Source: Patescibacteria group bacterium (lineage in GTDB: Bacteria > Patescibacteriota > Microgenomatia > Daviesbacterales > UBA10151). Taken from it: a stretch of 49,731 nucleotides of DNA. Below, in pieces: positions 1 through 49,731 of the stretch. Location of the stretch: the NCBI GenBank assembly GCA_018817205.1, contig JAHIUE010000080.1, positions 1 through 49,731 of the forward strand, read 5' to 3'. A model generated the notes under the pieces. It did not search any database. It was not told the origin of the DNA and saw only the letters and a list, made by a program, of their open reading frames with translations. Positions within the stretch are counted from its first letter, which is position 1; each line of letters starts with the position of its first letter. The translations under genes and the position numbers were made by a program.

Positions 1-27
1 AAATTTGCTTGTTAACATAATTTTTAT

Positions 28-348
28 ATGACTCAAAAGTTGAAGGATTACTTTAGAAAACTATTGATTCTATGTATAGGTACTCAATTTTATATAATTG
101 TTGGAACTAAACATTCTTTATTCGGAATAAGTTTAGTTATGACTATTTTCAGCATTTTTGCACTTACTATTATTATTATATTTGAAATGGGTAGTATAAT
201 TGATTTTTTAAAGAAACAATCCCTATGGACTCTCCTTTTTATTAACACCACTCTTTTAATAATATGCTTTTTAATCAAGAAAAGTATTTATGAGGATCTA
301 CTCAAGGATGGAGTTCGTCAGCTAAATAATCAAATTAATGATGAATAA
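28..348 (+). CDS. hypothetical small integral membrane protein
   Basis: 106-aa ORF with three long hydrophobic stretches; no family recognised; overlaps the next ORF by 11 nt. Confidence 0.4.
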   Translation: MTQKLKDYFRKLLILCIGTQFYIIVGTKHSLFGISLVMTIFSIFALTIIIIFEMGSIIDFLKKQSLWTLLFINTTLLIICFLIKKSIYEDLLKDGVRQLNNQINDE

Positions 349-1027
349 GGAATTAAGAGAGAAAATTATTGCAAGTACCGTAATGCTAGTCGTTGGCGCT
401 CTTGTCTTTTTAGTTCTATCAAAATTCGTTGCTGAACAATCTAATAAAACAGAAGTTGAGGTTAAACCACAAGAAACACCCTCCTTATACCCAGATTATG
501 ATGTAATCAAAGGAAAAAATGCGAGTAAAAATTTAACAAGGCTAAATTTAACCATAGACTGTCCAGAAAATGGCTGTATTAATGATAGACCTGCAAGTAT
601 TGATTTTGATGGGATAATTAAAACTTATAGAGTTAAAGGGAAGCTATCAAGGGCATATTTATATATAGAAGCACTCGTTGATTACACTAGGCCATTGACT
701 TCTTGGGACGGTATTTACTTCACAATTAATTATTGGGGTGGTCATTTGGTTGTTGACAACAATGTACTTCCTGTACCACCAAATGAAATATCCAGGTACC
801 TTTATAATCTACAATCAATTTCCTTTTATGAAACTCTTGAACATAAATTAAATAAAACATTTATATATGCAAATACCAGTCTTTTTTCTTTATTTACTGA
901 TGGTAATGTTTTAACTACAAGAGTCGCGGTCTCATCAGATAGACCAGGTAGGGTTCTTCGTGAAGTTTCTATTTATTATGAGTGTTTTGAAAGCTCAGAT
1001 TGTAGTATTGATCCTGTAAAACCCTAG
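338..1027 (+). CDS. hypothetical membrane-anchored or exported protein
   Basis: 229-aa ORF; N-terminal hydrophobic helix (IIASTVMLVVGALVFLVL) then a soluble domain; no family recognised. Confidence 0.5.
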   Translation: MMNKELREKIIASTVMLVVGALVFLVLSKFVAEQSNKTEVEVKPQETPSLYPDYDVIKGKNASKNLTRLNLTIDCPENGCINDRPASIDFDGIIKTYRVKGKLSRAYLYIEALVDYTRPLTSWDGIYFTINYWGGHLVVDNNVLPVPPNEISRYLYNLQSISFYETLEHKLNKTFIYANTSLFSLFTDGNVLTTRVAVSSDRPGRVLREVSIYYECFESSDCSIDPVKP

Positions 1028-1120
1028 CGAGATAAAACCTCGATATTGTATATTGACATGCAGTATATATTATCTGTTATTATACTTCGGGATAAGTTTG
1101 GTTTTGTTCTTTGAAAACTG

Positions 1121-1256
1121 GCCGGGAGTAACCTCCGCCCCTATTTTAGAGGGTTAAGCTAGTCTAGACTCTCCTGAATTGAGTATCTTACAGGGTACTT
1201 GGTTTGGGGAGGTCTAGGCTAGATCCCCCAATATTTTAGGGAAGGGGGTGAGAAAG
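1121..1256 (+). promoter_or_regulatory. structured 5' leader upstream of the DUF1508 gene (candidate cis-regulatory RNA)
   Basis: GC-rich nested hairpins. CCCU-AUUUUAG-AGGG lies at 1138-1153. A long imperfect hairpin pairs 1158-1174 with 1208-1222, with an inner 9-bp stem 1177-1185/1196-1204. The CCCCC(1225-1229)/GGGGG(1244-1248) hairpin includes the Shine-Dalgarno of the ATG at 1257. Confidence 0.35.
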
Positions 1257-1430
1257 ATGGCGAAGTTTGTTGTCTATAAAGATATAGCTGGCTATTACCG
1301 CTGGCGACTTGTTGCCGGAAACGGCGAGAAAGTTGCTGCAAGCGAGGCTTATGCCTCCAAGCAAGGCGCGATAAGATCGGCTTATCGAGTAAAGAAACTG
1401 GCTGCTAATGCTTCGGTATACGAAGTTTAG
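1257..1430 (+). CDS. DUF1508 / YegP-family small protein
   Basis: MAKFVVYKDIAGYYRWRLVAGNGEKVAASEAYASKQGA matches the DUF1508 repeat signature (F.vy.d..g.yrwrL.a.NGe.ia.Se.Y.sk..a). The ORF-track GTG 1248 was trimmed to ATG 1257, which has GGGGG 6-9 nt upstream. GC is clearly higher than in the neighbours. Confidence 0.8.
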   Translation: MAKFVVYKDIAGYYRWRLVAGNGEKVAASEAYASKQGAIRSAYRVKKLAANASVYEV

Positions 1431-1471
1431 TAACTAGAGCACCTTCCGGTCAGTTTTTTAAGAATAAGGAG

Positions 1472-1777
1472 GTGATTATTTTGACAAACTTTAATCGCAC
1501 AAAAAGTTTTACAAAAGCAAATATCCAAAATGTTCCAGACGATAAAGCTGTTGTGTATAAGATTAAAAATGATACTGGCAAGAATTTATACACTGGTATT
1601 GCTGGTAGAGGCAGAGTACAAGATCGGCTCTTAGAACATAAGGAACTGAAAAAAGAATTTATACCTGGGGGTACTAAATTTCAATTTACTCAAGTTGAAA
1701 ATAAAGACCGAGCAAAAAAGATAGAAACACAAATTATAAAAAAAGAGCAACCTAAGTTTAATGAACAAAACAAATAA
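1472..1777 (+). CDS. small stand-alone GIY-YIG domain protein
   Basis: AVVYKIKNDTGKNLYTGIAGRGRVQDRLLEH ... AKKIETQIIKKEQPKFN fits GIY..YIG..R..H..E..N spacing. AAGGAGG at 1466-1472 favours the in-frame TTG at 1481 as the true start. Confidence 0.6.
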   Translation: MIILTNFNRTKSFTKANIQNVPDDKAVVYKIKNDTGKNLYTGIAGRGRVQDRLLEHKELKKEFIPGGTKFQFTQVENKDRAKKIETQIIKKEQPKFNEQNK

Positions 1778-1789
1778 TTAATAATTTTT

Positions 1790-1823
1790 GAAAAGTTAGT
1801 TATGGCACAGGCGGACAAGGGAA
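1790..1823. repeat. 34-bp direct repeat, copy 1 (GAAAAGTTAGTTATGGCACAGGCGGACAAGGGAA)
   Basis: 32/34 identical to 2866-2899; GC-rich core ATGGCACAGGCGGACAAGGGAA in an AT-rich intergenic context. Confidence 0.85.
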
Positions 1824-1842
1824 ATTTTCATGATTTGAATAA

Positions 1843-1872
1843 TATATACTTGGTATATACTAGATATATACT
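1843..1872 (+). promoter_or_regulatory. three direct TATATACT repeats at 11-bp spacing upstream of the AbrB-like gene
   Basis: TATATACT at 1843, 1854 and 1865 exactly; each resembles the TATACT -10 hexamer used elsewhere in the window; 31 nt before ATG 1903. Confidence 0.4.
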
Positions 1873-1902
1873 TTTATTACTTGTGGTGAGTGTAATCGAA
1901 CC

Positions 1903-2055
1903 ATGATTAGGAAAATAATTAGTTTGGGAAAATATTCTGCTGTTGTTTCCATTCCAAAGGCTTTTATGCAAAAGCTGGGATGGAGGAGAAAGCAAAAAGT
2001 AGTAATGAGTGCCAGGGGCAAATCCTTATCCGTCAAAGATTATCCCAATAAATAA
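1903..2055 (+). CDS. AbrB/MazE/SpoVT-type (swapped-hairpin) small DNA-binding protein, antitoxin-like
   Basis: 50-aa ORF below the ORF-track cutoff: MIRKIISLGKYSAVVSIPKAFMQKLGWRRKQKVVMSARGKSLSVKDYPNK. The central segment matches the SpoVT/AbrB pattern (g...vtIPk.f...lgw..g..v). Confidence 0.55.
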   Translation: MIRKIISLGKYSAVVSIPKAFMQKLGWRRKQKVVMSARGKSLSVKDYPNK

Positions 2056-2127
2056 ATTCACTTTTCTCGATTTATGTTAGTATATGTTTCAATATTACAG
2101 CCCAAACAGAAAGAAAAATTTTTATGA

Positions 2128-2589
2128 TTAAATTATCAAGGTCAAAATTAGAATTACTTTTTGAATGTCCAGTAGATAGAAATTTTTTGAAGGTTTAAAT
2201 TCTATACCGGATTTTGTAATAGAAATCAAATATCCCTTTACCTGATCAGTTCGCATATCCTTCAGGGCTTTTAATATTTTTAAATCAGCTTCTTTGTTTG
2301 ATAAATTTGTAGAAAGATCTATAACGGAAATACCATCCGGTTTAATTATTTTTTTAAAATCTTTTACATTAAATACTATTAAAATTCTATTTTCTTGTAT
2401 TGCCAATTCATAAAGAGCTTTGTCTTTAATACCTGACATTTTAAGATCGTAAGCGATATGTTTTAAACTGTGGAAGGCATTTAGTTTAGGATAGAATTTT
2501 GGCAAAAATAAACCTTCATCAAGAAGAAGTTTATATTTTGTTACTTTCCTGGATTTATTTTTTGGATGTTTGGAATTGAGTGAAGGCAT
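2128..2589 (-). CDS. DUF5615-family (PIN-like) putative toxin
   Basis: The core KLLLDEGLFL...ILIVFNVKDFKKI resembles DUF5615 proteins that pair with DUF433. Start set to ATG 2589, an internal Met of ORF 2128-2616; it overlaps the DUF433 gene by 35 nt. Confidence 0.65.
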   Translation of the reverse strand: MPSLNSKHPKNKSRKVTKYKLLLDEGLFLPKFYPKLNAFHSLKHIAYDLKMSGIKDKALYELAIQENRILIVFNVKDFKKIIKPDGISVIDLSTNLSNKEADLKILKALKDMRTDQVKGYLISITKSGIEFKPSKNFYLLDIQKVILILTLII

Positions 2590-2797
2590 CAAGGCCTGCT
2601 TCCATAAGGTAGGCAATTAAGAATTGGATCTTTTTTGCCTCAACATGAGGATATGATTTAATTAAATCATCTGGAGAATCGCCTTGTTTAATCAATTCCC
2701 ACAATCTTTCTATTGGTATCCTTGTTCCTTTAATTACTGGTGTCCCGCCCAAAATGTCATCATCTATAGTAATAAATTTTTTTAAAGCTTGTGGCAT
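2555..2797 (-). CDS. DUF433-family putative antitoxin
   Basis: ILGGTPVIKGTRIPIERLWELIKQGDSPDDLIKSYPHV is the DUF433 signature (GG.PvikGTRipv..il..l..G.s.eeI...yP). Confidence 0.85.
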   Translation of the reverse strand: MPQALKKFITIDDDILGGTPVIKGTRIPIERLWELIKQGDSPDDLIKSYPHVEAKKIQFLIAYLMEAGLDAFTQFQTSKK

Positions 2798-2806
2798 GGA
2801 TAAAGA

Positions 2807-2835
2807 AGTATACTTTAATTCTTATTCTATTTCAA
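2807..2835 (-). promoter_or_regulatory. sigma70-like promoter of the DUF433/DUF5615 operon
   Basis: Minus strand: TTGAAA (2830-2835), 17-nt spacer, TATACT (2807-2812), then 9 nt to ATG 2797 with no SD. Confidence 0.5.
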
Positions 2836-2865
2836 GTTTTTGTCAATATATCAACTGGGGATTTC

Positions 2866-2899
2866 GAAAAGTTCTTTATGGCACAGGCGGACAAGGGAA
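2866..2899. repeat. 34-bp direct repeat, copy 2 (GAAAAGTTCTTTATGGCACAGGCGGACAAGGGAA)
   Basis: 32/34 identical to 1790-1823. Confidence 0.85.
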
Positions 2900-2937
2900 G
2901 AAATTGGAATTGTGGAAGAAAATTTAAGATATTCCAG

Positions 2938-2988
2938 TCGATAATAACTCTTGACATTATTATCGAATTTTGTTAATATCGATAATAA
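2938..2988 (+). promoter_or_regulatory. fic promoter with three copies of a 10-bp operator-like motif
   Basis: TTGACA 2951-2956, 17-nt spacer, TAATAT 2974-2979. TCGATAATAA occurs at 2938-2947 and 2979-2988, and its exact complement TTATTATCGA at 2957-2966. Confidence 0.5.
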
Positions 2989-3009
2989 GGAATTATTAAT
3001 TATCAATAT

Positions 3010-4188
3010 ATGAATACTAATAGAGTAGGTCGGTATAAAAAAATTTTATCCGGCGATTTTTCTTACAATGCGTTTGTTCCGAACTTTTTACCTCCGGTTC
3101 CACCGATAAAAATAGATGATACAATGCAAATGCTTTTGTCTAATGCAGACCGTGCCTTAGGAGCTCTTAATATAGTTACTGAATTATTACCGGACTCTGA
3201 TTATTTTATTTTTTCCTACTTAAGAAAAGAGGCTGCCCTATCAAGTCAAATTGAAGGTACTCAGGCAACCTTTGTAGATGTTGCTAAAGCTCAAGCGGGA
3301 GCAGTAGATAACGAGACGCCTCAGGATTATCCGGAAATTATTAATTATATAAACGCTATAAATTATGGGTTAAAAAGAATTCGTGAAGATGATTTTCCCA
3401 TGACTTTACGTCTGCTTAGGGAAATTCATGAAAGAATATTAAAAGGAGTTCGTGGTCAATATAAAACTCCTGGTGAGTTTAGAAAATCACAAAATTGGAT
3501 CGGCGGTGCATCAATTAATACGGCGTCTTATATACCTCCAACGGCAGACGATATGATTATGGGGATGAAAAATCTGGAGTCTTTTATTCATGATAAAAAG
3601 CCAATGCCAGTACTTATTAAAATTGGACTTATACATTCACAATTTGAAACGGTACATCCTTTTTTGGACGGAAACGGAAGAGTTGGTCGATTGCTTATAA
3701 CTTTACTGTTATGTCACTATGGCCTATTGGCTAAACCCGCTTTATATTTGTCAGAGTATTTTAAGGCTTTCAGAAGCGAATATTATGATAAGCTTCATGC
3801 GGTACACGAAAGAGGTGATTTTGAGGACTGGTTGAAATATTTTATAGAGGGAATATGGTTGGTAGCTGAAGAGGCAACGTCTACTGCTATGAAGATTAAG
3901 GCTTTAAAGGACAGAGATATTTTGAAACTTTCAAGTTTAAGTGCCCAATCTTCTAGAAATGCGATTAAGTTGTTTGAGAATCTGTTTAAAAGTCCGGTTA
4001 TGACCGTTAGTGACGTATCAAAACATACAGGACTATCTTATGCAAATGCTAATAATCTGGTAAAAAAGCTCATGGATCTTCAGATTTTAGAGCTAGTGGT
4101 TGAGAGAGAAAGAAATAGAGTTTTTGCATATACGGAGTATATAAACCTCTTCAGAAACAGAGAGTCATATAAAAGGCAATTAAATTAA
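3010..4188 (+). CDS. fic: Fic/DOC-family protein (AMPylase-type), class II autoinhibited
   Basis: Fic motif HPFLDGNGRVGRLL (HxFx[D/E]GNGRxxR). Upstream inhibitory motif SSQIEG fits (S/T)xxxE(G/N). N-terminal Fic/DOC N-domain-like segment and a C-terminal wHTH-like tail. Confidence 0.9.
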   Translation: MNTNRVGRYKKILSGDFSYNAFVPNFLPPVPPIKIDDTMQMLLSNADRALGALNIVTELLPDSDYFIFSYLRKEAALSSQIEGTQATFVDVAKAQAGAVDNETPQDYPEIINYINAINYGLKRIREDDFPMTLRLLREIHERILKGVRGQYKTPGEFRKSQNWIGGASINTASYIPPTADDMIMGMKNLESFIHDKKPMPVLIKIGLIHSQFETVHPFLDGNGRVGRLLITLLLCHYGLLAKPALYLSEYFKAFRSEYYDKLHAVHERGDFEDWLKYFIEGIWLVAEEATSTAMKIKALKDRDILKLSSLSAQSSRNAIKLFENLFKSPVMTVSDVSKHTGLSYANANNLVKKLMDLQILELVVERERNRVFAYTEYINLFRNRESYKRQLN

Positions 4189-4365
4189 GCAACTCCAAAC
4201 TGGCATCCAGTTAAAGAAGATATGGAAGGTTTTTATAATCTTATTGAAGAAATCGCCGGTGTTTTAAATGGAGATCTGCCCGCTGTTTCTGAAACCTGCG
4301 GCTTATGCATTTACAGAAGCAAGTTTTCTTGACTTTTTGGATAAAATAATCTAAATTCAGCACAT

Positions 4366-4572
4366 ATGGAGCGTGATGTTGTACCAGGAATGGGTGAACA
4401 GTGTAATGGCTGTGCATCTCAAACGGATAACCCTTGTTATCCTTGCAAAGAAGTGTGGACAAAAGAAGTTATTGGTAACTGTGAAGCCTACCGGCCAAAT
4501 TTGGAAACTTCTTTTAGGGATCTAGCACGAAAAGTCTTCAGGTCTGTTGCTCAAACCACGCATCCATTCTAA
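4366..4572 (+). CDS. hypothetical Cys-rich 68-aa ORF (possibly not a real gene)
   Basis: ORF only; CNGC...CYPC...C pattern; no SD; lies in a GC-elevated stretch without confident genes. Confidence 0.2.
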   Translation: MERDVVPGMGEQCNGCASQTDNPCYPCKEVWTKEVIGNCEAYRPNLETSFRDLARKVFRSVAQTTHPF

Positions 4573-4610
4573 ATCCACACCCCCTTAAGATCTCTCTTAA
4601 TTCATATTTC

Positions 4611-4865
4611 TCACTGACCCATTTTAGGGGAACCGTATCTTGAAATAATTGTCTTTCTGCTTAACCTCGGAGGTCTCGGTAAATCGAATACTGAATTTAT
4701 TTCTACTTCTTCTTCCTTCGACAAAAGTTCATTGCCTATATCATCTGGTGGATCAAAACCCGTATCAAATTCCCTAAGTCCATCAGGGTCTCCTGGTCCT
4801 TCTGCTCTACCTAACTCTACAAATGCCATAACATCTAATTTAGCCAGTTGTACTAAAAAAATCAA
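4611..4865 (-). CDS. hypothetical acidic/Pro-rich small ORF (possibly not a real gene)
   Basis: ORF only; downstream of and co-directional with the PPDK_N-like gene; no family recognised; start ambiguous (TTG 4865 or ATG 4829). Confidence 0.2.
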   Translation of the reverse strand: MIFLVQLAKLDVMAFVELGRAEGPGDPDGLREFDTGFDPPDDIGNELLSKEEEVEINSVFDLPRPPRLSRKTIISRYGSPKMGQ

Positions 4866-4911
4866 TCCCCCATTATTTTTAAAAGGTGTATCCTTTAAGG
4901 TTTATCCTTTT

Positions 4912-5655
4912 CTAAAGTGTAGTTATTGGTCTTGATTGAAGAATCCAAATTTTGCCCTCATCGTCAATTGCCCATTCTATATCTTGTGGTTTTCCGTAAT
5001 GGTCCTCTATTTTTATTCCCAGTTTTGTTAATTCCTTAATTGTTTCATCAGCAATGGCTTGTTTATCTTTTTGTAAATCCTTACTTGTTATATCCAGGGT
5101 TTTCTTGTCTATTATAAAATTATCAGGAGTAACAGATCCTTGCACTAACGATTCTCCTAATCCCAAAACAGATTCAATCATAACTTCATTTCTATTATTT
5201 GATACGGGATTTGCAGTAAACATTACACCCGATGTTTTACTTTCAACCATTTTTTGCACAACCACAGCAACAATCAACTGATCGTCTGATAAATTTTGCA
5301 TTGAAGCATAAGATAAAGCTCTTTCGGACTTAATAGAATTCCAGCATTCCTTTATCTTTTCAATTAAATTTTCTCTTTTAACATTAAGATAAGTTTCCAG
5401 TTGTCCCGCCCAAGAAGCTTGAGATGAATCCTCAGCAACCCCTGACGATCTGACTGCTACCCTTTCAGCGTTTAACTCATCAAAGAGGTATAAAACTTCT
5501 TTTTCGATATCTTTTTTAAATCCTGCTGTTGTTACAACAAAACCCGGAGGAACCGGAAAACCGGCTCTTGTCATTTCTCCCAACGAAGCGCCCTTACCGC
5601 CAACTAAACTGACATCATTTTTGGAAATTTCATTAAAACTTTTGATAAAAACCAT
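4912..5655 (-). CDS. PEP/pyruvate-binding (ATP-grasp) domain protein, PpsA/PPDK/rifampicin-phosphotransferase N-domain-like
   Basis: 247 aa; VSLVGGKGASLGEM nucleotide-binding start typical of PPDK_N; the protein ends after the ATP-grasp with no His or TIM-barrel domain. Confidence 0.85.
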   Translation of the reverse strand: MVFIKSFNEISKNDVSLVGGKGASLGEMTRAGFPVPPGFVVTTAGFKKDIEKEVLYLFDELNAERVAVRSSGVAEDSSQASWAGQLETYLNVKRENLIEKIKECWNSIKSERALSYASMQNLSDDQLIVAVVVQKMVESKTSGVMFTANPVSNNRNEVMIESVLGLGESLVQGSVTPDNFIIDKKTLDITSKDLQKDKQAIADETIKELTKLGIKIEDHYGKPQDIEWAIDDEGKIWILQSRPITTL

Positions 5656-5656
5656 T

Positions 5657-6931
5657 TTAGGAAAGAGTTGTTATTTCTCCTTTATCTGCATTAACTTCAA
5701 CAAAATCTCCTGTTTTTAGAACTTCGGTGGCGTTTTTAGTACCGACAACGCAGGGAATTTTTAATTCCCTAGAAATAATAGCGGCATGAGAAGTAATCCC
5801 TCCCAAATTAGTAACTATTGCTGAACATTTCCTGATAGCGCTCATAAAATCCGGAGAGGTCATAAAAGTAACCAGCACCTCTCCTTTTTCTAATTTATCA
5901 TGATCAGCGGCAGCTAATAAAACCCTTACTTTTCCCCGGACTTGACCTTTGGAAGCGCAATTGCCTTTGACAACTTTCACGCTGTCATGCTTTATTGCCA
6001 GAATTTGCTCCCATTTCTTAGTTTTATCACCTGTTAAAATTTCAGGTTTACTTTTTCCTTCTTCCCAAACCACAAAACATTTTTCTCTTCTATTTTTAAT
6101 AAATTTTTTGGAAATTTTTCCCTTTAAAATATCTTTTATTTCCTCGGGAAAAATATCCCTCATCAGCTCTAAATCGATATTGCCTCTTTTTCCAATCTCC
6201 TTAAGTAATATTTCTAAATAGTGTAGATAAATTAAAATATTCCTTTTTCGCTCATCTTGATAAGTAGCAAAATTATTTAAAATTCTGATAAAACCCTGTG
6301 AGCCTTGGGAAATTTTTGGCGCCTTAACCTGCTTAATATTTTTCAGCCTGTTTTCTACATCTTCTTTGGTTAAAACTTTGGTTCTTGCATAACTATTCTC
6401 TATCCAGAAATATTTATTGATAAAGCCTTCAATATCCTTGGTGTCTAACAAATAATTTTCCGCCTCCTGGACAAAGGATATTTTTGAAGGTACGACTTCG
6501 TGTCTTACACCTTTCAGCTGCCTTTCTGCCTGCATGGCCAAAGGTTCAATAATAGCCCCCAAGGTATAATAAGCAACAAAAGCATCGTGTAATTTTTGAT
6601 ATAAATCGGCAAGAGAATCATTTGTTAAATCTTTTACACTTCTGCTTACTTTTTCCTCTGCTTTTTGTAAAACCTTAAGTCTTTTCTCTACCGCTCTCAT
6701 TAATTTCTTTTCTTTTGGTTCTTTGCCATAAAGTTTAAGAAGTTTTGCTCCTAAATCATAAAACTCTTTCTCCTTCATACACCAAGTTACAATTCCATTC
6801 TTAAAAATTAAAATAGTCAAGGGATACGAGTAGCCGCAAAAATCCTGCAAGGTTTTCATTGAGCCTTCAAGAGTTGGGTAAAGTAAATGAATTGCAGATT
6901 CGCGTTCCCATCTAAACCAGGGGTCTTTCAT
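5657..6931 (-). CDS. PEP-utilising-enzyme mobile (swivel phospho-His) domain protein with a long helical N-terminal region
   Basis: The C-terminus GEVLVTFMTSPDFMSAIRKCSAIVTNLGGITSHAAIISRELKIPCVVG is the mobile-domain phospho-His motif. The first ~320 aa are of unknown function. The stop lies 1 nt from the next ATG. Confidence 0.85.
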   Translation of the reverse strand: MKDPWFRWERESAIHLLYPTLEGSMKTLQDFCGYSYPLTILIFKNGIVTWCMKEKEFYDLGAKLLKLYGKEPKEKKLMRAVEKRLKVLQKAEEKVSRSVKDLTNDSLADLYQKLHDAFVAYYTLGAIIEPLAMQAERQLKGVRHEVVPSKISFVQEAENYLLDTKDIEGFINKYFWIENSYARTKVLTKEDVENRLKNIKQVKAPKISQGSQGFIRILNNFATYQDERKRNILIYLHYLEILLKEIGKRGNIDLELMRDIFPEEIKDILKGKISKKFIKNRREKCFVVWEEGKSKPEILTGDKTKKWEQILAIKHDSVKVVKGNCASKGQVRGKVRVLLAAADHDKLEKGEVLVTFMTSPDFMSAIRKCSAIVTNLGGITSHAAIISRELKIPCVVGTKNATEVLKTGDFVEVNADKGEITTLS

Positions 6932-7500
6932 CTAAAAACTTTATCAGGGCTTAACCCTAATTCCTCTCTTATCTTTTTAATCCTACTGGCATATTCATTA
7001 TAAATGGCTTCCGGTTTATGAAGCTTATAAAAACCTTCGGCATTTTTGTATAAAGAACAATCAAATACATCAACATCTTTTACCAATTCTACATAAGGTT
7101 CTTTGGAATAAATTTCTTTCTCGCTGTGATGATAAACTGCATCGGTTATAATTTTTATCTCATCATCTGTAAACTCTCCTATTTCCAGTAAAATTTTTTC
7201 CGCTAGTTGAGCGCCTAATGGCCCGTGATTTTTGTAGGTACCGTTAACTATTGTATAGATATCATGTAGTACACAAATCACGCTGGCTATGTCAACGTCG
7301 AGATTTCTCTTTTCCGCCAATAATCTCCCAATTTGCATACAACCTGAAGCATGCATAAATTCCCAAACTATAGAATCTTCCCGCTTTGAATCATCTATTT
7401 TTGATTCTTGTATCAGATCAATAACCCTCCTCTCAACCTTTTCAAAACGGCTTAAATCCTGTCCTTTATAATGATGAAAATCTTTTAATTTATTATTCAT
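6928..7500 (-). CDS. HD-domain phosphohydrolase
   Basis: HD signature (VICVLHDIYT) and later HH (AVYHHSEKE). ORF track 6928-7584 was trimmed to ATG 7500 because 7506-7580 is a tRNA. There is a 4-nt overlap with the next gene. Confidence 0.75.
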   Translation of the reverse strand: MNNKLKDFHHYKGQDLSRFEKVERRVIDLIQESKIDDSKREDSIVWEFMHASGCMQIGRLLAEKRNLDVDIASVICVLHDIYTIVNGTYKNHGPLGAQLAEKILLEIGEFTDDEIKIITDAVYHHSEKEIYSKEPYVELVKDVDVFDCSLYKNAEGFYKLHKPEAIYNEYASRIKKIREELGLSPDKVFR

Positions 7501-7505
7501 AAGTT

Positions 7506-7580
7506 TGGTGGACACTGTAGGATTTGAACCTACGGCCCCCTCGATGTGAACGAGGTGCTCTACCGCTGAGCTAAGTGTCC
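7506..7580 (-). tRNA. tRNA-Val (anticodon CAC), CCA encoded
   Basis: The reverse complement folds as a cloverleaf: GGACACU-UA-GCUC-AGCGGUA-GAGC-A-CCUCG-UUCACAU-CGAGG-GGGCC-GUAGG-UUCAAAU-CCUAC-AGUGUCC-A-CCA. All four stems are Watson-Crick and the T-loop is UUCAAAU. Confidence 0.93.
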
Positions 7581-7609
7581 GCAACCAGTAAATTCTATCA
7601 CCCTACCCC

Positions 7610-7638
7610 TTGCTTCACAAGCTAAATCTTGGCATAAT
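7610..7638 (+). promoter_or_regulatory. sigma70-like promoter of lepB
   Basis: TTGCTT 7610-7615, 17-nt spacer, CATAAT 7633-7638, then 7 nt to ATG 7646 with no SD. Confidence 0.45.
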
Positions 7639-7645
7639 AACTTTT

Positions 7646-8245
7646 ATGGATCCGAATGACCCCAATACTCCATATTACTCAGACAGCGCCCCAAAAGGCT
7701 TTTTTAGCCGTCTGGGAGGACATTTAATTGAATTTATCCAATCGGCGGTAGTAGTCGGGGCAATATTTGCACTCCTCTATCTTTTTGTTGCCCAATTCCA
7801 TAAAGTTTCCGGCCTTTCCATGTTTCCCACTTATAACAATGCGGATTTCCTTATCACGGACAAGGTCAGCTACAGGATAAGAAACCCTGAAAGCGGGGAG
7901 GTCATTATCTTAAAAAACCCCAGGGACGAATCCCAGGATTTTATTAAAAGAATTATTGCAGTACCCGGAGACACCTTGGAAATTAGCAATAATAAGGTAA
8001 TGGTAAACGGCCAACAGCTTATTGAAACTTATTTGCCTTCAGGCACACTTACCCATGCGGGAGCTTTTTTAACCGAAGGTTCCCCTATCACAGCAGGGGA
8101 GAATCAATATTTTGTTTTTGGAGATAACAGAAACCATTCTTCCGATTCAAGGGAATGGGGGCCTATTACCAAAGAGGAAATAATCGGAAAGGCTTTTTTC
8201 CGCTACTGGCCGCCCAAAAACATTGGCCTGCTCATTTCAAATTAA
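7646..8245 (+). CDS. lepB: signal peptidase I
   Basis: Catalytic Ser box GLSMFPT, Lys box KRIIAVPGDTL, GDNRNHSSDSREWG box. Start moved from TTG 7610 to ATG 7646. Confidence 0.92.
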   Translation: MDPNDPNTPYYSDSAPKGFFSRLGGHLIEFIQSAVVVGAIFALLYLFVAQFHKVSGLSMFPTYNNADFLITDKVSYRIRNPESGEVIILKNPRDESQDFIKRIIAVPGDTLEISNNKVMVNGQQLIETYLPSGTLTHAGAFLTEGSPITAGENQYFVFGDNRNHSSDSREWGPITKEEIIGKAFFRYWPPKNIGLLISN

Positions 8246-9083
8246 AATATCCCACAATTGCCTGATGCAAATCTTCCAAAACCGGGGAGGTTTTGTCGGG
8301 TTCGCCTTCAACAATAAGTTCCAATTTGGCCCTTTTGCCGGTTTGTTCCACTTTAGCCTTTGATTTTTCGGAAACTTTTGACAAAACGGCCAGGATGTTA
8401 TTTTGAATCCTGTCAATGTCTTCTGAAACAATACGCATTGATTCCACAACTGCCGTTTTCCTGGGGCCAATGCCGCGGTCGCTTCTCATCCTGCGGACCA
8501 GCTCCTCTGCCCCCCTGACAGACAAGTTTCTTTTTAATACTTCCTTATAGCCTGTGATTATCAAATGCGGGTCTTCCAGTGCTGACAAGGCTCTGGCATG
8601 ACCTTCGGTTGTTGCGCCCGCCATCAAAGCATCTTTTATGGCGTCGGGCAGTATCAATAATCTGATGGTATTTGAAATATACGAGGCGCTTTTGGACACC
8701 CTTTCTGCAATTTCCTGATTAGCCAACCCAAACTCATCCATTAACCTTTTGTAAGCCTGCGCCCGCTCCAGGGGATTTAAGTCTATCCTTTGGACATTTT
8801 CCACAATTGCCATTTCCAGCATTCCCTGGGGAGAAGTTTCACGGATAATTACCGGCACTTTGGAAAGACCAACAACCTTGGCAGCCCGCCACCTTCTTTC
8901 GCCGGCAATAATCTGGTATCCTGCCGGGGTCTTGGCAATTACCAATGGCTCTAAAATCCCATGGGCACGTATAGAATCACCAAGTTCTGCCAAGGATTCG
9001 GGCGCAATAAGGCCTCTTGGCTGCAGCGGGTTTGGCTGTATAAGATCTATCTCAAGTTCGTAAATTTGTTCCTGCTGATCCAT
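8232..9083 (-). CDS. parB: ParB/Spo0J-family partition protein
   Basis: LIQPNPLQPRG and IAGERRWRAAK ParB boxes plus a central HTH. Confidence 0.9.
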   Translation of the reverse strand: MDQQEQIYELEIDLIQPNPLQPRGLIAPESLAELGDSIRAHGILEPLVIAKTPAGYQIIAGERRWRAAKVVGLSKVPVIIRETSPQGMLEMAIVENVQRIDLNPLERAQAYKRLMDEFGLANQEIAERVSKSASYISNTIRLLILPDAIKDALMAGATTEGHARALSALEDPHLIITGYKEVLKRNLSVRGAEELVRRMRSDRGIGPRKTAVVESMRIVSEDIDRIQNNILAVLSKVSEKSKAKVEQTGKRAKLELIVEGEPDKTSPVLEDLHQAIVGYFNLK

Positions 9084-9085
9084 AT

Positions 9086-9331
9086 TTAGACTATGTTAAT
9101 AATTTTTTTACCAAATTTTGTTTTGAAATTGACTTTGCCTTCGGTGATAGCAAATATGGTATAGTCATTGCCCTGCTTGGTACCGTCTCCGGAATAGAAT
9201 TTGTTTCCTTTTTGGCGGACAATAATATTTCCCGCCTTTACCTTTTGCCCACCATATACCTTAACACCCAATCTCTTGGATACGGAATCCCTGTTTTTTT
9301 TAGTTGAGCCGCCGCCTGTTTTATGTGCCAT
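9086..9331 (-). CDS. rpmA: 50S ribosomal protein L27
   Basis: [24 protein letters not shown]... is the canonical L27 N-terminus. Confidence 0.95.
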
Positions 9332-9369
9332 TCTTGAAAGTATACTACTGTGAAAATTTAAGTCAAGAC

Positions 9370-9672
9370 TTAACTTTTCACAGAATAAACTACTTTGGTA
9401 AGTTTAGAACGGTAACCGATAGTTTTGCGGAAATTTGCCTTGGCATGAAATTTAGAAACCCTGATTTTGGGACCTTTGATATCCTCAACGCGTTTCAAAA
9501 TCAACTTGTCCTTTAAATAAGGATTGCCGATTTTTATTTTTCCGTCTTCGGATAGCAACAAGATGCTTGCTGTTATATCTTTATCGCCTTCTTGTCTTGC
9601 AACTTCAAAAGAAGTATTTGGGACGACTTTATATTGCTTGCCTGAAATTTCACAAATTGCATAAGTTAGCAT
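9370..9672 (-). CDS. rplU: 50S ribosomal protein L21
   Basis: [13 protein letters not shown] is the L21 N-terminus; sits immediately upstream of rpmA. Confidence 0.93.
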
Positions 9673-9681
9673 TGCTGCATT

Positions 9682-10728
9682 TTACCTTTTTTTGCCAGCG
9701 GATGCAACCATCCCCAAACACAAAAGCGTTGCTACCAATGAGCTGCCGCCATATGAAATTAGAGGCAAAGTAATGCCTGTTATCGGCATCAGCCCAATAT
9801 TCATTCCCATATTGACAAAAACCTGAAAAAGCAACATCGACACCACTCCAAGTACAATCAAACACAGAAAATGGCTTCTTGATCTAAGGGCAATTCTTAT
9901 AGAGTAAAGTAACAGGAAAAGATACGCCGACAATATCAACACCGATCCGACAAATCCCATCTCCTCCGCGATTGAGGCAAAGATGAAATCCGTTCTAAAT
10001 TCCGGTAAAAATTGTAAACGGGACTGCGTCCCTCTTCCCAAACCCCTGCCCAAAAGTTGTCCCGACCCCACCGCCACTGTCGATTGTATTAAATTATAGC
10101 CTCTACCCAGGGGATCGGACTCAGGGGAAAGAAAACCCAATACTCTTTGTCTTTGATAATCGTGTAAAAATATCCAGCTGGAAGGGATGGAAATAATAAT
10201 TATTAAGACAAGTATTATAATCTTCCGGATAGGAATGCGGGTTGCAAACAAGACACCTAACCAAATTGCGATAATAGTAAGAGAGGAACCAAGGTCGGGC
10301 TGGATAAAAATCAGCAGGAAATAGACTGATGTCCAAAGGATGCTCTTTATTATATTTCTCCACGTAGGTAAATTTTCCGACCAAAATTTAGCTAAAAATA
10401 ATATTAAAACCGGCTTGGCAAATTCCGAAGGCTGGATATTAAATACGCCAAAAGGAATCCAACGCAAAGCCCCCCTGGTCTCAATACCCAAGATAAATAC
10501 AGCCACAAGCAGCACAATCATTAAAATATATAAAGGGTTAATCAAATTCTTAAGCGCTTCCAGATCCAACCGTAAGATTAAAAAAGCTAATATCATTCCG
10601 GCTGCGGCAAAAATAAATTGCTGCATAGCCAGCTCTTTTGAGGAAGAATAAATTACCAATATTCCGATCGACATCAAAAGAAGCGTACTTAAAAATATCG
10701 GAAAATTTATAAGATTGACAAATTTCAT
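9682..10728 (-). CDS. rodA: SEDS-family peptidoglycan polymerase (RodA-like)
   Basis: 348-aa polytopic membrane protein with FtsW/RodA/SpoVE motifs (FQPSEFAK-like NIQPSEFAKP; PLISYGGSS). Called rodA because a second SEDS gene sits in the dcw cluster. Confidence 0.75.
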   Translation of the reverse strand: MKFVNLINFPIFLSTLLLMSIGILVIYSSSKELAMQQFIFAAAGMILAFLILRLDLEALKNLINPLYILMIVLLVAVFILGIETRGALRWIPFGVFNIQPSEFAKPVLILFLAKFWSENLPTWRNIIKSILWTSVYFLLIFIQPDLGSSLTIIAIWLGVLFATRIPIRKIIILVLIIIISIPSSWIFLHDYQRQRVLGFLSPESDPLGRGYNLIQSTVAVGSGQLLGRGLGRGTQSRLQFLPEFRTDFIFASIAEEMGFVGSVLILSAYLFLLLYSIRIALRSRSHFLCLIVLGVVSMLLFQVFVNMGMNIGLMPITGITLPLISYGGSSLVATLLCLGMVASAGKKR

Positions 10729-13626
10729 TTAGGAAACTTTTAATACTTTAAATTCCGGGCCTTTTTCCAAAGAAACGGAGGCGGTATTTTGCAAAATGAC
10801 TTTCTCATATGCTTTGGGCCAGGAGGGCGCAATAATTTTAGTTTTATCTTTCAAAGTCAGTCCCATTGCTTTACGTTCTTGCTGTATCTGCCTTATTAAA
10901 TCTCTAACTTCGCCTTCCTCTTTCAAACTTTGGGTAATTTTTGTATCCAAGATCACTTCCGGTTCGGCTTTTGAGGATTTTTGGTGTTCAATCTTTTTAA
11001 CATTTGTCTCATCCGCCAAAATTTGTTCAAGTTCTTGGTCTAACTTTTGGTCAAGTTTGTAAACCAAACTGCCCAAAGGCTGTCGGAGCCGAATACCGGC
11101 TTCTTTCCTTTTGGCATGGGCAATTTCTGCAATTTTTCTAATCTGCATCATATCTTTAATTAATTTTTCATCGGGTTTTGTCTCGGAAACTGTCGGATAA
11201 TCCTCCAAATGCACTGATTGTTTACCGGTCAAATTCCGATATATTTCTTCCGATATAAACGGCATAAAAGGCGCCAAAAGTTTGACCAGAGTTACCAACA
11301 CCTCATGCATCACTGACAAGGTTGTACTTCGTTCTCTCTCTCCGGCTCCAGGCCCAACTTTGTCTCTTGACCTTCTGATGTACCAAGTGGAAAAATCACC
11401 TACAATAAACTCCTCCAGGGCTTTTACCGAATCTGCTCCATCGTATTCGGCCAACCCTTTATTAACCCGTAAAATTACTTCCATAAGTCTTGCAAGAATC
11501 CATTTATCCAAAATAGACAGTTCCACTTTTTTCGATTCGGTGTTCCAACTGGTCAACAGCGCATAATCAACAAAGAATTTATAACTATTCCACAAAATTA
11601 AATAAAACCTACGTCTTACTTCATCCGTAGCTTTGTAACCGAAATTTAAATTATATTCGGGATTTTGCCCAATATATAACCATCTCATTACATCAACTCC
11701 GATTTTCTCTGCCGCTTCATTAAAATCTATGGCATTACCTTTAGATTTATGCATCTCTTCACCTTTTTCATCTCTTACAGAAGCAAATCCCAGCACTGTT
11801 TTGAAAGAATTTGTTTTCTTTAGGGCGGTACTCATAGCAATTAAAGAATAAAACCAATTCTTAAACTGCCCGGGGAAACTCTCGGTAATAAAATCCGCCG
11901 GAAACCAATCCTCCGGCATAGTAGAAAAAGATACAATTCCTGCATCAAGCCAAGGGCTTCCAACGTCAGAAATCCTTGATGCTACCTCCCCGCATTTTGT
12001 ACATTTAACTTTAATTTGATCAACCCAAGGCCTATGTGGAGACTTTCCTGCAAATTTGTCCCAACCATCCACCGCCTTTTTTTCAAGCTCTTCTTTGTTT
12101 CCTATAACTTCAAAAGTCTTACATTTCTCACATTCCCAAACAGGTAAAGCCAAACCCCAATACCTTTTTTTGGAAATCAGCCAGTCGTGCATGTTTTTAA
12201 GCCAATCCAGTTCCCTATCAAGTCCCCATTCAGGAATCCAGTTTATTTTCTTGGCAACTTCTATCATCTGCTCGCGAAAAGTTTTACCAGATTCATCGTC
12301 CCTATCCATTGCTATATACCACTCATCTACAACTCTCCAAACGAGTTCTGTTTTACAACGCCAGCAAGTCGGATATCTATGCGTATATTTCTCTGTTCTG
12401 AAAATAAAGCCTTTATCTTCAAGCTTTTTGATAATTAAATCGGAACTCTCATTTGCATTTTTGCCAGTCAAATCTTCAAAACCTTCGAGATACAACGCTT
12501 CTTCATCTATTGATTCGATTACGGGAAGGTTTTCTTTTTTTGCAAGCTGAAAGTCTTCAGCACCTGCACCAGGTGCTATATGTATTAAGCCAGTACCCTC
12601 GTTAGGATTTACAGGTAAAATTTGATTGTCTGTTGGAATAACCCGATGGGGTAAATTTCCCATTTCTTTTTTAACAGCTGGAAAATCATCAAACGCTCCT
12701 TTATATACCAAACCAATCAGCTCATCTCCTCTCATCTCCCCCACTTTTTTAAATCCTTTTTGATTGTTAACTTTGAACGGCAATCCAGCGTCTTCCCTTT
12801 CACCAGGATTAATTATGATGTATTGCTCTTTAGTATCAAGATCTTCCTCTATGAAATATCTTTTTTCGGGATCCACAGCGATAGCTACGTTCGAAGGTAA
12901 AGTCCATGGTGTTGTTGTCCAGATTAGCAAATACTGATTTTTACGTCTAATATCATCTATTGGAAATCTTACAAATACAGCTTCATGGATTAGCTCTTTA
13001 TATTCTTCAGTCAAAATTTCATGCTGGGAAATGGCTGTACCGCAGCGGGGACACCAGGGAACACTATCACGACCTTTGTACAACCACCCTCTGTCATTTA
13101 CAACTTTAATGAAATTCCAAATGGCATAGTTATTTTCGTCCGAAGAAGTGTGATAAGAATCATCCCAATCCATGAAATACCCTAACCTTTTCGATTGCTC
13201 GGTTTGTACTTTAGAATATTTTTTTACCCTGTCCTTACAAAGGTTAATAAACTTTTCTAAACTTTTAAATTTATCACTTGGAACTAACTCTTCGATCTCC
13301 TTTTTATTCTTTATACCCAAGTCTTTCTCAACCTCTACCTCTACCCAAAGCCCTTGTTCATCAAAACCGTTTTGAAACCTTTGCCTAAACCCTTTCATAT
13401 TGAAAAATCTTTGCCACAGGTCTTTATAGGTTCTTCCCCAAGCGTGGTGGACACCCATAGGGTTATTGGCAGTAATCGGACCATCCAAAAAAGAAAATTT
13501 CTTGCCTGATTTCTCGTTTCTTTTTAAGTACTTTTCAACAATTTTGTTGCTAATCCAATAATCGAGTATTTCCTGCTCCATGGCAGGAAAATCACATGAA
13601 GATAATACAGGTTTAAATTTAGCCAT
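10729..13626 (-). CDS. ileS: isoleucyl-tRNA synthetase (type 2 / eukaryote-like form)
   Basis: Class Ia aaRS: GPITANNPMGVHHAWGRTYKD (HIGH region), TTTPWTLPSN (IleRS editing-domain hallmark), WCPRCGTAISQHE, KSKGN (KMSKS region). 965 aa. Confidence 0.8.
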   Translation of the reverse strand: MAKFKPVLSSCDFPAMEQEILDYWISNKIVEKYLKRNEKSGKKFSFLDGPITANNPMGVHHAWGRTYKDLWQRFFNMKGFRQRFQNGFDEQGLWVEVEVEKDLGIKNKKEIEELVPSDKFKSLEKFINLCKDRVKKYSKVQTEQSKRLGYFMDWDDSYHTSSDENNYAIWNFIKVVNDRGWLYKGRDSVPWCPRCGTAISQHEILTEEYKELIHEAVFVRFPIDDIRRKNQYLLIWTTTPWTLPSNVAIAVDPEKRYFIEEDLDTKEQYIIINPGEREDAGLPFKVNNQKGFKKVGEMRGDELIGLVYKGAFDDFPAVKKEMGNLPHRVIPTDNQILPVNPNEGTGLIHIAPGAGAEDFQLAKKENLPVIESIDEEALYLEGFEDLTGKNANESSDLIIKKLEDKGFIFRTEKYTHRYPTCWRCKTELVWRVVDEWYIAMDRDDESGKTFREQMIEVAKKINWIPEWGLDRELDWLKNMHDWLISKKRYWGLALPVWECEKCKTFEVIGNKEELEKKAVDGWDKFAGKSPHRPWVDQIKVKCTKCGEVASRISDVGSPWLDAGIVSFSTMPEDWFPADFITESFPGQFKNWFYSLIAMSTALKKTNSFKTVLGFASVRDEKGEEMHKSKGNAIDFNEAAEKIGVDVMRWLYIGQNPEYNLNFGYKATDEVRRRFYLILWNSYKFFVDYALLTSWNTESKKVELSILDKWILARLMEVILRVNKGLAEYDGADSVKALEEFIVGDFSTWYIRRSRDKVGPGAGERERSTTLSVMHEVLVTLVKLLAPFMPFISEEIYRNLTGKQSVHLEDYPTVSETKPDEKLIKDMMQIRKIAEIAHAKRKEAGIRLRQPLGSLVYKLDQKLDQELEQILADETNVKKIEHQKSSKAEPEVILDTKITQSLKEEGEVRDLIRQIQQERKAMGLTLKDKTKIIAPSWPKAYEKVILQNTASVSLEKGPEFKVLKVS

Positions 13627-13661
13627 AATGGAGATATTTTAGCAGAATATGTAACTTTACT

Positions 13662-14822
13662 CTAGCGGTTGGAACGAAGGAATGCGGGGATTTCCAAATC
13701 TTCATCATCTTCCTCCAGGCGTTTTTCTTCCCCATCCGCTTCCAGCTCTTTCGCTTCCTTTTGCGTTTGGGTCTCATCGGTTGGAGGAATATTGGAAAAA
13801 GAAGCCGGCTGCGCACCTAAAGAGGCTGATCCTATACCTGTTCCTATATACTCCCGCAGTCTTCTTCTTGTTTCATCAAAACCTGTAGCAATAACAGATA
13901 TTCTTATCTGGTCTAACTGATCTTCTTTAATAGTTGCACCAAAAATGATATTGGCATCCGGGTCGGCCGCTTGGGCAATAATTTGAGCCGCTTCATTCAC
14001 CTCTGTCATGGAAAGATCCGTACCTCCAACTATGTTAAATAGCACTCCTTTTGCCCCCTCAATTGAAACTTCCAGGAGCGGAGAAGCAATAGCCATTCTG
14101 GCCGCTGCAGCAGCCCTGTTGTCTCCACCCGCCACTCCTATTCCCATGAGCGCTGAACCAGCATTAGACATAATGGTTTTAACATCGGCAAAATCTACAT
14201 TAATAAGCCCCGGCATGGTAATTAAGTCGGAAATACCCTGCACCCCCTGGCTCAATACCGAATCTGCCAGCCTAAAAGCTTCTTGTAGTGTCATATTTTT
14301 CTCAACTGTTTCGAGTAACCTCTGGTTGGGAATAACAATCAAAGCATCAACCTTATCTTTCAGTTTCTCAATACCTTCCTCTGCCACCACCATTCTCCTT
14401 GTCCCTTCAAACGCAAAAGGCTTAGTCGTCACTGCCACCGTCAAAGCGCCGATTGTTTTAGCAACTGAAGCGATAATAGGTATGGCACCTGTACCTGTCC
14501 CTCCTCCCATTCCAGCTGTCAAAAATACCATGTCCGCATCCGAAAGAACATCTTGAATCTTCTGCGAAGATTCCTCTGCAGCCTGTTTGCCAATCTCAGG
14601 ATCTCCGCCACTGCCCAACCCCTTGGTTAGAGTTTCGCCAATTTGAACTTTGGTAGGAGATTGATTATTCATCAAAGCTTGAGCATCGGTATTAACAGCC
14701 ACAAATTCTACTCCTTGTATTTGTTGCAAGGAAATCATGGAGTTTAAAGAATTGGAACCACCACCTCCAAGACCCATTACTTTTATCTTGGCAAAACGTT
14801 GCACGTCGGGTTTAATAAGCAT
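13662..14822 (-). CDS. ftsZ: cell division GTPase FtsZ
   Basis: GLGGGGSN and GGGTGTGA tubulin signature; C-terminal DLEIPAFLR peptide. Confidence 0.97.
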   Translation of the reverse strand: MLIKPDVQRFAKIKVMGLGGGGSNSLNSMISLQQIQGVEFVAVNTDAQALMNNQSPTKVQIGETLTKGLGSGGDPEIGKQAAEESSQKIQDVLSDADMVFLTAGMGGGTGTGAIPIIASVAKTIGALTVAVTTKPFAFEGTRRMVVAEEGIEKLKDKVDALIVIPNQRLLETVEKNMTLQEAFRLADSVLSQGVQGISDLITMPGLINVDFADVKTIMSNAGSALMGIGVAGGDNRAAAAARMAIASPLLEVSIEGAKGVLFNIVGGTDLSMTEVNEAAQIIAQAADPDANIIFGATIKEDQLDQIRISVIATGFDETRRRLREYIGTGIGSASLGAQPASFSNIPPTDETQTQKEAKELEADGEEKRLEEDDEDLEIPAFLRSNR

Positions 14823-14884
14823 AAGTTTATAGTTCAGGCAGAATATAACAAAAAGCTAACAAAAATATCAAGTACCAATAACAG

Positions 14885-16177
14885 TTAGGGCAGAAATGAC
14901 TTTACCAGATCTATCCCCTTTTGTATCATACCCTTAATGGGTAAATTTCCGGAAAGCACAGGTATATGCAGTCCCCCGGTGTCCTGTGTTACGCCGTAAA
15001 GAATTAAACCGGCAGCAGATGCAAATGAAGGGGAGTCTATCTCATCAACAAGTCCCGATAAACCTTCAATTTGACCGACTCTGGCCGGAAAACCTAGGAC
15101 ATATTTTGCTTGCTCTAAAACTCCTACCGTTTGCGCGCCTCCTCCGCAAATTACTAATCCCGACGGCACCTGTGTACCAAAACTGCTTTTTTTAAGCTCC
15201 TTGCCGACATATTTAAATATCTCCTGCAACCTCGGTTTAATAATTCCGTCTACCACCGCTTTGCGGGAAATTTTCTGAACCTCTTCTGCCAAACCCAAAG
15301 CTTTTATGTCTATCGCTTCCTCCTCTTTCTTTTTTCCATTCTTACTACTTTCCTCATCCAGTACCGGAAGCTTTGGTGATTTACCCAATGATAATTTGAT
15401 TTTTTCTGCCGATTCCAAGGATACCCTAAGTCCTACAGCCATATCAGAAGTGATGTGTCTTGCTCCAATCGGAATTACGGATGAATAAGCTACAGATCCG
15501 TCAATAAAAATTACCACATCGGTCGTTTCTCCGCCGATATCGACAAGCACTGCTCCCAATTCTTTCTCTGTATCTGATAGTATTGCCAGTGATGAGACAA
15601 TACCGGAGAAAACTAGCTCCGCAACATCAATACCTACCTCTTGTACACATTTAACAAGATTCCTCATCGAAGTAGCCGAACCGGTGATAATATGAGTCTC
15701 TGTTTCCAGCCTTACCCCGGTCATGCCAATTGGGTCTTTAATGCCTTCTTGCCCATCAACAGTAAAAGTTCGTGGAATAACGTGAAGAATTTCTCTTGAA
15801 GATGGAAGTGGGATGGCGCGCGCAGCATCATTAACTCTTTGAACATCGGAATTTTTGATCTCTTCTTCAGGCGCCGATACTGCCACTACCGCATGCTGAT
15901 TGACGCTTTCTATTTGGGGACCGCCGACAGTTACAAAGGCTTGCTGAATTGAGTATCCGGCCATCCTTTCCGCTGCTTCAACAGACTCGGTGATTGCCCC
16001 AATTGCTTCATCAATATCTACTACCTGATTTTTTTTCACCCCGCGTGACGGGGTTGCAGAAACACCAATTAAGTTTATCTTTCCTCCACCCGAAGCTTGT
16101 GAGTCAACTGACGCAATAAGCGTGGCTATTTTTGACGAGCCAACATCTATTCCGCAAATTATTCTATCTTTTGCCAC
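14885..16177 (-). CDS. ftsA: cell division protein FtsA
   Basis: Actin-fold motifs (GIDVGSSKI, VDIGGETTD); positioned between ftsQ and ftsZ. Confidence 0.93.
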   Translation of the reverse strand: MAKDRIICGIDVGSSKIATLIASVDSQASGGGKINLIGVSATPSRGVKKNQVVDIDEAIGAITESVEAAERMAGYSIQQAFVTVGGPQIESVNQHAVVAVSAPEEEIKNSDVQRVNDAARAIPLPSSREILHVIPRTFTVDGQEGIKDPIGMTGVRLETETHIITGSATSMRNLVKCVQEVGIDVAELVFSGIVSSLAILSDTEKELGAVLVDIGGETTDVVIFIDGSVAYSSVIPIGARHITSDMAVGLRVSLESAEKIKLSLGKSPKLPVLDEESSKNGKKKEEEAIDIKALGLAEEVQKISRKAVVDGIIKPRLQEIFKYVGKELKKSSFGTQVPSGLVICGGGAQTVGVLEQAKYVLGFPARVGQIEGLSGLVDEIDSPSFASAAGLILYGVTQDTGGLHIPVLSGNLPIKGMIQKGIDLVKSFLP

Positions 16178-16217
16178 TGTTATATCCTTCTATAAGTTTT
16201 CATAAAAGAGAACTTGT

Positions 16218-16943
16218 TCATCTTTCGCCATTTTTCTTTGGGGCAAGTTTCACTATTGGTTTATCAAACCTTAAATCGATAAACTCCAAATTACTTAAAT
16301 CTATTTTAGCCTCATTAAGGATTAATTGTAAAGATGCAAGTTGAGTGTCAATTTTACTACCTAGTCGGAAAATTATTTGAGGCCGTCCTGAAAGTATCAA
16401 ATAATCATCAATTACAAAAGCCTCCGGGACATCTAAGTTAAATGTTTTAACTTTCAATAAAATCTTCAGTAAGTTAGGTTTTGAGATATCGATGTCCGGA
16501 ATATAGACTTTCGGGATACCGGCCTCGTTTGCAACACTATCTAACTCTACCCCTTCATCATCTATGATGTAACTTCCTTTTATTTCTCCTGCAGAAGGTG
16601 TAGCGATATTTTGGACATCTGCCGTCACCAGTTGGGCGAAAGGCTGCCTGGGAAGTGCTTCTAGTTTAATGAAATTAGGCAATTTTTTTGAAAGAGCCAC
16701 CGATTTAATGCAGGCGAATTTTTTTTTAAGAATACTTTCTGTTTTGGAAAAATCTATCAGGAAAAAATTCTGTCCCAAAAGAGCTGACGATTCTTTCAAC
16801 TCTTTCTCGCTGGCGCACCTTAAATCTTTGGTAGTAACATCTATTTTTGAAATATTGAATAAACCCAGTCTCCAAACGAAAAATAATCCTCCCATAACAA
16901 CCAACAGAAAAATTATATAAATCGGTTTTCTACTTAAGCGCAT
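16218..16943 (-). CDS. ftsQ: FtsQ/DivIB-like POTRA-domain division protein
   Basis: N-terminal TM helix then a POTRA-like segment; dcw position upstream of ftsA. Confidence 0.7.
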   Translation of the reverse strand: MRLSRKPIYIIFLLVVMGGLFFVWRLGLFNISKIDVTTKDLRCASEKELKESSALLGQNFFLIDFSKTESILKKKFACIKSVALSKKLPNFIKLEALPRQPFAQLVTADVQNIATPSAGEIKGSYIIDDEGVELDSVANEAGIPKVYIPDIDISKPNLLKILLKVKTFNLDVPEAFVIDDYLILSGRPQIIFRLGSKIDTQLASLQLILNEAKIDLSNLEFIDLRFDKPIVKLAPKKNGER

Positions 16944-18010
16944 ATTTTCATAAGCACAGTCTCTAAAGCCAGTCTTTTCGCACCATCGGGTATTATAGCT
17001 CTTTTGCCTTCTTTGGCTTTTAGAGTTAGATCATCTAAATTAACTAACATAGATTTTATATTTTTTATTAAATTTTCAGCTGATAATTTTTGTTGCGGCA
17101 GAATTTTAACAAGACCTAACTTTTTAAAATATCCGGCATTTGCGCCTTGCTCTTTCTGAAAAGCAATTGGTATAACTAAAGCCGGCTTTCCAAGAAATGT
17201 AAGTTCCATCAGAGTATTTATCCCTGCTCGGCAAACTACCAAATCTGTTTTTTGCAAAATACCACCATACCCCGAACCAATCCATTTCATCACTTTATAG
17301 CGGTCGTTTTGAGATTTTTTGAGTTTTTCAAAATCTTTAAATTTATTGTCTCCGGTTACATGAATTACGGAAGTAATTTTTAACAATTTATCCAAAGCTC
17401 GCTCGACAGCCATATTTATGACGTGCGATCCTTGGTTGCCACCCATAATCAAAATATTGAACGCTTTCCTTTTTTGCGAACTTATCTCTTCTGATATTTC
17501 AATAATCTCACTCCTAATCGGATTTCCGGTTAATATGACTTTTGTATTATCGCAAGCGTTTTCTTCAAAAGATACTGCAATTTTATCGGCAAACCAGGAG
17601 CTGATTTTATTGGCCAAGCCGGAAACCAAAGTTTGCTCATGAATAATGATAGGAACCGACAGCAACCACCCCATTATCACCACAGGAACAGCTACATAAC
17701 CTCCAAATGACAAAATTACATCCGGTTTCTCAGAGAGAATAATATAGAGAGCTTGGAAAAGTCCAATCGGAATTTTTAAAAGAGAAGGTATTGTATAAAT
17801 GGTAAATGCTCTTTGTAATCTACCGGTTATAATTGGAATAAATTTAACCCCGAGTAAGGGTAATGTTTGGGATTCCGGCGAAGAAGCTTTGTCTCCTTCA
17901 AGAGTAGTTTTCCTGCCTGCATAAACTATACTAACATCGTCAAATTTTTTTAGCTCCTCAATTGTTGCAATAGCAGGTGTAAAATGCGCTCCCGTAATTA
18001 AAATTTTCAT
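16934..18010 (-). CDS. murG: UDP-GlcNAc:lipid I GlcNAc transferase MurG
   Basis: 358 aa GT28-like; N-terminal MKILITGAHFTPAIA; C-terminal half with a nucleotide-sugar binding pattern; dcw context. Confidence 0.88.
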   Translation of the reverse strand: MKILITGAHFTPAIATIEELKKFDDVSIVYAGRKTTLEGDKASSPESQTLPLLGVKFIPIITGRLQRAFTIYTIPSLLKIPIGLFQALYIILSEKPDVILSFGGYVAVPVVIMGWLLSVPIIIHEQTLVSGLANKISSWFADKIAVSFEENACDNTKVILTGNPIRSEIIEISEEISSQKRKAFNILIMGGNQGSHVINMAVERALDKLLKITSVIHVTGDNKFKDFEKLKKSQNDRYKVMKWIGSGYGGILQKTDLVVCRAGINTLMELTFLGKPALVIPIAFQKEQGANAGYFKKLGLVKILPQQKLSAENLIKNIKSMLVNLDDLTLKAKEGKRAIIPDGAKRLALETVLMKICA

Positions 18011-19104
18011 GTTGCTTGTTTTGAAATATTAAGTAAAATTCCCACTGCAGTCAAATTGGCAACCAAGGCTGATCCTCCATAAGAGATAAAAGGAAGTGGT
18101 ACTCCGGTTAAAGGCAGAAGGGCGGTCATTGATGATAAATTAATAATTACCTGAATCCCCAACCATGATATTAAACCCAAAGCCAGTATTTTACCGAAAT
18201 TGTCAGAAGCATTTTGGGCAATCTTAAATCCTCTAATTAAAATAAAGGCAAAAGCAACTATAACCAAGGTCCCTCCTACAAATCCCAATTCTTCTCCGAT
18301 TATTCCAAATATTGAATCTGTTGAAACCTCCGGGATATATTCAAACTTCTGCCGGGAATGCCCAAGTCCCAACCCCATAAGTCCCCCGGAACCTAAAGCT
18401 ATGAGTACTTGAGAAATATGATAGGTGAAACCTTGCGGATCGGAAAACGGATCAAGGAATGCCAAGATTCTTTTGCTTCTATACCCTGAAGTTAATATCA
18501 GAAGAATAAATCCAACTCCTCCAAGGGGAAGGATAAGACTAAGATGCCAAATTGACCCTCCGGCAGCAAAATATACGGCAATAGCTGTTGCCACAAAAAC
18601 TATTGTCGATCCCAAATCCTTCTGTAAAATTGCAGTAATTACCGAGACTACTGCGACAAGAATTATAAATGGGAGCCATTTTGCTTTTTTTTCAAAAATT
18701 GCCGCAAGGTATATAGTCCCGGTCAATTTAATAATTTCAGCCGGCTGTATGGTAATAGGTCCCAATTTAAGCCATCTATGCGCTCCCCCGCCCGATACCC
18801 CCAAGCCCGGGATAAAAACCGCCAATAGCGCAAGCAGTGACATAACCAAGAAAGGAAATGATAAAACCTTAAATTTTTTGTAATCGAATCCCGCAAAGAA
18901 ACTTAAGGAAATTACACCTAAACCCGCCCATAGCAACTGTTGTCTAATATAATAGTAGCTGTCTTTAAAATCCTTCAGGCCTTGTACAGCCGAAGCGTCA
19001 TAAACCATCAACAGTCCAAAAACCACTAAAGCCAAAGTTATCAAAAGGAGAGGAATATCTATTTGCCGCTTCTGTAATTGTAGTTTACTTTTGGGAAGAT
19101 TCAT
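18007..19104 (-). CDS. ftsW: SEDS-family division protein FtsW
   Basis: FtsW/RodA motifs (IQPAEIIK, PFISYGGSA). Start trimmed to ATG 19104, giving an ATGA overlap with the mraY stop. Confidence 0.88.
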   Translation of the reverse strand: MNLPKSKLQLQKRQIDIPLLLITLALVVFGLLMVYDASAVQGLKDFKDSYYYIRQQLLWAGLGVISLSFFAGFDYKKFKVLSFPFLVMSLLALLAVFIPGLGVSGGGAHRWLKLGPITIQPAEIIKLTGTIYLAAIFEKKAKWLPFIILVAVVSVITAILQKDLGSTIVFVATAIAVYFAAGGSIWHLSLILPLGGVGFILLILTSGYRSKRILAFLDPFSDPQGFTYHISQVLIALGSGGLMGLGLGHSRQKFEYIPEVSTDSIFGIIGEELGFVGGTLVIVAFAFILIRGFKIAQNASDNFGKILALGLISWLGIQVIINLSSMTALLPLTGVPLPFISYGGSALVANLTAVGILLNISKQAT

Positions 19105-20108
19105 CTTGAGAGTAAAGCAATCCATAAACCTAAAATAGCAAACATCCCCTGGGCTAACCAAAACCTGGTCACAATCTTTGGTTCTTCCCAACCGATGTAT
19201 TTAAAATACATATGAATGGGGGAAATGGGAAATATTTTCTTCTTAAGGATTTTTTTAGAAAGAATCTGCAAAAGAGAAGACGAAACGATAATTACGAACA
19301 TGCCGCCAATTATCGCCAAAGCCAAAATTTTCCCCGTCAAAAGACCGACAACAGCGAGTGTTGCCCCAAAAGCAAAAGCTCCCCCGTCTCCCAAAAAAAT
19401 TCTGGCAGGCCAGATATTAAAATATAGAAATGCAAAAAGAAGCCCAATCCAAATTCCGATAAACGACGCCAGCGTCAAGTCTAAACCTTGAACGGTAAGA
19501 GCTAAAAATGCAAACAAACAAATAAGCAAAAGCCCTGCCGATAAACCGTCCAGTCCATCTGAAATATTGTAGGCATTTGCAAAAGCTACTATCACGAAAG
19601 CCGCCAGGGGTACGTACCAAAGATTAATAATAAAATTCCCCAGACCGGAAATATAAATATTATTTAATCCGCCGATAAAATAGAGCATCATTCCGATAAT
19701 AAGCGCAAGACCAAGTTGCAGAATTAACATTTTTCTCCTGCCTAATCCTAAAAATTTTCCTTTTCTTCTTGTTAGTATTAGTTTAATATCATCACAAAGC
19801 CCCAAAGACCCAAAAGAGACCAAGGTAAAGAGCAAAATCATCAAGGCAACTTTGTCAATAGAAGGACTAAAAAGAGTATATCCAAAAGACAATATTATCA
19901 AAATCAAGATAAGGAGTATCCCTGCGCCTGTCGGCGTATTTTCATCCTCTTTCATCAACTCATCGTGTATTGGAGTTTCCGAAGTTTTTACCTCTTTTTG
20001 GATACGCTCGAAACGTCTCTTGAGATAAAAGAGCAAATCAATAAATGGAACCATGAAAATTGAGGTAACTATAAACGATAATAAAACTAAACCTAAAAGC
20101 AGTGTCAT
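19101..20108 (-). CDS. mraY: phospho-MurNAc-pentapeptide translocase MraY
   Basis: Polytopic membrane protein; NAYNISDGLDGL and GDGGAFAFG motifs. Confidence 0.95.
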   Translation of the reverse strand: MTLLLGLVLLSFIVTSIFMVPFIDLLFYLKRRFERIQKEVKTSETPIHDELMKEDENTPTGAGILLILILIILSFGYTLFSPSIDKVALMILLFTLVSFGSLGLCDDIKLILTRRKGKFLGLGRRKMLILQLGLALIIGMMLYFIGGLNNIYISGLGNFIINLWYVPLAAFVIVAFANAYNISDGLDGLSAGLLLICLFAFLALTVQGLDLTLASFIGIWIGLLFAFLYFNIWPARIFLGDGGAFAFGATLAVVGLLTGKILALAIIGGMFVIIVSSSLLQILSKKILKKKIFPISPIHMYFKYIGWEEPKIVTRFWLAQGMFAILGLWIALLSR

Positions 20109-21301
20109 TTTTTAGTAATCCTTTTAACAACCTCATCCAGTCTTATAGCTCTTGATCCTTTAATGAGGCAAATATCCCCTTTGACTAAGGTCTTTAAAAG
20201 TTGCGAAACAAGTTGAGAATTTTGTAAGTTAACCTGTAACCGTTCCTCCCAAAAACCCAAACTTTTAAGTTCGTCTGCGATAATTTGAGTCTCTCCCTGT
20301 CCTAAAAATACTAAATCCAACTTTTCTTTATAGATTTTTTGTGCAATTTGCCTATAGAGCTCGTCTGAGTATGACCCAAGCTCTCTCATCTCACCCAAAA
20401 CAAGGATTCTTCTTCTCGCCGGAATTGCCAGTAAAGTATCAACGGCACCCTCCAAAGCTGCAGGGGAACAATTGTACGTATCGTCCAAAAGCACCGAACC
20501 ATTCGGACCCGGCATAACTTGCATGCGGTGCTCTAAAGGCTCAACCTTCTCCAAGGCAAATTTTATTTTCGTCAACGGAATATCATTAACCACTCCCAGA
20601 GCTGCCGCCGCCAGGACCGGGTATATCTGATGCAATCCCAAAAGTTTCATGTTTACTTTCGCCCTCTCTACACCAAAATTCAACTCAAAACTGGTGGCGA
20701 AGTTTTCAATTTTTATGTTTCCCGCCCAAACCATACAGGTATTAGCATCTGTTCCAAAGTAAATTACGTTTCCCTTGCAAACCTGACCTAATTCCCGACA
20801 GTAGGAGTCATCCCAGTTTAATATCGCGACTCCATCTTTATCCAAACTTTCAACTAATTTCCCTTTTTCCTGTAATATTTCATTTATCCCTCCCAAAAAT
20901 TCGTTATGCGCATAAGAAATCTTTGTCACAATTGCCGTCTTGGGACGGACAAGCGATAGATAAAAATCCATCTCTCCTTTATATTCAATCCCCATCTCAA
21001 GAACTACCCTCTTTACGGAAGGATTAAGTTTCAAAAGAGTAGAGGGAATATTTAAAACCGGATCCAAATTCTGTTTAGTTGCCAGAGTTTTATATTTTTG
21101 AGAAAGTACCGCCTGGGAGGCTGCAACACACGTAGTTTTCCCTACAGATCCGGTCACTCCGATAAATCTTTCATCCGGGTACAATTTGGCATATTGTCTA
21201 GCCAAATATATCCGCAGTATATGAAATGGTTTTTTCAGTGTCGGGATCTTTGTTTTATAGGGAGTCACTTGATCCCAAATAGGATGCTTCGTAATATCCA
21301 C
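20105..21301 (-). CDS. murF: UDP-MurNAc-tripeptide:D-Ala-D-Ala ligase MurF
   Basis: GVTGSVGKTT P-loop, EMGIEYKGEM, DDTYNCSPAAL (MurF DDtYNAnP box). Confidence 0.88.
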   Translation of the reverse strand: MDITKHPIWDQVTPYKTKIPTLKKPFHILRIYLARQYAKLYPDERFIGVTGSVGKTTCVAASQAVLSQKYKTLATKQNLDPVLNIPSTLLKLNPSVKRVVLEMGIEYKGEMDFYLSLVRPKTAIVTKISYAHNEFLGGINEILQEKGKLVESLDKDGVAILNWDDSYCRELGQVCKGNVIYFGTDANTCMVWAGNIKIENFATSFELNFGVERAKVNMKLLGLHQIYPVLAAAALGVVNDIPLTKIKFALEKVEPLEHRMQVMPGPNGSVLLDDTYNCSPAALEGAVDTLLAIPARRRILVLGEMRELGSYSDELYRQIAQKIYKEKLDLVFLGQGETQIIADELKSLGFWEERLQVNLQNSQLVSQLLKTLVKGDICLIKGSRAIRLDEVVKRITKK

Positions 21302-21309
21302 AGCAAATA

Positions 21310-22572
21310 TTATACATCAACCCTCTCTATATCTGCTCCAATACTAGTCAATTTCCCTACCACATCCTCATATCCCCTCTCTATAAGCTCCGCTTGATTA
21401 ATAATGCTTTTTCCTTTTGCTGCAAGCGCCGCCATCACTAAAGCCATGCCTGCTCTAATATCGGGAGTTGCCAAGATTCGCCCCCGTAACCTACTTGGTC
21501 CTGAAACAAGAACCCTATGCGGATCACACAGAGTAATCTTGGCTCCCATGGTAATCAACTTATCTGTAAAAAACATCCTACCTTCATACATCCAGTCATG
21601 ACATAGCGTTACCCCTTTTGCTTGAGTTGCCAAAACTATCGCTACACTCATAAGATCTGTTGGAAACCCGGGCCAAATATTAGTCATAAGCTTTGAAACG
21701 GAATGAAGTTTAGACGGATGAACCGTTATTTCATTATCCTGCCTTGTTATCTGAATGCCAAAACTTTTCATAGGCTCTAAGATAGGATCCAGAAACAACT
21801 CCCTAATGCCTTGTATCTTAATTTCTCCTCCGGTAATGGCTCCTGCGACAATATAAGTCCCTAACTCTATGTAATCTGCTCCTATCTTAAACCTGGTCCC
21901 TCTCAAATTCTCAACCCCGCAAATTACCAAAGTTTCCCCTCCAATCCCTTCTATTTTTGCGCCCATACAGGTAAGCATTTTGCACAAATCTACAATATGC
22001 GGTTCTTTAGCGCAATTTCTCAAGATAATGGTTTTTTTACCCAAAACAGAAACCAATATTAAATTTTCTGTTGCAGTAACCGATGCTTCCCTTAAGAAAA
22101 CTTCACAGTCTTTTTGGTCTTTATTTTGTTCGAAAAACAAACTAAACCTCTGTTCGTTTTTTGTAAGTTTTGCCCCTAATGCTTTGAAACCTTCAAGATG
22201 AGTCTCAATACTCCTCCTACCTATAACATCTCCTCCCGGATGATAAAAATTAACCTTTCTTAATCTTCCAAGAAGTGCCCCGACCAAACAGATTGAACCT
22301 CTAAGCTTTACCATTAAATCTCCCGGTAAGCTGAACTTTTTGATATCATAAGCTGTAATTTTTATCTCGGAGCCTTTTTGGATTACCCTTACACCTAATT
22401 TTTTTAGAATCTCCACTAAAACCTGTGTATCTTTCAAATCGGAAATATTTTCCAGAACAACTTCTTCGCTCGTCAGAAGAGCTGCCGCAAAACATGGGAA
22501 AACCGAGTTTTTATTTCCGGAGAGATTAACAGTTCCGGAAAGTTTATGTCCGCCGCAAATTTTGTATTTCAT
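21310..22572 (-). CDS. murA: UDP-GlcNAc 1-carboxyvinyltransferase MurA
   Basis: 420 aa EPSP-synthase-fold enolpyruvyl transferase; typical N-terminus (G..L.G.V..SG.KNS) and PGFPTDL motif. Confidence 0.93.
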   Translation of the reverse strand: MKYKICGGHKLSGTVNLSGNKNSVFPCFAAALLTSEEVVLENISDLKDTQVLVEILKKLGVRVIQKGSEIKITAYDIKKFSLPGDLMVKLRGSICLVGALLGRLRKVNFYHPGGDVIGRRSIETHLEGFKALGAKLTKNEQRFSLFFEQNKDQKDCEVFLREASVTATENLILVSVLGKKTIILRNCAKEPHIVDLCKMLTCMGAKIEGIGGETLVICGVENLRGTRFKIGADYIELGTYIVAGAITGGEIKIQGIRELFLDPILEPMKSFGIQITRQDNEITVHPSKLHSVSKLMTNIWPGFPTDLMSVAIVLATQAKGVTLCHDWMYEGRMFFTDKLITMGAKITLCDPHRVLVSGPSRLRGRILATPDIRAGMALVMAALAAKGKSIINQAELIERGYEDVVGKLTSIGADIERVDV

Positions 22573-22584
22573 GTAACTTTTGCC

Positions 22585-23172
22585 TTACCTTTTTAAGGCA
22601 CGTATCCTAAATAGTGCCGAAATTATTATATGCTTTTTAGGGCTTAAAATTCCGGGACTAATCTCTGCTATTTCAGACTTCAGATCTAATATTTTAATAC
22701 TTTTGGTGCGGTTTTGCAAAAACCTACTCACAAACAGAGCACCGCCAATTGAACCCGGAACGCCTGCAAAATCTATACTCTCCAAACCTTGGGTATCTAA
22801 ATATTCCATGAACCGCTTTATACTTACTCCCGAATCGACTTCTACCAATGCCTCATCGACCCCAATGCCATATTTGGTAACTTTGCCCTTGACCGAAACG
22901 GTTTGTATATTTTTAGTCCTGTTTTTAATAACCAGACCATCAAAACCTTGATCCGATATCATAATTTTACTCCCCGTTCCAAAGAGTAAAAAAGGCAAAT
23001 TCAAATCTCTTGCGAGATTAATGATTTTAATAAGCTCTTGGGTAACAAAAACAATAAAAAATAATTTGGCAGGCCCGCCAACTTCTGTGGCAAAATACTG
23101 CTTTAAAGGCTCGTTAAATTTGAACCTTTCTTTACCGAAAGAATCAATTAGTAGCTTAAATTTGCTTTCCAT
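22585..23172 (-). CDS. MurB-like FAD-binding domain protein, C-terminally short (195 aa)
   Basis: NEPLKQYFATEVGGPAKLF, LFGTGSKIMISD and FAGVPGSIGGAL align to MurB domains 1-2. The ORF ends where the MurB substrate-binding C-domain should start. Confidence 0.7.
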   Translation of the reverse strand: MESKFKLLIDSFGKERFKFNEPLKQYFATEVGGPAKLFFIVFVTQELIKIINLARDLNLPFLLFGTGSKIMISDQGFDGLVIKNRTKNIQTVSVKGKVTKYGIGVDEALVEVDSGVSIKRFMEYLDTQGLESIDFAGVPGSIGGALFVSRFLQNRTKSIKILDLKSEIAEISPGILSPKKHIIISALFRIRALKR

Positions 23173-24352
23173 CTAAAGCTTTTTTCACCGCTTCAAAATC
23201 TGACCAGGGTATTTCTTTTTTACCATCTAAATTCATCGAGTCTTCATGTCCTTTGCCGAAAATCCCAACTATGTCTCCTTTTCTGGCAATTTTATTTATG
23301 GCAAATTTTATCGCTTCTTGCCTATCATCTATCACAAAAAAATTTATCCCAATTTTTGCTCCTGCCCTCCTGGTACCTTTAATAATTTGGGTATTTATAA
23401 CTTCCAATTGCCCCCTGGGATCAACTGCAGTTATTATTACACAGTCAGAAAGCTTTTGAGCGATTTCTCCCATAATGCTTCTTTTCCCAACATCCCTATC
23501 CCCCTCGCAACCAATCAGGGAAATCAATCTACCGTCGGTTTGGCAACGCAGAGTATGCAAAACCTGTTGCAGTCCATTTGGAGTATGGGCAAAATCAATA
23601 AAGATTTTTATCCCCTTGTTATTTCTTACCTCGTCCATCCTGCCTTTAATCCCTGCAAAATTCTCAAGAGCATTTTTGGCCATAGTTTTATCAATGCCTA
23701 AGGCAAAGGCAGAGGCAAAAGAACACAGAGCATTTTCAATATTATAATCCCCGGGAATTTTTAGTTTAAGCATAATTTGCTTCTGATTGAAATCGCCTTC
23801 TTCCAAACCAAAAGTAAAACTATCTTCCCCTTTAAATTTTAAATCCTCATTAACAATTTTAAATTTGCAATTCTCAAGTAAGCCTAATTTAGTTTTGGCG
23901 TAACTGCCCATACTTTTATGATAATCCAAATGTTCATGGGTAATATTGGTTATAACTCCAACATCAAACTTAATCCCCCAAAACCTGTACTGATCCAAAG
24001 CATGCGAAGTTACTTCAAGTATTAAATATTCACTACCTTGATCTTTAGCCTTTTTTGCAAATTTTTGCACCATAAATGGATCAGGGGAGGTAACATGAAA
24101 GCCTGTATCATAAACCTTATCTCCGATAACAGCATTAATTGTTGAAACCATTGAAACTTTTTTTCCGGCCGCTTTTAAGATTTGATAAATCATATTGACA
24201 GTAGTAGTTTTCCCATCTGTCCCTGTCACCCCAATTACTTTCATTCCCCCAGTAGGGGAGCCATAATAAATATTTGCCAAAATAGCCATTGGCAAATGAT
24301 AAAAAATATTAATTGTCCGTTGAGACAGAATCTCTTTAATTAATTTCTTCAT
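23156..24352 (-). CDS. murE: Mur ligase, MurE-like (UDP-MurNAc-dipeptide: diamino acid ligase)
   Basis: GVTGTDGKTT P-loop, DFAHTPNGLQ, GCEGDRDVGKR, and ITAVDPRGQ at the position of the MurE DNPR box. Follows ftsI as murE does in dcw clusters. Confidence 0.8.
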   Translation of the reverse strand: MKKLIKEILSQRTINIFYHLPMAILANIYYGSPTGGMKVIGVTGTDGKTTTVNMIYQILKAAGKKVSMVSTINAVIGDKVYDTGFHVTSPDPFMVQKFAKKAKDQGSEYLILEVTSHALDQYRFWGIKFDVGVITNITHEHLDYHKSMGSYAKTKLGLLENCKFKIVNEDLKFKGEDSFTFGLEEGDFNQKQIMLKLKIPGDYNIENALCSFASAFALGIDKTMAKNALENFAGIKGRMDEVRNNKGIKIFIDFAHTPNGLQQVLHTLRCQTDGRLISLIGCEGDRDVGKRSIMGEIAQKLSDCVIITAVDPRGQLEVINTQIIKGTRRAGAKIGINFFVIDDRQEAIKFAINKIARKGDIVGIFGKGHEDSMNLDGKKEIPWSDFEAVKKALDGKQI

Positions 24353-24376
24353 TGAGCCATATTATATAACAGAAAC

Positions 24377-26074
24377 TTATTCCGAGGGGGCGATGTTGTA
24401 ATAAATAAAAAGCTGTTTGGCAATTTCAAAGAAAGTGGGGGCTGCTGTTTCCGAACCAAAAATAGAAGACGAAGGCTCATCATATCTAACCAGCATCACA
24501 AATTTGGGATTATCTGCCGGCGCAAAACCGACAAAGGAAGCAATAGTTTTATCAGCATCATAATGTCCGGCAACCGGAATCTGGGCAGTACCTGTTTTGC
24601 CGGCCACCTTGAAACCTTTAGTTTTAGTAAATCTTGCTTCCCCTTCTTCGACAGCAGCCACCATCATCTCTTTTATAATTTCGGCTGTAGAATCTTTAAT
24701 TACTTGTCTTATAATCTTTGGTTTTATTTCAAAAGTACTATTTTCATCTTTAATTTCCCTTACTATATGCGATTCCATTAAATTGCCGCCATTGGCTATA
24801 GCTGCAACTGCCCGTATCATCTGGATCGGAGTCACAGCAATACCCTGACCAAATGAGGCTGTTGCCAAATCTATTTCCCTCCAGTTATTTTTGGATCTAA
24901 TCTCCGGAGATGATTCATCCTGCAAATCAATATTCGTAAGCCGACCAAATCCAAAGTTCTCAAGATACGAATAAAATTTATCTAAACCCAACTGCCGTCC
25001 GACAAAAACCATCCCGGTATTGTCTGAATGAATAATTACATCTTTCATAGAAGTTTGCGGAAAATACTTGTTATTCCAAGTTCTTATACTAAATCCCCCA
25101 ACTGAAATTGGTCCGGAGCATATGTCACATTTTGTATCGGGCTTAACCACATCTTCATTTATTGCAGCGGCCATCACCAAAACCTTAAAAGTCGACCCGG
25201 GTTCGTATTGATCGGCTACCACAGAATTCTTAAAATACTCCTTTGGGAATGAAAAATACCTTGACGGATCGTAATTAGGAAAGGAGGCTAATGCCAAAAT
25301 ATCTCCGCTTTTAGGATCCATTATCACAACCGAACCAACTCTGGCTCCGTATTTCTCAATTCCTGCTTTCAATTCTTCCTCGGCAATAAATTGCACACTA
25401 CGGTCAATTGATAAAACCAAATCCTTTCCTTTTTTTGCTTCATTCGTTGAGAAATTCCCGATTAGTATGGGTAAACCCAATGCGTCTTTTTCATGCCTGA
25501 CTAGCCCGGAAATACCTTTCAATTCTCCATCGTAAAAGCCCTCCAGCCCGAAATAACCTTTTTTTAATCCTTTTTCATCATAGCCTACAAAACCCAAAAG
25601 ATGGGCAGACGATGAACCTTCAGGGTAAAACCTGGTTGTTCCCTGTTCAAAACCAATCCCGGTAATATTTAGTTCATCAATCTGTTTCTTTTGTTCAACC
25701 GAAACATTATTTGCCAACCTAACCCAATAAAGATCCTGCGAGAGTTTATCTATTATATTCTTTGCCGCAGCGTCAATTTCTTCTAAAGACGGGGATAAAA
25801 TTTTTGCCAGCAAATACGAGTAGTTTAATATCTCATCGGATTTGATGGTTTTTGGTAAACCGTAAAGAGTAAAAGACGGATTCGAGGAAGCAACCGGCGA
25901 ACCATCGGAGAAAAAAATATTTCCGCGGGTCGCCTCTATTTTTATATCGGTAAAATACTGGAACTCGGCTTGAGACTGTAAAAGAGGAGCCTTAATAATC
26001 TGCCAATAAAATAGGCGGAGGATTATTGCAGTTAAAAAAAATAAAAAAAATATTCTGATCCAAAATATTCGCAT
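24377..26074 (-). CDS. ftsI: class B penicillin-binding protein (FtsI/PBP3-type transpeptidase)
   Basis: STFK, SDN (HSDNTG) and KTGT active-site boxes; N-terminal TM anchor. Confidence 0.93.
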   Translation of the reverse strand: MRIFWIRIFFLFFLTAIILRLFYWQIIKAPLLQSQAEFQYFTDIKIEATRGNIFFSDGSPVASSNPSFTLYGLPKTIKSDEILNYSYLLAKILSPSLEEIDAAAKNIIDKLSQDLYWVRLANNVSVEQKKQIDELNITGIGFEQGTTRFYPEGSSSAHLLGFVGYDEKGLKKGYFGLEGFYDGELKGISGLVRHEKDALGLPILIGNFSTNEAKKGKDLVLSIDRSVQFIAEEELKAGIEKYGARVGSVVIMDPKSGDILALASFPNYDPSRYFSFPKEYFKNSVVADQYEPGSTFKVLVMAAAINEDVVKPDTKCDICSGPISVGGFSIRTWNNKYFPQTSMKDVIIHSDNTGMVFVGRQLGLDKFYSYLENFGFGRLTNIDLQDESSPEIRSKNNWREIDLATASFGQGIAVTPIQMIRAVAAIANGGNLMESHIVREIKDENSTFEIKPKIIRQVIKDSTAEIIKEMMVAAVEEGEARFTKTKGFKVAGKTGTAQIPVAGHYDADKTIASFVGFAPADNPKFVMLVRYDEPSSSIFGSETAAPTFFEIAKQLFIYYNIAPSE

Positions 26075-26370
26075 CAGCGAATATATTGTATACTTTCAGG
26101 GGCAGAAAAACCAAGTTCAGCGGATTTGCTGGATATGTTTTGAAGAGATTTGTTTTTCGCTATTTCATTTTCCAACATCTGATTTTCCGTATTTAGAGTT
26201 ATTGTCAAATCCGATAACTTTTTTAACTTATCTCCATATGTCACTATATTATTACTGACCCAAATCTCAACCAACATAAGTATGAAGATCCCCGACAAAG
26301 CTAAACCTATATATTTTTTGGGGAAGCCCTTATTTGATTCCTCCGGCTCAAATTTTTGTATTATAGTCAT
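26074..26370 (-). CDS. ftsL: FtsL-like small bitopic division protein
   Basis: 98 aa, single TM helix then a coiled-coil-like segment; canonical position between rsmH and ftsI. Confidence 0.6.
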   Translation of the reverse strand: MTIIQKFEPEESNKGFPKKYIGLALSGIFILMLVEIWVSNNIVTYGDKLKKLSDLTITLNTENQMLENEIAKNKSLQNISSKSAELGFSAPESIQYIR

Positions 26371-27227
26371 ATTCTAAATATTCTCATCTTGGCCGATCTG
26401 GATCTCGGATTTTGGGCAATTTCACTATCTTCAGGCACTACCGGTTTCTTGGTCAAAGTCTCTCCTAATCCTTCAAGCTGCCATTTTTTAAAAGTATTTT
26501 TAACTATCCTGTCTTCCAATGAATGAAAGCTAATAACAACTATCCTGCCATCTCTTTCGATTAAATTTTTAACTCTATCAAGTCCCTCCTTTAGTGCACC
26601 CAATTCATCATTAACCGCCATCCTTAAGGCTTGAAAAATCCGGGTAGCGGGATGAATTTTCTCCCTTCTGTATCCCACTACTTTCTCAACAATATTAGCC
26701 AAATCTTTTGTTGTCTCTATTTCACGGGCGCCAACCAAAGCATCAGCCAAGCGCCAAGAATATTTTTCTTCACCCAAGCCATGAAATAATTCATAAAGCT
26801 CCTTTCTTGTAAGTACTCGCAACAAATCCAAAGCTTTAACTGCTAATTTTGGATCCATTCGCATATCCAAGGGGCCAACTTTTCCAAAAGAAAAACCCCT
26901 TTCCGGGGTTTCCAGCTGCAGACTTGAAACCCCAAGATCAAAAATTACACCTGCGAATCTTTGATCTACAGTTTCCGTCTGATCTCTAAAATTACCTAAA
27001 ATTAACTTATACTTACTCTTACTTATTCCTTCTTCCTCAAACCTTTTTTTCACTCTTTCCAAAGCCTCAGGATCAATATCTATCCCTACAATATTCCCAC
27101 CCAGTTTTAAAATCCCCAAACTATGACCGCCATCGCCTAAAGTACAATCTAAGTACCACTTTCCCTTTTCTACATCCAAAGCTTCTACTACTTCCTTAAG
27201 AAGAACGGACCTGTGATATCCTTCCAA
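26367..27227 (-). CDS. rsmH: 16S rRNA (cytosine1402-N4)-methyltransferase RsmH/MraW
   Basis: YHRSVLLKEV start, DCTLGDGGHS SAM motif, FDLGVSSLQL, SFHSLEDR. Confidence 0.95.
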   Translation of the reverse strand: MEGYHRSVLLKEVVEALDVEKGKWYLDCTLGDGGHSLGILKLGGNIVGIDIDPEALERVKKRFEEEGISKSKYKLILGNFRDQTETVDQRFAGVIFDLGVSSLQLETPERGFSFGKVGPLDMRMDPKLAVKALDLLRVLTRKELYELFHGLGEEKYSWRLADALVGAREIETTKDLANIVEKVVGYRREKIHPATRIFQALRMAVNDELGALKEGLDRVKNLIERDGRIVVISFHSLEDRIVKNTFKKWQLEGLGETLTKKPVVPEDSEIAQNPRSRSAKMRIFRI

Positions 27228-27621
27228 GTTTTACCTCCACTTCCTTAATATGCTTTTTCCAAAGTTTTGTATCCCAGATCTCAAAATGATCACCGGCCCC
27301 GATTACTGTAACTTCATTCCTAACGCTAGCAAAATCAAGCAGGGCGGACGGTATGATAATTCGACCTTGAGCGTCCAACTCCACCGGTTCGCTGCTACTA
27401 AATAGGTATCTGCGCATATACCTGGCCCGTTCTTCTGTTGCTGGTATTTCAAGCTGCTTTTTAGCCGTACCTTCAAAATCTTTTAAATCAAACCCCCAAA
27501 TGCATTTTTCAAAGCCTCTTGTTAATATAACTACCTTATCTGTAAGTTCTTCCCTAAATTTGTAAGGCAAGACAATCCTGCCACGGCCAGTAAATTTAAC
27601 CTGATATTCGCCCAAAAACAT
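27196..27621 (-). CDS. mraZ: transcriptional regulator MraZ
   Basis: MFLGEYQVKFTGRGRIVLPYKFRE and a second SpoVT/AbrB-like half (DAQGRIIIPSALLDFA); first gene of the dcw cluster. Confidence 0.93.
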   Translation of the reverse strand: MFLGEYQVKFTGRGRIVLPYKFREELTDKVVILTRGFEKCIWGFDLKDFEGTAKKQLEIPATEERARYMRRYLFSSSEPVELDAQGRIIIPSALLDFASVRNEVTVIGAGDHFEIWDTKLWKKHIKEVEVKLGRISQVRSS

Positions 27622-27652
27622 GAGGACATCCTCTTTCTGGGCAGAATATTAA

Positions 27653-27686
27653 CCATTTTTCACCATCTATAACCATTCTCCGCCAT
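27653..27686 (-). promoter_or_regulatory. four phased direct repeats upstream of mraZ (MraZ-box-like operator)
   Basis: Minus strand reads AAAATGGCGG-AGAATGGTTA-TAGATGGTGA-AAAATGGTT. The ATGG cores (plus-strand CCAT at 27653, 27663, 27673, 27683) are spaced exactly 10 bp apart, 32-66 nt upstream of the mraZ ATG. Confidence 0.55.
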
Positions 27687-27790
27687 TTTACACACACTTG
27701 TCAAGCCCCAAAACTCTTTGAGTAATCCAACATGAAATCGCAATGTAAGGAAATAAAAAACTTACTTTTAGGGTTAATTAAGCTGCTCTC

Positions 27791-28096
27791 TTAAGACATC
27801 TTGAGGGAGGCCGGACGTACATTCTCAATGAAACTCCGTAACTCTTCATGAGCAATCGCTACCACTTCACTTTTTGATTGTCCCGGCCAAGGAATAATAG
27901 ATCTCGTTCCAAGAAAAGCTATTACATGCTCATAATGCTGATCAAGATAACCACCCACTCCCCTTAGCTTTCCTTCTCGCATTGCTTCAGGTAATCCAAT
28001 TAGATCTTTAAAGATTTGTTCAGCTTCACTAACTCCCGGAATTCGTTCAACTTTTTCCGTTATAGCCGGCGGTAAACCTGGTTTTCTTTCTAACAT
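27791..28096 (-). CDS. hypothetical 101-aa protein
   Basis: ORF preceded by a strong consensus promoter; no family recognised. Confidence 0.5.
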   Translation of the reverse strand: MLERKPGLPPAITEKVERIPGVSEAEQIFKDLIGLPEAMREGKLRGVGGYLDQHYEHVIAFLGTRSIIPWPGQSKSEVVAIAHEELRSFIENVRPASLKMS

Positions 28097-28102
28097 GCTG
28101 GT

Positions 28103-28131
28103 AGTATATCTAAATAATTTTGATTTGTCAA
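28103..28131 (-). promoter_or_regulatory. consensus sigma70-like promoter giving a leaderless transcript
   Basis: Minus strand: TTGACA (28126-28131), 17-nt spacer, TATACT (28103-28108), then 6 nt to ATG 28096. Confidence 0.55.
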
Positions 28132-28149
28132 ACTATGAGATGAAAAAAG

Positions 28150-29043
28150 TTATTTTTGATTAATTAATACTGTAAATATGCCGGAGCCGGAGGATTTGGC
28201 AGAAAGTTTAGATCCATCAATTTTAGCGTCAAGCTCTTGCCACTCTGACCCATTATACTGGTAAAGTTCTGCATCTGTAGGAGGATTTTCTGCAAGTTCC
28301 AGACTGACTGACCCGCTATCTAATTGCTTTGTAATAATAGTATTGAGAGCATAAACCTTACCCAAAACTTGTTTTCCGGAAGGTAGTTTTGGTACCCCTG
28401 TCAAATCGTTAATTATAGTAAAGCCAATATTAGATAATGCCTGCCTGTCACCATCAACTTTATAAACCAAATGCCCATCACCGGAAGTTAAATTGCCTAG
28501 AGCTATATCAGGTTCTTGCAGATGCCATTGAGTACTCATCCTGTAAGCCTTATCGCCTTTTTTAATATGCAAGGTGAGTGTACCGTTTTCCACTCCTTTA
28601 TCGTATTTGCAAACATTTTTACTGCAAGTTCCAAACAAAATCTCCTGTTCATACTCCCCTTTTTTCTCTTTGGTATCAATCGTTCCCATCACTCCTCTGT
28701 CAATTGAACCCGAAACATTTTCACCATCTTCATCCTCTGAAATTTTGGTGCCGGCAACTTTAATTTCATCGGGAGTACTAGTATATGCCAACTCGTAGGA
28801 AATACTATCATAAGATCCTGTTCTTTTAAGAATTAGGATCAAAGCATTACCGTCCCTTCTTGGGAAAAGCTCTGCATAAGGCCCTTCCGGATCAAAAGCA
28901 AGATCCACTTCTTCAACAAGCCCTTGAGGTTTAGAGGTAATTTTTCCAAAAGCGACCACCCCGCCTACTCCCAATATAATAAGGGCTAGTATTAGAATAA
29001 AAGTAGTTTTATGAGTTTTAAAAAGATTAATAAATTTTGCCAT
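28150..29043 (-). CDS. hypothetical membrane-anchored extracytoplasmic protein
   Basis: 297 aa; N-terminal TM helix (TFILILALIILGVGGVVAF), the rest soluble and beta-rich; no family recognised. Confidence 0.55.
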   Translation of the reverse strand: MAKFINLFKTHKTTFILILALIILGVGGVVAFGKITSKPQGLVEEVDLAFDPEGPYAELFPRRDGNALILILKRTGSYDSISYELAYTSTPDEIKVAGTKISEDEDGENVSGSIDRGVMGTIDTKEKKGEYEQEILFGTCSKNVCKYDKGVENGTLTLHIKKGDKAYRMSTQWHLQEPDIALGNLTSGDGHLVYKVDGDRQALSNIGFTIINDLTGVPKLPSGKQVLGKVYALNTIITKQLDSGSVSLELAENPPTDAELYQYNGSEWQELDAKIDGSKLSAKSSGSGIFTVLINQK

Positions 29044-30325
29044 TTAAATATTCCTTTAGTCCGGAAATTTTTATCCTATCCTGCTTTGTTGTATTTCTAT
29101 CTCTAACAGTCACAGCTTCATCTTCCAAACTCTTAAAATCAACGGTTATACAGAAAGGCGTTCCAATTTCGTCCTGGGAGGCATATCTGCCGCCGATATT
29201 ACCCCGATCATCCCAAGCTACCATCAAACAACTTTTTAGGTCAAGATAAATTTTGCGGGCCGTCTTCACCAGTTCCGGTTTATTGGCAAGGAGAGGAAAT
29301 ACGGCGGCTTTGATGGGTGCGAGTTTCGGATGCAGTCTTAAATAAATCCGATTATCTTCTTGCTTATAAGCATCACTTAAGAAAAACAGTAAAGACCTGT
29401 CAACTCCGGCTGACGATTCAATATCCCAAGGCAAATATTCCGCGCCTTCCAAATCTTTAAATTTCATATTTTGTCCCGAAAACTCTTCATGGCGGCTCAA
29501 ATCCCAATCGCCTCGATGGTGAATTCCCATAAACTCCGACCAACCCCAGGGAGCTTGATATTCAATATCTACTGCTTCCCTGGCATAATGAGCTTTTTCT
29601 TCGTGATTTTTAAACCTTAAATTTTCCTTACTGATCCCTAAGCCGGTATACCAATCCATCCAAAAGCTTTTCCAATATTCAAACCATTTTTCTCCAACTT
29701 TTTCTTCCGGTTTAATAAAATATTGGATTTCCATTTGTTCGAACTCGCGGGAGCGGAAAGTAAAATTCCCCGGGGTTATTTCATTACGGAAAGCCTTACC
29801 GATTTGGGCAATGCCAAAAGGCAATTTAATTCTTGTGGAATCCAAAACGTTTTTGAAATTAACATGAACCCCTTGAGTAATTTCACCTCTAAGAAAAATT
29901 TGCGATTGCTTTTCTTCCAAAACTCCTAAATAAGCTTTTACCAGCAGATTAAACTTTTGAGGATCTGTCCAGGTCGCCTGACCTTTGTGAGATTTATCGT
30001 GTTCTTTTATTTGGTCAAGATTATCTGCTCTAAATCTTTCATGACAAACTTTACACTCAACCAAAGGATCAACAAAAGCTTCCAGATGCCCGGATGCTTC
30101 CCAAACTTTAGGATTCATCATGACGGCACTATCTATACCGATGACATCCTCACGAAGTTGTACGACATCCTGCCACCACTGATTTTTGATATTTCTTTTA
30201 AGTTCTGCTCCCAAAGGGCCGTAATCCCAAGTTCCGGAAAGTCCCCCATAGATTTCCGAACCGGGATAAATAAATCCTCTTCTTTTGCAAAGTGCCACAA
30301 TTTTATCCATTAGATTATCATTCAT
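29027..30325 (-). CDS. glyQS: glycyl-tRNA synthetase (alpha2 homodimeric type)
   Basis: RRGFIYPGSEIYGGLSGTWDYGPLG N-terminus and class II motifs typical of GlyQS. Confidence 0.93.
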   Translation of the reverse strand: MNDNLMDKIVALCKRRGFIYPGSEIYGGLSGTWDYGPLGAELKRNIKNQWWQDVVQLREDVIGIDSAVMMNPKVWEASGHLEAFVDPLVECKVCHERFRADNLDQIKEHDKSHKGQATWTDPQKFNLLVKAYLGVLEEKQSQIFLRGEITQGVHVNFKNVLDSTRIKLPFGIAQIGKAFRNEITPGNFTFRSREFEQMEIQYFIKPEEKVGEKWFEYWKSFWMDWYTGLGISKENLRFKNHEEKAHYAREAVDIEYQAPWGWSEFMGIHHRGDWDLSRHEEFSGQNMKFKDLEGAEYLPWDIESSAGVDRSLLFFLSDAYKQEDNRIYLRLHPKLAPIKAAVFPLLANKPELVKTARKIYLDLKSCLMVAWDDRGNIGGRYASQDEIGTPFCITVDFKSLEDEAVTVRDRNTTKQDRIKISGLKEYLNGKIY

Positions 30326-30927
30326 AATCTTTTAAATAGTTGTCTACTTTTAAGTCTCCCCTCTATTACTCTTTCTACATGATACCGTAACAGCTGTTCA
30401 AGTTCCATAGCCTCTTTTTTACTTATTTCTAATTTCTCAACCTCATCCCAAGACAATAATTCTAATTTTTTAAGTAACCCCTCAAAACTTACAAAACCCA
30501 AATTGCTTAATATTTTCGCCTCAAATGCCCTAACTAAAATTTGTCTTGGATTTTTGGATAGTCTTTGCAATACATTTACCAAATGTTCATATAACTTGGG
30601 ATTTTCCTGATTTTCTGCTGTTAGTTTGTCTACCAGTTCAATAATATGAAAAGCATAAGTTGACAGCGTTAAATCTTCTTTTAATTTTTGGTAAATTTGA
30701 ATACTTTCAGCTTCGGTTAAAATTAAAAAACTTTTTGCCTGGTGCAAATACATGGAAACCCGGTTTAGCAGTTCAATGCTACCTGCCCTTCTAGAAGTAA
30801 TACGCCTTACTCCTTTTGCCAAAACGGAAATTTTCCCCTTTGATTTTGAAAATACAGTTAGAATCCTGTCCGCTTCTCCCAAATTTCTTCTTTTTAAAAT
30901 TATCCCTTCAACCTTGAACCCTTGCAT
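30322..30927 (-). CDS. recO: DNA repair protein RecO
   Basis: EGIILKRRNLGEADRILTVFSKSKGKISVLAKGVRR is the RecO OB-fold N-terminus. Confidence 0.85.
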   Translation of the reverse strand: MQGFKVEGIILKRRNLGEADRILTVFSKSKGKISVLAKGVRRITSRRAGSIELLNRVSMYLHQAKSFLILTEAESIQIYQKLKEDLTLSTYAFHIIELVDKLTAENQENPKLYEHLVNVLQRLSKNPRQILVRAFEAKILSNLGFVSFEGLLKKLELLSWDEVEKLEISKKEAMELEQLLRYHVERVIEGRLKSRQLFKRL

Positions 30928-30937
30928 GAAGTTATAG

Positions 30938-32785
30938 CTACAGCGAAAAACTGAACTCTCTATCAGTTTCCAAATTAAAGTTAGCTACCTCCCTACCTTT
31001 TAGTTTAATTTTATGATGAAAATCTTTTGCTCCCGGTTGTTTTTGAATCAGCAGTTTATATTGATCTTTGGGTGTGTAGGGAACAGTATATTCTATTTCC
31101 AGCTTTCGGCTATTTTGCGGCCTCACTTGGATAAATGCCTCAAAAACCGTTTTCCCCAAATCCTCTATAGTGGTAACCTCGCTTTCTGAACCTTTGGAAG
31201 ATATTAGTTTACTTCCCTTTGGCACATAGAATCTGACATAATCCCGATTTATCCCGTTTAACCAAATCCCAAAAGGCTGATCGTTTTTATACTCAATGGT
31301 AATCTTCTTTTTAAAAGAACCGTCTTTTTGAATATTAATTTCCTGATTAACAGTTTGATCTACATAAAGATTGGATTTTCCGCCGGCAAAGTTTGAATCA
31401 TTAATATGCAAATAATCTCCCTCAAAACCCCTAATCTCTCCTGTCCAATCAAGGACGGATAAAGCTTTTTGGCTGCCTTGATCATGCATGTAAAACATGA
31501 TGTGTTTATGGTTGGCCATCCGGGCAATTGATTCAATCAGAGCAGGCATCTTTTCCACATCTGCCCCAAGTGATTTTGCCAAAATTTGCTGCATCAAAAC
31601 TCCCAGTATTGCTTTTCTATCTTTTTCCCCTTTTGCGGCAATCTCCGCATAAGATTCCAGCTCGTAGATAATATTTGGACAATTACACCTTTTGTCAACT
31701 TTAGCAGAATACTCAGTACCGAATATGTCAATCGGCCCGGTCACTTCTATCATACTTTCCACTGCTTGTGTATCTATATAAATGATACCGTCAAACGGCA
31801 AACCCTCCCCCAGAAGCTGATACATCCTTTCAAATTCACGGGCTGCGGTTGGAACATCGGGTGAAATATTTGAATCTCTCATGCTCCAGGCGGTCCTTGG
31901 TTTACCGGAAACTTCAGGCAGGTATTTTACGATTGGCCCGGGAGGAGTTAAGGGGCAAATTTTGGTTAAACAGACGTTAAGGAGTTTTTCATCCAGCCGG
32001 TAGATATCATCAGAGGTTGTTGCGGAAACCTGGCCACGGTTTATGGTGATCGTTGCAAAAGCCGTTAAAAATCCTCCGGTTGGCCTAATTTCTTTATCGT
32101 TTTGGAAAAGCAATAAATAATTTTTAGGCTGGTCTACCCCTAAAAGTTGCGGTATTGCTGCCAATGCCTCCTTGCCTTCTTTTGCTGCCACACCCGATCC
32201 CAAGATGAAATTCTTCACTATTTCCAAATCTTTTCTTAAACTTACCGTGCCAATTCTTTCCGGATATTTATTGGTATCAATATTTTTGACTGAATTTGCC
32301 GCCTTTGCTAAATTACCTTCAATCTTAGATAAGTACGGCAAAGCATTATTAAGAATATTTACCGCTTGTGTTACCCTATCCGGGCCGCTTTTTGGATGTC
32401 CATCAAAACCCATTTCTATTTTGGCCGGCGAAATACTTGTAAGAATAGTGTCTAAGGCCACGAATTCTTCCACCCCGGCGTTGGTAAAACCTTTGATGTC
32501 CGAGTAATACCCGCCTAATATCGGTATAATTCTTAGCCAAAACAAGAAGCTTAAAGAAATATTAGCTCCCTGCAAACTATTTTTGGTGGAAATAACTTCA
32601 TTTTGTAAACTATCAAATTGCTGCTCTTTGTATGCGGCAATTACGGCTTTTCCATGAGAGGCAGCTCCTTTAAATCCCAAGAAAGCAAAAATAGACGGAA
32701 TAACTAGAGCAATAGCAACAACCACGAAAATCACTAGTAGTCTTCTGCGGGAAGTGTTTTGTTTTCTATTTAATCTTTTAAGCAT
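30938..32785 (-). CDS. DUF4012-domain membrane-anchored protein
   Basis: KNYLLLFQNDKEIRPTGGFLTAFATI is the DUF4012 signature. Start trimmed to ATG 32785 (MLKRLNRK), overlapping the upstream stop by 1 nt. Confidence 0.8.
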   Translation of the reverse strand: MLKRLNRKQNTSRRRLLVIFVVVAIALVIPSIFAFLGFKGAASHGKAVIAAYKEQQFDSLQNEVISTKNSLQGANISLSFLFWLRIIPILGGYYSDIKGFTNAGVEEFVALDTILTSISPAKIEMGFDGHPKSGPDRVTQAVNILNNALPYLSKIEGNLAKAANSVKNIDTNKYPERIGTVSLRKDLEIVKNFILGSGVAAKEGKEALAAIPQLLGVDQPKNYLLLFQNDKEIRPTGGFLTAFATITINRGQVSATTSDDIYRLDEKLLNVCLTKICPLTPPGPIVKYLPEVSGKPRTAWSMRDSNISPDVPTAAREFERMYQLLGEGLPFDGIIYIDTQAVESMIEVTGPIDIFGTEYSAKVDKRCNCPNIIYELESYAEIAAKGEKDRKAILGVLMQQILAKSLGADVEKMPALIESIARMANHKHIMFYMHDQGSQKALSVLDWTGEIRGFEGDYLHINDSNFAGGKSNLYVDQTVNQEINIQKDGSFKKKITIEYKNDQPFGIWLNGINRDYVRFYVPKGSKLISSKGSESEVTTIEDLGKTVFEAFIQVRPQNSRKLEIEYTVPYTPKDQYKLLIQKQPGAKDFHHKIKLKGREVANFNLETDREFSFSL

Positions 32786-33414
32786 TAGACGGCTCCTCTT
32801 CCCGATAAAACTGCCGGAACAGTTTTTAAGATAAGCCAAAAATCATAAAAGATCGATCTTTTTTTAACATACATGGCATCCATTTTTACTCTTTTGTCAA
32901 AATTTATTTCCGACCTACCGGTAACCTGCCAAACTCCTGTTAAGCCGGGCTTACCTGATAAAATAACTTTAACATATTTCCTGGAGGCCGGATAGTTTTT
33001 TTGCTGTTCCTCAAGTTCATAAGGGTAATAAGCCCGTGGGCCTACCAAACTCATCTCTCCCTTTAAAATATTAAGAGATTGGGGAAGTTCGTCAATCGAG
33101 TATTTTCTGATAAATTTGCCTACTCTGGTCACCCTGGGATCATTGAATATTTTATAGCCGTGTCTCTTATATTCTTCCATTAGATCGGGATTTTTTTCCA
33201 AAATCTCATGGGCATTTTGCACCATTGAACGAAACTTATAAATTCTGAACAATTTGCCGTTCTTACCCGCCCTCATTGGAGTATCGGCAAATATTGGTCC
33301 GGGCGAATCAATCGAAATTGCCAAAGCAACCAGTAATAAAAGCGGAGACAAAAAGATTAGTCCTAACAAGGACCCGATAATATCTATAAATCTTTTCAAA
33401 AAATCATAAATCAT
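32785..33414 (-). CDS. undecaprenyl-phosphate sugar phosphotransferase (bacterial sugar transferase family)
   Basis: DELPQSLNILKGEMSLVGPRA and GLTGVWQV motifs. Confidence 0.9.
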   Translation of the reverse strand: MIYDFLKRFIDIIGSLLGLIFLSPLLLLVALAISIDSPGPIFADTPMRAGKNGKLFRIYKFRSMVQNAHEILEKNPDLMEEYKRHGYKIFNDPRVTRVGKFIRKYSIDELPQSLNILKGEMSLVGPRAYYPYELEEQQKNYPASRKYVKVILSGKPGLTGVWQVTGRSEINFDKRVKMDAMYVKKRSIFYDFWLILKTVPAVLSGRGAV

Positions 33415-34408
33415 TGACTACCTCCTTAAAATTTTTTATGAAATCCTCTTTACTAAAGCGGGAGGCATTTTCACTACAATCACCAGGATCTATTTTAACT
33501 TTGTCAAGCTTAATTATAGCATCTGTTAAACTTACCACATTCTGTTGGGGAAAAAATATGCCTGTCTTATTTGGGATTACTGTTTCCAATGAGCCACCCT
33601 CGGCATAAGCAATTACAGGTTTACCTAAAGCTTGAGCCTCCAAACCAGCCAACCCAAAATCCTCAATACCGGGAACAATTAAAGCCTTACATCCTGCCAA
33701 GACTTGCAATACCATTCCCTCATCTAATCTACCGTCAATTATTTTAAGCGGGAAACCTAATTTTCTACACGCTGCCTTAGCCAAATCAAACCTTTTGTAT
33801 TTGTTCGGTCTGCCCATCACTACAAAATAACCACCATCAAAACTTTCAATACCTTTAAACCTCTCCAAATCAACGAACGGGTAAACTACCTTTGCATCCA
33901 TACCGTAAACTTTTTTAATTCTCTTCTTTGCATTCTCTGACCCTGCTAAAAATAAATCCACCCTCCGGGCGGAGATACTATCATATATTCTTAATTTCGA
34001 TAATAGGCTTTCCGCAAAACCGTAATTTTTTTCTCCGGAAAAATGCCATAAAAATCTCGGCGGAGTATGACAGTAACAAATGTGTTTAGTTTCAGGTTTC
34101 GTAATGATACTTTTTGCAAACCGGGTAGTATGGGAGATTACCAAATCAAACATAGAAAAATCAAACTGCTCAAATGCAATAGGATATAAAGGTAATAATG
34201 CCTTATACAAAGATCTCCAGCCGGGAATTTTCTGCAAAAAAGAAGTTATTATTTTTTTGGAACCAAATACTTTTGAAAGCAAAAAATTATTATTGTCAAA
34301 AACGGAAGTATAAATGGGGGCATCGGGATAAATTTCCGAAAGCCCCAACAAAACTCTTTCCGCCCCTCCCCATTGGACTAAATCATCATGTACTATCGCT
34401 ACACGCAT
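33404..34408 (-). CDS. glycosyltransferase family 4 (GT-B)
   Basis: EDFGLAGLEAQALGKPVIAY (E-x7-E region). Confidence 0.85.
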   Translation of the reverse strand: MRVAIVHDDLVQWGGAERVLLGLSEIYPDAPIYTSVFDNNNFLLSKVFGSKKIITSFLQKIPGWRSLYKALLPLYPIAFEQFDFSMFDLVISHTTRFAKSIITKPETKHICYCHTPPRFLWHFSGEKNYGFAESLLSKLRIYDSISARRVDLFLAGSENAKKRIKKVYGMDAKVVYPFVDLERFKGIESFDGGYFVVMGRPNKYKRFDLAKAACRKLGFPLKIIDGRLDEGMVLQVLAGCKALIVPGIEDFGLAGLEAQALGKPVIAYAEGGSLETVIPNKTGIFFPQQNVVSLTDAIIKLDKVKIDPGDCSENASRFSKEDFIKNFKEVVNDL

Positions 34409-35493
34409 TGCCGGTATACCTCCAAAGTTTTTTGGGCTAATGTTTTCCAGCTGAAACTTTTGTGTCTTTTTAGCCCTTTTTCTATTAGTCTAAGCCGTAA
34501 TTTTTCATCGTCCAATATTTCGGAAATCTTTTCTACCATATTATTTGTATCAAACGGATCAAAATACAAACATGCATCTCGTCCTATCTCCGGCAGGCTT
34601 CCGGCGTTTGAAGAAACCACCGGACACCCGCAAGCCATAGCTTCCAAGATTGGTATACCAAATCCTTCTTCAAAAGAAGGCAGAACAAATGCGGCGGCAT
34701 TTCTATACATAGCAACTAATTCCTCATCGGAAATCTTGCCTGTATAAATAATATCCTGATAACTGTATTCCTTTTTAATCTTCTGCCAAAAATAATGATC
34801 AGCTCCTGCCAAAACCAGTTTTAGAGTTTTGTATTTTTCCTTTAATATAAGATAAGCTTTTATTAATCCTTCTACATTTTTATGAGGGTGTGCATTGCCT
34901 ACATAAAAAATGAACGGAAAATCGAATTTTTTTGTAGCCTTGGTTCCGGGAAGTCTATCATCAACTGCCTCCGGCGTTACAACAATTTTTTCTCCGCTTA
35001 TCTTCCAATTTTCAGTTAGTTGCCCTTTCACAAAATTAGAAGGCACTAAAATTTTCGAAGATTTACTTAAAGCATTTTTTAACACAATCTTGTATCCCGC
35101 TTGTTTAATTTTATAAATAATCGGTCCATGAGTTGTTGCCCTCTCCATAGAAAAATGCTGGTGGATTAAATCATGGATAGTAACTACAAATTTTCCATTG
35201 TAAAAAAACGGCACATTAAAATGAGGAAAGTGCACCAGGTTGGGTTTGACTGAATCAAGCATCTGCGGCAGTCTAATTTGTTCCTTCACTCCATACCAGG
35301 GGAAATCTGCCAAAATCTTATGGAAATTATTCTGATACTTAAGGCTATTGAAATCTTCTTTGCAGTGAAGAATAAAATACTCATTTTCTTTATCAAGTAT
35401 TTGCAGATGAGTTATAAGATTTCTGATGTACCTACCTATTCCCGACTGCTGATACATCCGGCCGTCTATTACTATCCTTAAGGGATTTATCAT
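34399..35493 (-). CDS. glycosyltransferase family 4 (GT-B)
   Basis: EGFGIPILEAMACGCPVVSSNAGSLPE. Confidence 0.88.
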   Translation of the reverse strand: MINPLRIVIDGRMYQQSGIGRYIRNLITHLQILDKENEYFILHCKEDFNSLKYQNNFHKILADFPWYGVKEQIRLPQMLDSVKPNLVHFPHFNVPFFYNGKFVVTIHDLIHQHFSMERATTHGPIIYKIKQAGYKIVLKNALSKSSKILVPSNFVKGQLTENWKISGEKIVVTPEAVDDRLPGTKATKKFDFPFIFYVGNAHPHKNVEGLIKAYLILKEKYKTLKLVLAGADHYFWQKIKKEYSYQDIIYTGKISDEELVAMYRNAAAFVLPSFEEGFGIPILEAMACGCPVVSSNAGSLPEIGRDACLYFDPFDTNNMVEKISEILDDEKLRLRLIEKGLKRHKSFSWKTLAQKTLEVYRQCV

Positions 35494-36677
35494 TTTTTAC
35501 CTAAATCCTCATAAATTGCACTTAATTTTTTGGCAATCGGATCCCAGTCGTATTTTTCTCTTACCATTTTCTTGGCATTTTCCGCAATGCGTTGATATTT
35601 TTTTTGATCGGTAAGTAAATCAATCGCTGCTTGGGCAATGTCTGCCGGATCATCCTGTATGATAACCTCTACTCCATCCTGGGCCTCTGTTCCTCTAATA
35701 CCTATGGATGTAGTTACTACCGGAAGTCCGGAAGCAAATGCTTCAAAGTTTTTATACCTGGTTCCTCCTCCCCCATAAATCGGAGCAACTAAAAGTGAAG
35801 CTTTTTGGTAAACCTCTCTTACGTCATCCACTTCTAAAATCCGTATATCGGAAGAAGTGAAATTCGAAAAAAAAGATTTAGCTTCTTTGCCAACTATCCA
35901 AAGTTTAGCTTCCGACAGTCCCATCTTGATTTTCGGCCAGACTTTTTTTATTAACACGTCTACCGCTTCCCTATTCTGCAGCCAAGTGAAATTTCCTAAA
36001 TAAAGTATGATGGGATTAACAGACCTAGACGCAATAGAACGACCGAAAAATTTACTATCCACCCCATTAGGTACAATATCAACGTCAAGTTCGTTTGTCT
36101 CACTCAGCATTGTCTTTTTATCCTCCTCCGACATTGCCACCACTCTTTTTGCTATCTTCCAATATTTCAGCTCCCAATACTTCATTTTCACCACATCAAT
36201 ATACAAGAACGGTTTGATCAAAGGTAAATTAAATCCATCTACAAAGTGTTTGTAAACTAAATATTCTATGGTCTGCTCCACCAAAAGAATCGGGATGGAA
36301 GTTTTGGGAATATGAGGCATTACATAAAAAGTCTCGGCATGGATTAAATCAAATTTTTCCTCTCTTAATTTATCTGCAATTGCATCCTTCTCGCCTTTAG
36401 CCCAATTTCTTATGACCAAAAACGGATAAAAACTGAACCCTGTCCGGAGTATATTGCCGGCAGTCCAGGGTTTTTCAGACCTTGGGAAAACCTGTACTTC
36501 TTTGCAATATTTTTGAAGTTCACCGACATATTTCCTTTCAGTATTACTCTTGACTAAACAGAACAGGGTGATTTCATGCCCCAAAGACGCAAGTCTTTTT
36601 ATTAAGTTGTATGAACGGGTTTGACCTCCTGTGAGAAGAGGGTAAGGGAGGTATGGTGTCAACATTAAAAGTTTCAT
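35490..36677 (-). CDS. glycosyltransferase family 4 (GT-B)
   Basis: N-terminal GT4 donor-less domain (GGQTRSYNL) and C-terminal GGGTRYKNFEAFASGLPVVTT. Confidence 0.8.
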   Translation of the reverse strand: MKLLMLTPYLPYPLLTGGQTRSYNLIKRLASLGHEITLFCLVKSNTERKYVGELQKYCKEVQVFPRSEKPWTAGNILRTGFSFYPFLVIRNWAKGEKDAIADKLREEKFDLIHAETFYVMPHIPKTSIPILLVEQTIEYLVYKHFVDGFNLPLIKPFLYIDVVKMKYWELKYWKIAKRVVAMSEEDKKTMLSETNELDVDIVPNGVDSKFFGRSIASRSVNPIILYLGNFTWLQNREAVDVLIKKVWPKIKMGLSEAKLWIVGKEAKSFFSNFTSSDIRILEVDDVREVYQKASLLVAPIYGGGGTRYKNFEAFASGLPVVTTSIGIRGTEAQDGVEVIIQDDPADIAQAAIDLLTDQKKYQRIAENAKKMVREKYDWDPIAKKLSAIYEDLGKK

Positions 36678-38146
36678 AAGGGAATTTTTGGTTTCGTCAA
36701 ATCTGCAATCACAAAGTCTTCTGTATCTTCCAAAACTTCAAAATGTTCCATCACCCATTTAGTCCTATCATCTTTTACGGTAGATACATAACTTGTAACC
36801 CCATAATCAGTTACTAGTTCCACAAGTGGCAGCATTTCGGCAGCAAACCCAGGACGGTTTGTTTGATACAAAAAGGCAGTGTCGCCATTATACGGTGCTA
36901 AAACTACCGCCCGTTTTGGTAATATTTGGTCGGCCCTTTTGCCGGCTTCAACGATGGCGGGATTATTCACTTTATAAAATTCTTTGACAACTTTGTAGCC
37001 AAAATAGAAGGACAAGGGGAATAAAAGCAAAACCAGTAGTATGGTCCAAATTCTTGGTAAAAAGGCGGCGTTCCCCTTCAAGAGCCGGATAAAACCTAAA
37101 GAGAAAAAAATACTGGCTACCGGCACAAAAAGTATTTGGTAGTAATTATGCCTGACATTACCTGTTGCAAAAACTGCCATGAATAATAAAGAAGACAAAG
37201 CCCAAAAATGTAAGAAGTAATTCCCATTTTTTGGTCTACTGATAAATCCAACGAGGAACAGTACTAATCCTGTTGCGCCCAAAATTTCCCGTCCCATTCT
37301 TTCTGATATTATCCACCACCAAAATGCCGGCCTAAACCGAATCCCATCACCATTAAGTAACCAATTAGCTGCCGGAATCCCTTGGGGTTGTTGAAATATC
37401 CAAAGTCTCCATAAAGCAAACGGCAGTAAAGCAATTGCCGTCAAAAGTATAAACTTAATCCAGAATCTTTTCTCGCCTCGTTTGAAAACCGGATAAAGTA
37501 ACGGCAAAAAGAAAAAAATTGCCCATGGCTTGATTAAAAATGCTATAACGGAAAAAATAAATCCTAAAACCGCATGTAAGTTTCTATTACTTTCTATCCA
37601 TTTGTCCATAAAATAAATCATCCCTAAAGCAAAGAAAACAAAAGTCGCCTCAGGCAATGTGGTCCTTGAGAAAAAAACATTAAAAGGTAATAAGGCAAAA
37701 GTAAAGGCCGTTACAAATCCCGCAAAAATACCTGCATATTTTTTAGCTATAAAGAATATTAATGCTATTGAACCTAAAGAAAAAATTACGGAAACAAGAC
37801 GGTGATATACTTCGTTAATCCCAAAGAAAACATATAAAGGATAAACCGCGATATTATAAACTGGAAACTCAACAAACCGGAACCTGGCAGGATTTATAAT
37901 AGGATTTTCCGCCACTCCCGACATATCATCATATTTTGGGAAAAATGGGTTAAATCCCTCTTTGATAAAATTTCTTGTCACTGCCGCAGTATCAGCCTGC
38001 CGCCATGAATGCCAATCGGCAATGGGCGAGTCAATTCTGTAAAGTCTTACCAAAAGACCAAAGAAAATTATAATTAGTAGCCAAAAATATTGGTTTAAGA
38101 TCGTCAGATCGCAAGCTTTGCTTACAAATACTTTAAATATTTTCAT
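36674..38146 (-). CDS. GT-C fold membrane glycosyltransferase (ArnT/PMT, GT39/GT83-like)
   Basis: 490 aa polytopic; WHSWRQADTAAVTRNF first-loop motif typical of the PMT_2/ArnT-like family. Confidence 0.65.
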   Translation of the reverse strand: MKIFKVFVSKACDLTILNQYFWLLIIIFFGLLVRLYRIDSPIADWHSWRQADTAAVTRNFIKEGFNPFFPKYDDMSGVAENPIINPARFRFVEFPVYNIAVYPLYVFFGINEVYHRLVSVIFSLGSIALIFFIAKKYAGIFAGFVTAFTFALLPFNVFFSRTTLPEATFVFFALGMIYFMDKWIESNRNLHAVLGFIFSVIAFLIKPWAIFFFLPLLYPVFKRGEKRFWIKFILLTAIALLPFALWRLWIFQQPQGIPAANWLLNGDGIRFRPAFWWWIISERMGREILGATGLVLFLVGFISRPKNGNYFLHFWALSSLLFMAVFATGNVRHNYYQILFVPVASIFFSLGFIRLLKGNAAFLPRIWTILLVLLLFPLSFYFGYKVVKEFYKVNNPAIVEAGKRADQILPKRAVVLAPYNGDTAFLYQTNRPGFAAEMLPLVELVTDYGVTSYVSTVKDDRTKWVMEHFEVLEDTEDFVIADLTKPKIPL

Positions 38147-39564
38147 TCCTTAAACTTTAAAGCAGCCAAATTAAGTCCCAGTATCATCCAAAAAAGAGAT
38201 GCCACTTTGGAAGCCTCAAATACATCAATAAATAGACCGTTTACCAAAAATGCAAAAAGCATAGCTAAAACCCCTGCTGAAAAATATCTCACCAGCCTAC
38301 TGTCGTACCTGCTTGCATTAAATATCCTTTTCCCCACCTCAGTTAAAATTAAAAATAACGAGAGCGTTCCCAATATTCCCACTTCTCCTAAAGAACGCAA
38401 GAAATCGTTATCTGTTGCTATGTCTAAAGAAGCATAGCCTGTACCGAGAAGCGGATTTTTTACAAAAGCTCTGATGGCTCTTGGCCATTCAATGTTATAT
38501 CTGATTGCAAAAGATCTATAAACACCAAGTTGAGTGGTATCAATAGGCTCTCCCGGAGTAATATCCGTTGCTGTTTGCCCCGAGGGAGAAGCAAAAGAAG
38601 ATGAAGATGCAGACTCACTTGAGGTCTTAATTGCCAGTGTCGGAATATTTAATTTGCTCCTTACCTGCTGGTCTTGCGTTTGACTTACGTATCTTTGTCC
38701 TCCTGAAAAAAGGTTCACAGTCGCTGTTGAAATCAACCTATCACGAAGTTGCGAGGGGTAAATTAAAATTACAACGGCCGCGATAAAAATCAGTAAAATA
38801 AATTTTGTTTTCCTCGAAAAAAGAAGGGCTAAAACCACTCCGGCAAATGCGGCAACAAAAGATATTCTTGCGGCTGTCATAATTAAGACCAAAAGAGACA
38901 AACCCCCAAGAGCTAAAATTATCAATTTCATCTTTTTAGAAACAGCGAAAAAAAGAGCAGAAAGTACGGTCAATGCCATTACCAAATATACGGCCAAGTC
39001 ATAATGTCCGGCAAAAGTAGAATTTGCTCTGGCTCCCGGAGTCAATCTCAAAATTAGACCTTTTGAAAATTCGGAATTAGTCGTAGATATAACAGGTAAA
39101 TCTAGAAACTGTTGACCTAGGGCATACAAATTCACTGAGACTACTGTTAAAGCTAAAAAGACTAGGACCCAAACAAACTGTTTTTTGCTTTTTACCACAC
39201 TTGCTACAACCGGCAGTAATAAAATAAATTCAACCCTTCTTAAGAAGTGCAGGATGCTGATATGAGGAGTTACAGTATGAGTTAAAAAAACCGCAGAAAA
39301 TGTAGAAACAAACCCAATAAAGAAAAATAGCAGCAAGCTTAGGCTTAATTTATCTTTTAGAAAACTCCTAACTTGATTCGAAATTACCAAATAAATCACC
39401 CAAAGCCCCAAAGTTAGGCCAATAATCAAATCCTCAATTCTTATGGCGACAAAAGTGCCGGTAATGTTAATTAGCGGAAATTTTGGGTATAGAGGGATAA
39501 ACACGAAAAGAAACAAAACCAAATAGAATAATATTTTTTCTAAAGTTGAGATGAATTTTTTCAT
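38143..39564 (-). CDS. O-antigen ligase/polymerase-like (Wzy_C-type) membrane protein
   Basis: 473 aa with more than 10 hydrophobic helices and one large Ser/Thr-rich loop; glycan-locus context. Confidence 0.5.
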   Translation of the reverse strand: MKKFISTLEKILFYLVLFLFVFIPLYPKFPLINITGTFVAIRIEDLIIGLTLGLWVIYLVISNQVRSFLKDKLSLSLLLFFFIGFVSTFSAVFLTHTVTPHISILHFLRRVEFILLLPVVASVVKSKKQFVWVLVFLALTVVSVNLYALGQQFLDLPVISTTNSEFSKGLILRLTPGARANSTFAGHYDLAVYLVMALTVLSALFFAVSKKMKLIILALGGLSLLVLIMTAARISFVAAFAGVVLALLFSRKTKFILLIFIAAVVILIYPSQLRDRLISTATVNLFSGGQRYVSQTQDQQVRSKLNIPTLAIKTSSESASSSSFASPSGQTATDITPGEPIDTTQLGVYRSFAIRYNIEWPRAIRAFVKNPLLGTGYASLDIATDNDFLRSLGEVGILGTLSLFLILTEVGKRIFNASRYDSRLVRYFSAGVLAMLFAFLVNGLFIDVFEASKVASLFWMILGLNLAALKFKE

Positions 39565-39567
39565 ATT

Positions 39568-40110
39568 TCAAACAATAATTTTCTTTCCCAATTTGAAAAG
39601 CCAATAAATTGAAGTTACTACTCCTAACCAAACTAAAAATTTTGTAAACTTCGAGGACGGATAAAAACGTAGCGTCGTCTTTGTATAAAAGCTCCTGTTC
39701 TCAACTTCAAATTTGCTAGATCCCCAGAATTTTGGTTCGAAATTTTCGTAAAACGGTTCAAAGCCATTAACATAGAATGAATCTCTTAAGGGATAAACAA
39801 ATTCCTCGAAGTATGTAGAATCCGTATGTTTTTTTATGGCAGTCCAAGAATATTCGGGAGGGTGGTTTAGTCTAATCGGAGGAAAAGGCAGGAAAGTTTT
39901 TTGCCAATAATTTGATTTGTAAAATGAGGTAACAAATTGCCTGTAATTATCCGAAAAATAACCTGCGACATTGGGGATTTCAACCGTGTCACCCGAAAGC
40001 GTAGATTTTATAGAGGAGGGGAGTGGCTTAAAATCGGAAATTTTACCGGGTCCAGGCCAAAGCATGTAAATTAAAAGTAAAAGTGAAAAAATAATGAATA
40101 GTTTTTTCAT
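39568..40110 (-). CDS. hypothetical bitopic membrane protein
   Basis: 180 aa with N- and C-terminal hydrophobic helices; aromatic-rich middle; no family recognised. Confidence 0.5.
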   Translation of the reverse strand: MKKLFIIFSLLLLIYMLWPGPGKISDFKPLPSSIKSTLSGDTVEIPNVAGYFSDNYRQFVTSFYKSNYWQKTFLPFPPIRLNHPPEYSWTAIKKHTDSTYFEEFVYPLRDSFYVNGFEPFYENFEPKFWGSSKFEVENRSFYTKTTLRFYPSSKFTKFLVWLGVVTSIYWLFKLGKKIIV

Positions 40111-40115
40111 TAATG

Positions 40116-40757
40116 CTATTGGAACAGCCTTGCCCTGCCTAATTTATAATGAAGGTCCTTTATTTTCCTCTCCCCTATTGCTTCAGCAGGCACACCTCCA
40201 ACTATCGCATACTGGGAAACATCTTTTGTAACAACCGCCCCAGCGGCAATTATCGCTCCTTTCCCTATTTTTACCCCGGGCAGAATAATCGCCCTCGGAC
40301 CTATGAAAACATAATCCCCTACTTCAACAGAAGCGGATATTGCATGGAAATCTTCGGAATTTATATCGTGTTCACTGTTATAGATCATTACACCCGAAGC
40401 AATATCCACATGATTACCGATAATAAGTTTATCCCTGCCGTCCAAAAAAGCATTATCGCCAATAATTGTCCCCTCGCCAATGACAATATTGGGAAGGTAA
40501 TAAAAACGGGCTCCAACATGAATTCTTGATCCTTTTCCAATCCTTATTCCAGCCAGGCTGTACATAAATAAACGGAAGTAGTGACAAGGTATCAATCCTG
40601 CCCAAGTTAAAAGCATCAATTCAAAATCCAATATCCAGTTAAAGACCCTGTTTACGGCTTTTTTGGAAGCCTCTTGTGTACTTAATGGTTTTCCCATCCT
40701 GTCCTGAAATAGAGCCATATATAAGTTAATTATATGGGGAAAGACTAGTATAAGCAA
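40116..40757 (-). CDS. hexapeptide-repeat (LbH) O-acetyltransferase
   Basis: Repeated [LIV]G..xx hexapeptides (IGKGSRIHVGARF, IGEGTIIGDNAF, IGNHVDIASGVMI, IGKGAIIAAGAVV) and VGGVPA. Start may be ATG 40718. Confidence 0.85.
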   Translation of the reverse strand: MLILVFPHIINLYMALFQDRMGKPLSTQEASKKAVNRVFNWILDFELMLLTWAGLIPCHYFRLFMYSLAGIRIGKGSRIHVGARFYYLPNIVIGEGTIIGDNAFLDGRDKLIIGNHVDIASGVMIYNSEHDINSEDFHAISASVEVGDYVFIGPRAIILPGVKIGKGAIIAAGAVVTKDVSQYAIVGGVPAEAIGERKIKDLHYKLGRARLFQ

Positions 40758-40760
40758 ACC

Positions 40761-41456
40761 CTATGTGTAATATTTCCTAAGTAAGGCCATTGCCAAAATT
40801 TCAACACAGTTATAAATAGGCAAGGAATATCTCTTTGGAAAAACTAAAGGCAACTCTGTACACCCTAAAATAATTCCTTGCGCCCCTTCCTTTTTTAAAG
40901 AGTTTGCGACCCTTAAAAGCGTTTTTTCATCACTATATGTATTTTTTTCTTTTAAAACATTCTCAACAATATCCTTAAATAGTCTTTGTATATTTTCTGT
41001 CGGGATAAGAACATCTACACCTTTTTTCTTCAAAGCTTCCTGATATAATCCCTCTCTTATTGTAGCAGGAGAAGCCAATAACCCAATTCTATTTACATTA
41101 TCTTTACTTACTTGCAATGCAACTTCCTTAATCATAGAAAGAAATGGAGTTTTTGACACTTGTTGAAGATCATTAAGTAATAAGTGAGCTGTATTGCATA
41201 CAATACAAAAAGATAAAACATCACATTTATCTAATTGAATTACTCTTTGCTTAAGCATTTTCAATGCAATCTTCTTTTCGTAATCATTAGCAATAAAACC
41301 TGGTATAGGAATGGAGTCAAGAATAATTTCCGGAAAATCAGCATTGTTTTTTACACCAAAAAACTTCACTGACAATTCTATCAGTAACTTGCATAAATAT
41401 AATGACGCTTGAGGTCCTATTCCTCCTAAAATACCAATAGCTTTTTTACTTTTCAT
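40761..41456 (-). CDS. Asp/Glu/hydantoin-racemase family protein (aspartate-racemase-like)
   Basis: GILGGIGPQAS, and both catalytic Cys boxes CNTAH and LGCTELPL. The ATG overlaps the radical-SAM stop by 4 nt. Confidence 0.88.
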   Translation of the reverse strand: MKSKKAIGILGGIGPQASLYLCKLLIELSVKFFGVKNNADFPEIILDSIPIPGFIANDYEKKIALKMLKQRVIQLDKCDVLSFCIVCNTAHLLLNDLQQVSKTPFLSMIKEVALQVSKDNVNRIGLLASPATIREGLYQEALKKKGVDVLIPTENIQRLFKDIVENVLKEKNTYSDEKTLLRVANSLKKEGAQGIILGCTELPLVFPKRYSLPIYNCVEILAMALLRKYYT

Positions 41457-42688
41457 ACTTTAAAGATGGTTTTCTCCATTTCTCCAAGAGCCAACCCTGG
41501 CCTGGTATCAAGACCACACTTTATTACTCCTTCTTGTCTTAATAAATCCAAAGAGCAATCACCGCATAAATCCGGCATATCGTCTATTGTCTTTTTCTCT
41601 TCATTAAATATACAATTTAGTTGACAAAGGCGATAACAACCTGTTGTCACTAAACCTGTCCACCAGCAACCCGAACCTCGACATAGCTCCTTACAGCTTT
41701 GAATTCTAAAACCCTGTTCTAAAAATGCTTGCCTTATTGAGTTTTGCTCTATCTGTCCGAAAGTTCCTGATAAGACATTTCCAAATTTAGCATAGTTTGT
41801 ACTACCTCTGCCCATATTAGTACATGGCAAATAAAGCCCATCATTATTGATCTGACCTCCTTTTTTTATCATATCGCATGCTTCATCATAGGCCTGAGGC
41901 GAAACAGCATCATTGTAGGTTGGTAAGATTAATCCTATTTCTCTATCTATCTCTATAAATTCCTCCATTTGGACAACAATCCTTTTGGTTAGCAACGGAT
42001 AAGTAGTCAACCACTCAATCTGCCTATCGTAGCTTTCATTGGGTGGAGATACATATTCCATGATTGGTTTAGTACCCAAACTTTCTCTCGCCCACCTAAA
42101 TACTCTGCTCAAATTGCCGTTATTCATTACAGCATCAGTTAAACAGCATTGCATCATCAATCTATCTCCTCCTTTTTCTTTAAAGATCCTCTCTGCATTT
42201 CTCCATGCCGCATGACTATTTTGAAGAGTACCGAGTTTACCTACACTAACGTCCTGAATCTTTTCCGCTAAAGTATCATCATCTATAGTATGTCTATGCA
42301 TTAATAAACTTACGCCCGGGATAAGCACTTGACGCGCATAGGCTTCATCAGCAAACCTTAATCCATGGCTTATTAACAATACGAACTTAAACCCTAAATT
42401 AACTGCTTCCTGTAATAATTGAGGTAAATCGGGATTTTGTGTGGGTTCCGCACCCAAGAAGTATACTTCAGTAACTCCGGCTTCTCTTAATTTACGCATC
42501 GTTTTGGAAGCAATTTCCGGTAGTAAATAACCTGCTTTTCCAGCCCCGGGAGGTCGATAGCAATGAGGACACGCTAAATCACAAGCTTCTGACGCATCAA
42601 GACCAGCACCATTAATTTTAACTGGTCCGTCTTTTTGACCAGTAAATCCTCTAAATTCGTTTATTGATTCTAATTTGCCTATTGGCAT
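41453..42688 (-). CDS. radical SAM enzyme with Cys-rich SPASM/twitch-like C-terminal domain
   Basis: CDLACPHCY fits CxxxCxxC; GAEPTQNPDL fits the GGEP-like motif. The C-terminal cluster is CKELCRGSGCWWTGLVTTGCYRLCQLNC...CGDC. AGGAGAGGA RBS at 42691-42699. Confidence 0.85.
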   Translation of the reverse strand: MPIGKLESINEFRGFTGQKDGPVKINGAGLDASEACDLACPHCYRPPGAGKAGYLLPEIASKTMRKLREAGVTEVYFLGAEPTQNPDLPQLLQEAVNLGFKFVLLISHGLRFADEAYARQVLIPGVSLLMHRHTIDDDTLAEKIQDVSVGKLGTLQNSHAAWRNAERIFKEKGGDRLMMQCCLTDAVMNNGNLSRVFRWARESLGTKPIMEYVSPPNESYDRQIEWLTTYPLLTKRIVVQMEEFIEIDREIGLILPTYNDAVSPQAYDEACDMIKKGGQINNDGLYLPCTNMGRGSTNYAKFGNVLSGTFGQIEQNSIRQAFLEQGFRIQSCKELCRGSGCWWTGLVTTGCYRLCQLNCIFNEEKKTIDDMPDLCGDCSLDLLRQEGVIKCGLDTRPGLALGEMEKTIFKV

Positions 42689-42707
42689 ATTCCTCTCCTT
42701 TCCATTT

Positions 42708-42756
42708 AAAAAACCCTTGCAAATTTCCGATCAATACAATCAGAAACTCACAAGGG
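42708..42756 (-). terminator. intrinsic terminator of the T-box leader
   Basis: 18-bp hairpin (4 G-U pairs) pairing 42739-42756 with 42714-42731, 7-nt loop, followed by UUUUUU (42708-42713). Its 5' arm CCCUUG is shared with the antiterminator. Confidence 0.8.
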
Positions 42757-42901
42757 CCATTTAGGCGGTGCCACCTTGATTTTTACTTATTCATGCTCTT
42801 CTTTTTCTTCATAGAAAACAAAGAGTGCTGACTTTTACGGTTTCGCCTCCGTAGCATACTCTTGCTCTACTCCCCGGTTCCAACCTTCCGGATCAAAGCA
42901 T
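42708..42901 (-). promoter_or_regulatory. T-box riboswitch (tRNA-responsive leader)
   Basis: T-box core AAGGUGGCACCGCC (42764-42777). Canonical antiterminator: helix CAAGG/CCUUG, 7-nt bulge UGGCACC, helix GCC/GGC, loop UAAAU. A competing terminator is present. The Stem-I-like part has a K-turn-like base, an AGAGUA bulge and an AGGCGAAA distal loop. Confidence 0.75.
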
Positions 42902-42912
42902 TTATAGTTTTT

Positions 42913-43170
42913 CTAATTTACTACTTTAAATCTTCCTTTCTGCAGTTCTCTTGAACCGCGGGTTACTGTTGCAACCCCAACTCCTAAACTTTCTGCAATT
43001 CCCTGCTGGGGAATACCCTGTTTTAGCATTTTAACAATACGCAATCTCATTGGAATTTCCAGCCGTTCCTTTGGAGTTAAAATCCCCAAAAGAAAATCTT
43101 CCATCTTGTCTTCTCTTTTAATAGTTAATAATAAATTAATCAACTCTTGAAGTTGCTTATTTCTAACCAT
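42913..43170 (-). CDS. TrpR-family (TrpR / YerC-YecD-like) repressor
   Basis: 85 aa. LLGILTPKERLEIPMRLRIVKMLKQGIPQQGIAESLGVGVATVTRGSRELQ aligns with E. coli TrpR [53 protein letters not shown] (recalled sequence). Confidence 0.85.
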   Translation of the reverse strand: MVRNKQLQELINLLLTIKREDKMEDFLLGILTPKERLEIPMRLRIVKMLKQGIPQQGIAESLGVGVATVTRGSRELQKGRFKVVN

Positions 43171-43173
43171 TGC

Positions 43174-43207
43174 GTACTAGTATACTAGTACAAGAGTATT
43201 GTGTCAA
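43174..43207 (-). promoter_or_regulatory. promoter with an overlapping perfect 18-bp trp-operator-like palindrome
   Basis: Minus strand: TTGACA (43202-43207), 17-nt spacer, TATACT (43179-43184), then 8 nt to ATG 43170. The palindrome GTACTAGTATACTAGTAC (43174-43191) covers the -10. Confidence 0.75.
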
Positions 43208-43234
43208 GGGACGGCTTTTATATAATGGCAAGCT

Positions 43235-43636
43235 TTATAGTTGCAGGTCTGTGATGGCTCTTGCTAAATCTTCAATCGTACTCCACTTGAATGATTGGGA
43301 TGCTATCGCCGGCACATACGTTTTCGTAACGGTGTCTTTAGTTGCCGCAATAATTGGGACCCTTTTCGCCATGCAGTAACCTACCTCAATCAACATCCCT
43401 TCACTTTTGTTATCTGAAGTCTGAACCACAAAGAGAAAATCTGCATTGTCGATAATGCCAAAAGCGTGTTCCATGATTTGGCGGACACCAAGAGATTTAC
43501 CTTCTATGGCCTCATCAAAGAAAGTACTGTATGCCTCGATCCCTCGACCTTTGAACGCCTCCCTGATAGCAATCAGTACAGGTTCGACTGCCTGAGGATC
43601 CTCACCAGTCGAGCGGTAAGCAATAAAGGCTTTCAT
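43235..43636 (-). CDS. nucleoside 2-deoxyribosyltransferase-like / TIR-like flavodoxin-fold protein
   Basis: 133 aa. MKAFIAYRSTGED start, DNADFLFVV, and SEGMLIEVGYCMAKRVPIIA resemble the NDT family pattern (aD.vva.l....s.Gt..E.GyA.a.gkPv). About 50 % GC. Confidence 0.55.
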   Translation of the reverse strand: MKAFIAYRSTGEDPQAVEPVLIAIREAFKGRGIEAYSTFFDEAIEGKSLGVRQIMEHAFGIIDNADFLFVVQTSDNKSEGMLIEVGYCMAKRVPIIAATKDTVTKTYVPAIASQSFKWSTIEDLARAITDLQL

Positions 43637-43739
43637 AATAAGCTAATTATAGCAAATGCAAAAAGATTGTCCCAGCCTACGCTTTACTTATTATGAAATT
43701 AAAATATAATAAGCTTCATAAATTGAACTATAGAGTCAT

Positions 43740-44819
43740 ATGAGCGCCTGCGAACAATTGGATACAGTAGTTACCCGACGATTAGATGAGTATGCATCAG
43801 CCGTTACCACACCTGATGCTCCTGAAGTTGCCTTACCCGGAGGTATCGAGATAATTAATACCGAGTTCACGCCAGATACCTTGGGTATGAAGGTTGTTTT
43901 CACCGGCACGCGGAACGACGGTAAGGTAGCCACCTTTGAAACCGGCAGCTTTTTAGATAATGGCGGGGTCGAAAACGCTTCCGATCGACATGATATTTGT
44001 GTATCGACTGCCGGCGGTTGCACTAAGGCTTGCCGGTTCTGTTCGGTGCCATATTCTGAACTTGGCTTTGAACGCCTACTCACCGCCGAAGAATTGGTGG
44101 TCCAGACTATCTATACGATTCTGGAACGAAATCGCGGGGCTTCTATGCCAAATGCTCTAGGCTTCATGGGTAATGGTGAACCATCAGATAACGCCGCCGT
44201 CATCCCGGCAGTATGTTACTTAGCTGACAAACCTGAGCTAAATATAGAAAGAGTTACCTTTTCGACGATCGGCGAAAATATAGCCGGCATTGGTAAAATG
44301 GCCAGGAGTTTTGCTCAGCTCGATATGCGAACCATTATGCAATTTAGTCTGCATGCCGCCGATGAGACAAAACGCCGCTCAATCATACCAGGTCGAAAAC
44401 CACTTGATAAGATTCTAAAGGCGATCGATGGATACGGTGAAGTTACCGGTGAACCGGTAAAGTTCAATGTCGCACTCATGGATGGCACCTATGATTTCAA
44501 AGGCTTTACTAATGCTTCGCCAGAGGATGCTCGAATGTTGGCGCAAATCCTTACGGCACCAAGTGCCGTTTCGGGCAATCCCATCAGACGGCTCCTCAAG
44601 CTATCCGCCTACAATAGTGTTCCAGGTATACCATTTGAGCCGGCGTCATCTGTCGCAGTAGAAGCTTTTGTGGCTATTTTAGCTGAACATGGTATAACTG
44701 ATATTCAAAGGTTTCGGGGAAGTGGTATAGAAATTAATGAACAAAAAACTATTGGCGGCTTCGCTTGTGGACAGCTCAGAGCCACCACACCTAATACCCT
44801 AGCGAAAGTTCATCAATAA
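43740..44819 (+). CDS. RlmN/Cfr-family radical SAM methyltransferase-like enzyme lacking the N-terminal RNA-binding domain
   Basis: ICVSTAGGCTKACRFCS matches RlmN LCVSSQVGCALECKFCS, including the Cys118 equivalent. Also FMGNGEP, VTFSTIG, FSLHA, and C-terminal FACGQL (Cys355 equivalent). 359 aa. Confidence 0.8.
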   Translation: MSACEQLDTVVTRRLDEYASAVTTPDAPEVALPGGIEIINTEFTPDTLGMKVVFTGTRNDGKVATFETGSFLDNGGVENASDRHDICVSTAGGCTKACRFCSVPYSELGFERLLTAEELVVQTIYTILERNRGASMPNALGFMGNGEPSDNAAVIPAVCYLADKPELNIERVTFSTIGENIAGIGKMARSFAQLDMRTIMQFSLHAADETKRRSIIPGRKPLDKILKAIDGYGEVTGEPVKFNVALMDGTYDFKGFTNASPEDARMLAQILTAPSAVSGNPIRRLLKLSAYNSVPGIPFEPASSVAVEAFVAILAEHGITDIQRFRGSGIEINEQKTIGGFACGQLRATTPNTLAKVHQ

Positions 44820-45571
44820 GAATCAACGGCGGTAGCCGGTTTTTGGGTACTGACGAATAGGTGTAAGAATGGGAAAGATAAGCGGTCGGCGGTATGATAC
44901 CTATCGCCTAAGATTGTAACCACTTCGTCCGCTCTTTCCATGAAAGCATCGTTTCTCGCTCGCTCACCGTTAGAGGCCAGGAAGGCCATAGCCATTATCA
45001 TTTGAGTTACAGTGTCGGCTGTCAAGGTGCTGGTGACGTTTTGAATCTCAGTTTCTCCCTTAGCTTGCAAAGCACGTAGACAATCATGCAAGCTGTCATT
45101 AAATTGCTCACTATAACCAAGCCCGACATGGTCAAGTAGTTGGCTCCAGTCATCCTGCTTGATGCCGAGGTGGGTGACCACCAGCAAATGTCCGCCGGGT
45201 TTGACTAGTCCCCAGGCCGGGGGAACTAGCGTGGCGTGCTCACCGGCTGTGTGGGAAATGACATGGGACATCAGCACTAGGTCGTACAAACCCTTAACCT
45301 CTGTAGGAAACACTTCCTCAATAACCTGTTTGCCGGCCTGACGCAACCGGGCGGCGTACTGCGGGTTCTGCTCAATGGCCACATAATCCTCAACCATTTC
45401 TGAAAGAGGCAGAGCTACTTGGCCGTCGCCAGCGCCAATGTCGAGCAACGAGTTAGCATTATAGCGAATGATGTAGTCAGAGAATTTCGCAACATAAATT
45501 TGCTTTTCATCGGTACACTGCAGAAGGCTTTCAAGGCCTTGATAGTAGAGAACTTCAAAAGTCTGCGGCAT
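44813..45571 (-). CDS. class I SAM-dependent methyltransferase
   Basis: LLDIGAGDGQVA (motif I), VAIEQNP (motif II), YDLVLMSHVISH, LKPGGHLLV. Converges on the RlmN-like gene with a 7-nt overlap. Confidence 0.8.
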   Translation of the reverse strand: MPQTFEVLYYQGLESLLQCTDEKQIYVAKFSDYIIRYNANSLLDIGAGDGQVALPLSEMVEDYVAIEQNPQYAARLRQAGKQVIEEVFPTEVKGLYDLVLMSHVISHTAGEHATLVPPAWGLVKPGGHLLVVTHLGIKQDDWSQLLDHVGLGYSEQFNDSLHDCLRALQAKGETEIQNVTSTLTADTVTQMIMAMAFLASNGERARNDAFMERADEVVTILGDRYHTADRLSFPFLHLFVSTQKPATAVDSY

Positions 45572-45581
45572 ATATTGTGAG

Positions 45582-45609
45582 ATTATAGCTTATAACCAAA
45601 TTATGTCAA
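45582..45609 (-). promoter_or_regulatory. consensus sigma70 promoter of the methyltransferase gene
   Basis: Minus strand: TTGACA (45604-45609, overlapping the stop of the upstream GT4 gene), 16-nt spacer, TATAAT (45582-45587), then 10 nt to ATG 45571. Confidence 0.55.
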
Positions 45610-46742
45610 ACCTTAAGTGTAACTTTTTCAAAAACTTTTAGTACACTTCTGGCCATTTTGGACCAGGAAAATTTTCGGGCTTGGATAATTCCTGCTTTAG
45701 AATATTTTTGGCACAACTTATTATCCGTTGTCACTATCCTTATTGCCTGTTCTATCTGATCAACAGAGTAAGGATCAACCAGAAGTCCTGCTTTCCCCAC
45801 CACTTCGGGAAGAGATGAAACATTGGAAACAACCACCGGAACACCGGAGGCCATTGCCTCAACTACCGGTATCCCAAAACCTTCCCATAGCGATGGCAGG
45901 ATAAATGCTTGAGCTCCCGCAAGAAGCAAAGGCAGATTTTTAATCGGAACAAACCCCAAAAACTTTACTCTATTTTCAATCCCGAGACTTTGGGGAGTCT
46001 TCAATATCTCTTCATACATCCAACCTTCTTTGCCTTCTCCCTCAGTTTTTCCCACAATAACAAGCTGTATTTGGTCTTCTGTTCTGGCAAACGCCTCAAT
46101 AAGTCTTATTAAATTTTTCCTTGGCTGCAGAGTCCCTATATATATAATGTAGTTACTCTCTATTTTATATTTCTTTTTTACTGTTTTAATTCTGAACTCT
46201 GAATTCTGAATTCTAAATTGTTCCCGGTCATAACCTGGATAAGCTACGGTAATTTTTTCTTTTGGCACTTTGTACTCTTTACAAATATCCTCTTTGGAAA
46301 ACTGGGAGATAGTAATTATATAATCCGCATTTTCAACAGAAAATTTTGTCCAATTTTTAAGTTTATATAAATCTTTCTTGAGAAAAGTTTCTGGAAAATG
46401 TAAAAAAGACAGATCAAATACTGTTACTATCTTTTTAACCGATGCCGGTGAAAATCTTGGAATATAATGCGTCGGCGAAAAGAATATATCAGGCTTATCT
46501 TTTGCAGAATATAAGGCCAAAGGTAAAGCGATTCTAGTCCAGAACTTCTCGGGTTTTAAAATTCTATATTTCCATCCTGCTCGTTCTCTTGGTAAATCCT
46601 CAAGCGGCGGGTTTGGCAAAAGAACCGTGTAATCATTAATCTGATCATTTTCCTCCAAATGCCGGAGTAACTCATATGCCACTTGTGAAGATCCCAATCT
46701 TTGCTCAACATTTGCTTCATATCCATCAATCCAAATTCTCAT
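45606..46742 (-). CDS. glycosyltransferase family 4 (GT-B)
   Basis: [28 protein letters not shown]. Confidence 0.88.
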
Positions 46743-47764
46743 TCCGTCAACCTTTCATAAACTTTTACTGTTTGCTGTGCGGCTTTTTCCCAGGAAAATT
46801 GCTTAACTCTCTCAAAACCTTTTTTTATTAAATCCTGTCTTAACACATTGTCATTTATTATCACATTAAGTTTCTCTCTTATATCCTTTACTTTATAAGG
46901 ATCGGCATATAAAGCTGCATCTCCTCCTACCTCCGGCATGGAAGATACACTCGAGGTAATAACCGGAAGTCCTACCGAAAATGCATCCAGTATGGGAATA
47001 CCAAAACCTTCGTAAAGTGAAGGGTAAAGTAAAACTTGCGCTGAAGCATAAAGTAATTCCAACTCTTCTGTACTCAACCAGGGGAGAGTAATACCTGCGA
47101 TTACCAAATTATAATCTCGGCAGATCTCTTTTACTCTTGTTAAATTTCTTCTCTCCCCTACCCCTCCTATTGCCAATACAAACCTATCCGGCAGCTTATA
47201 CTTCTCCCTAAATTTTTTAATCTTTTCATCAGATTGTGGTCTATAATTGCCGGTCGGCCCTTCATAAATTACTGTTATTTTATCTTCCGGAATATTTGAA
47301 ACTTGCAGCAGATCCTTCTTGGTAGACTCTGAAACTGCAACCACGCAATCTATCTCTTTTTCTACCAGTTTTAATCGTCTTTTGTGAATATCAACAATTT
47401 TCGGATGTGACCACTGAGGATATTTCAAAGGCACAACGTCATGATAGGTTGTCACTTTCTTTGTCTTACTCGGAGGTTGAATCCAATCAGACGAGTGAAA
47501 AATGTCTATGGGTCCAATAAATCTCTCAATTGGTACTTTTCGCCATCTGTTAAAGAAAGGTTCAAAAAGAGTTGGAGGAAGTTTAAATGACTTTACATTT
47601 TTAAGACCTCCTTTATATGATTTTCGCAGTGAAGAGTAGAAATAAACCATCTCAAGGTTGGAAAGTAAAGATAGCTTTTCAGCTAAATTTTTTACATAAG
47701 TTGCAACACCACCCTGATGGGCAAGCTGCGATATATCCATACCCACTCGAATATTTTTATCCAT
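46739..47764 (-). CDS. glycosyltransferase family 4 (GT-B)
   Basis: EGFGIPILDAFSVGLPVITSSVSSMPEV. Confidence 0.88.
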   Translation of the reverse strand: MDKNIRVGMDISQLAHQGGVATYVKNLAEKLSLLSNLEMVYFYSSLRKSYKGGLKNVKSFKLPPTLFEPFFNRWRKVPIERFIGPIDIFHSSDWIQPPSKTKKVTTYHDVVPLKYPQWSHPKIVDIHKRRLKLVEKEIDCVVAVSESTKKDLLQVSNIPEDKITVIYEGPTGNYRPQSDEKIKKFREKYKLPDRFVLAIGGVGERRNLTRVKEICRDYNLVIAGITLPWLSTEELELLYASAQVLLYPSLYEGFGIPILDAFSVGLPVITSSVSSMPEVGGDAALYADPYKVKDIREKLNVIINDNVLRQDLIKKGFERVKQFSWEKAAQQTVKVYERLTE

Positions 47765-47773
47765 ATGAATATT

Positions 47774-49141
47774 TTACATTCTTTCCAAGATATCTGCTGT
47801 TCCAACGCTATCAATTTTTCGATAATTTTCATTTATGTATCTGTCAATACTCGGTGCAAAATCCCTAAGTCTACGGTTTTCGATCAAAACTGTTTTATCG
47901 GAAACTACAAACCGAGGTTTATCTTTTATAATCCCTTCCAGAATTCTACTTTCTGCAACTTGCATAAACCAGGGGAACTGAAAGACAAAAATATCTCCCG
48001 CCGGCATAGTGCTCGACATCTGATATAGATGAGGTTGCCCTCCAAAAACAAATATTTTCTCTCCAGGATTTGTATAATCCTTAATTTTGGCAGCCAAATT
48101 CTTAGTATGGGAATCAAAAGCAATCACTCGATCCCCCAGATGACCCTTATAAAAAGTCATCAGCCACCAAACTGCAATCAGTAAATACCCCATCCATATT
48201 CCTAATCTCCTCAATTTCCCCAATCCTCCCAATCCGTAAACGGTAGCCAAAACAGCAAAAGGCAAAGCGGGTTGAAAATGTACGAAGTCAAACCTGGTAG
48301 AAAGTCCTATCAGTGTTCCTATTAAAAAAATCAAAAGGATTTGTGCTTCCGTTAGTTTAATTTTTCTAATTACTAAAAAGGCTAAACCAAACACTAAAGC
48401 TACTCTGGAAAAATGAGCCAAGTCAGGACCTATCCCTCTACCGAATTGAGCAAACGTTGTCAGATTAAAAATAACAGTCCAGTACCAAAAATCCGTAAAC
48501 ACCCCCAAAATCCAAAAGTAAAAAAACACAATGACAATTGGTGGAAGGAGTCCTGATAAATATTTAAGTACAGCTTTAAACTTTTTATCTTTCCAAAAAA
48601 GATATATTAAAACAAAAAAAGACAAGGGGATTAAAACCTGTTTAAAAACAATTCCGATACCGAGCAATAACCCGGTTATAAAAATTTTTCTTTTATATAA
48701 AGCGTAAAAAGCAGGCAGCAGTACTAACGGCAAAAAACTGTCAATCCATAAAACCCAACCCTCAAAAAAGGGCTGCCATATTAAATATAGAATATTTACG
48801 AGTAATGCTTTTGTCTTACTTTTCAAAATTCCACGGCTTACAAAAAAGAGCATAACTTGTGTAATAAGAGCAAGAAAAATTGACCAAATTCTCGCTATTT
48901 CCGGAGTAGTCATCCCCAAATTATTTAAGTTGATTGGCAAAAACATCAGTCCCGGAAAGTGTTGATCTAAAATTTGACCGTAAGGCTTTAGGTCATGATT
49001 TGTTAAATACGGATAAATAAAAAGTTCAGGATAAGGAAAAAAAATAAGCTTTGTTAATATCAAAGCATGAAAAGATATTATTACAATCAACAAACCAATA
49101 ATTAATTTATTTGACATAATGATAAATAAATCCCACTCCAT
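47774..49141 (-). CDS. polytopic membrane protein, GT-C/ArnT-like glycosyltransferase candidate
   Basis: 455 aa with more than 10 hydrophobic helices plus a soluble C-terminal domain; the architecture matches 36674-38146. Start may be ATG 49117. Confidence 0.5.
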   Translation of the reverse strand: MEWDLFIIMSNKLIIGLLIVIISFHALILTKLIFFPYPELFIYPYLTNHDLKPYGQILDQHFPGLMFLPINLNNLGMTTPEIARIWSIFLALITQVMLFFVSRGILKSKTKALLVNILYLIWQPFFEGWVLWIDSFLPLVLLPAFYALYKRKIFITGLLLGIGIVFKQVLIPLSFFVLIYLFWKDKKFKAVLKYLSGLLPPIVIVFFYFWILGVFTDFWYWTVIFNLTTFAQFGRGIGPDLAHFSRVALVFGLAFLVIRKIKLTEAQILLIFLIGTLIGLSTRFDFVHFQPALPFAVLATVYGLGGLGKLRRLGIWMGYLLIAVWWLMTFYKGHLGDRVIAFDSHTKNLAAKIKDYTNPGEKIFVFGGQPHLYQMSSTMPAGDIFVFQFPWFMQVAESRILEGIIKDKPRFVVSDKTVLIENRRLRDFAPSIDRYINENYRKIDSVGTADILERM

Positions 49142-49730
49142 GAAAATCTCTAATATCTTTCTCTTTATATCCTAAATTAATTAATTTCTTTGCAACAAAC
49201 CTATTGGGATCGCTTATCTGCACTAAATAATCAACTAAATAAACATCTTCATTATCTTTGAGTAAATCTCCTAAATCTGCAACCGAACTTTCATCTTTAG
49301 CAGGAAAATCTTTTAGGGCTCCTTTTGCATTCAGGCTATCGCCGGCATAATAATCAAAAGGAGGCAATGTCCCAGAGCTTTCAAATAATATAATTTGTGG
49401 TTGAATATTCCTAAAAAAGAGGACTAGACTTTTCCAGTTGTCTCTTTGGTAATTGGGATTTAACAAATAAACTAAGGAGCAAAAAATTTCTATAAATAAA
49501 ACAGTAATTAAAATGCCATATTTTAATCTATTCTTAAAAGACATGATGCCGCTTGCGATTAAAATAACAAAACTAAGAATGATAAACAGAACCCTAAAAT
49601 AGCTGTATACCGGAATAAAAAAAGAAATAATTGTTGCTATTATGGGAGGAACAATGAGCCATGATAAAAGCAGTTTTCTGGGTGTATCGGCCACATGTTT
49701 TGCGCCGCGCAATAAAAGATAAACAAACAA
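49107..49730 (-). CDS. C-terminal part of another polytopic GT-C-like membrane protein (5' end outside the window)
   Basis: Open to the window edge; hydrophobic helices then a soluble tail similar in style to the neighbouring GT-C-like proteins. Confidence 0.45.
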   Translation of the reverse strand: MFVYLLLRGAKHVADTPRKLLLSWLIVPPIIATIISFFIPVYSYFRVLFIILSFVILIASGIMSFKNRLKYGILITVLFIEIFCSLVYLLNPNYQRDNWKSLVLFFRNIQPQIILFESSGTLPPFDYYAGDSLNAKGALKDFPAKDESSVADLGDLLKDNEDVYLVDYLVQISDPNRFVAKKLINLGYKEKDIRDFHGVGFIYHYVK

Positions 49731-49731
49731 A
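49731..49731. other. window end marker (no feature)
   Basis: Last base of the window; the preceding ORF continues beyond it. Confidence 0.99.

Follow-up and report, generated by a model that had tools for sequence, protein, structure and literature searches.

On the minus strand of a contig from a Microgenomates (CPR) bacterium, a radical SAM gene and a racemase gene lie behind two putative amino-acid sensors, raising the question of which amino acid is sensed and what the two enzymes do for the cell. Tryptophan is the costliest amino acid and CPR bacteria lack most amino-acid biosynthesis; to our knowledge, how they obtain tryptophan is largely unknown. A preliminary description of the 49.7-kb window (the whole stretch of DNA analyzed) proposed that the radical SAM-racemase operon is an undescribed unit under stacked amino-acid sensors. 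We recovered each of its structural elements from promoter to racemase in place, including the 4-nt overlap of the two enzyme genes (ATGA, 41453-41456), and our analysis supports an undescribed module with two stacked sensors. The proposal can be sharpened, as the amino acid that both would sense is tryptophan. On the minus strand, the promoter with its trp operator is followed by the trpR-like gene, the T-box leader, and then the genes for the radical SAM protein (411 aa) and the racemase, with the following features.

43179..43207, minus strand: sigma-70-type promoter TTGACA-17-TATACT of the trpR-radical SAM-racemase unit; best match in the region, 11/12 positions
43174..43191, no strand assigned: trp operator GTACTAGTATACTAGTAC, 18 bp and perfectly palindromic, which overlaps the transcription start and the -10 hexamer
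42913..43170, minus strand: trpR-type repressor gene, 85 aa (PF01371, E = 3e-20)
42905..42749, minus strand: T-box-like leader (RF00230 match of 36.3 bits, E = 3e-6 in a 1-kb search)
42873..42892, minus strand: Stem I, shortened to a hairpin of 5 bp (arms UCCGG/CCGGG; terminal loop AAGGUUGGAA)
42882..42880, minus strand: specifier UGG (Trp) in the Stem I terminal loop, followed by a purine
42751..42778, minus strand: T-box core and antiterminator, from the Rfam alignment; helix A1 CAAGG/CCUUG, helix A2 GCC/GGC
42706..42758, minus strand: intrinsic terminator, a 20-bp stem and U-run (hairpin and T-run predicted at 42758..42712), its 5′ arm overlapping the antiterminator 3′ strands
41453..42688, minus strand: radical SAM gene, 411 aa (PF04055), with a divergent SPASM-like Cys-rich C-terminal half
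40761..41456, minus strand: PLP-independent two-Cys amino-acid racemase gene, 231 aa (PF01177, E = 3e-29), ATGA-coupled to the radical SAM gene
40719..40760, minus strand: racemase-acetyltransferase gap with a conserved promoter-like TTGCTT-17-TATAAT

The TrpR-like protein scores 72.4 bits against PF01371 (cutoff 27) and 58.8 bits against the TIGR01321 equivalog, under its cutoff of 67.25, with the YerC/HisR model lower at 31 bits. In a BLASTP alignment it is 35% identical to E. coli TrpR and keeps LTPxER, RxRIV, and ATxTRGS; Thr44, Arg54, Thr81, Arg84, and Gly85, which contact L-Trp and DNA in the E. coli protein, are all retained. Members of the TrpR family can sense other ligands, with HisR sensing histidine (PMC9413887). 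The operator with its flanks (TGTACTAGTATACTAGTACG) agrees with the published TrpR motif TGTAcTnGTnnACnAgTACA at 19/20 positions, and we rejected the Firmicute-type HisR motif as its identity because it fits the TrpR motif instead (PMC9413887). The palindrome occurs once in the window, where 0.01 chance matches are expected at ≤3 mismatches, and both its core TACTAGTATACTAGTA and the promoter arrangement are seen again in relatives L001, L005, and L022. From these sequence features, we predict that TrpR controls the unit by L-Trp-dependent operator binding.

The T-box begins 8 nt past the trpR stop, a spacing into which a second promoter would not fit, and TrpR and the T-box would thus act in series on one transcript. 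Seven independent leaders keep the UGG loop, a T-box core of 14 nt, a bulge of 7 nt, and a terminator that overlaps the antiterminator, and compensatory changes are seen in Stem I, helix A1, and helix A2. Among the seven, the Stem I loop GGUUGG(A/G) shows no variation while there is full covariation in the Stem I arms, as in AUAGAGC/GCUCUAU of L003 and UCAAGC/GCUUGA of L017; the specifier lies in a terminal loop rather than an internal one. The UGG specifier matches the neighbors of the leaders, which are tRNA-Trp(CCA), TrpRS, and TrpB2 genes; tRNA-Trp(CCA) adjoins the L003 and L017 leaders. The conserved T-box sequence of the window leader is AAGGUGGCACCGCC, with a 7-nt bulge UGGCACC of which UGGC (42773..42770) would pair with the tRNA 3′ end. 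All cells (100%) of the antiterminator are paired across the seven leaders, three pairs have compensatory changes, its score is reached by 0/500 shuffles, and slid registers collapse. The antiterminator and terminator hairpin have GGCCCUUG in common and are hence mutually exclusive; the 3′ domain of the leader folds at -33.5 kcal/mol, and equivalent terminators are present in 7/7 leaders.

The leader goes unreported at the Rfam gathering score of 93, and the L003 leader scores similarly low against RF00230, at 35.4 bits. A long Stem I with its distal platform (IDTM) is absent, with 8 nt replacing 74 model positions and hairpins of 5-8 bp; this platform is considered essential in transcriptional T-boxes (reviewed in PMC7583486). 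With a score so far under threshold and no platform, we regard the element as a putative atypical transcriptional T-box with an ultrashort Stem I, which conservation and covariation in seven lineages support.

The radical SAM protein matches PF04055 over residues 34-119 only (41 bits, cutoff 29.5). Its family has 15 invariant cysteines, namely C36xxxC40xxC43 and 12 more. The core of the structural model (residues ~55-210) has pLDDT of 75-94 and resembles radical SAM structures; the C-terminal half is unreliable, at pLDDT below 50. The HMM and structure searches that the preliminary description had called for matched no characterized family: they found neither an equivalog in NCBIfam nor a neighbor in PDB or Foldseek specific to the protein, returning generic radical SAM/SPASM matches only. 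The window protein is the founding member of a rare, uncurated Microgenomates radical SAM family of 27 sequences, all from Microgenomates/Patescibacteria and all ≥59% identical; at the 50% identity level, 1.84 billion proteins include a single representative of it. Calling it SPASM-type holds only through full-length homology to SPASM-bearing relatives, as the window protein itself has no PF13186 match (E up to 1); PF13186 matches 6/21 family members, and in homologues at 27% identity SPASM scores above cutoff, the alignment covering the Cys-rich region of the window protein.

As first described, the window racemase has both the CNTAH and GCTE boxes, and these are invariant in seven orthologues. 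It scores 102.8 bits against PF01177 (cutoff 31) and 136.5 bits against TIGR00035 (cutoff 93.1), and it does not reach the cutoffs of the CuyB equivalog (141 bits, cutoff 190) or PRK10200 (57 bits, cutoff 417). All seven CPR racemases have a deletion of Arg48-Thr49-Ala50 of the Pyrococcus enzyme, with a Phe after the gap. Arg48 of P. horikoshii AspR is reported to bind the beta-carboxylate, and because the tripeptide containing it is lost, the substrate is probably not aspartate. Aspartate racemase sensu stricto and the cysteate racemase CuyB were both rejected, given scores below cutoff and the missing tripeptide.

Comparison of the gene neighborhoods in 14 lineages with usable flanks shows that the radical SAM gene always has a Trp-specific neighbor (14/14). 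The most frequent is TrpRS (9/14; TIGR00233, above cutoff), of two unrelated types, 32% identical, that flank it. A Trp T-box is near in seven of the 14, TrpR in six, TrpB2 in four (649 bits for TIGR01415, whose cutoff is 519), and a tRNA-Trp gene in three, lying directly upstream in L003, L017, and L012/L013. The radical SAM-racemase pairing is only partly conserved: it stands in seven of the 14 lineages in three gene orders, five of them close relatives and two rearranged (TrpR-radical SAM-racemase-TrpRS in L008, and tRNA-Trp-racemase-TrpRS-flavin reductase-radical SAM in L012/L013, the racemase gene adjoining TrpRS in both), and is absent from the other seven, in which the radical SAM gene is instead accompanied by TrpB2, TrpRS, and a flavin reductase gene that overlaps it. 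The flavin reductase gene overlaps the radical SAM start by 10 nt in 8/14 lineages, and close flavin reductases are not on clade-A contigs. A homologous radical SAM-flavin reductase pair is present in archaeal MAGs and, judging by these homologues in other MAGs, is an older unit. Other neighbors in some lineages are the tRNA-handling genes AlaXM, tRNA_bind, DTD, and a YbaK-like gene, and the amino-acid enzymes include a HisC-like aminotransferase in addition to TrpB2 and the racemase.

We favor, with somewhat better than even confidence, a two-enzyme operon induced by Trp starvation, whose products supply or salvage tryptophan. How the elements would work as regulators, which direction the pathway would take, and what the enzymes would catalyze we infer as follows. 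With the operator at the sole promoter, transcription would begin only at a low level of free L-Trp. TrpR would be encoded first, the intercistronic Trp-specific T-box with its UGG specifier would come next, and the two enzyme genes would be reached by readthrough only when uncharged tRNA-Trp stabilizes the antiterminator. Acting in series on the transcript, the two sensors would form an AND gate. The enzyme products would then serve tryptophan supply. The radical SAM enzyme would act by radical chemistry on a small molecule related to Trp, and its partner in most relatives would be a dedicated FMN reductase, the probable electron donor. The most likely role would be salvage yielding indole for TrpB2, or Trp itself, with the racemase converting D-Trp, or the D-form of a radical SAM substrate or product, to the usable L-form; a salvage or D-to-L conversion role fits the genomic context. 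The amino-acid enzymes among the neighbors, with no precursor ORF and no RNA-binding domain found, favor tryptophan supply. Counting against it, the generic sequence and fold matches assign no reaction, the window encodes no TrpB2, TrpRS, or flavin reductase gene and the clade-A contigs no close flavin reductase, the archaeal sister pair is not adjacent to Trp genes, SPASM enzymes usually modify peptides or proteins, and the tRNA-related neighbors, tRNA-Trp and TrpRS among them, also suit a tRNA or aminoacyl-tRNA synthetase role. A fuller scheme is one we offer tentatively and hold to be doubtful: the radical SAM enzyme and flavin reductase may generate indole or Trp from an environmental or host precursor, forming with TrpB2 and/or a Trp-directed racemase a new CPR salvage pathway, gated by a minimal T-box and TrpR and with a core shared with DPANN-type archaea.

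Those tRNA-related neighbors could instead mean that the radical SAM enzyme and flavin reductase modify tRNA-Trp, TrpRS, or Trp-tRNA(Trp), tuning charging or decoding when Trp is scarce, with the racemase removing D-Trp that TrpRS could mischarge. We consider this unlikely, even though TrpRS is the commonest neighbor, tRNA-Trp genes lie directly upstream in three lineages, the AlaXM, tRNA_bind, DTD, and YbaK-like genes are adjacent, and radical SAM proteins that carry auxiliary clusters include several enzymes known to modify tRNA. No TRAM, PUA, or THUMP domain was detected in the radical SAM protein, the two unrelated TrpRS types argue against a specific protein substrate, and TrpB2, the racemase, and the aminotransferase are small-molecule enzymes; the window's clade, moreover, has neither TrpRS nor tRNA-Trp nearby. 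Adjacency to translation genes is in part expected because CPR genomes are dense in them. A peptide or protein substrate encoded elsewhere, such as a Trp-containing peptide, would make the enzyme a RiPP or protein maturase with an indirect link to Trp regulation. Distant relatives with a bona fide SPASM domain do weakly resemble WgkB, PqqE, StsB, and MftC, and the 12 extra conserved cysteines could hold auxiliary clusters, but all the maturase matches are far under family cutoffs, and a product that consumes Trp would call for the reverse of induction by Trp starvation. The preliminary description had found no precursor-peptide ORF, and this extends to the relatives: no conserved small ORF adjoins the gene in the 14 lineages, the T-box fills the space upstream in the window and the downstream gene overlaps it, and the small ORFs after the L023 sister pair look like membrane proteins and are not kept in L028. 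We therefore think a maturase quite improbable.

Two further readings concern the edges of the unit. It had been suggested that the pair supplies a D-amino acid or modified building block to the downstream envelope genes (acetyltransferase, Wzy, PMT, and glycosyltransferase), said to follow after a 3-nt gap. That gap holds only for a TTG start; four acetyltransferase orthologues start at the equivalent of the ATG at 40718 (MALFQDRMGK), from which their N-termini align, giving a gap of 42 nt. The order radical SAM-racemase-hexapeptide acetyltransferase-DUF-Wzy-PMT is kept in five clade-A lineages, no terminator is predicted past the racemase in the window, and glycosyltransferase genes also lie upstream of trpR. 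This supply role is nevertheless weakened, as the acetyltransferase is preceded by its own promoter-like element, TTG(C/A)TT-17-TATAAT, in the window, L021, and L022, and a convergent YbaK-like gene parts it from the racemase in L001. Outside the closest clade, the racemase and radical SAM genes adjoin Trp genes rather than glycan genes, nine lineages carrying the radical SAM gene in Trp operons without glycan genes and the racemase adjoining TrpRS in L008 and L012/L013; Trp-specific double control is also poorly suited to envelope synthesis. We judge an envelope role very improbable, and, to go by the promoter-like sequence, the 40719..40760 gap probably marks where the Trp-controlled unit ends on its 3′ side. 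Finally, the T-box match could be a decayed or chance element, with the two enzyme genes simply co-transcribed with trpR, as 36 bits against 93, the missing Stem I platform, and the lack of a T-box in L021, L005, and L008 might suggest. The core elements and compensatory changes kept in seven independent leaders speak against this, as does the presence of the element with its own promoter before TrpB2 or tRNA-Trp/TrpRS in L018, L003, and L017, and we give it very little credence.

A Trp-supply operon of this kind has a counterpart in Chlamydia trachomatis trpRBA, a TrpR-controlled indole salvage system in a reduced-genome bacterium. In both, a TrpR gene heads a short autoregulated operon regenerating (here, by prediction) Trp from a scavenged precursor in an organism that has no de novo pathway, and the TrpR-TrpB2-...-TrpRS order of relative L005 adds to the likeness. 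Unlike trpRBA, the system described here pairs an uncharacterized radical SAM enzyme with either a racemase or a flavin reductase and has no TrpA; its TrpB is of the stand-alone TrpB2 type, which the window does not encode, and the T-box would be a second, tRNA-based checkpoint. Among the enzymes, the closest likeness is to non-peptide SPASM/twitch proteins (AhbD/NirJ, GDGT-MAS/Tes, BtrN, and MoaA), in which a Cys-rich domain for auxiliary clusters likewise comes after the CxxxCxxC core. They give the best matches, weak as these are (for 7tol, a sequence E of 3e-8 and a TM-score of 0.37-0.40), and all are far under family cutoffs; only the window family has the C-terminal motif GSGCWWTGLVTTGCYRLCQLNC, and the context is tryptophan, not heme, lipid, or cofactor synthesis. 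The racemase resembles P. horikoshii aspartate racemase (1jfl) and TIGR00035 in its fold, both catalytic Cys motifs, and a score above the TIGR00035 cutoff, but differs in the tripeptide deletion, the Phe after the gap, and its embedding in a Trp operon.

The locus points to a specific, regulated candidate for a step in how CPR bacteria get tryptophan, in a radical SAM family always found beside TrpR, a Trp T-box, tRNA-Trp, TrpRS, or TrpB2. Its reaction, once found, would provide a new enzyme, and perhaps a pathway, for tryptophan metabolism, and would account for stand-alone TrpB2 being common in CPR bacteria. A repressor and a riboswitch in series on one transcript are likewise an informative regulatory design.

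The leader also bears comparison with known T-boxes. It shares with the Trp T-boxes of Firmicutes (trpS and trp operons; RF00230) the UGG specifier, a UGGN bulge in the conserved core, an antiterminator and a terminator that exclude each other, and placement before TrpRS or Trp-supply genes; it differs in having a 5-8-bp Stem I hairpin with the specifier in its terminal loop and no platform, and in being intercistronic rather than at the 5′ end. A truncated Stem I, called "ultrashort", is similarly found in actinobacterial ileS T-boxes (Sherwood et al. 2015, as summarized in PMC7583486), which lack the tRNA-elbow platform and place the specifier in the terminal loop. Those, however, are translational and sequester the Shine-Dalgarno sequence, whereas the element here has an intrinsic terminator, is specific for Trp rather than Ile, and belongs to another phylum. 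A transcriptional T-box without a platform, as predicted here, is informative about what tRNA sensing minimally requires. The L022 leader lacks Stem II, IIA/B, and III, the T-box of one relative is cut down to about 135 nt, and T-boxes of CPR genomes escape standard Rfam annotation.

The window is a complete contig of 49,731 nt whose proteins carry the NCBI label 'Patescibacteria group bacterium', and open reading frame, profile and promoter checks bear out the anatomy given in the preliminary description, including the gene order on the minus strand, the leader and the ATGA overlap between the last two genes.

Features of the trpR-radical SAM-racemase locus (forward-strand coordinates of the window)
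43207..43179, minus strand: strong sigma-70-type promoter, TTGACA-17-TATACT, at the start of the gene order
43174-43191: operator, a perfect 18-bp palindrome, GTACTAGTATACTAGTAC, overlapping the -10 hexamer
42913..43170, minus strand: TrpR-family ORF, 85 aa (PF01371, 72 bits)
between trpR and the radical SAM gene, minus strand: leader, 224 nt
42708-42905, minus strand: T-box leader
41453..42688, minus strand: radical SAM (rSAM) ORF, 411 aa
40761..41456, minus strand: Asp/Glu-type racemase ORF, 231 aa, whose ATG overlaps the rSAM stop as ATGA

The repressor is predicted to be of the true TrpR type, in keeping with its first assignment. Its palindromic operator occurs once in the window (0.01 matches expected by chance at ≤3 mismatches) and, with its flanks (TGTACTAGTATACTAGTACG), agrees with the TrpR motif TGTAcTnGTnnACnAgTACA at 19 of 20 positions; it does not match cacTTTAnnnnnnTAAAgtg, the motif of the HisR/YerC branch, whose members belong to this family but sense histidine (both motifs from PMC9413887). 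The repressor shares 35% identity with E. coli TrpR, keeps LTPxER, RxRIV and ATxTRGS, and scores 58.8 bits on the TrpR model versus 31 on the YerC model, although it does not reach the TrpR equivalog cutoff, 67.25. At their trpR promoters, three relatives' loci (L001, L005 and L022) carry a 16-nt operator core with no difference from that of the window; in L021, a close relative with a 93% identical TrpR, the operator is degenerate.

The window leader is not reported by Rfam at the gathering threshold, and a permissive 1-kb search gives only 36.3 bits against a gathering score of 93 (E = 3e-6), with 8 nt standing in for 74 model positions at Stem I; yet homologous leaders are present in seven independent lineages (the window, L001, L003, L017, L018, L019 and L022), and their conservation and covariation identify it as an atypical Trp T-box, upholding the T-box call. 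Because the leaders of the window, L001, L003, L017, L018 and L022 all score ~35 bits in Rfam, standard annotation misses them.

T-box leaders located in relatives
L001: 5724-5985
L003: 4947-5160
L017: 1245-1485
L018: 4405-4745
L022: 768-905

Stem I is a 5-8-bp hairpin in all seven, closing on the invariant loop A[AU]GGUUGG[AG], and its arms covary completely (UCCGG/CCGGG, AUAGAGC/GCUCUAU, UCAAGC/GCUUGA); arm complementarity was computed by script, and formal pair counting was dropped because MAFFT did not keep the 9-nt and 10-nt loops in one register. The sole codon constant across the seven loops is UGG, with a purine after it; we ruled out GGA (Gly) as the specifier, as the L003 loop reads GGUUGGG and its surroundings are Trp. 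The antiterminator consists of helix A1, a 7-nt bulge (UGGNACC) and helix A2; pairing is 100% across the seven leaders, and compensatory changes occur at three pairs. Its score is reached by none of 500 shuffles, shifted registers collapse, and a strong overlapping terminator closes each leader. The element lies 5′ of a tRNA-Trp(CCA) gene in L003 and L017, and 5′ of TrpB2, the stand-alone TrpB type, in L018.

In the review PMC7583486, an ultrashort Stem I is a trait of actinobacterial T-boxes that act on translation, and T-boxes that act on transcription require the distal platform. The leaders described here, from Patescibacteria (CPR), are likewise ultrashort but transcriptional, and unlike the transcriptional T-boxes of that review they do without the tRNA-elbow platform, a combination that, by the literature, should not function in a T-box of the transcriptional class. 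The L022 leader is only ~135 nt, with the Stem I hairpin and antiterminator/terminator but without Stems II, IIA/B and III.

The T-box of the window begins 8 nt past the trpR stop codon and is therefore intercistronic, placing two predicted sensors in series. This double-sensor architecture is Trp-specific, and from its anatomy we infer a serial AND gate of TrpR and T-box. In L021, two ORFs (399-1169; 63 and 192 aa, neither matching any family) replace the T-box between trpR and rSAM. In L003 (4947-5254) and L017 (1245-1564), the tRNA-Trp(CCA) gene follows the T-box and terminator within 20-50 nt and comes before the protein-coding genes, so that the sensed tRNA appears downstream of its own sensor.

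The rSAM protein belongs to a rare, uncurated radical SAM family closely linked to Trp genes. Its Pfam match is limited to the N-terminal core (residues 34-119), no NCBIfam equivalog is close (the best are N-terminal matches to TrsS and Tes), and a PDB sequence search and Foldseek return only generic radical SAM cores (GDGT-MAS, SkfB, BlsE, MoaA and viperin, with TM-scores ≤0.40); we therefore rejected assignment to any curated family. Among 5.8 billion clusters there are 27 members, none below 59% identity and every one of Patescibacteria or Microgenomates origin; at 50% identity the family has one representative among 1.84 billion proteins, and a scan of species-representative genomes found none. 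Fifteen Cys are invariant. The preliminary description called the enzyme SPASM-type, which stands as an inference from homology: the next full-length relatives are uncurated SPASM proteins (E = 1e-39 to 1e-12), but PF13186 is found in six of 21 members and not in the window protein, so there is no direct hit. The AF2 model is reliable at the core only (residues ~55-250) and thus lends the call no support. A literature search found no published description of T-boxes in CPR bacteria, of the rSAM family or of the rSAM pairing.

Fourteen distinct lineages have usable flanks for neighborhood counts, and in each of the fourteen at least one Trp-specific neighbor is present.

Gene orders around rSAM (FlavinRed, flavin reductase; TrpRS, tryptophanyl-tRNA synthetase)
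Clade A (window, L001, L019, L021, L022; rSAM ≥71% identical): TrpR-[T-box]-rSAM-racemase-acetyltransferase-DUF-Wzy-PMT
L008: TrpR-rSAM-racemase-TrpRS
L012/L013/L020: tRNA-Trp-racemase-TrpRS-FlavinRed-rSAM-tRNA_bind
L005: HisC-like-TrpR-TrpB2-FlavinRed-rSAM-TrpRS
L018: T-box-TrpB2-FlavinRed-rSAM-TrpRS
L009, L011: TrpB2-FlavinRed-rSAM-TrpRS
L003, L017: T-box-tRNA-Trp-FlavinRed-rSAM-AlaXM-TrpRS
L010: TrpRS-FlavinRed-rSAM

The identities of the TrpB2 (TIGR01415, 649 bits versus a cutoff of 519) and TrpRS neighbors (TIGR00233, 270-290 bits versus 177) are secure by these scores; no FlavinRed, TrpB2 or TrpRS gene is encoded in the 49,731-nt window. With at least 8,000 close relatives, TrpB2 is abundant in Microgenomates, which makes rSAM an infrequent extra in a common Trp module. 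Linkage of rSAM both to the racemase and to the flavin reductase recurs. The proposed rSAM-racemase pairing is conserved in seven of the fourteen lineages and not in the other seven; its occurrence in three different gene orders argues for functional linkage and against mere inherited synteny. Eight of the fourteen have the flavin reductase, whose gene shares a 10-nt overlap with the start of rSAM.

The racemase scores above the TIGR00035 cutoff with both catalytic Cys motifs intact, and among solved structures the Pyrococcus horikoshii aspartate racemase is closest to it (E = 1e-26). Unlike that enzyme, all seven CPR orthologues lack the tripeptide containing Arg48 and have a Phe after the gap. 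If Arg48 binds the aspartate β-carboxylate, as it is reported to do, its loss makes aspartate an unlikely substrate.

Close flavin reductases (~18 proteins, at least 58% identity) track rSAM clade B, and none was found on clade-A contigs. Sister flavin reductases, 52-57% identical, show translational coupling, with the gene order reversed, to SPASM radical SAM proteins that can be aligned along their whole length with the window rSAM (hhalign, 99.8% probability, E = 1e-28 to 1e-30, 27% identity) and share the motifs QCC[LI]T and SPQAY..C.M.

Sister rSAM-flavin reductase pairs
L023/L027: 4721-6570
L025: 4835-6525
L028: 5742-7486

The metagenome-assembled genomes are labeled Aenigmarchaeota (DPANN) for L028 and Methanosarcinales for L027, and the neighbors (BtpA, an AroK-fold kinase and methyltransferases) are not Trp-related. 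The shikimate-kinase-like neighbor in L028 is a generic AroK-fold protein (54 bits versus a cutoff of 186) and was not counted as evidence. A more distant flavin reductase (L026, 46% identity) has no rSAM partner. The pair thus appears older than its link to Trp, and the comparison suggests that a two-gene unit passed between ultra-small archaea and CPR bacteria.

We propose that Trp starvation would induce the operon, which would serve Trp supply. The flavin reductase may be the electron donor of the radical SAM enzyme, which could act on a scavenged precursor, either releasing indole for TrpB2 or making Trp, with the racemase supplying the L-form. In the main alternative, the enzyme would act on tRNA-Trp or TrpRS, whose genes recur beside rSAM. 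Supply of a product to the downstream glycan genes, the acetyltransferase-DUF-Wzy-PMT cluster, had also been suggested, together with a 3-nt gap between racemase and acetyltransferase. That gap rested on a TTG start; orthologues place the start at ATG 40718, leaving 42 nt. The gap holds a promoter-like TTG(C/A)TT-17-TATAAT conserved in the window (40719-40760, minus strand), L021 (~3225-3254) and L022 (~2925-2957), and L001 has a convergent gene between racemase and acetyltransferase, so the glycan genes are probably a unit apart from trpR-rSAM-racemase, which argues against the supply idea.

The conserved TTTCCCCATATAATTAAC element ends ~10 nt 5′ of the acetyltransferase ATG in the window, L021 and L022, implying a candidate promoter that would make a very short or leaderless mRNA for the glycan cluster; its spacer in the window also holds a TACTAGT half-operator. 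On the other side of the locus lies a three-gene insertion (43235-45571; 47.1% GC versus 36-38% in the flanks) encoding a nucleoside 2-deoxyribosyltransferase-like ORF (133 aa), a plus-strand RlmN/Cfr-like radical SAM ORF (359 aa, scoring far short of equivalog cutoffs) and a class I methyltransferase (252 aa). In L001 and L022 a glycosyltransferase gene immediately precedes trpR without this insertion, which therefore looks like a horizontally acquired island.

The TrpRS genes that flank this rSAM family are of two very different types (L003/L017 versus L005/L012), ~32% identical and both exceeding the trpS equivalog cutoff. The Trp cluster of L005 ends in a second TrpR-family gene (9519-9845, minus strand) of YerC/HisR type (TIGR02531, 56 bits versus a cutoff of 42), convergent with TrpRS-HIT-HAD genes. 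A group I intron match in L003 (3950-4164, minus strand; RF00028, 74 bits, above the gathering score) adjoins an HTH/TnsD-like ORF; it lies close to a tRNA-Met gene and precedes the Trp cluster by a few kb.

Follow-up and report, generated by a model that had tools for sequence, protein, structure and literature searches.

A predicted tryptophan-specific T-box with an ultrashort Stem I and an intrinsic terminator ahead of a radical-SAM and racemase operon in Patescibacteria

T-box leaders of class I (Rfam RF00230), such as the Trp-specific leaders of Firmicutes, combine several parts: a Stem I that has a K-turn at its base and presents a specifier codon with a purine on its 3' side, the Stem II/IIA region, Stem III, and an antiterminator that carries the 14-nt T-box and its UGGN bulge and competes with an intrinsic terminator; the genes that follow match the amino acid sensed (trpS and trp genes in the case of tryptophan). 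The glyQS T-boxes, which are the minimal natural transcriptional representatives, lack the Stem II domain but retain a long Stem I with its platform. In Bacillus subtilis, tryptophan is sensed twice, as free tryptophan by TRAP and through the charging of tRNA-Trp by a T-box on the anti-TRAP operon. According to a 2020 review, transcriptional T-boxes generally need a long Stem I with an elbow-binding double T-loop, a platform described there as essential, the long Stem I and platform serving to capture the tRNA while RNA polymerase is still short of the terminator (PMC7583486). The same review treats an ultrashort Stem I as characteristic of translational T-boxes of actinobacteria, which cannot do without the Stem II domain, and as tolerated only under translational control (PMC7583486). 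In the ileS leaders of Mycobacterium and Nocardia, as the review summarizes them from Sherwood et al. (2015), Stem I is a hairpin with the specifier in its terminal loop and without the elbow platform, the Stem II and IIA/B domain that comes next clamps the codon-anticodon duplex, and the Shine-Dalgarno sequence is sequestered (PMC7583486).

The leader described here lies on the minus strand of a 49,731-nt stretch of DNA from a Patescibacteria group bacterium (contig JAHIUE010000080.1 of assembly GCA_018817205.1), the whole of which is referred to as the window. It occupies the 224-nt gap between a trpR-family gene and a radical-SAM (rSAM) gene, beginning 5 nt 3' of the trpR stop codon, and the start of the following racemase gene overlaps the rSAM stop by 4 nt (Table 1). 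Very probably, it is a Trp-specific T-box that acts by transcription attenuation and belongs to an ultrashort-Stem-I class widespread in Patescibacteria/Microgenomates, working in series with TrpR and governing cargo of a Trp regulon. With the class I leaders it shares every element listed above, from the K-turn to amino-acid-matched cargo; it differs in lacking about 74 positions of Stem I (AG bulge and distal loop), in presenting the specifier in a terminal rather than an internal loop, in having a Stem II reduced to a 4-bp hairpin, in its Patescibacterial host, in its intercistronic position after trpR, and in its cargo of rSAM and racemase genes and, in relatives, tRNA-Trp itself.

Table 1. 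Annotated and predicted features of the trpR-rSAM-racemase locus, in the order in which the minus strand is read (antiterminator and terminator are alternative folds)
Feature	Coordinates	Strand	Basis or remark
Sigma-70-like promoter, TTGACA (43207-43202), 17-nt spacer, TATACT (43184-43179)	43179..43207	minus	Best match in 5-kb scan, 11/12
Candidate trp operator, perfect palindrome GTACTAGTATACTAGTAC	43174..43191		Overlaps -10 box; ends 3 nt before trpR ATG
trpR-family repressor gene, 85 aa, apparently leaderless	42913..43170	minus	Pfam Trp_repressor (PF01371) 72.4 bits, E 3e-20
Entire predicted T-box leader, K-turn to U-tract	42708..42908	minus	RF00230 match 42905-42749, 36.3 bits; R1 match 42908-42786, 123 bits; terminator
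Ultrashort Stem I	42868..42900	minus	cmscan alignment; C-stem covariation
Stem I K-turn: C-stem UGC/GUA, bulge UUU, GA versus GA	42900-42898 with 42870-42868; 42894-42893 with 42872-42871	minus	
Stem I helix UCCGG/CCGGG, five pairs	42892-42888 with 42877-42873	minus	
Stem I terminal loop AAGGUUGGAA, AAGGU-UGG-AA	42887-42878	minus	
Predicted specifier UGG (Trp), then purine A42879	42880..42882	minus	34 unique Stem I loops
Stem II-like hairpin AGCA-AGAGUA-UGCU, 4 bp	42853..42866	minus	cmscan: AGAGUA is Stem II AGUA box
Stem IIA hairpin ACGG-AGGCGAAA-CCGU	42837..42852	minus	cmscan alignment to IIA/B element
Stem III: outer CUCUU/AAGAG, conserved UG/AG internal loop, inner UUUUCU/AGAAAA	42796..42825	minus	Covariation
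Purine-rich linker CAUGAAUAAGUAAAAAU with conserved RAGUA motif	42779..42795	minus	Comparison of leaders
Antiterminator	42751..42778	minus	Covariation in 24 leaders; -6.9 kcal/mol
T-box core AAGGUGGCACCGCC	42777-42764	minus	Within antiterminator
Antiterminator helix A1, CAAGG/CCUUG	42778-42774 with 42755-42751	minus	Sequence
Antiterminator 7-nt bulge UGGCACC	42773-42767	minus	Sequence
Antiterminator helix A2, GCC/GGC, loop UAAAU	42766-42756	minus	Sequence
Intrinsic terminator, hairpin and U-tract	42708..42756	minus	Terminator scan; covariation; -27 kcal/mol
Ribosome-binding site (RBS) AGGAGAGGA	42699-42691	minus	8 nt past U-tract; outside every helix of the alternative fold
rSAM gene, 411 aa, CxxxCxxC at C36/C40/C43, Cys-rich C-terminus	41453..42688	minus	Pfam Radical_SAM
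Asp/Glu-family amino-acid racemase gene, 231 aa	40761..41456	minus	Pfam Asp_Glu_race 102.8 bits; NCBIfam TIGR00035 136.5 bits

A preliminary description of this DNA, made from the letters alone, had proposed a T-box antiterminator/terminator switch ahead of an operon of radical-SAM and racemase genes, and this much is borne out. The T-box core, helices A1 and A2, the bulge and the UAAAU loop are all found on the minus strand where that description had placed them, as is the RBS. Its terminator likewise stands in position, in the arm shared with the antiterminator, and in the run of six U residues (42713-42708); the hairpin itself (42756-42714) counts 20 base pairs in the terminator scan and not the 18 given earlier. 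The 5' arm of the terminator re-uses the 3' arm of the antiterminator, and the two folds are mutually exclusive. Both are conserved as structures. Across 24 leaders, 97.9% of the antiterminator cells are paired and each of the three A2 pairs shows compensatory change (3/3), while over the first 14 pairs of the terminator, 92.8% of cells are paired in 24 discriminator domains, with compensatory changes in 9 of the 14. Neither covariation score was reached by any of the shuffled alignments (0/500 in each case), and when the partner columns were slid along the alignment as a control, pairing fell to 17-60%. The leader as a whole folds with a minimum-free-energy z-score of -4.06 (0/200 shuffles equally stable). 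As the terminator is far stronger than the antiterminator folded alone (energies in Table 1), termination would be the default state, like that of known T-boxes.

The region 5' of the switch is where the preliminary description requires most revision. The T-box it had drawn was canonical: Stem I was long, spanning 42793-42901 from a K-turn-like base, and closed by AUGC (42901-42898) with GCAU (42796-42793), with AGAGUA as a bulge and AGGCGAAA as a distal loop resembling the platform, with Stem II, IIA/B, and III apparently absent and with either GAA or UGG as the specifier. The two closing strands are complementary in the window sequence, and AGAGUA and AGGCGAAA do superficially resemble Stem I motifs, but in 11 homologous leaders the closing helix is only 27% paired, shows no covariation, and does no better than shuffles, so that the covariation check suggested at the time upholds the antiterminator and speaks against the long Stem I. 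Alignment by cmscan and covariation agree on a different fold, in which Stem I is the hairpin CCGG-AAGGUUGGAA-CCGG, noticed previously and set aside as an extra element. It is threaded by cmscan as GC-UUUGAU-CCGG-AAGGUUGG-CCGG-GGA-GU, with 74 model positions deleted and 8 nt left between the strands. AGAGUA then becomes the loop of a Stem II hairpin and AGGCGAAA that of Stem IIA, cmscan aligning ACGGAGGCGAAACCGU to the Stem IIA/B element, and Stem III is present as well. The GAA triplet falls inside the distal helix of Stem III, where the sequence is wholly different in relatives, and all of the genomic associations of these leaders are with Trp and none with Glu, which leaves the long-Stem-I fold extremely improbable.

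The revised fold is a 24-pair structure made up of the K-turn C-stem, Stem I, the 4-bp Stem II, Stem IIA, and a two-part Stem III. In the 11 leaders that have the architecture of the window leader, 98.5% of its cells are paired and 13 of its pairs are double-changed, a result matched by 0/500 shuffles. Double changes occur in two of the three C-stem pairs and in seven of the eight Stem III pairs examined, the latter with 100% of cells paired, and compensatory changes are found in three of the four pairs of Stem II; Stem IIA, with 97.7% of cells paired, contributes a single compensatory pair (ACAG/CUGU). The Stem I helix is invariant in this set because the contigs were collected by their exact Stem I sequence, and its covariation comes from three divergent leaders, L004 (AGAGC/GCUCU), L008 (UCAAGC/GCUUGA), and L049 (AGGAA/UUCCU), in which the loop sequence GGUUGG is kept. 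A hairpin of 4 bp with a 6-nt loop makes an S-turn impossible in Stem II, and for a IIB pseudoknot there are two or three possible pairs, with a compensatory case in L013 only. Further 3', AAGUA or GAGUA recurs 6-9 nt 5' of the T-box core in short-linker and minimal leaders. An elbow-binding platform, formed in Stem I by interdigitated T-loops of the AG bulge and the distal loop, was found neither in the window leader nor in any member of the family.

This architecture accounts for the poor performance of the standard profile. When the whole window was scanned with Rfam at gathering thresholds, a tRNA-Val was the only match and RF00230 was absent. Once the filters were relaxed and the scan confined to 42600-43000, RF00230 aligned along its full length (model positions 1-219); the score was 36.3 bits (E = 1.2e-6), where the gathering threshold is 93 bits. 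The RF00230 match above threshold that the preliminary description had named as its own check was thus not obtained, and the label canonical does not suit a leader of this score, with an ultrashort Stem I together with Stem II, IIA, and III. The shortfall is attributable to the roughly 74 missing Stem I positions, the distal two-thirds including the tRNA-elbow platform, and not to a spurious element. R1, a covariance model trained on the family's 5' domain, scores the window leader at 123 bits (E 4e-31) and family members at up to 139 bits, and recovers every member except the three divergent leaders L004, L008, and L049. A second, weak R1 match in the window (22904-22994, E 0.08) was rejected as coding-like and without a T-box core.

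The family was gathered by scanning metagenome contigs for the exact 22-nt Stem I sequence, which gave 34 contigs; in nearly all of these, Stem I is followed by a T-box core with its antiterminator and then by a long hairpin and a run of U, and conserved, covarying leaders are present in about 30 relatives from Patescibacteria metagenomes. RF00230 finds two of about 17 relatives in 68 kb, at around 35 bits. Since the family is scored so low or missed altogether, T-box regulation in CPR bacteria will probably escape annotation at Rfam thresholds and the catalogues compiled from it. A search of the open-access literature returned nothing that links a T-box to Patescibacteria/CPR, and a prior description may still exist. 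Five leaders (L012, L016, L018, L024, and L035) are minimal: they have no Stem II domain, Stem I being joined to the antiterminator by some 25 nt of purine-rich linker with the RAGUA motif, and they precede trpS, trpE-like genes, and an rSAM gene. At the margins of the collection, L026 has Stem I followed by a terminator without a T-box core, L047 has a doubtful core only, and L006 and L011 have an rSAM or trpR context yet no recognizable T-box.

Several lines of evidence bear on the tRNA that would be recognized. UGG followed by a purine occurs in 34/34 unique Stem I loops tabulated and is the sole codon-like feature conserved in that loop, GGUUGG being kept across four different stem sequences. 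The other readings of GGUUGG (GGU, Gly; GUU, Val; UUG, Leu) were ruled out by gene context. That context is one of tryptophan: trpS lies within about four genes of the leader in 12 loci, the downstream TrpRS proteins scoring 271-308 bits with TIGR00233 (cutoff 177), a downstream TrpB2 scores about 695 bits with NF009057 (cutoff 366), and anthranilate-synthase-like (trpE-like) genes follow the leader in two loci. Other genes behind family leaders are trpB2, members of the same racemase family, rSAM, AstE/AspA-type deacylases, and several unknowns. A tRNA-Trp(CCA) gene is included in the controlled operon in five loci, directly after the terminator in L004, L008, L022/L029, and L041 and between the first ORF and the racemase gene in L015. 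From the UGGC of the bulge, the preliminary description had predicted a tRNA with discriminator G73, and the tRNA-Trp(CCA) of L015 and L041 does pair G73 with UGGC; UGGU is matched by A73 in L022 and, by wobble, by G73 in L004 and L008. As the discriminators of tRNA-Trp pair with the local UGGN in these relatives, the UGGC of the window fits a G73 tRNA-Trp, a discriminator carried over from relatives, one of them with A73, to a window that itself has no tRNA-Trp gene. Of the two specifier candidates entertained earlier, UGG is upheld and the non-conserved GAA is dropped, and the choice of specifier may be regarded as settled.

Taken at the level of sequence and comparative structure, the leader is a genuine Trp T-box, predicted to be of a non-canonical kind in that an ultrashort Stem I is joined to an intrinsic terminator. 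Its operation may be pictured as follows. Transcription would start at a TrpR-operated promoter 5' of trpR and proceed through trpR into the leader, where the 5-bp Stem I on its K-turn would offer UGG and the following purine in its terminal loop to the CCA anticodon of tRNA-Trp. Stem II, IIA, and III, structures supported by covariation, stand where other T-boxes have their domains for anticodon clamping and for positioning, and could have comparable roles by analogy with the actinobacterial ileS leaders. If the tRNA-Trp is uncharged, its 3' G73-C-C-A would pair with the bulge UGGC and stabilize the weak antiterminator, allowing RNA polymerase to read on into the rSAM and racemase genes; with charged tRNA-Trp, the terminator would form and transcription would end at the U-tract.

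An ultrashort Stem I with the specifier in its terminal loop is the hallmark of the translational class (PMC7583486), and a leader of the ileS type, whose RBS becomes accessible on tRNA binding, has to be weighed against attenuation. The ileS leaders of that account sequester the Shine-Dalgarno sequence, whereas the window leader has a 20-bp terminator with six U residues directly after the hairpin and leaves its RBS outside the hairpin, at a distance of 15 nt. The combination of terminator, U-tract, and free RBS points to transcriptional control. The hairpin and U-run are kept across the family, and in five loci the next gene is a tRNA or the operon holds one, a product that is not translated; translational control is accordingly very improbable here. 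The window leader further differs from the ileS leaders as described in the review in its specificity (Trp, not Ile) and in a far shorter Stem II, and five of its relatives lack the Stem II domain. To the glyQS T-boxes, the attenuating leader proposed here is similar in its reduced architecture, its G/C-rich codon-anticodon pair, and its use of transcription attenuation, but the reduction is the opposite one, Stem II domain kept and long Stem I with platform lost, and the minimal relatives have neither.

A reading of another kind is that the element is a decayed T-box that no longer senses tRNA, serving as an attenuator that works constitutively or under the control of a protein and leaves the real regulation to TrpR. 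Loss of the platform would be expected to cripple a transcriptional T-box (PMC7583486), a TrpR gene with an operator palindrome is present, and L026 illustrates a Stem I and terminator without a T-box core. In a relic, compensatory evolution across some 30 leaders would hardly have preserved UGG and the UGGN bulge, the two alternative helices, and Stem II, IIA, and III, nor would a relic be expected before trpS and trpE in loci without trpR or with a bulge that tracks the discriminator of the adjacent tRNA-Trp, and decay is for these reasons improbable. If the leaders are functional sensors, an ultrashort Stem I combined with an intrinsic terminator in a covarying family challenges the rule that ties transcriptional T-boxes to the elbow platform (PMC7583486). 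In the smallest leaders, which lack both the Stem II domain and the elbow contact, contact with the tRNA would be limited to its anticodon and NCCA end. We give an even chance to the fuller proposal that Patescibacteria possess an as yet uncatalogued class of terminating T-boxes that recognize tRNA-Trp without elbow contact, in versions of about 100 nt (before trpS and trpE) also without the Stem II domain, and that this class controls a tRNA-Trp gene and an rSAM/racemase salvage module in series with a TrpR operator. At about 100-200 nt, the leaders of the family would be natural minimal tRNA sensors of use for studies of mechanism and for engineering.

The proposed upstream tier lies at the trpR gene. 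The TTGACA box is kept with equal spacing 5' of trpR in L002, L006, L012, L019, and L034, and the palindrome, for which 0.08 matches are expected by chance with three mismatches allowed, has a single match in the window and stands at the same position in the same five other loci. Its half-sites (ACTAGT) are identical to those of the TrpR operator DNA of PDB 1TRO, TGTACTAGTTAACTAGTACA (PMC2504314). The encoded protein matches the Pfam repressor family (Table 1) and scores 58.8 bits with NCBIfam TrpR, under the cutoff of 67.25. Like the TrpR/trp operator system of Escherichia coli, the locus has a TrpR-family gene behind a palindrome with the same half-sites, over its own promoter. The scan between trpR and the K-turn recognized no separate leader promoter, nor is there a recognizable terminator between trpR and the leader; given this and the 5-nt gap, a single transcript is the probable arrangement. 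A candidate trp operator at a leaderless trpR suggests two-tier control together with the T-box, in which TrpR would sense free tryptophan first and the T-box the charging of tRNA-Trp second. As with TRAP and the T-box of B. subtilis, the two kinds of sensing appear to be combined; unlike in E. coli and B. subtilis, the sensors appear to be placed serially along a single transcript: the candidate operator lies at its promoter, and the T-box follows trpR, ahead of the cargo.

The cargo had been described as unusual for a T-box, and by annotation it is; it is not anomalous, since in relatives rSAM shares Trp T-box operons with trpS, trpB2, and a flavin reductase gene, and the racemase is repeatedly a neighbour of trpS and tRNA-Trp. 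Two types of operon can be distinguished. The first, as in the window, consists of trpR, the leader, rSAM, and the racemase, and the second of a flavin reductase, rSAM, and trpS, with trpR, trpB2, and an AlaX-like gene as optional members ([trpR] [trpB2], flavin reductase, rSAM, [AlaX-like], trpS). Operons of trpB2, flavin reductase, rSAM, and trpS stand behind a like T-box leader in L004, L008, L010, L048, and L049, and racemase homologues behind family T-boxes in L002, L009, L015, and L019. Judged by this gene context, rSAM and the racemase belong regularly to a predicted Patescibacterial Trp regulon. Their repeated placement behind Trp T-boxes, near trpS, trpB2, tRNA-Trp, and deacylase-like genes, suggests that they serve the supply of tryptophan, most likely by helping to acquire or salvage it, and perhaps by acting in the salvage of D-Trp or modified Trp. 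In hosts of minimal biosynthetic capacity, the regulon would thereby tie an orphan family of radical-SAM proteins, together with a racemase and several deacylase-like genes, to a specific lead, tryptophan. The open-access literature search returned nothing that pairs TrpB2 with radical SAM.

A search of genome contigs with the rSAM protein returned a single irrelevant Bacteroidales fragment, and comparison with NCBIfam and with PDB sequences matched only the N-terminal rSAM core. The racemase passed no specific equivalog in NCBIfam, and passes the general amino-acid-racemase model TIGR00035 with a score above its cutoff of 93.1 bits (Table 1). The AlphaFold model of the rSAM protein has a mean pLDDT of 58.7 and a disordered C-terminus, and Foldseek returns generic rSAM cores for it at TM values of about 0.3. 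The rSAM family comprises 27 clusters with 59-74% identity, every named member of which is from Patescibacteria or Microgenomates; the rSAM protein of the window carries eleven invariant cysteines in addition to those of its CxxxCxxC motif.

The Trp T-box riboswitch appears to control transcription of the gene for its own ligand, since tRNA-Trp(CCA) genes were found within Trp T-box-controlled operons at several of the related metagenomic loci (handles beginning with L; see table). These genes lie 3' of the terminator, usually at a distance of 20-40 nt. In several loci, one or two tRNA-Met(CAT) genes directly precede the T-box leader, and the sole tRNA gene of the window, which is also its sole Rfam gathering-level match, is a tRNA-Val(CAC).

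The leaders themselves occur in minimal and long forms. Minimal leaders, of approximately 100-130 nt, are devoid of Stem II, IIA, and Stem III and comprise an ultrashort Stem I joined to the antiterminator/terminator by a purine-rich linker of approximately 25 nt that contains the RAGUA motif; the genes 3' of them are trpS, trpE-like genes, and the rSAM gene. In many long-form leaders (L013, L014, L015, L020, L022, L023, L027, L028, L031, L037, L041, L043, L044, and L045), the stretch from Stem III to the T-box core contains an internal GC-rich hairpin with a U-run after it, a terminator-like arrangement that is absent from the window leader. The internal hairpin is flanked by the repeated segments AAUAAGG, CCUUAUU, and AAUUAAGG, which could form alternative pairings, and this region is possibly a second attenuator. 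At L026, the same Stem I leads directly into a hairpin and U-run, with no T-box core after it; this element may be a decayed copy or a different device.

Coordinates of features in the window and at related loci
Feature	Location	Strand	Remarks
tRNA-Trp(CCA) gene	L004 4180-4254; L008 1492-1564; L015 1356-1433; L022 1373-1447 (also L029 6630-6704); L041 4669-4743		within Trp T-box-controlled operon
tRNA-Met(CAT) gene(s)	L020 2203-2359; L023 462-536; L037 4573-4645; L038 568-724; L041 5048-5120; L049 1040-1114		one or two per locus
tRNA-Val(CAC) gene	window 7506-7580	-
Minimal leader	L012 761-900; L016 968-850; L018 1333-1460; L024 663-800; L035 951-820
Stem I, then hairpin and U-run	L026 8231-8344	-
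trp-operator-like palindrome and promoter	window 43174-43207		palindrome perfect, 18 bp
Nucleoside-deoxyribosyltransferase-like gene	window 43235-43636	-	GC-richer island
Cfr/RlmN-like radical-SAM gene	window 43740-44819	+	GC-richer island
Methyltransferase gene	window 44813-45571	-	GC-richer island
YbaK-type editing domain	L043 2-1141	-	fused to TrpRS
AlaXM-like gene	L004 6287-7003; L008 3593-4312		between rSAM gene and trpS
YbaK-like gene	L002 6936-7409		adjoins racemase gene
D-aminoacyl-tRNA deacylase gene	L006 942-1433		near Trp genes
AstE/AspA-type deacylase homologue	L013 71-658; L020 3376-3774; L031 5504-6727; L037 2363-3109
Cys-rich protein ORF	L014 304-561		86 aa; first ORF 3' of Trp T-box
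Group I intron match	L004 2950-3164	-	74.2 bits
Group I intron match	L041 5920-6110	+	72.7 bits

In the window, the operator-like palindrome GTACTAGTATACTAGTAC and the -10 box of a promoter (TTGACA-17-TATACT) overlap; the palindrome ends 3 nt 5' of the trpR ATG, a position which implies that the trpR mRNA is leaderless; the same layout is kept in L002, L006, L012, L019, and L034. Between trpR and a glycosyltransferase gene lies a GC-richer island (43235-45600; 44-51% versus 32-41% in the flanks). Nothing occupies this position in the syntenic locus L002, suggesting that the island is an insertion.

tRNA-editing modules, comprising the YbaK-type domain, the AlaXM-like and YbaK-like genes, and the D-aminoacyl-tRNA deacylase gene of the table, cluster with Trp genes in five loci. 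AstE/AspA-type deacylase homologues occur repeatedly 3' of Trp T-boxes (four loci, with a DUF3182 gene additionally present in L037), and their recurrence would fit a role in salvaging acylated tryptophan. The Cys-rich protein of L014 weakly matches the Anti-TRAP family of Pfam, at 21.3 bits against a cutoff of 32 (E 2.8e-4), and group I intron matches near two Trp loci both exceed the Rfam gathering score.

Follow-up and report, generated by a model that had tools for sequence, protein, structure and literature searches.

The 18-bp palindrome GTACTAGTATACTAGTAC, found on a contig of a Patescibacteria group bacterium, is very probably the operator of the adjacent gene for a TrpR-family repressor. 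By its position it would serve autorepression of that gene, and a T-box-type leader behind the gene would add a second checkpoint. The stretch of DNA analysed, called the window here, is 49,731 nucleotides long (contig JAHIUE010000080.1 of assembly GCA_018817205.1, positions 1 to 49,731). We infer binding, corepressor, start site, tandem occupancy of the operator and co-transcription of the genes behind it from the anatomy and conservation of the sequence, from the family and fold of the protein and from gene neighbourhoods.

Results

A trp-operator-like palindrome overlaps the promoter of a TrpR-family gene

The gene of the TrpR-family protein and its promoter both lie on the minus strand, where promoter and operator read cccTTGACAcaatactcttGTACTAGTATACTAGTACgcaATG (Table 1). 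A sequence-only reading of the window had proposed that a perfect 18-bp palindrome covers the -10 of a TTGACA-N17-TATACT promoter. Both points hold, as GTACTAGTATACTAGTAC is exact in sequence and coordinates (43174-43191) and the TATACT hexamer (43184-43179) lies inside it. TTGACA-N17-TATACT is the best sigma-70-like match (11/12) within 40000-43800, and the distance from the -10 to the ATG (43170) is 8 nt. Because the unit TACTAGTA equals its own reverse complement, the site can be read as 8-bp palindromes in tandem. Upstream of the core stands the weak third unit ATACTCTT; in relatives, a unit of the form ATACTAnt recurs at this position, again weaker and 8 bp further upstream.

With up to three mismatches allowed, GTACTAGTATACTAGTAC occurs once in the window, against an expectation of 0.01. 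A position-weight-matrix scan of the window found no second operator and returned nothing but this site again in a register moved by 8 bp (43182-43199, 17.7 bits), in agreement with the earlier statement that the window holds a single copy. A second perfect 18-bp palindrome, AT-rich, lies at 2653-2670, and such palindromes are thus not unique in the window.

Transcription is predicted to start at A43171 or at the A of the ATG, and the trpR transcript is probably leaderless or carries a 1-nt leader. A longer TrpR-family open reading frame is ruled out by an in-frame TAG at 43179-43177. We did not use the absent Shine-Dalgarno sequence at trpR as evidence for a leaderless transcript, because a crude Shine-Dalgarno test was passed by only 18 of the 42 long ORFs in the window and such a survey is uninformative.

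Table 1. Coordinates of the elements of the trpR locus in the window.
Feature	Position	Strand	Remark
-35 hexamer TTGACA	43202..43207	-	Same register in 19 aligned relatives
Weak upstream third repeat unit ATACTCTT	43192..43199	-	Register offset from the core by 8 bp
Operator core GTACTAGTATACTAGTAC, the self-complementary 8-mer TACTAGTA twice in tandem	43174..43191	.	Conserved in relatives
-10 hexamer TATACT, within the operator	43179..43184	-	
Predicted transcription start, A43171 or A of the ATG	43170..43171	-	Deduced from spacing and the Ptrp alignment
85-aa TrpR-family repressor gene	42913..43170	-	Pfam, NCBIfam, alignment, model
T-box-type leader, very short Stem I	42749..42905	-	Sub-threshold Rfam RF00230 match
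Stem I hairpin CCGG-AAGGUUGGAA-CCGG	42874..42891	-	Near-invariant in four leaders
T-box core CAAGGUGGCACCGCC	42764..42778	-	UGGC bulge, predicted to pair with the tRNA 3' GCCA end
Intrinsic terminator, 20-bp stem and U run	42708..42758	-	5' arm overlaps antiterminator 3' arm
Radical-SAM/SPASM gene, 411 aa, first structural gene past the leader	41453..42688	-	Strong Shine-Dalgarno sequence GGAAAGGAGAGG
Asp/Glu-type amino-acid racemase gene, 231 aa, no Trp residues	40761..41456	-	

The site matches the E. coli trp promoter and the published TrpR consensus

The Ptrp promoter-leader sequence used for the comparison with E. coli was confirmed with 100% identity, overlapping trpL, in 5,422 of 5,426 E. 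coli genomes. GTACTAGTATACTAGTAC is identical at 16 of 18 positions to what we take to be the symmetrised E. coli trp operator and at 15 of 18 to the natural Ptrp operator, with which it has the 12-mer ACTAGTACGCAA in common. When Ptrp and the window promoter are aligned without gaps from the -35, 28 of 45 positions agree; from the operator through ACGCAA (to +1) the figure is 19 of 22, which substantiates the resemblance to the E. coli trp promoter that had been noted. As the alignment is ungapped, the operator has the same register relative to the -35 and the -10 in both promoters. Transcription from Ptrp starts at the A after AGTACGC, and the window counterpart of this base is A43171, 1 nt ahead of the ATG. 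The consensus of gammaproteobacterial TrpR sites is TGTAcTnGTnnACnAgTACA (PMC9413887), and tGTACTAGTATACTAGTACg fits this gammaproteobacterial consensus at 15 of its 16 specified positions.

A T-box-type leader follows trpR and precedes the structural genes

The leader begins 7 nt past the trpR stop codon (42915-42913). Rfam at gathering thresholds reported a tRNA and nothing else in the whole window. In E-value mode, a search of 1.2 kb gave a 157-nt match to RF00230 with 36.3 bits (E = 3.7e-6), where the gathering score is 93. A very short Stem I accounts for the low score of the leader, well under this threshold: the stem consists of a K-turn-like base and a 4-bp hairpin closing a 10-nt loop, whereas the distal part, with its tRNA-elbow platform, is absent, and 74 positions of the model are reduced to 8 nt. 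T-boxes with a very short Stem I have been described for actinobacterial ileS leaders. In other respects the leader resembles the RF00230 T-boxes: its T-box core includes a UGGN bulge, antiterminator and terminator exclude each other, and the loop of Stem I displays a codon-like triplet with an A behind it. In the window this triplet is UGG (42882-42880), which we regard as a putative Trp specifier. The discriminator of bacterial tRNA-Trp is G73 (PMC5370408), and the UGGC bulge is compatible with it.

The 5' arm of the terminator, GGCCCUUG, overlaps the 3' arm of the antiterminator, so that the two form alternative structures, and the leader has a fold z-score of -5. The same leader is found in three relatives (L008, L122 and L155) with a near-invariant Stem I, and compensatory changes occur at five terminator pairs among the four leaders.

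Behind the leader lie a radical-SAM/SPASM gene and a racemase gene, the latter overlapping the stop of the former by 4 nt. A sigma-70 consensus scan of the minus strand from 43170 to 42905 found no promoter of 9/12 or better, and no terminator was found between the repressor gene and the T-box leader, as the sequence-only reading had maintained. With neither element between trpR and the leader, the radical-SAM and racemase genes are most simply the distal part of one operon. The tight junction between trpR and leader recurs in the three relatives (Stem I begins 1-10 nt past the stop codon in 4/4 T-box loci), which makes it likely that trpR, the radical-SAM gene and the racemase gene are co-transcribed.

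It is unlikely, in our view, that trpR is a single-gene autoregulated unit and that the T-box leader, the radical-SAM gene and the racemase gene are transcribed from a promoter of their own, within or after trpR. Such a promoter could be weak or atypical, a kind that sigma-70 consensus scans miss, and the promoters of this phylum are uncharacterised. The trpR-trpBA region of Chlamydia trachomatis is also reported to hold a second promoter (PMC7755916). Against a separate promoter stand the result of the scan, the constant position of Stem I directly past the stop codon and the gene order trpR, leader, structural genes, which is kept across different types of leader. Co-transcription with trpR thus stays our preferred reading.

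The 85-aa protein belongs to the TrpR family

Its domain, its fold, the residues of its reading head and its operator all place the protein in the TrpR family. The Pfam model PF01371 (Trp_repressor) matches residues 5-79 with 72.4 bits against a cut-off of 27. The NCBIfam equivalog model TIGR01321 (TrpR) is the top NCBIfam match, with 58.8 bits against a cut-off of 67.25; what fails with this shortfall is the rule for naming E. coli-type orthologs, not membership of the family. The AlphaFold monomer model (pLDDT 91) has five helices, and its top 18 Foldseek matches in the PDB are all E. coli TrpR (TM 0.71-0.78, with 0.77 for the best matches). The earlier designation of the protein as TrpR-like is therefore well founded. 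The N-terminal arm and the sixth helix (helix F) of E. coli TrpR are missing. Public data hold about 800 homologs, mostly of 84-85 aa, and those with a named source come from Microgenomates-group lineages.

Residues were compared in an alignment of 35 sequences and by aligning the protein with solved chains of E. coli TrpR in HMMER. In E. coli numbering, T44, E47, R54, I57, V58, G78, A80, T81, T83, R84, G85 and S86 are kept, while R69 is replaced by Gln, K72 by Ala, I79 by Val, S88 by Glu and L41 by Gly. The motifs LTP..R.RIV and G(I/V)AT(I/V)TRGS, which had been described as retained, are indeed so: LTP..R.RIV and GVATVTRGS align with residues 43-58 and 78-86 of E. coli TrpR. The residues with which TrpR contacts DNA are R69, I79, A80, T81, T83 and R84 (PMC9413887). 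Four of them (A80, T81, T83, R84) are identical in the window protein and, with Val for I79 and Gln for R69, five of the six are kept or conservatively replaced. Arg69 of E. coli TrpR contacts the outer G of the operator. Among 19 relatives the outer operator base is A in 13 and G in 5, and the loss of Arg69 appears to go with the lost conservation of this G.

Gene neighbourhoods of relatives and the nature of the ligand

In relatives, TrpE (555 bits, above cut-off) is followed by a GATase-domain protein in the position of trpG. Behind the leaders of other relatives we found TrpB2 (655 bits), a Glycos_transf_3-domain protein (trpD by its Pfam domain), TrpB, recognised by eye in its N-terminal sequence, and tRNA synthetases of the W/Y class, a class shared by Trp and Tyr enzymes, which we took as trpS. 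Many of the downstream products in relatives contain no Trp residues, unlike the window radical-SAM protein, which has five. At least 9 genome loci have a homolog of the racemase downstream of a trpR-like gene, with varying partners, a radical-SAM/SPASM protein among them in L155. No his genes were found in the neighbourhoods of the window and its relatives. The presence of trp genes behind trpR ties the family to tryptophan and disfavours a histidine repressor.

Two other types of leader occur in the relatives, namely a single-Trp leader peptide and another hairpin-terminator leader. Rfam gave nothing credible for either of them. The 36 loci searched for a tRNA-Trp gene, as a test for the hidden tRNA-Trp(A73) of Mukai et al., contained none.

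In the window itself, tblastn with TrpRS, TrpE, TrpG, TrpB2 and TrpD revealed no canonical trp or trpS gene, and tblastn with the unknown Trp-free families of the relatives gave no match. Within the window, the T-box-type leader with its putative UGG specifier is the one link to tryptophan genes. Of the residues that presumably form the tryptophan pocket of E. coli TrpR, T44, R54, V58, T81, R84 and G85 are kept, and L41 and S88 are changed to Gly and Glu. Because of these two changes, the ligand could be a relative of tryptophan. We nevertheless consider it quite unlikely that the same anatomy serves another ligand, such as an indole derivative, D-tryptophan or a product of the radical-SAM protein and the racemase, or that the protein binds DNA without any ligand. 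Across the family Glu is invariant at the S88 position and Gly replaces L41, solved variants of E. coli TrpR changed at T44, T81 and S88 bind indole-3-acetic acid (according to the titles of the PDB entries), and the regulated genes of the window are not canonical trp genes. Against this, six of the pocket residues are retained, the leader downstream bears a putative UGG specifier, and operons of relatives with the same protein and operator carry trpE/G, trpB, trpB2, trpD-type and trpS genes. L-tryptophan is thus the corepressor that we favour.

The operator is conserved with TrpR-family genes

Thirty genome loci encoding relatives of the protein were fetched, and the upstream regions of 29 of them were aligned. 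In 19 of the 29 the region aligns without gaps as TTGACA-N17-TATA(C/A)T, followed by the ATG 3-10 nt later (median 7); TTGAC(A/C) is present upstream of the gene in 23. Positions 12-28 past the -35 of the 19 aligned loci read TACTAGTATA(C/A)TAGTA(C/T) and are near-invariant, with TACTAG ahead of the -10 and AGTA behind it kept in 18-19 of the 19 sequences. This invariance counts for an operator because a promoter does not require those flanking bases.

A position matrix was trained on the 19 aligned sites and tested on loci outside the training set. It recovered sites of 15-28 bits directly 5' of trpR in six of these (L015, L020, L023, L025, L026 and L029) and, over 208 kb of flanking DNA, one weak match elsewhere (13.1 bits). 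Neither the matrix nor a search with up to three mismatches found further copies away from trpR promoters in the window and about 350 kb of related loci, and the matrix scan found no second site in the larger loci.

An exact search of metagenome contigs for RTACTAGTATACTAGTAY, made on DNA only, yielded at least 120 loci. In 22 of the 120 matches listed, a TrpR-family ORF starts -2 to +25 nt from the site. Some of the encoded proteins, from unrelated contigs, have no more than 36-47% identity with the protein of the window. About 98 of the 120 matches listed have no adjoining TrpR gene, and many of those inspected resemble chance matches or repeats, some of them in high-GC and repeat-rich contigs of possibly eukaryotic origin. 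The description of the palindrome as an operator-like site of trpR is borne out by the 19 of 29 genome loci and by the 22 listed metagenome matches, and the pattern of conservation indicates that it is an element tied to the TrpR gene family and not a chance palindrome.

It is highly improbable that the conserved sequence is just a strong promoter, or the site of another factor, for instance of GntR type, while the TrpR-like protein binds elsewhere. TATACT/TATAAT is part of the motif, and a few metagenome matches to the 18-mer precede GntR-like genes (L133, L147). We rejected both versions because the invariant bases lie on both sides of the -10 with 8-bp phasing, the site fits the experimentally defined (gammaproteobacterial) TrpR consensus, and it co-occurs with distant TrpR genes in unrelated contigs; moreover, no other regulator gene adjoins the site in the window.

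The protein is almost certainly not a histidine repressor of the HisR (YerC/YecD) type, which is also a small all-helical protein of the same Pfam family, often autoregulated and with a 20-bp palindromic operator (PMC9413887), and of which one member, 3kor, is by a narrow margin the best PDB sequence match (34.8 vs 33.7 bits). The operator consensus of HisR is cacTTTAnnnnnnTAAAgtg, with the motif cacTTTA-N6-TAAAgtg, and HisR has Thr in place of I79 and Ser in place of T83 (PMC9413887). The window protein differs in operator, pocket residues and regulon, and we rejected the HisR identity on five grounds: the score (31 bits with the YerC/YecD model TIGR02531, cut-off 42.2, against 58.8 with the TrpR model), a site unlike the HisR motif, the retained T83 with Val for I79, the structural ranking, in which TrpR comes first and the HisR-type structures 3kor, 3frw and 3g1c follow (TM 0.64-0.70), and neighbours in relatives that are trp and not his genes.

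Discussion

The locus presents, to judge from its sequence, a real and conserved TrpR-type operator placed for autorepression, which has not been described before in this lineage. In the literature on TrpR sites and T-box leaders in candidate-phyla bacteria we found only a passing remark (PMC5370408). We hypothesize that the switch works as follows. The operator, in which TACTAGTA recurs every 8 bp, twice in full and once in a weak form, would cover the -10 and the start site in a promoter of consensus sigma-70 type, from which transcription would begin at the repressor ATG or 1 nt ahead of it. When tryptophan is plentiful, the repressor dimer loaded with L-tryptophan, probably as two dimers in tandem, would occupy the operator and exclude RNA polymerase, shutting off the repressor and the genes behind it. 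A fall in tryptophan would let the promoter fire, and the transcript would meet the T-box-type leader with its UGG specifier, 7 nt past the repressor stop codon, as the second checkpoint. The terminator would be read through only if tRNA-Trp is uncharged, and only then would the radical-SAM/SPASM protein and the racemase be expressed.

Such a switch would be of a known kind, TrpR autorepression with attenuation, in an unusual organism. The window protein has the family and fold of E. coli TrpR in common, and its helix VATVTRGS can be counted as the same DNA-reading helix as IATITRGS. The E. coli operators Ptrp, PtrpR and ParoH likewise consist of ACTAGT-centred units 8 bp apart, and in E. coli, as presumably in the window, the repressor gene is autoregulated and repression is joined with a downstream attenuator. 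There are also clear differences. E. coli TrpR has 108 aa, whereas the window protein has 85, with neither the N-terminal arm nor helix F. Gln stands in place of Arg69, and the relatives of the window do not conserve the outer G of the operator. The centre of the operator is TA in the window and TTAA in E. coli. In addition, unlike in E. coli, the regulated operon begins with the repressor gene, its mRNA is probably leaderless, a T-box takes the place of the leader peptide as attenuator, and the structural genes encode a radical-SAM/SPASM protein and a racemase.

The closest described architecture is, by analogy, the trpRBA operon of Chlamydia trachomatis. There too trpR is the leading gene, and a regulatory intergenic region separates it from the structural genes, in an organism with a reduced genome that salvages tryptophan rather than synthesising it. 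The intergenic region of Chlamydia is reported to carry a second promoter and a site for the iron repressor YtgR, where the window has a T-box, and its structural genes are trpB and trpA in place of the radical-SAM/SPASM and racemase genes. The window switch may thus be said to work like E. coli Ptrp and PtrpR and to be organised like Chlamydia trpRBA.

The work of Mukai et al. (2017; PMC5370408) concerns what we count as the same lineage and the same regulatory logic. It describes no operator, promoter or leader RNA, unlike the present analysis. Their TrpRS proteins contain no tryptophan (PMC5370408). The loci studied here differ from theirs in having no tRNA-Trp gene and other structural genes.

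The more unusual material lies in the regulated genes and in the other Trp-linked leaders of the relatives. It is tempting to propose, though only as a tentative possibility, that the operator and the Trp-specific leaders mark an unrecognised module for tryptophan acquisition in candidate-phyla bacteria, centred on the racemase and with interchangeable partners. If so, the racemase would be paired with the radical-SAM/SPASM protein in the window and, in other loci, with TrpB2, with TrpE and the GATase gene, or with an uncharacterised family free of Trp. One function of such a module could be the salvage of a precursor, for instance D-tryptophan, under conditions that leave tRNA-Trp uncharged. 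In that case the switch, with a promoter-operator nearly identical to E. coli Ptrp, would either have been conserved as a whole since very early times or have been transferred in one piece.

Patescibacteria are mostly uncultured, and experimental knowledge of their transcription control is almost absent. Here a cis-element can be assigned with high confidence to its own regulator, and it is close enough to E. coli for direct testing there. Genes that lie behind both this operator and a Trp-specific leader are very likely needed under tryptophan starvation. This label of starvation falls on the racemase, on the radical-SAM/SPASM protein and on several Trp-free families that match nothing in Pfam or NCBIfam, and it makes them candidates for the supply of tryptophan in organisms with reduced genomes.

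Partners of the repressor gene

The most constant neighbour of the TrpR-family repressor gene is a gene for an Asp/Glu-type racemase, found in the window and at many of the genome and metagenome loci compared (L-numbers; see the table). The window racemase scores 136 bits against TIGR00035, and its top match in the PDB is the aspartate racemase 1jfl (97 bits). The gene 5' of the racemase differs among loci, encoding a radical-SAM/SPASM protein, a family without known identity, TrpB2, or TrpE together with a GATase gene. A role of the racemase in tryptophan supply is our guess.

In the window and at four of the loci, the trpR module sits within a conserved cell-envelope cluster comprising GT4 glycosyltransferases, PMT_2, Wzy_C and a hexapeptide acetyltransferase. 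The gap from racemase to acetyltransferase is 42 nt (with the acetyltransferase start as called in L001) and contains no predicted terminator; in L155 a convergent gene lies between the two. Upstream of the repressor promoter is a nucleoside 2-deoxyribosyltransferase-like gene, divergent from a second radical-SAM gene, and several promoter-like matches lie between these two genes.

Some loci also carry genes related to tRNA charging. A YbaK-like tRNA-editing domain (PF04073) is fused with a W/Y-class tRNA synthetase in L022 and forms a separate gene adjoining the trpR module in L155. TrpRS-like similarity was obtained in L028 by blastp only, and genes of L040 and L100 are candidate members of the YbaK/synthetase group, assigned to it by their N-terminal sequences alone.

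Location of the features discussed
Feature	Location	Strand	Remark
Asp/Glu-type racemase	window 40761-41456		homologs in L003, L004, L006, L007, L008, L012, L015, L017, L028, L100, L153, L155, L157
Cell-envelope cluster	window 38000-49731; L004, L008, L155, L157
Nucleoside 2-deoxyribosyltransferase-like gene	window 43235-43636	-
Second radical-SAM gene	window 43740-44819	+	RlmN/Cfr-like, 96 bits, well below cut-offs
Promoter-like matches	window 43635-43754
YbaK-synthetase fusion	L022 3661-5106
Separate YbaK-like gene	L155 12481-12954
TrpRS-like similarity	L028 6364-8223
Candidate YbaK/synthetase group	L040 2320-3834; L100 490-927
Putative single-Trp leader ORF	L003 4270-4355		between trpR-like gene and next gene
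Trp-free protein genes	L003 4368-5465; L006 4419-5468; L008 2614-3816; L010 4375-6045; L011 4354-5205; L014 457-2139; L018 4381-5277; window 40761-41456
18-mer in longer palindrome	L057 8077-8094; L111 7701-7718; L123 1243-1260
Other 18-bp palindrome	window 2653-2670

Leaders behind the repressor gene

An ORF of 25-34 codons replaces the T-box-type leader in L003, L005, L006, L007/L153, L011, L018, L121/L157/L158 and L125/L137, and is uninterrupted in all of them. Its conserved C-terminal motif, (E/Q)GLVW, contains a single Trp (for example MERIDTHTNEGPPGSSSEGQGLVWL*). Overlapping the ORF is a hairpin with covarying arms (CCCCUG/CAGGGG versus CUCCUG/CAGGAG). An Rfam search of these leaders gave no match. 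The element may act through a leader or arrest peptide with one Trp, or may instead be a structured RNA.

A third leader type follows the trpR-like gene in L010, L012-L016, L020, L022, L024, L028 and L029, with UGG(C/A)A, a CCUCC...GGAGG hairpin and a CCUCCC...GGGAGGUUUUUU terminator in this order. Rfam returned nothing credible for it. Since its GGGAGG and CCUCCC arms are repeated, the arrangement suggests a putative attenuator with alternative pairings.

The 18-mer away from TrpR genes

Among the metagenome matches listed, at least three unrelated contigs (L057, L111 and L123) carry the 18-mer operator palindrome within a longer one, CTATCAGC-18mer-GCTGATAG, and one of these sites is close to a racemase homolog. 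In the high-GC contigs L133 and L147, the 18-mer lies upstream of GntR-like genes. No TrpR-family gene was detected beside the 18-mer sites of L057, L111, L123, L133, L135 and L147. The window also contains another perfect 18-bp palindrome, the AT-rich ATGATTTAATTAAATCAT.

Tryptophan content of the downstream proteins

At the L-numbered loci tabulated for this feature, proteins encoded directly 3' of the repressor gene, with lengths up to 560 aa, contain no Trp residues, and for several of these families Pfam and NCBIfam searches gave no hit. In the window, the racemase (231 aa) has no Trp and the radical-SAM protein has five. According to Mukai et al. (PMC5370408), the TrpRS of these candidate-phyla bacteria is likewise depleted in tryptophan.

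Follow-up and report, generated by a model that had tools for sequence, protein, structure and literature searches.

A putatively mobile cassette around an RlmN/Cfr-like radical SAM protein in a Patescibacteria genome and its possible role in purine nucleotide methylation

Introduction

In the window, by which is meant the whole 49,731-nucleotide stretch of Patescibacteria DNA analysed here, three genes at positions 43235–45571 differ sharply from their surroundings in base composition, which raises the question of whether a foreign cassette was acquired at this locus and, if so, which substrate its enzymes modify. One of the three encodes a radical SAM protein (hereafter rSAM) related to RlmN and Cfr. 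These two enzymes methylate C2 or C8 of A2503 in 23S rRNA and C2 of A37 in tRNA and are, to our knowledge, the only characterised class A radical SAM methylases. All known enzymes of this class act on RNA (PMC9692996). For the cassette described here, free purine nucleotides rather than ribosomal or transfer RNA are the most likely target. The features of the block are as follows.

43235..43636, minus strand: NDT-superfamily protein of 133 aa, predicted nucleotide/nucleoside N-glycosidase (Pfam PF05014, fold, catalytic residues)
43637..43739, no strand: divergent AT-rich intergenic region between the NDT-fold and rSAM genes (promoter-like sites on both strands)
43740..44819, plus strand: class A (RlmN/Cfr-type) radical SAM methyl synthase of 359 aa without the N-terminal accessory domain (cysteines, profiles)
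44813..45571, minus strand: class I SAM-dependent methyltransferase of small-molecule type, 252 aa (Pfam, fold)
45582..45609, minus strand: promoter-like site directly upstream of the methyltransferase gene (consensus match only)

Composition and genomic setting of the block

The three open reading frames, first recognised in a sequence-only reading of this DNA, were all present at the coordinates given above. The G+C content of the region 43235–45571 was 47.1%, compared with 37.8% in the remaining window, and in comparison with every non-overlapping window of equal length the block deviated in GC (z = 4.1), in tetranucleotide distance (z = 10.6) and in composition-normalised tetranucleotide usage (z = 8.9), which made it the top compositional outlier among the segments of the window. 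The windowed profiles therefore uphold the shift reported by the sequence-only reading, but not its size, which had been put at about 50% against 25–35%; similarly, one of the two 60-mers quoted in its support has the G+C count claimed (44941–45000, 31/60), whereas the other has 12/60 rather than 13/60 (46141–46200). The G+C contents of the individual genes were 45.3% (NDT-fold), 47.6% (rSAM) and 49.9% (methyltransferase), and their GC3 values of 0.45, 0.41 and 0.53, respectively, exceed the mean of the other 42 open reading frames in the window (0.33, sd 0.05) by z = 1.6–3.9, so that the rise is not confined to GC1 and GC2. Lesser GC bumps in the window coincide with the ParB/signal peptidase and FtsZ/FtsA genes.

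The cassette genes are oriented −, + and −, the rSAM gene being the only one on the plus strand, and do not form one operon. The rSAM and methyltransferase genes are convergent in the window, their 3′ ends overlapping by 7 nt, and are therefore not co-transcribed. Sigma-70-like sites, which are consensus matches only, were identified in the intergenic region at 43683–43710 (plus strand) and 43673–43646 (minus strand), together with a perfect 12-nt inverted repeat (43631–43642/43687–43698), and the site upstream of the methyltransferase gene (TTGACA-16 nt-TATAAT) agrees with the consensus at 12 of 12 positions.

Glycan genes lie on both sides of the block, namely three GT4 genes, one PMT_2 GT-C gene and one Wzy_C gene on the left (33404–39564) and two GT4 genes on the right (45606–47764). 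The description of the block as inserted within a glycan locus holds to this extent, but its immediate left neighbours are not glycosyltransferases: they encode a TrpR-like regulator, a second radical SAM protein, an Asp/cysteate-type racemase and a hexapeptide acyltransferase. No integrase or recombinase was found among the neighbouring open reading frames, and no tRNA gene was detected by Rfam or ARAGORN within 35 kb of the block; a single tRNA-Val (7506–7580) was all that these searches returned as a structured RNA or attachment site, and comparison of the flanks yielded short, chance-level repeat matches only. The absence of an integrase, tRNA target and flanking repeat noted earlier is thus confirmed in the window; among the classical marks of a genomic island or integrative element, the compositional one is present, and a recombinase, an attachment site and direct repeats are absent. 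A search for an empty site through the TrpR-like neighbour recovered only contigs of the same organism, in which the block was already present. A phage origin was also considered and rejected: PHROGs gave only weak generic matches, and profiles of the rSAM, methyltransferase and NDT families run against IMG/VR yielded one weak partial match to the methyltransferase and none to the rSAM or NDT-fold protein. The absence of the rSAM family from IMG/VR contigs is uninformative with regard to defence.

Properties of the encoded proteins

The rSAM protein matches the Pfam Radical_SAM family, and its CxxxCxxC motif (C94/C98/C101) is invariant across its family and in canonical RlmN. Two further cysteines, C87 and C343, align with C118 and C355 of Escherichia coli RlmN and are invariant in the alignments; two such mechanistic cysteines define the class A radical SAM methylases (PMC9692996). 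The family profile matches the RlmN and Cfr structures with E-values of 1e-30 to 1e-37 over the core only, the alignments beginning at approximately residue 100 of these structures. The N-terminal domain PF21016 (RlmN_N) is absent from the window protein and from all 38 family clusters, and present in 35 of the 36 full-length canonical RlmN sequences recovered in the same search. The window protein scored 96.2 bits against TIGR00048 (RlmN; cut-off 290) and 82 bits against TIGR04432 (Cfr; cut-off 550). It carries a net charge of −9 (pI 5.15), and the mean net charge of the family is −7.8 (pI 5.8), compared with +6.1 (pI 8.9) for canonical RlmN sequences, which are uniformly basic (Mann–Whitney p = 6e-12). 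The family is small, comprising approximately 38 clusters at 90% identity among 5.8 billion sequences and approximately 35–45 representatives among 1.84 billion, and its hosts include Pacebacteria, Peribacteria, Saccharibacteria and a Syntrophomonas MAG. The absence of RlmN_N, a score of one third of the RlmN cut-off, the acidity of the protein and its membership of a rare family, some 40 clusters found in unrelated hosts, support the proposal made from the sequence alone that its role is not housekeeping rRNA methylation. The current automatic annotation of these genes as “RlmN” is probably wrong.

The methyltransferase matches Pfam Methyltransf_23/11/12, with DREV as a borderline match, belongs to a family of 23 clusters and is acidic, as is the rSAM protein. 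In a Foldseek search with its model (pLDDT 88.8), the top neighbours were small-molecule enzymes, namely HvrF, TTHA0223, histamine N-methyltransferase (TM 0.69–0.70), trans-aconitate methyltransferase, BioC and JHAMT, and no Erm or KsgA structure occurred among the top 50. Assignment as an Erm/KsgA-type rRNA methyltransferase was rejected, given these neighbours and sub-cut-off matches that were only partial: the Erm/KsgA models match at 18–23 bits (cut-offs 171–800) and only over residues 26–91, the SAM-binding stretch, and RrnaAD scores 17.6 against a threshold of 24.

These properties bear on the alternative that the two proteins are an RNA-modifying pair, possibly a resistance determinant, in which a Cfr/RlmN-like enzyme C-methylates an adenosine of rRNA or tRNA, an Erm/KsgA-like enzyme N-methylates rRNA, and the pair spreads as cfr and erm do. 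The genes cfr and erm are typically mobile, the rSAM protein has the core and the two mechanistic cysteines of RlmN/Cfr, the methyltransferase weakly matches the Erm/KsgA models and a PHROG annotated as “tRNA methyltransferase”, and RNA is the substrate of all characterised class A enzymes (PMC9692996). Moreover, rlmN is patchily conserved among CPR bacteria (PMC12641178), and therefore a substitute for it is conceivable. The missing N-terminal domain, rSAM scores of 82–96 bits where the RlmN/Cfr equivalog cut-offs lie at 290–550, an acidic protein in place of the uniformly basic RlmN, the restriction of the Erm/KsgA matches and the small-molecule fold neighbours of the methyltransferase all argue against such a pair, the domain loss and the acidic pI only indirectly; the pair is considered unlikely, and a methylation of free nucleotides is preferred.

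The third protein was labelled “NDT/TIR-like” in the sequence-only reading. Its match to PF05014 (Nuc_deoxyrib_tr) is marginal, scoring 30.2 bits where the gathering threshold is 28.8, although all full-length members of its family carry PF05014 in precomputed annotation. With its AlphaFold model (pLDDT 93.9), the best Foldseek matches in the PDB were the CMP N-glycosidases MilB and BcmB, DNPH1 and NDTs (query TM-scores up to 0.79); no TIR structure occurred among the top 50 and no Pfam TIR match was found, so that the NDT half of the label is retained and the TIR half is dropped. A phmmer search of the protein against PDB sequences returned nothing, and the family profile gave only weak NDT matches there. 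D66, S78, G80 and E84 are invariant in the window-type family, and D66, G80 and E84 keep this status once the alignment takes in the other two NDT subtypes; E84 aligns with the nucleophile E88 of the Chroococcidiopsis NDT, and D66 with its D70. In the family alignment, Arg8 is near-invariant and Ser78 invariant, at positions that may correspond to those of phosphate ligands in DNPH1. These features are consistent with a predicted nucleotide/nucleoside N-glycosidase.

Recurrence of the cassette in other loci

Relatives of the cassette genes were found in other loci, each designated by L and a number. The genes keep a G+C content of approximately 45–49% whatever the host: in the high-GC hosts of L014 and L015, where the flanks have GC3 values of 0.59–0.72 and 0.70–0.72, the cassette is a low-GC island, and in L017 the rSAM gene is GC-rich among neighbours of approximately 30% GC. 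Between the window and L017, nucleotide identity (92.4%) is limited to the rSAM gene (43716–44814), and the flanks are unrelated. Because the genes keep their own GC content and the anomaly seen here is reversed in sign in L014 and L015 and has the same sign in L017, the foreign origin suggested earlier is supported, and the cassette is regarded as horizontally acquired and mobile.

The rSAM and methyltransferase genes are adjacent in at least nine distinct loci (the window, L013, L014, L015, L020, L011, L027, L029 and L031). Their pairing persists down to 31–36% identity, and the identities of the two proteins fall together (rSAM/methyltransferase, 81/73, 67/60 and 63/56%). An NDT-fold gene occurs with the rSAM gene in the window, L013, L014, L015, L020 and L017, and is added to the rSAM–methyltransferase pair in five loci; this partner belongs to three different subtypes. 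The trio accordingly recurs outside the window (L013, L014, L015 and L020), as had been anticipated, but not as the fixed three-gene unit that was implied: the rSAM–methyltransferase pair is the stable core, and the NDT-fold partner varies. In L013, gene order and orientation are those of the window, with the addition of a HIT-like gene and a bona fide purF, and the window trio is a trimmed form of this longer cassette. The trio is confined to closer relatives of the rSAM protein. The NDT partner is missing from L001, L003, L006 and the Peribacteria loci; the possibility that distant relatives form the same trio was rejected, as the 133-aa and 241-aa proteins next to the Pacebacteria rSAM in L003 and the Methyltransf_21 protein in L001 are homologous to neither the NDT-fold protein nor the methyltransferase of the window. 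L035 contains NDT and methyltransferase genes with no rSAM gene within 8 kb, and NDT homologues occur alone in L040 and L041, where they adjoin a 3-methyladenine DNA glycosylase gene and lexA, respectively.

It could be argued that there is no functional unit at all, three unrelated genes having come together by chance with a G+C content set by amino-acid composition or expression level; elsewhere in the window, moderately GC-rich genes have housekeeping functions (ParB, signal peptidase, FtsZ and FtsA), and the mixed orientations preclude a single operon. This explanation is extremely improbable and already contradicted by composition, GC3 being raised and the normalised tetranucleotide usage deviating as well, and by co-occurrence, the genes recurring together in several unrelated contexts and diverging in parallel.

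Genes fused to or adjoining the relatives

Within the rSAM clade, fusions were found to Ham1 (P0140), NUDIX (P0149, P0156 and P0199) and P-loop kinase domains (P0012, P0013 and P0021), and the catalytic cysteines are kept in all of them. Genes for NUDIX proteins adjoin rSAM relatives in L001, L003 and L012, and Ham1 genes do so in L009, L011, L027 and L029; other adjoining genes encode a HAD nucleotidase-like protein (L017), an APS kinase (L015), a thymidylate kinase (L006) and a xanthine/uracil permease (L031). These fusions and neighbours strengthen the general idea of nucleotide chemistry put forward in the sequence-only reading, and such fusions would be ill-suited to an rRNA methylase.

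The same observations could point to an anti-phage or antagonistic system, in which a viperin-like modified nucleotide analogue poisons a foreign polymerase while the NUDIX, Ham1 and NDT proteins protect the producer or tune the pool. House-cleaning nucleotide hydrolases are indeed found alongside, the fusions and associations of rSAM proteins with nucleotide kinases parallel the viperin–kinase arrangements in PADLOC, the distribution is sporadic and horizontally mobile, and L035 adjoins type IV secretion genes. However, no PADLOC-DB v2 model matches the rSAM or NDT-fold protein, the methyltransferase-mad2 match is a generic domain match, and no other defence genes are visible around the block in the window; a defence function is also considered unlikely.

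The genomic neighbourhoods also bear on a role within the glycan locus, whereby the proteins would modify a nucleotide-activated sugar or make an unusual base or nucleoside for attachment to a surface glycan. In the pathways to blasticidin and mildiomycin, a MilB/BlsM-type glycosidase frees a base that is then coupled to a UDP-sugar. In addition to the position of the block inside a GT4/GT-C/Wzy locus, GT2-like and Methyltransf_24 genes lie beside relatives in L013, L017, L022 and L035, GT2 genes in L001 and a sugar-1-phosphate nucleotidyltransferase gene in L014, and the Peribacteria block comprises DegT aminotransferases, SPASM radical SAM enzymes, a PIG-L deacetylase and an epimerase. The view that the glycan setting is accidental is thus not upheld, relatives likewise lying beside GT2, sugar nucleotidyltransferase and amino-sugar genes, and a link to glycan or nucleotide-sugar metabolism is therefore conceivable; the repeated closeness could reflect another substrate, such as a nucleotide sugar or glycan. 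Nevertheless, the composition of the cassette is unlike that of the surrounding glycan genes, transferred genes commonly land in glycan loci, some relatives occupy other settings (L003 between rplJ and rplA, L006 near enolase and UvrA, and L031 by a permease and a LuxR regulator), and RlmN-type chemistry acts on aromatic sp2 carbons, not on sugars. A glycan function is accordingly held to be unlikely.

Proposed pathway and significance

We return to the preferred reading, to which about an even chance is given: the block would be an accessory cassette, acquired horizontally, whose enzymes C-methylate a free purine nucleotide and process the product further, with a chemistry that we infer from the properties of its proteins. 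In the first step, SAM would methylate one cysteine of the rSAM protein, as in RlmN/Cfr chemistry; a 5′-deoxyadenosyl radical would activate the cysteine-borne methyl group, which would be transferred as a methylene to an sp2 ring carbon of the purine, and the second cysteine would resolve the adduct. Known RlmN/Cfr enzymes target C2 or C8 of adenine. In the second step, the class I methyltransferase may place a second, ordinary methyl group (N-, O- or S-linked) on the same small molecule. In the third step, the NDT-fold enzyme may cut the N-glycosidic bond of the modified nucleotide, either releasing the methylated base and ribose 5-phosphate, as MilB does with hydroxymethyl-CMP, or, in the manner of DNPH1, clearing the pool of the modified nucleotide. 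We infer in this scheme the substrate, the methylated position, the order of steps and the biological purpose (an antimetabolite, a signal, a surface or cofactor building block, or an antiviral nucleotide). Since the active site is shared with RlmN/Cfr, the substrate of the rSAM protein may also be RNA or even a protein.

A broader proposal, put forward more tentatively and with somewhat less than an even chance, is that the rSAM clade represents the first class A methyl synthases to act on free nucleotides, that these enzymes and their partners make a new purine nucleotide or base that carries a C-methyl group and possibly a second methyl group, and that CPR bacteria use this product as an antimetabolite, antiviral, signal or building block and exchange the genes for it horizontally. 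Full-text literature searches returned no paper on an RlmN/Cfr homologue acting on nucleotides or on this rSAM family. If the proposal is true, the known chemistry of class A radical SAM enzymes would be extended by a sister clade that acts on the nucleotide pool, and C-methylated purines, for instance derivatives of 2- or 8-methyladenine, would gain an assigned enzyme. The CPR/Patescibacteria, whose genomes are minimal and which rely on nucleotide scavenging, would gain a small, mobile form of secondary nucleotide metabolism. As it consists of only three genes, the cassette is directly testable by heterologous expression.

Comparison with known systems

The cassette resembles the prokaryotic viperins (pVips) with associated nucleotide kinases in having a radical SAM enzyme that presumably acts on free nucleotides, kinases that are fused or adjacent, and a sporadic, mobile distribution. 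It differs in that its enzyme belongs to another radical SAM family, matches no pVip model and would catalyse methylation, whereas pVips catalyse dehydration.

DNPH1 (Rcl) and the NDTs have the same fold as the window protein (TM approximately 0.7), with the Glu nucleophile and the Asp conserved, and, like DNPH1, the NDT-fold protein may clear a modified nucleotide from the pool. In sequence it stands apart from them, being just above the Pfam threshold and without a phmmer match among PDB sequences.

With regard to MilA–MilB, BlsM and BcmB, the likeness lies both in structure, MilB and BcmB being the best matches of the NDT-fold protein, and in gene logic, a one-carbon-adding enzyme lying beside an NDT-fold N-glycosidase. 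In mildiomycin biosynthesis, MilA hydroxymethylates CMP and MilB releases the modified base. However, the NDT-fold protein shares only approximately 16% sequence identity with MilB, the one-carbon enzyme of the window is a radical SAM methyl synthase whereas MilA is a thymidylate-synthase homologue, the base is likely a purine rather than cytosine, peptidyl-nucleoside genes are absent, and the hosts are of CPR type rather than actinomycetes.

A further comparison is with RlmN and Cfr themselves. The rSAM protein has a radical SAM core homologous to theirs, with CxxxCxxC, GxGEP and the two mechanistic cysteines in common, and can therefore be expected to methylate an aromatic sp2 carbon by the same methyl-synthase chemistry. 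It differs from them in having approximately 30% identity, no alpha-helical N-terminal domain (PF21016) and scores of one third or less of the cut-offs, as well as motifs of its own (FETGSF and MGNGEP) and an insertion at approximately residues 250–280. Furthermore, it is acidic instead of basic and belongs to a very rare, horizontally scattered family, whose members are fused to, or adjoin, nucleotide hydrolases and kinases and not translation genes.

Composition and Surroundings of the Three-Gene Block

ORF calling confirmed three genes at 43235-45571, in the positions proposed by the sequence-only reading.

Genes of the block (MT, methyltransferase; NDT, nucleoside 2'-deoxyribosyltransferase superfamily; rSAM, RlmN/Cfr-like radical SAM protein)
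43235-43636, - strand, NDT-fold ORF, 133 aa; 45.3 % G+C, GC3 0.45
43740-44819, + strand, rSAM ORF, 359 aa; 47.6 % G+C, GC3 0.41
44813-45571, - strand, class I MT ORF, 252 aa; 49.9 % G+C, GC3 0.53

The G+C content of the block is 47.1 %, compared with 37.8 % in the remainder and 38.2 % in the entire window, and the other 42 ORFs of the window have a mean GC3 of 0.33 (sd 0.05). Compared with all non-overlapping windows of equal length, the block deviates with z = 4.1 for GC, z = 10.6 for tetranucleotide frequencies and z = 8.9 for tetranucleotide usage normalised for base composition. The compositional anomaly is genuine and exceeds all others in the window, although its size had been overstated as about 50 % versus 25-35 %. 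Smaller GC bumps in the window coincide with ParB/signal peptidase and FtsZ/FtsA, and the GC skew is about zero across the island. The region at 4912-49730 (about 45 kb of cell-division, cell-wall and glycan genes) is transcribed almost entirely from the - strand, and the rSAM gene (43740-44819) is its sole sizeable + strand gene. A perfect match to the sigma-70 consensus (TTGACA-16 nt-TATAAT; 45582-45609, - strand) lies in the 34-bp gap between a GT4 gene and the MT gene, and the acquired MT gene may carry its own strong promoter.

Glycan genes are present on both sides of the block, as had been noticed, with three GT4 genes, one PMT_2-type GT-C gene and one Wzy_C gene on the left (33404-39564) and two GT4 genes on the right (45606-47764), but the immediate left neighbours are of other kinds, namely a TrpR-like regulator, a second radical SAM protein, a racemase and a hexapeptide acyltransferase. 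Glycan and nucleotide-sugar genes also recur near relatives; however, a function of the cassette in the glycan locus appears improbable, since it differs in composition from the glycan genes around it and other relatives are found outside glycan contexts. A search of the window found no integrase, nearby tRNA or flanking repeats around the block, the same outcome as in the sequence-only reading, and no empty site was found by a look-up of the TrpR-like neighbour, which returned only contigs of the same organism with the block already in place.

The TrpR-like gene (42913-43170, - strand; Pfam Trp_repressor, 72 bits) is preceded by a perfect 18-bp palindrome, GTACTAGTATACTAGTAC (43174-43191), located 4 nt upstream of its start codon. 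The palindrome shares positions with a promoter-like site (TTGACA-17-TATACT, 43207-43179, - strand), and compared with the symmetric E. coli trp operator, only its two central bases are different. The distance of the palindrome from the start codon suggests that the gene may be autoregulated through a nearly leaderless transcript, and the regulator may also control the genes downstream at 40116-42688 (- strand), which encode a 411-aa radical SAM protein, an Asp/cysteate-type racemase and a hexapeptide acyltransferase, in that order. This trio is unusual for the glycan locus in which it lies; it lies outside the GC island, its composition is normal for the host, and the N-terminal stretch of its radical SAM protein matches TrsS, Tes and SPASM-type maturases only weakly. 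Elsewhere in the window, a minority-strand gene close to the left end (3010-4188, +) encodes a Fic/DOC-family protein, and the start, at least, of the ORF at 6928-7584 (-) is probably mis-called because its 5' end overlaps a tRNA-Val gene (7506-7580).

Horizontal Mobility of the Cassette

Relatives of rSAM were recovered from public assemblies, and the cassette genes have about 45-49 % GC whatever the host. GC3 is 0.59-0.72 in the housekeeping flanks of locus L014 versus 0.39-0.46 in its cassette genes, and 0.70-0.72 versus 0.40-0.46 in L015, whereas the rSAM gene of L017 has 49 % GC against about 30 % in its neighbours. Because cassette GC is constant while host GC varies, the island changes sign with the host, which rules out amino-acid composition or expression level as its cause. 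DNA similarity between the window and L017 is confined to the rSAM gene (43716-44814; 92.4 % identity), and their flanks are unrelated. The block is horizontally mobile.

Locus L013 contains the NDT-fold, rSAM and MT genes in the order and orientation of the window (DNA identities of 84, 80 and 76 %, respectively), with rSAM separated from the NDT-fold gene by a HIT-like gene and from MT by a bona fide purF (418 bits versus a cut-off of 350); a purF fragment remains downstream of rSAM in L017. The same order with two extra genes in L013 indicates that the window trio is a trimmed form of a longer cassette.

Two further arrangements were observed. In L035 (12382-16747), an rSAM-less cassette of HAD, MT, HIT-like, second MT, NDT, GT2-like and Methyltransf_24 genes directly adjoins type IV secretion/conjugation-like genes (TrbC, TrbL, PrgI, TraC-like and VirB4-like), which are a possible transfer vehicle. 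In Pacebacteria (L003-L005 and L007), the usually contiguous rplK-rplA/rplJ ribosomal protein cluster is interrupted by about 7.5 kb that contain an rSAM family member, a NUDIX gene, ThrRS and several unknown ORFs; the same locus occurs in metagenome contigs L023 and L024.

Co-occurrence of the Three Genes

The rSAM and MT genes are adjacent in the window, L013, L014, L015 and L020 and, at 31-36 % identity, in the Peribacteria-type loci L011, L027 and L029 and in L031. They are the stable core of the cassette, and their identities to the window proteins drop in parallel (81/73, 67/60 and 63/56 %). The expected recurrence of the genes elsewhere was thus observed for this pair, which an NDT-fold partner joins in L013, L014, L015, L020 and L017. 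Three partner subtypes were distinguished: the window type (window, L013 and L035), a 146-aa type (L014, L015 and L020) and a PF15891-like type (L017). Two further rSAM-NDT pairs, P0005/P0084 and P0017/P0086, are suggested by contigs of matching length. Chance adjacency of the three genes is so improbable that it was excluded.

The partnership of the three genes is not obligatory. L035 contains MT, NDT-fold, HIT-like, GT2-like and Methyltransf_24 genes with no rSAM within 8 kb, and NDT homologues with about 55 % identity to the window protein occur without rSAM in L040 and L041. The former (8001-9048) adjoins a co-directional gene for DNA-3-methyladenine glycosylase I (tag) and the latter (8001-9050) adjoins a convergent lexA; these neighbours hint that the window-type NDT subfamily handles methylated or damaged purine nucleotides.

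Properties of the Encoded Proteins

The rSAM family profile matches the RlmN and Cfr crystal structures (E 1e-30 to 1e-37), and the window protein, a true homologue of both enzymes, keeps the cluster motif C94/C98/C101 and the mechanistic cysteines C87 and C343 (C118 and C355 of RlmN). Class A radical SAM methylases, whose targets are sp2 carbons, are defined by this cysteine pair (PMC9692996). By sequence criteria, rSAM is nevertheless neither a canonical RlmN nor a canonical Cfr: its bit scores are 96 for the RlmN model (cut-off 290) and 82 for the Cfr model (cut-off 550), it lacks the N-terminal helical domain PF21016 that 35 of the 36 full-length canonical hits in that search contain, and it has an insertion and the specific motifs FETGSF and MGNGEP. 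K51, R284 and K287 are invariant residues specific to the family and are candidates for a phosphate-binding pocket replacing the RNA-binding surface. The family is very small: among 5.8 billion sequences it forms about 38 clusters at 90 % identity, and among 1.84 billion about 35-45 representatives exceed the canonical-RlmN score level. Its hosts are scattered (Pacebacteria, Peribacteria, Saccharibacteria and a Syntrophomonas MAG); rlmN itself is patchily conserved in CPR bacteria (PMC12641178). Full-text literature searches found no description of the family or of a class A radical SAM methylase with a non-RNA substrate. The window rSAM has a net charge of -9 and a pI of 5.15 (family means -7.8 and 5.8), whereas the canonical RlmN proteins retrieved alongside the family are basic throughout (+6.1, pI 8.9; Mann-Whitney p = 6e-12 versus the rSAM family); such acidity is unexpected for an enzyme needing to hold a large RNA.

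The closest PDB matches of the 133-aa protein model (pLDDT 93.9) are the CMP N-glycosidases MilB and BcmB, DNPH1 and nucleoside deoxyribosyltransferases (query TM-scores up to 0.79), with no TIR domain among the best 50. All members of its own family have D66, S78, G80 and E84, of which E84 and D66 align with the nucleophile E88 and with D70 of the Chroococcidiopsis enzyme. The fold matches and conserved catalytic residues point to a predicted active NDT-fold N-glycosidase or transferase, so that only the first half of the earlier label "NDT/TIR-like" is retained.

The MT model (pLDDT 88.8) resembles small-molecule methyltransferases, its fold being similar to those of HvrF, TTHA0223, histamine N-methyltransferase (TM 0.69-0.70), trans-aconitate methyltransferase, BioC and JHAMT, and the protein is strongly acidic. 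Its best fold match, histamine N-methyltransferase, and its borderline Pfam match, DREV/METTL9, both methylate imidazole nitrogens, which is at most a hint. The Erm/KsgA models cover its SAM-binding stretch only and score far under their cut-offs.

Fusions and Neighbors Related to Nucleotides

Members of the PF21016-less clade are fused to a Ham1/RdgB-type non-canonical purine NTP pyrophosphatase (P0140), a NUDIX hydrolase (P0149, P0156 and P0199) or a P-loop kinase (P0012, P0013 and P0021), with the catalytic cysteines kept in all fused forms; these fusions seem to be previously undescribed. The neighbors of unfused members include NUDIX genes (L001, L003 and L012), Ham1 genes (L009, L011, L027 and L029), a HAD nucleotidase-like gene (L017), an HD-domain gene (L008), a bona fide APS kinase (L015), a thymidylate kinase two genes away (L006) and a xanthine/uracil permease (L031). 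Of all the evidence, the fusions and neighborhoods argue most strongly for a free nucleotide, probably a purine, as substrate or product of rSAM.

These fusions, the missing N-terminal domain, the acidic charge and the MT fold all argue against RNA methylation, possibly by a cfr/erm-like resistance pair, which we regard as unlikely despite the active site shared with RlmN/Cfr and the precedent of RNA substrates. A viperin-like antiviral or antagonistic nucleotide analogue would fit both the mobility and the fusions to kinases, but no supporting defence-model match was found, and this purpose is rather doubtful. The rivals overlap, in that one and the same nucleotide chemistry could serve a glycan-related or an antiviral purpose.

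Proposed Pathway and Comparison with Known Systems

Beside the observed homologies, conserved residues, co-occurrence, fusions and mobility, we infer which substrate is used, which carbon is attacked, in what order the steps run and what the cassette is for. With confidence and doubt evenly balanced, we propose that rSAM would C-methylate a purine nucleotide by RlmN/Cfr chemistry, the class I MT would add a conventional methyl group, and the NDT-fold enzyme would then cleave the glycosidic bond; in relatives, pyrophosphatases and kinases would interconvert phosphorylation states. The last step has two analogues. The MilA/MilB pair acts in mildiomycin biosynthesis, where a base is released after modification, and the cassette may likewise release a modified base. 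DNPH1 clears a modified nucleotide from the pool, and the NDT-fold enzyme could alternatively perform such a clearance.
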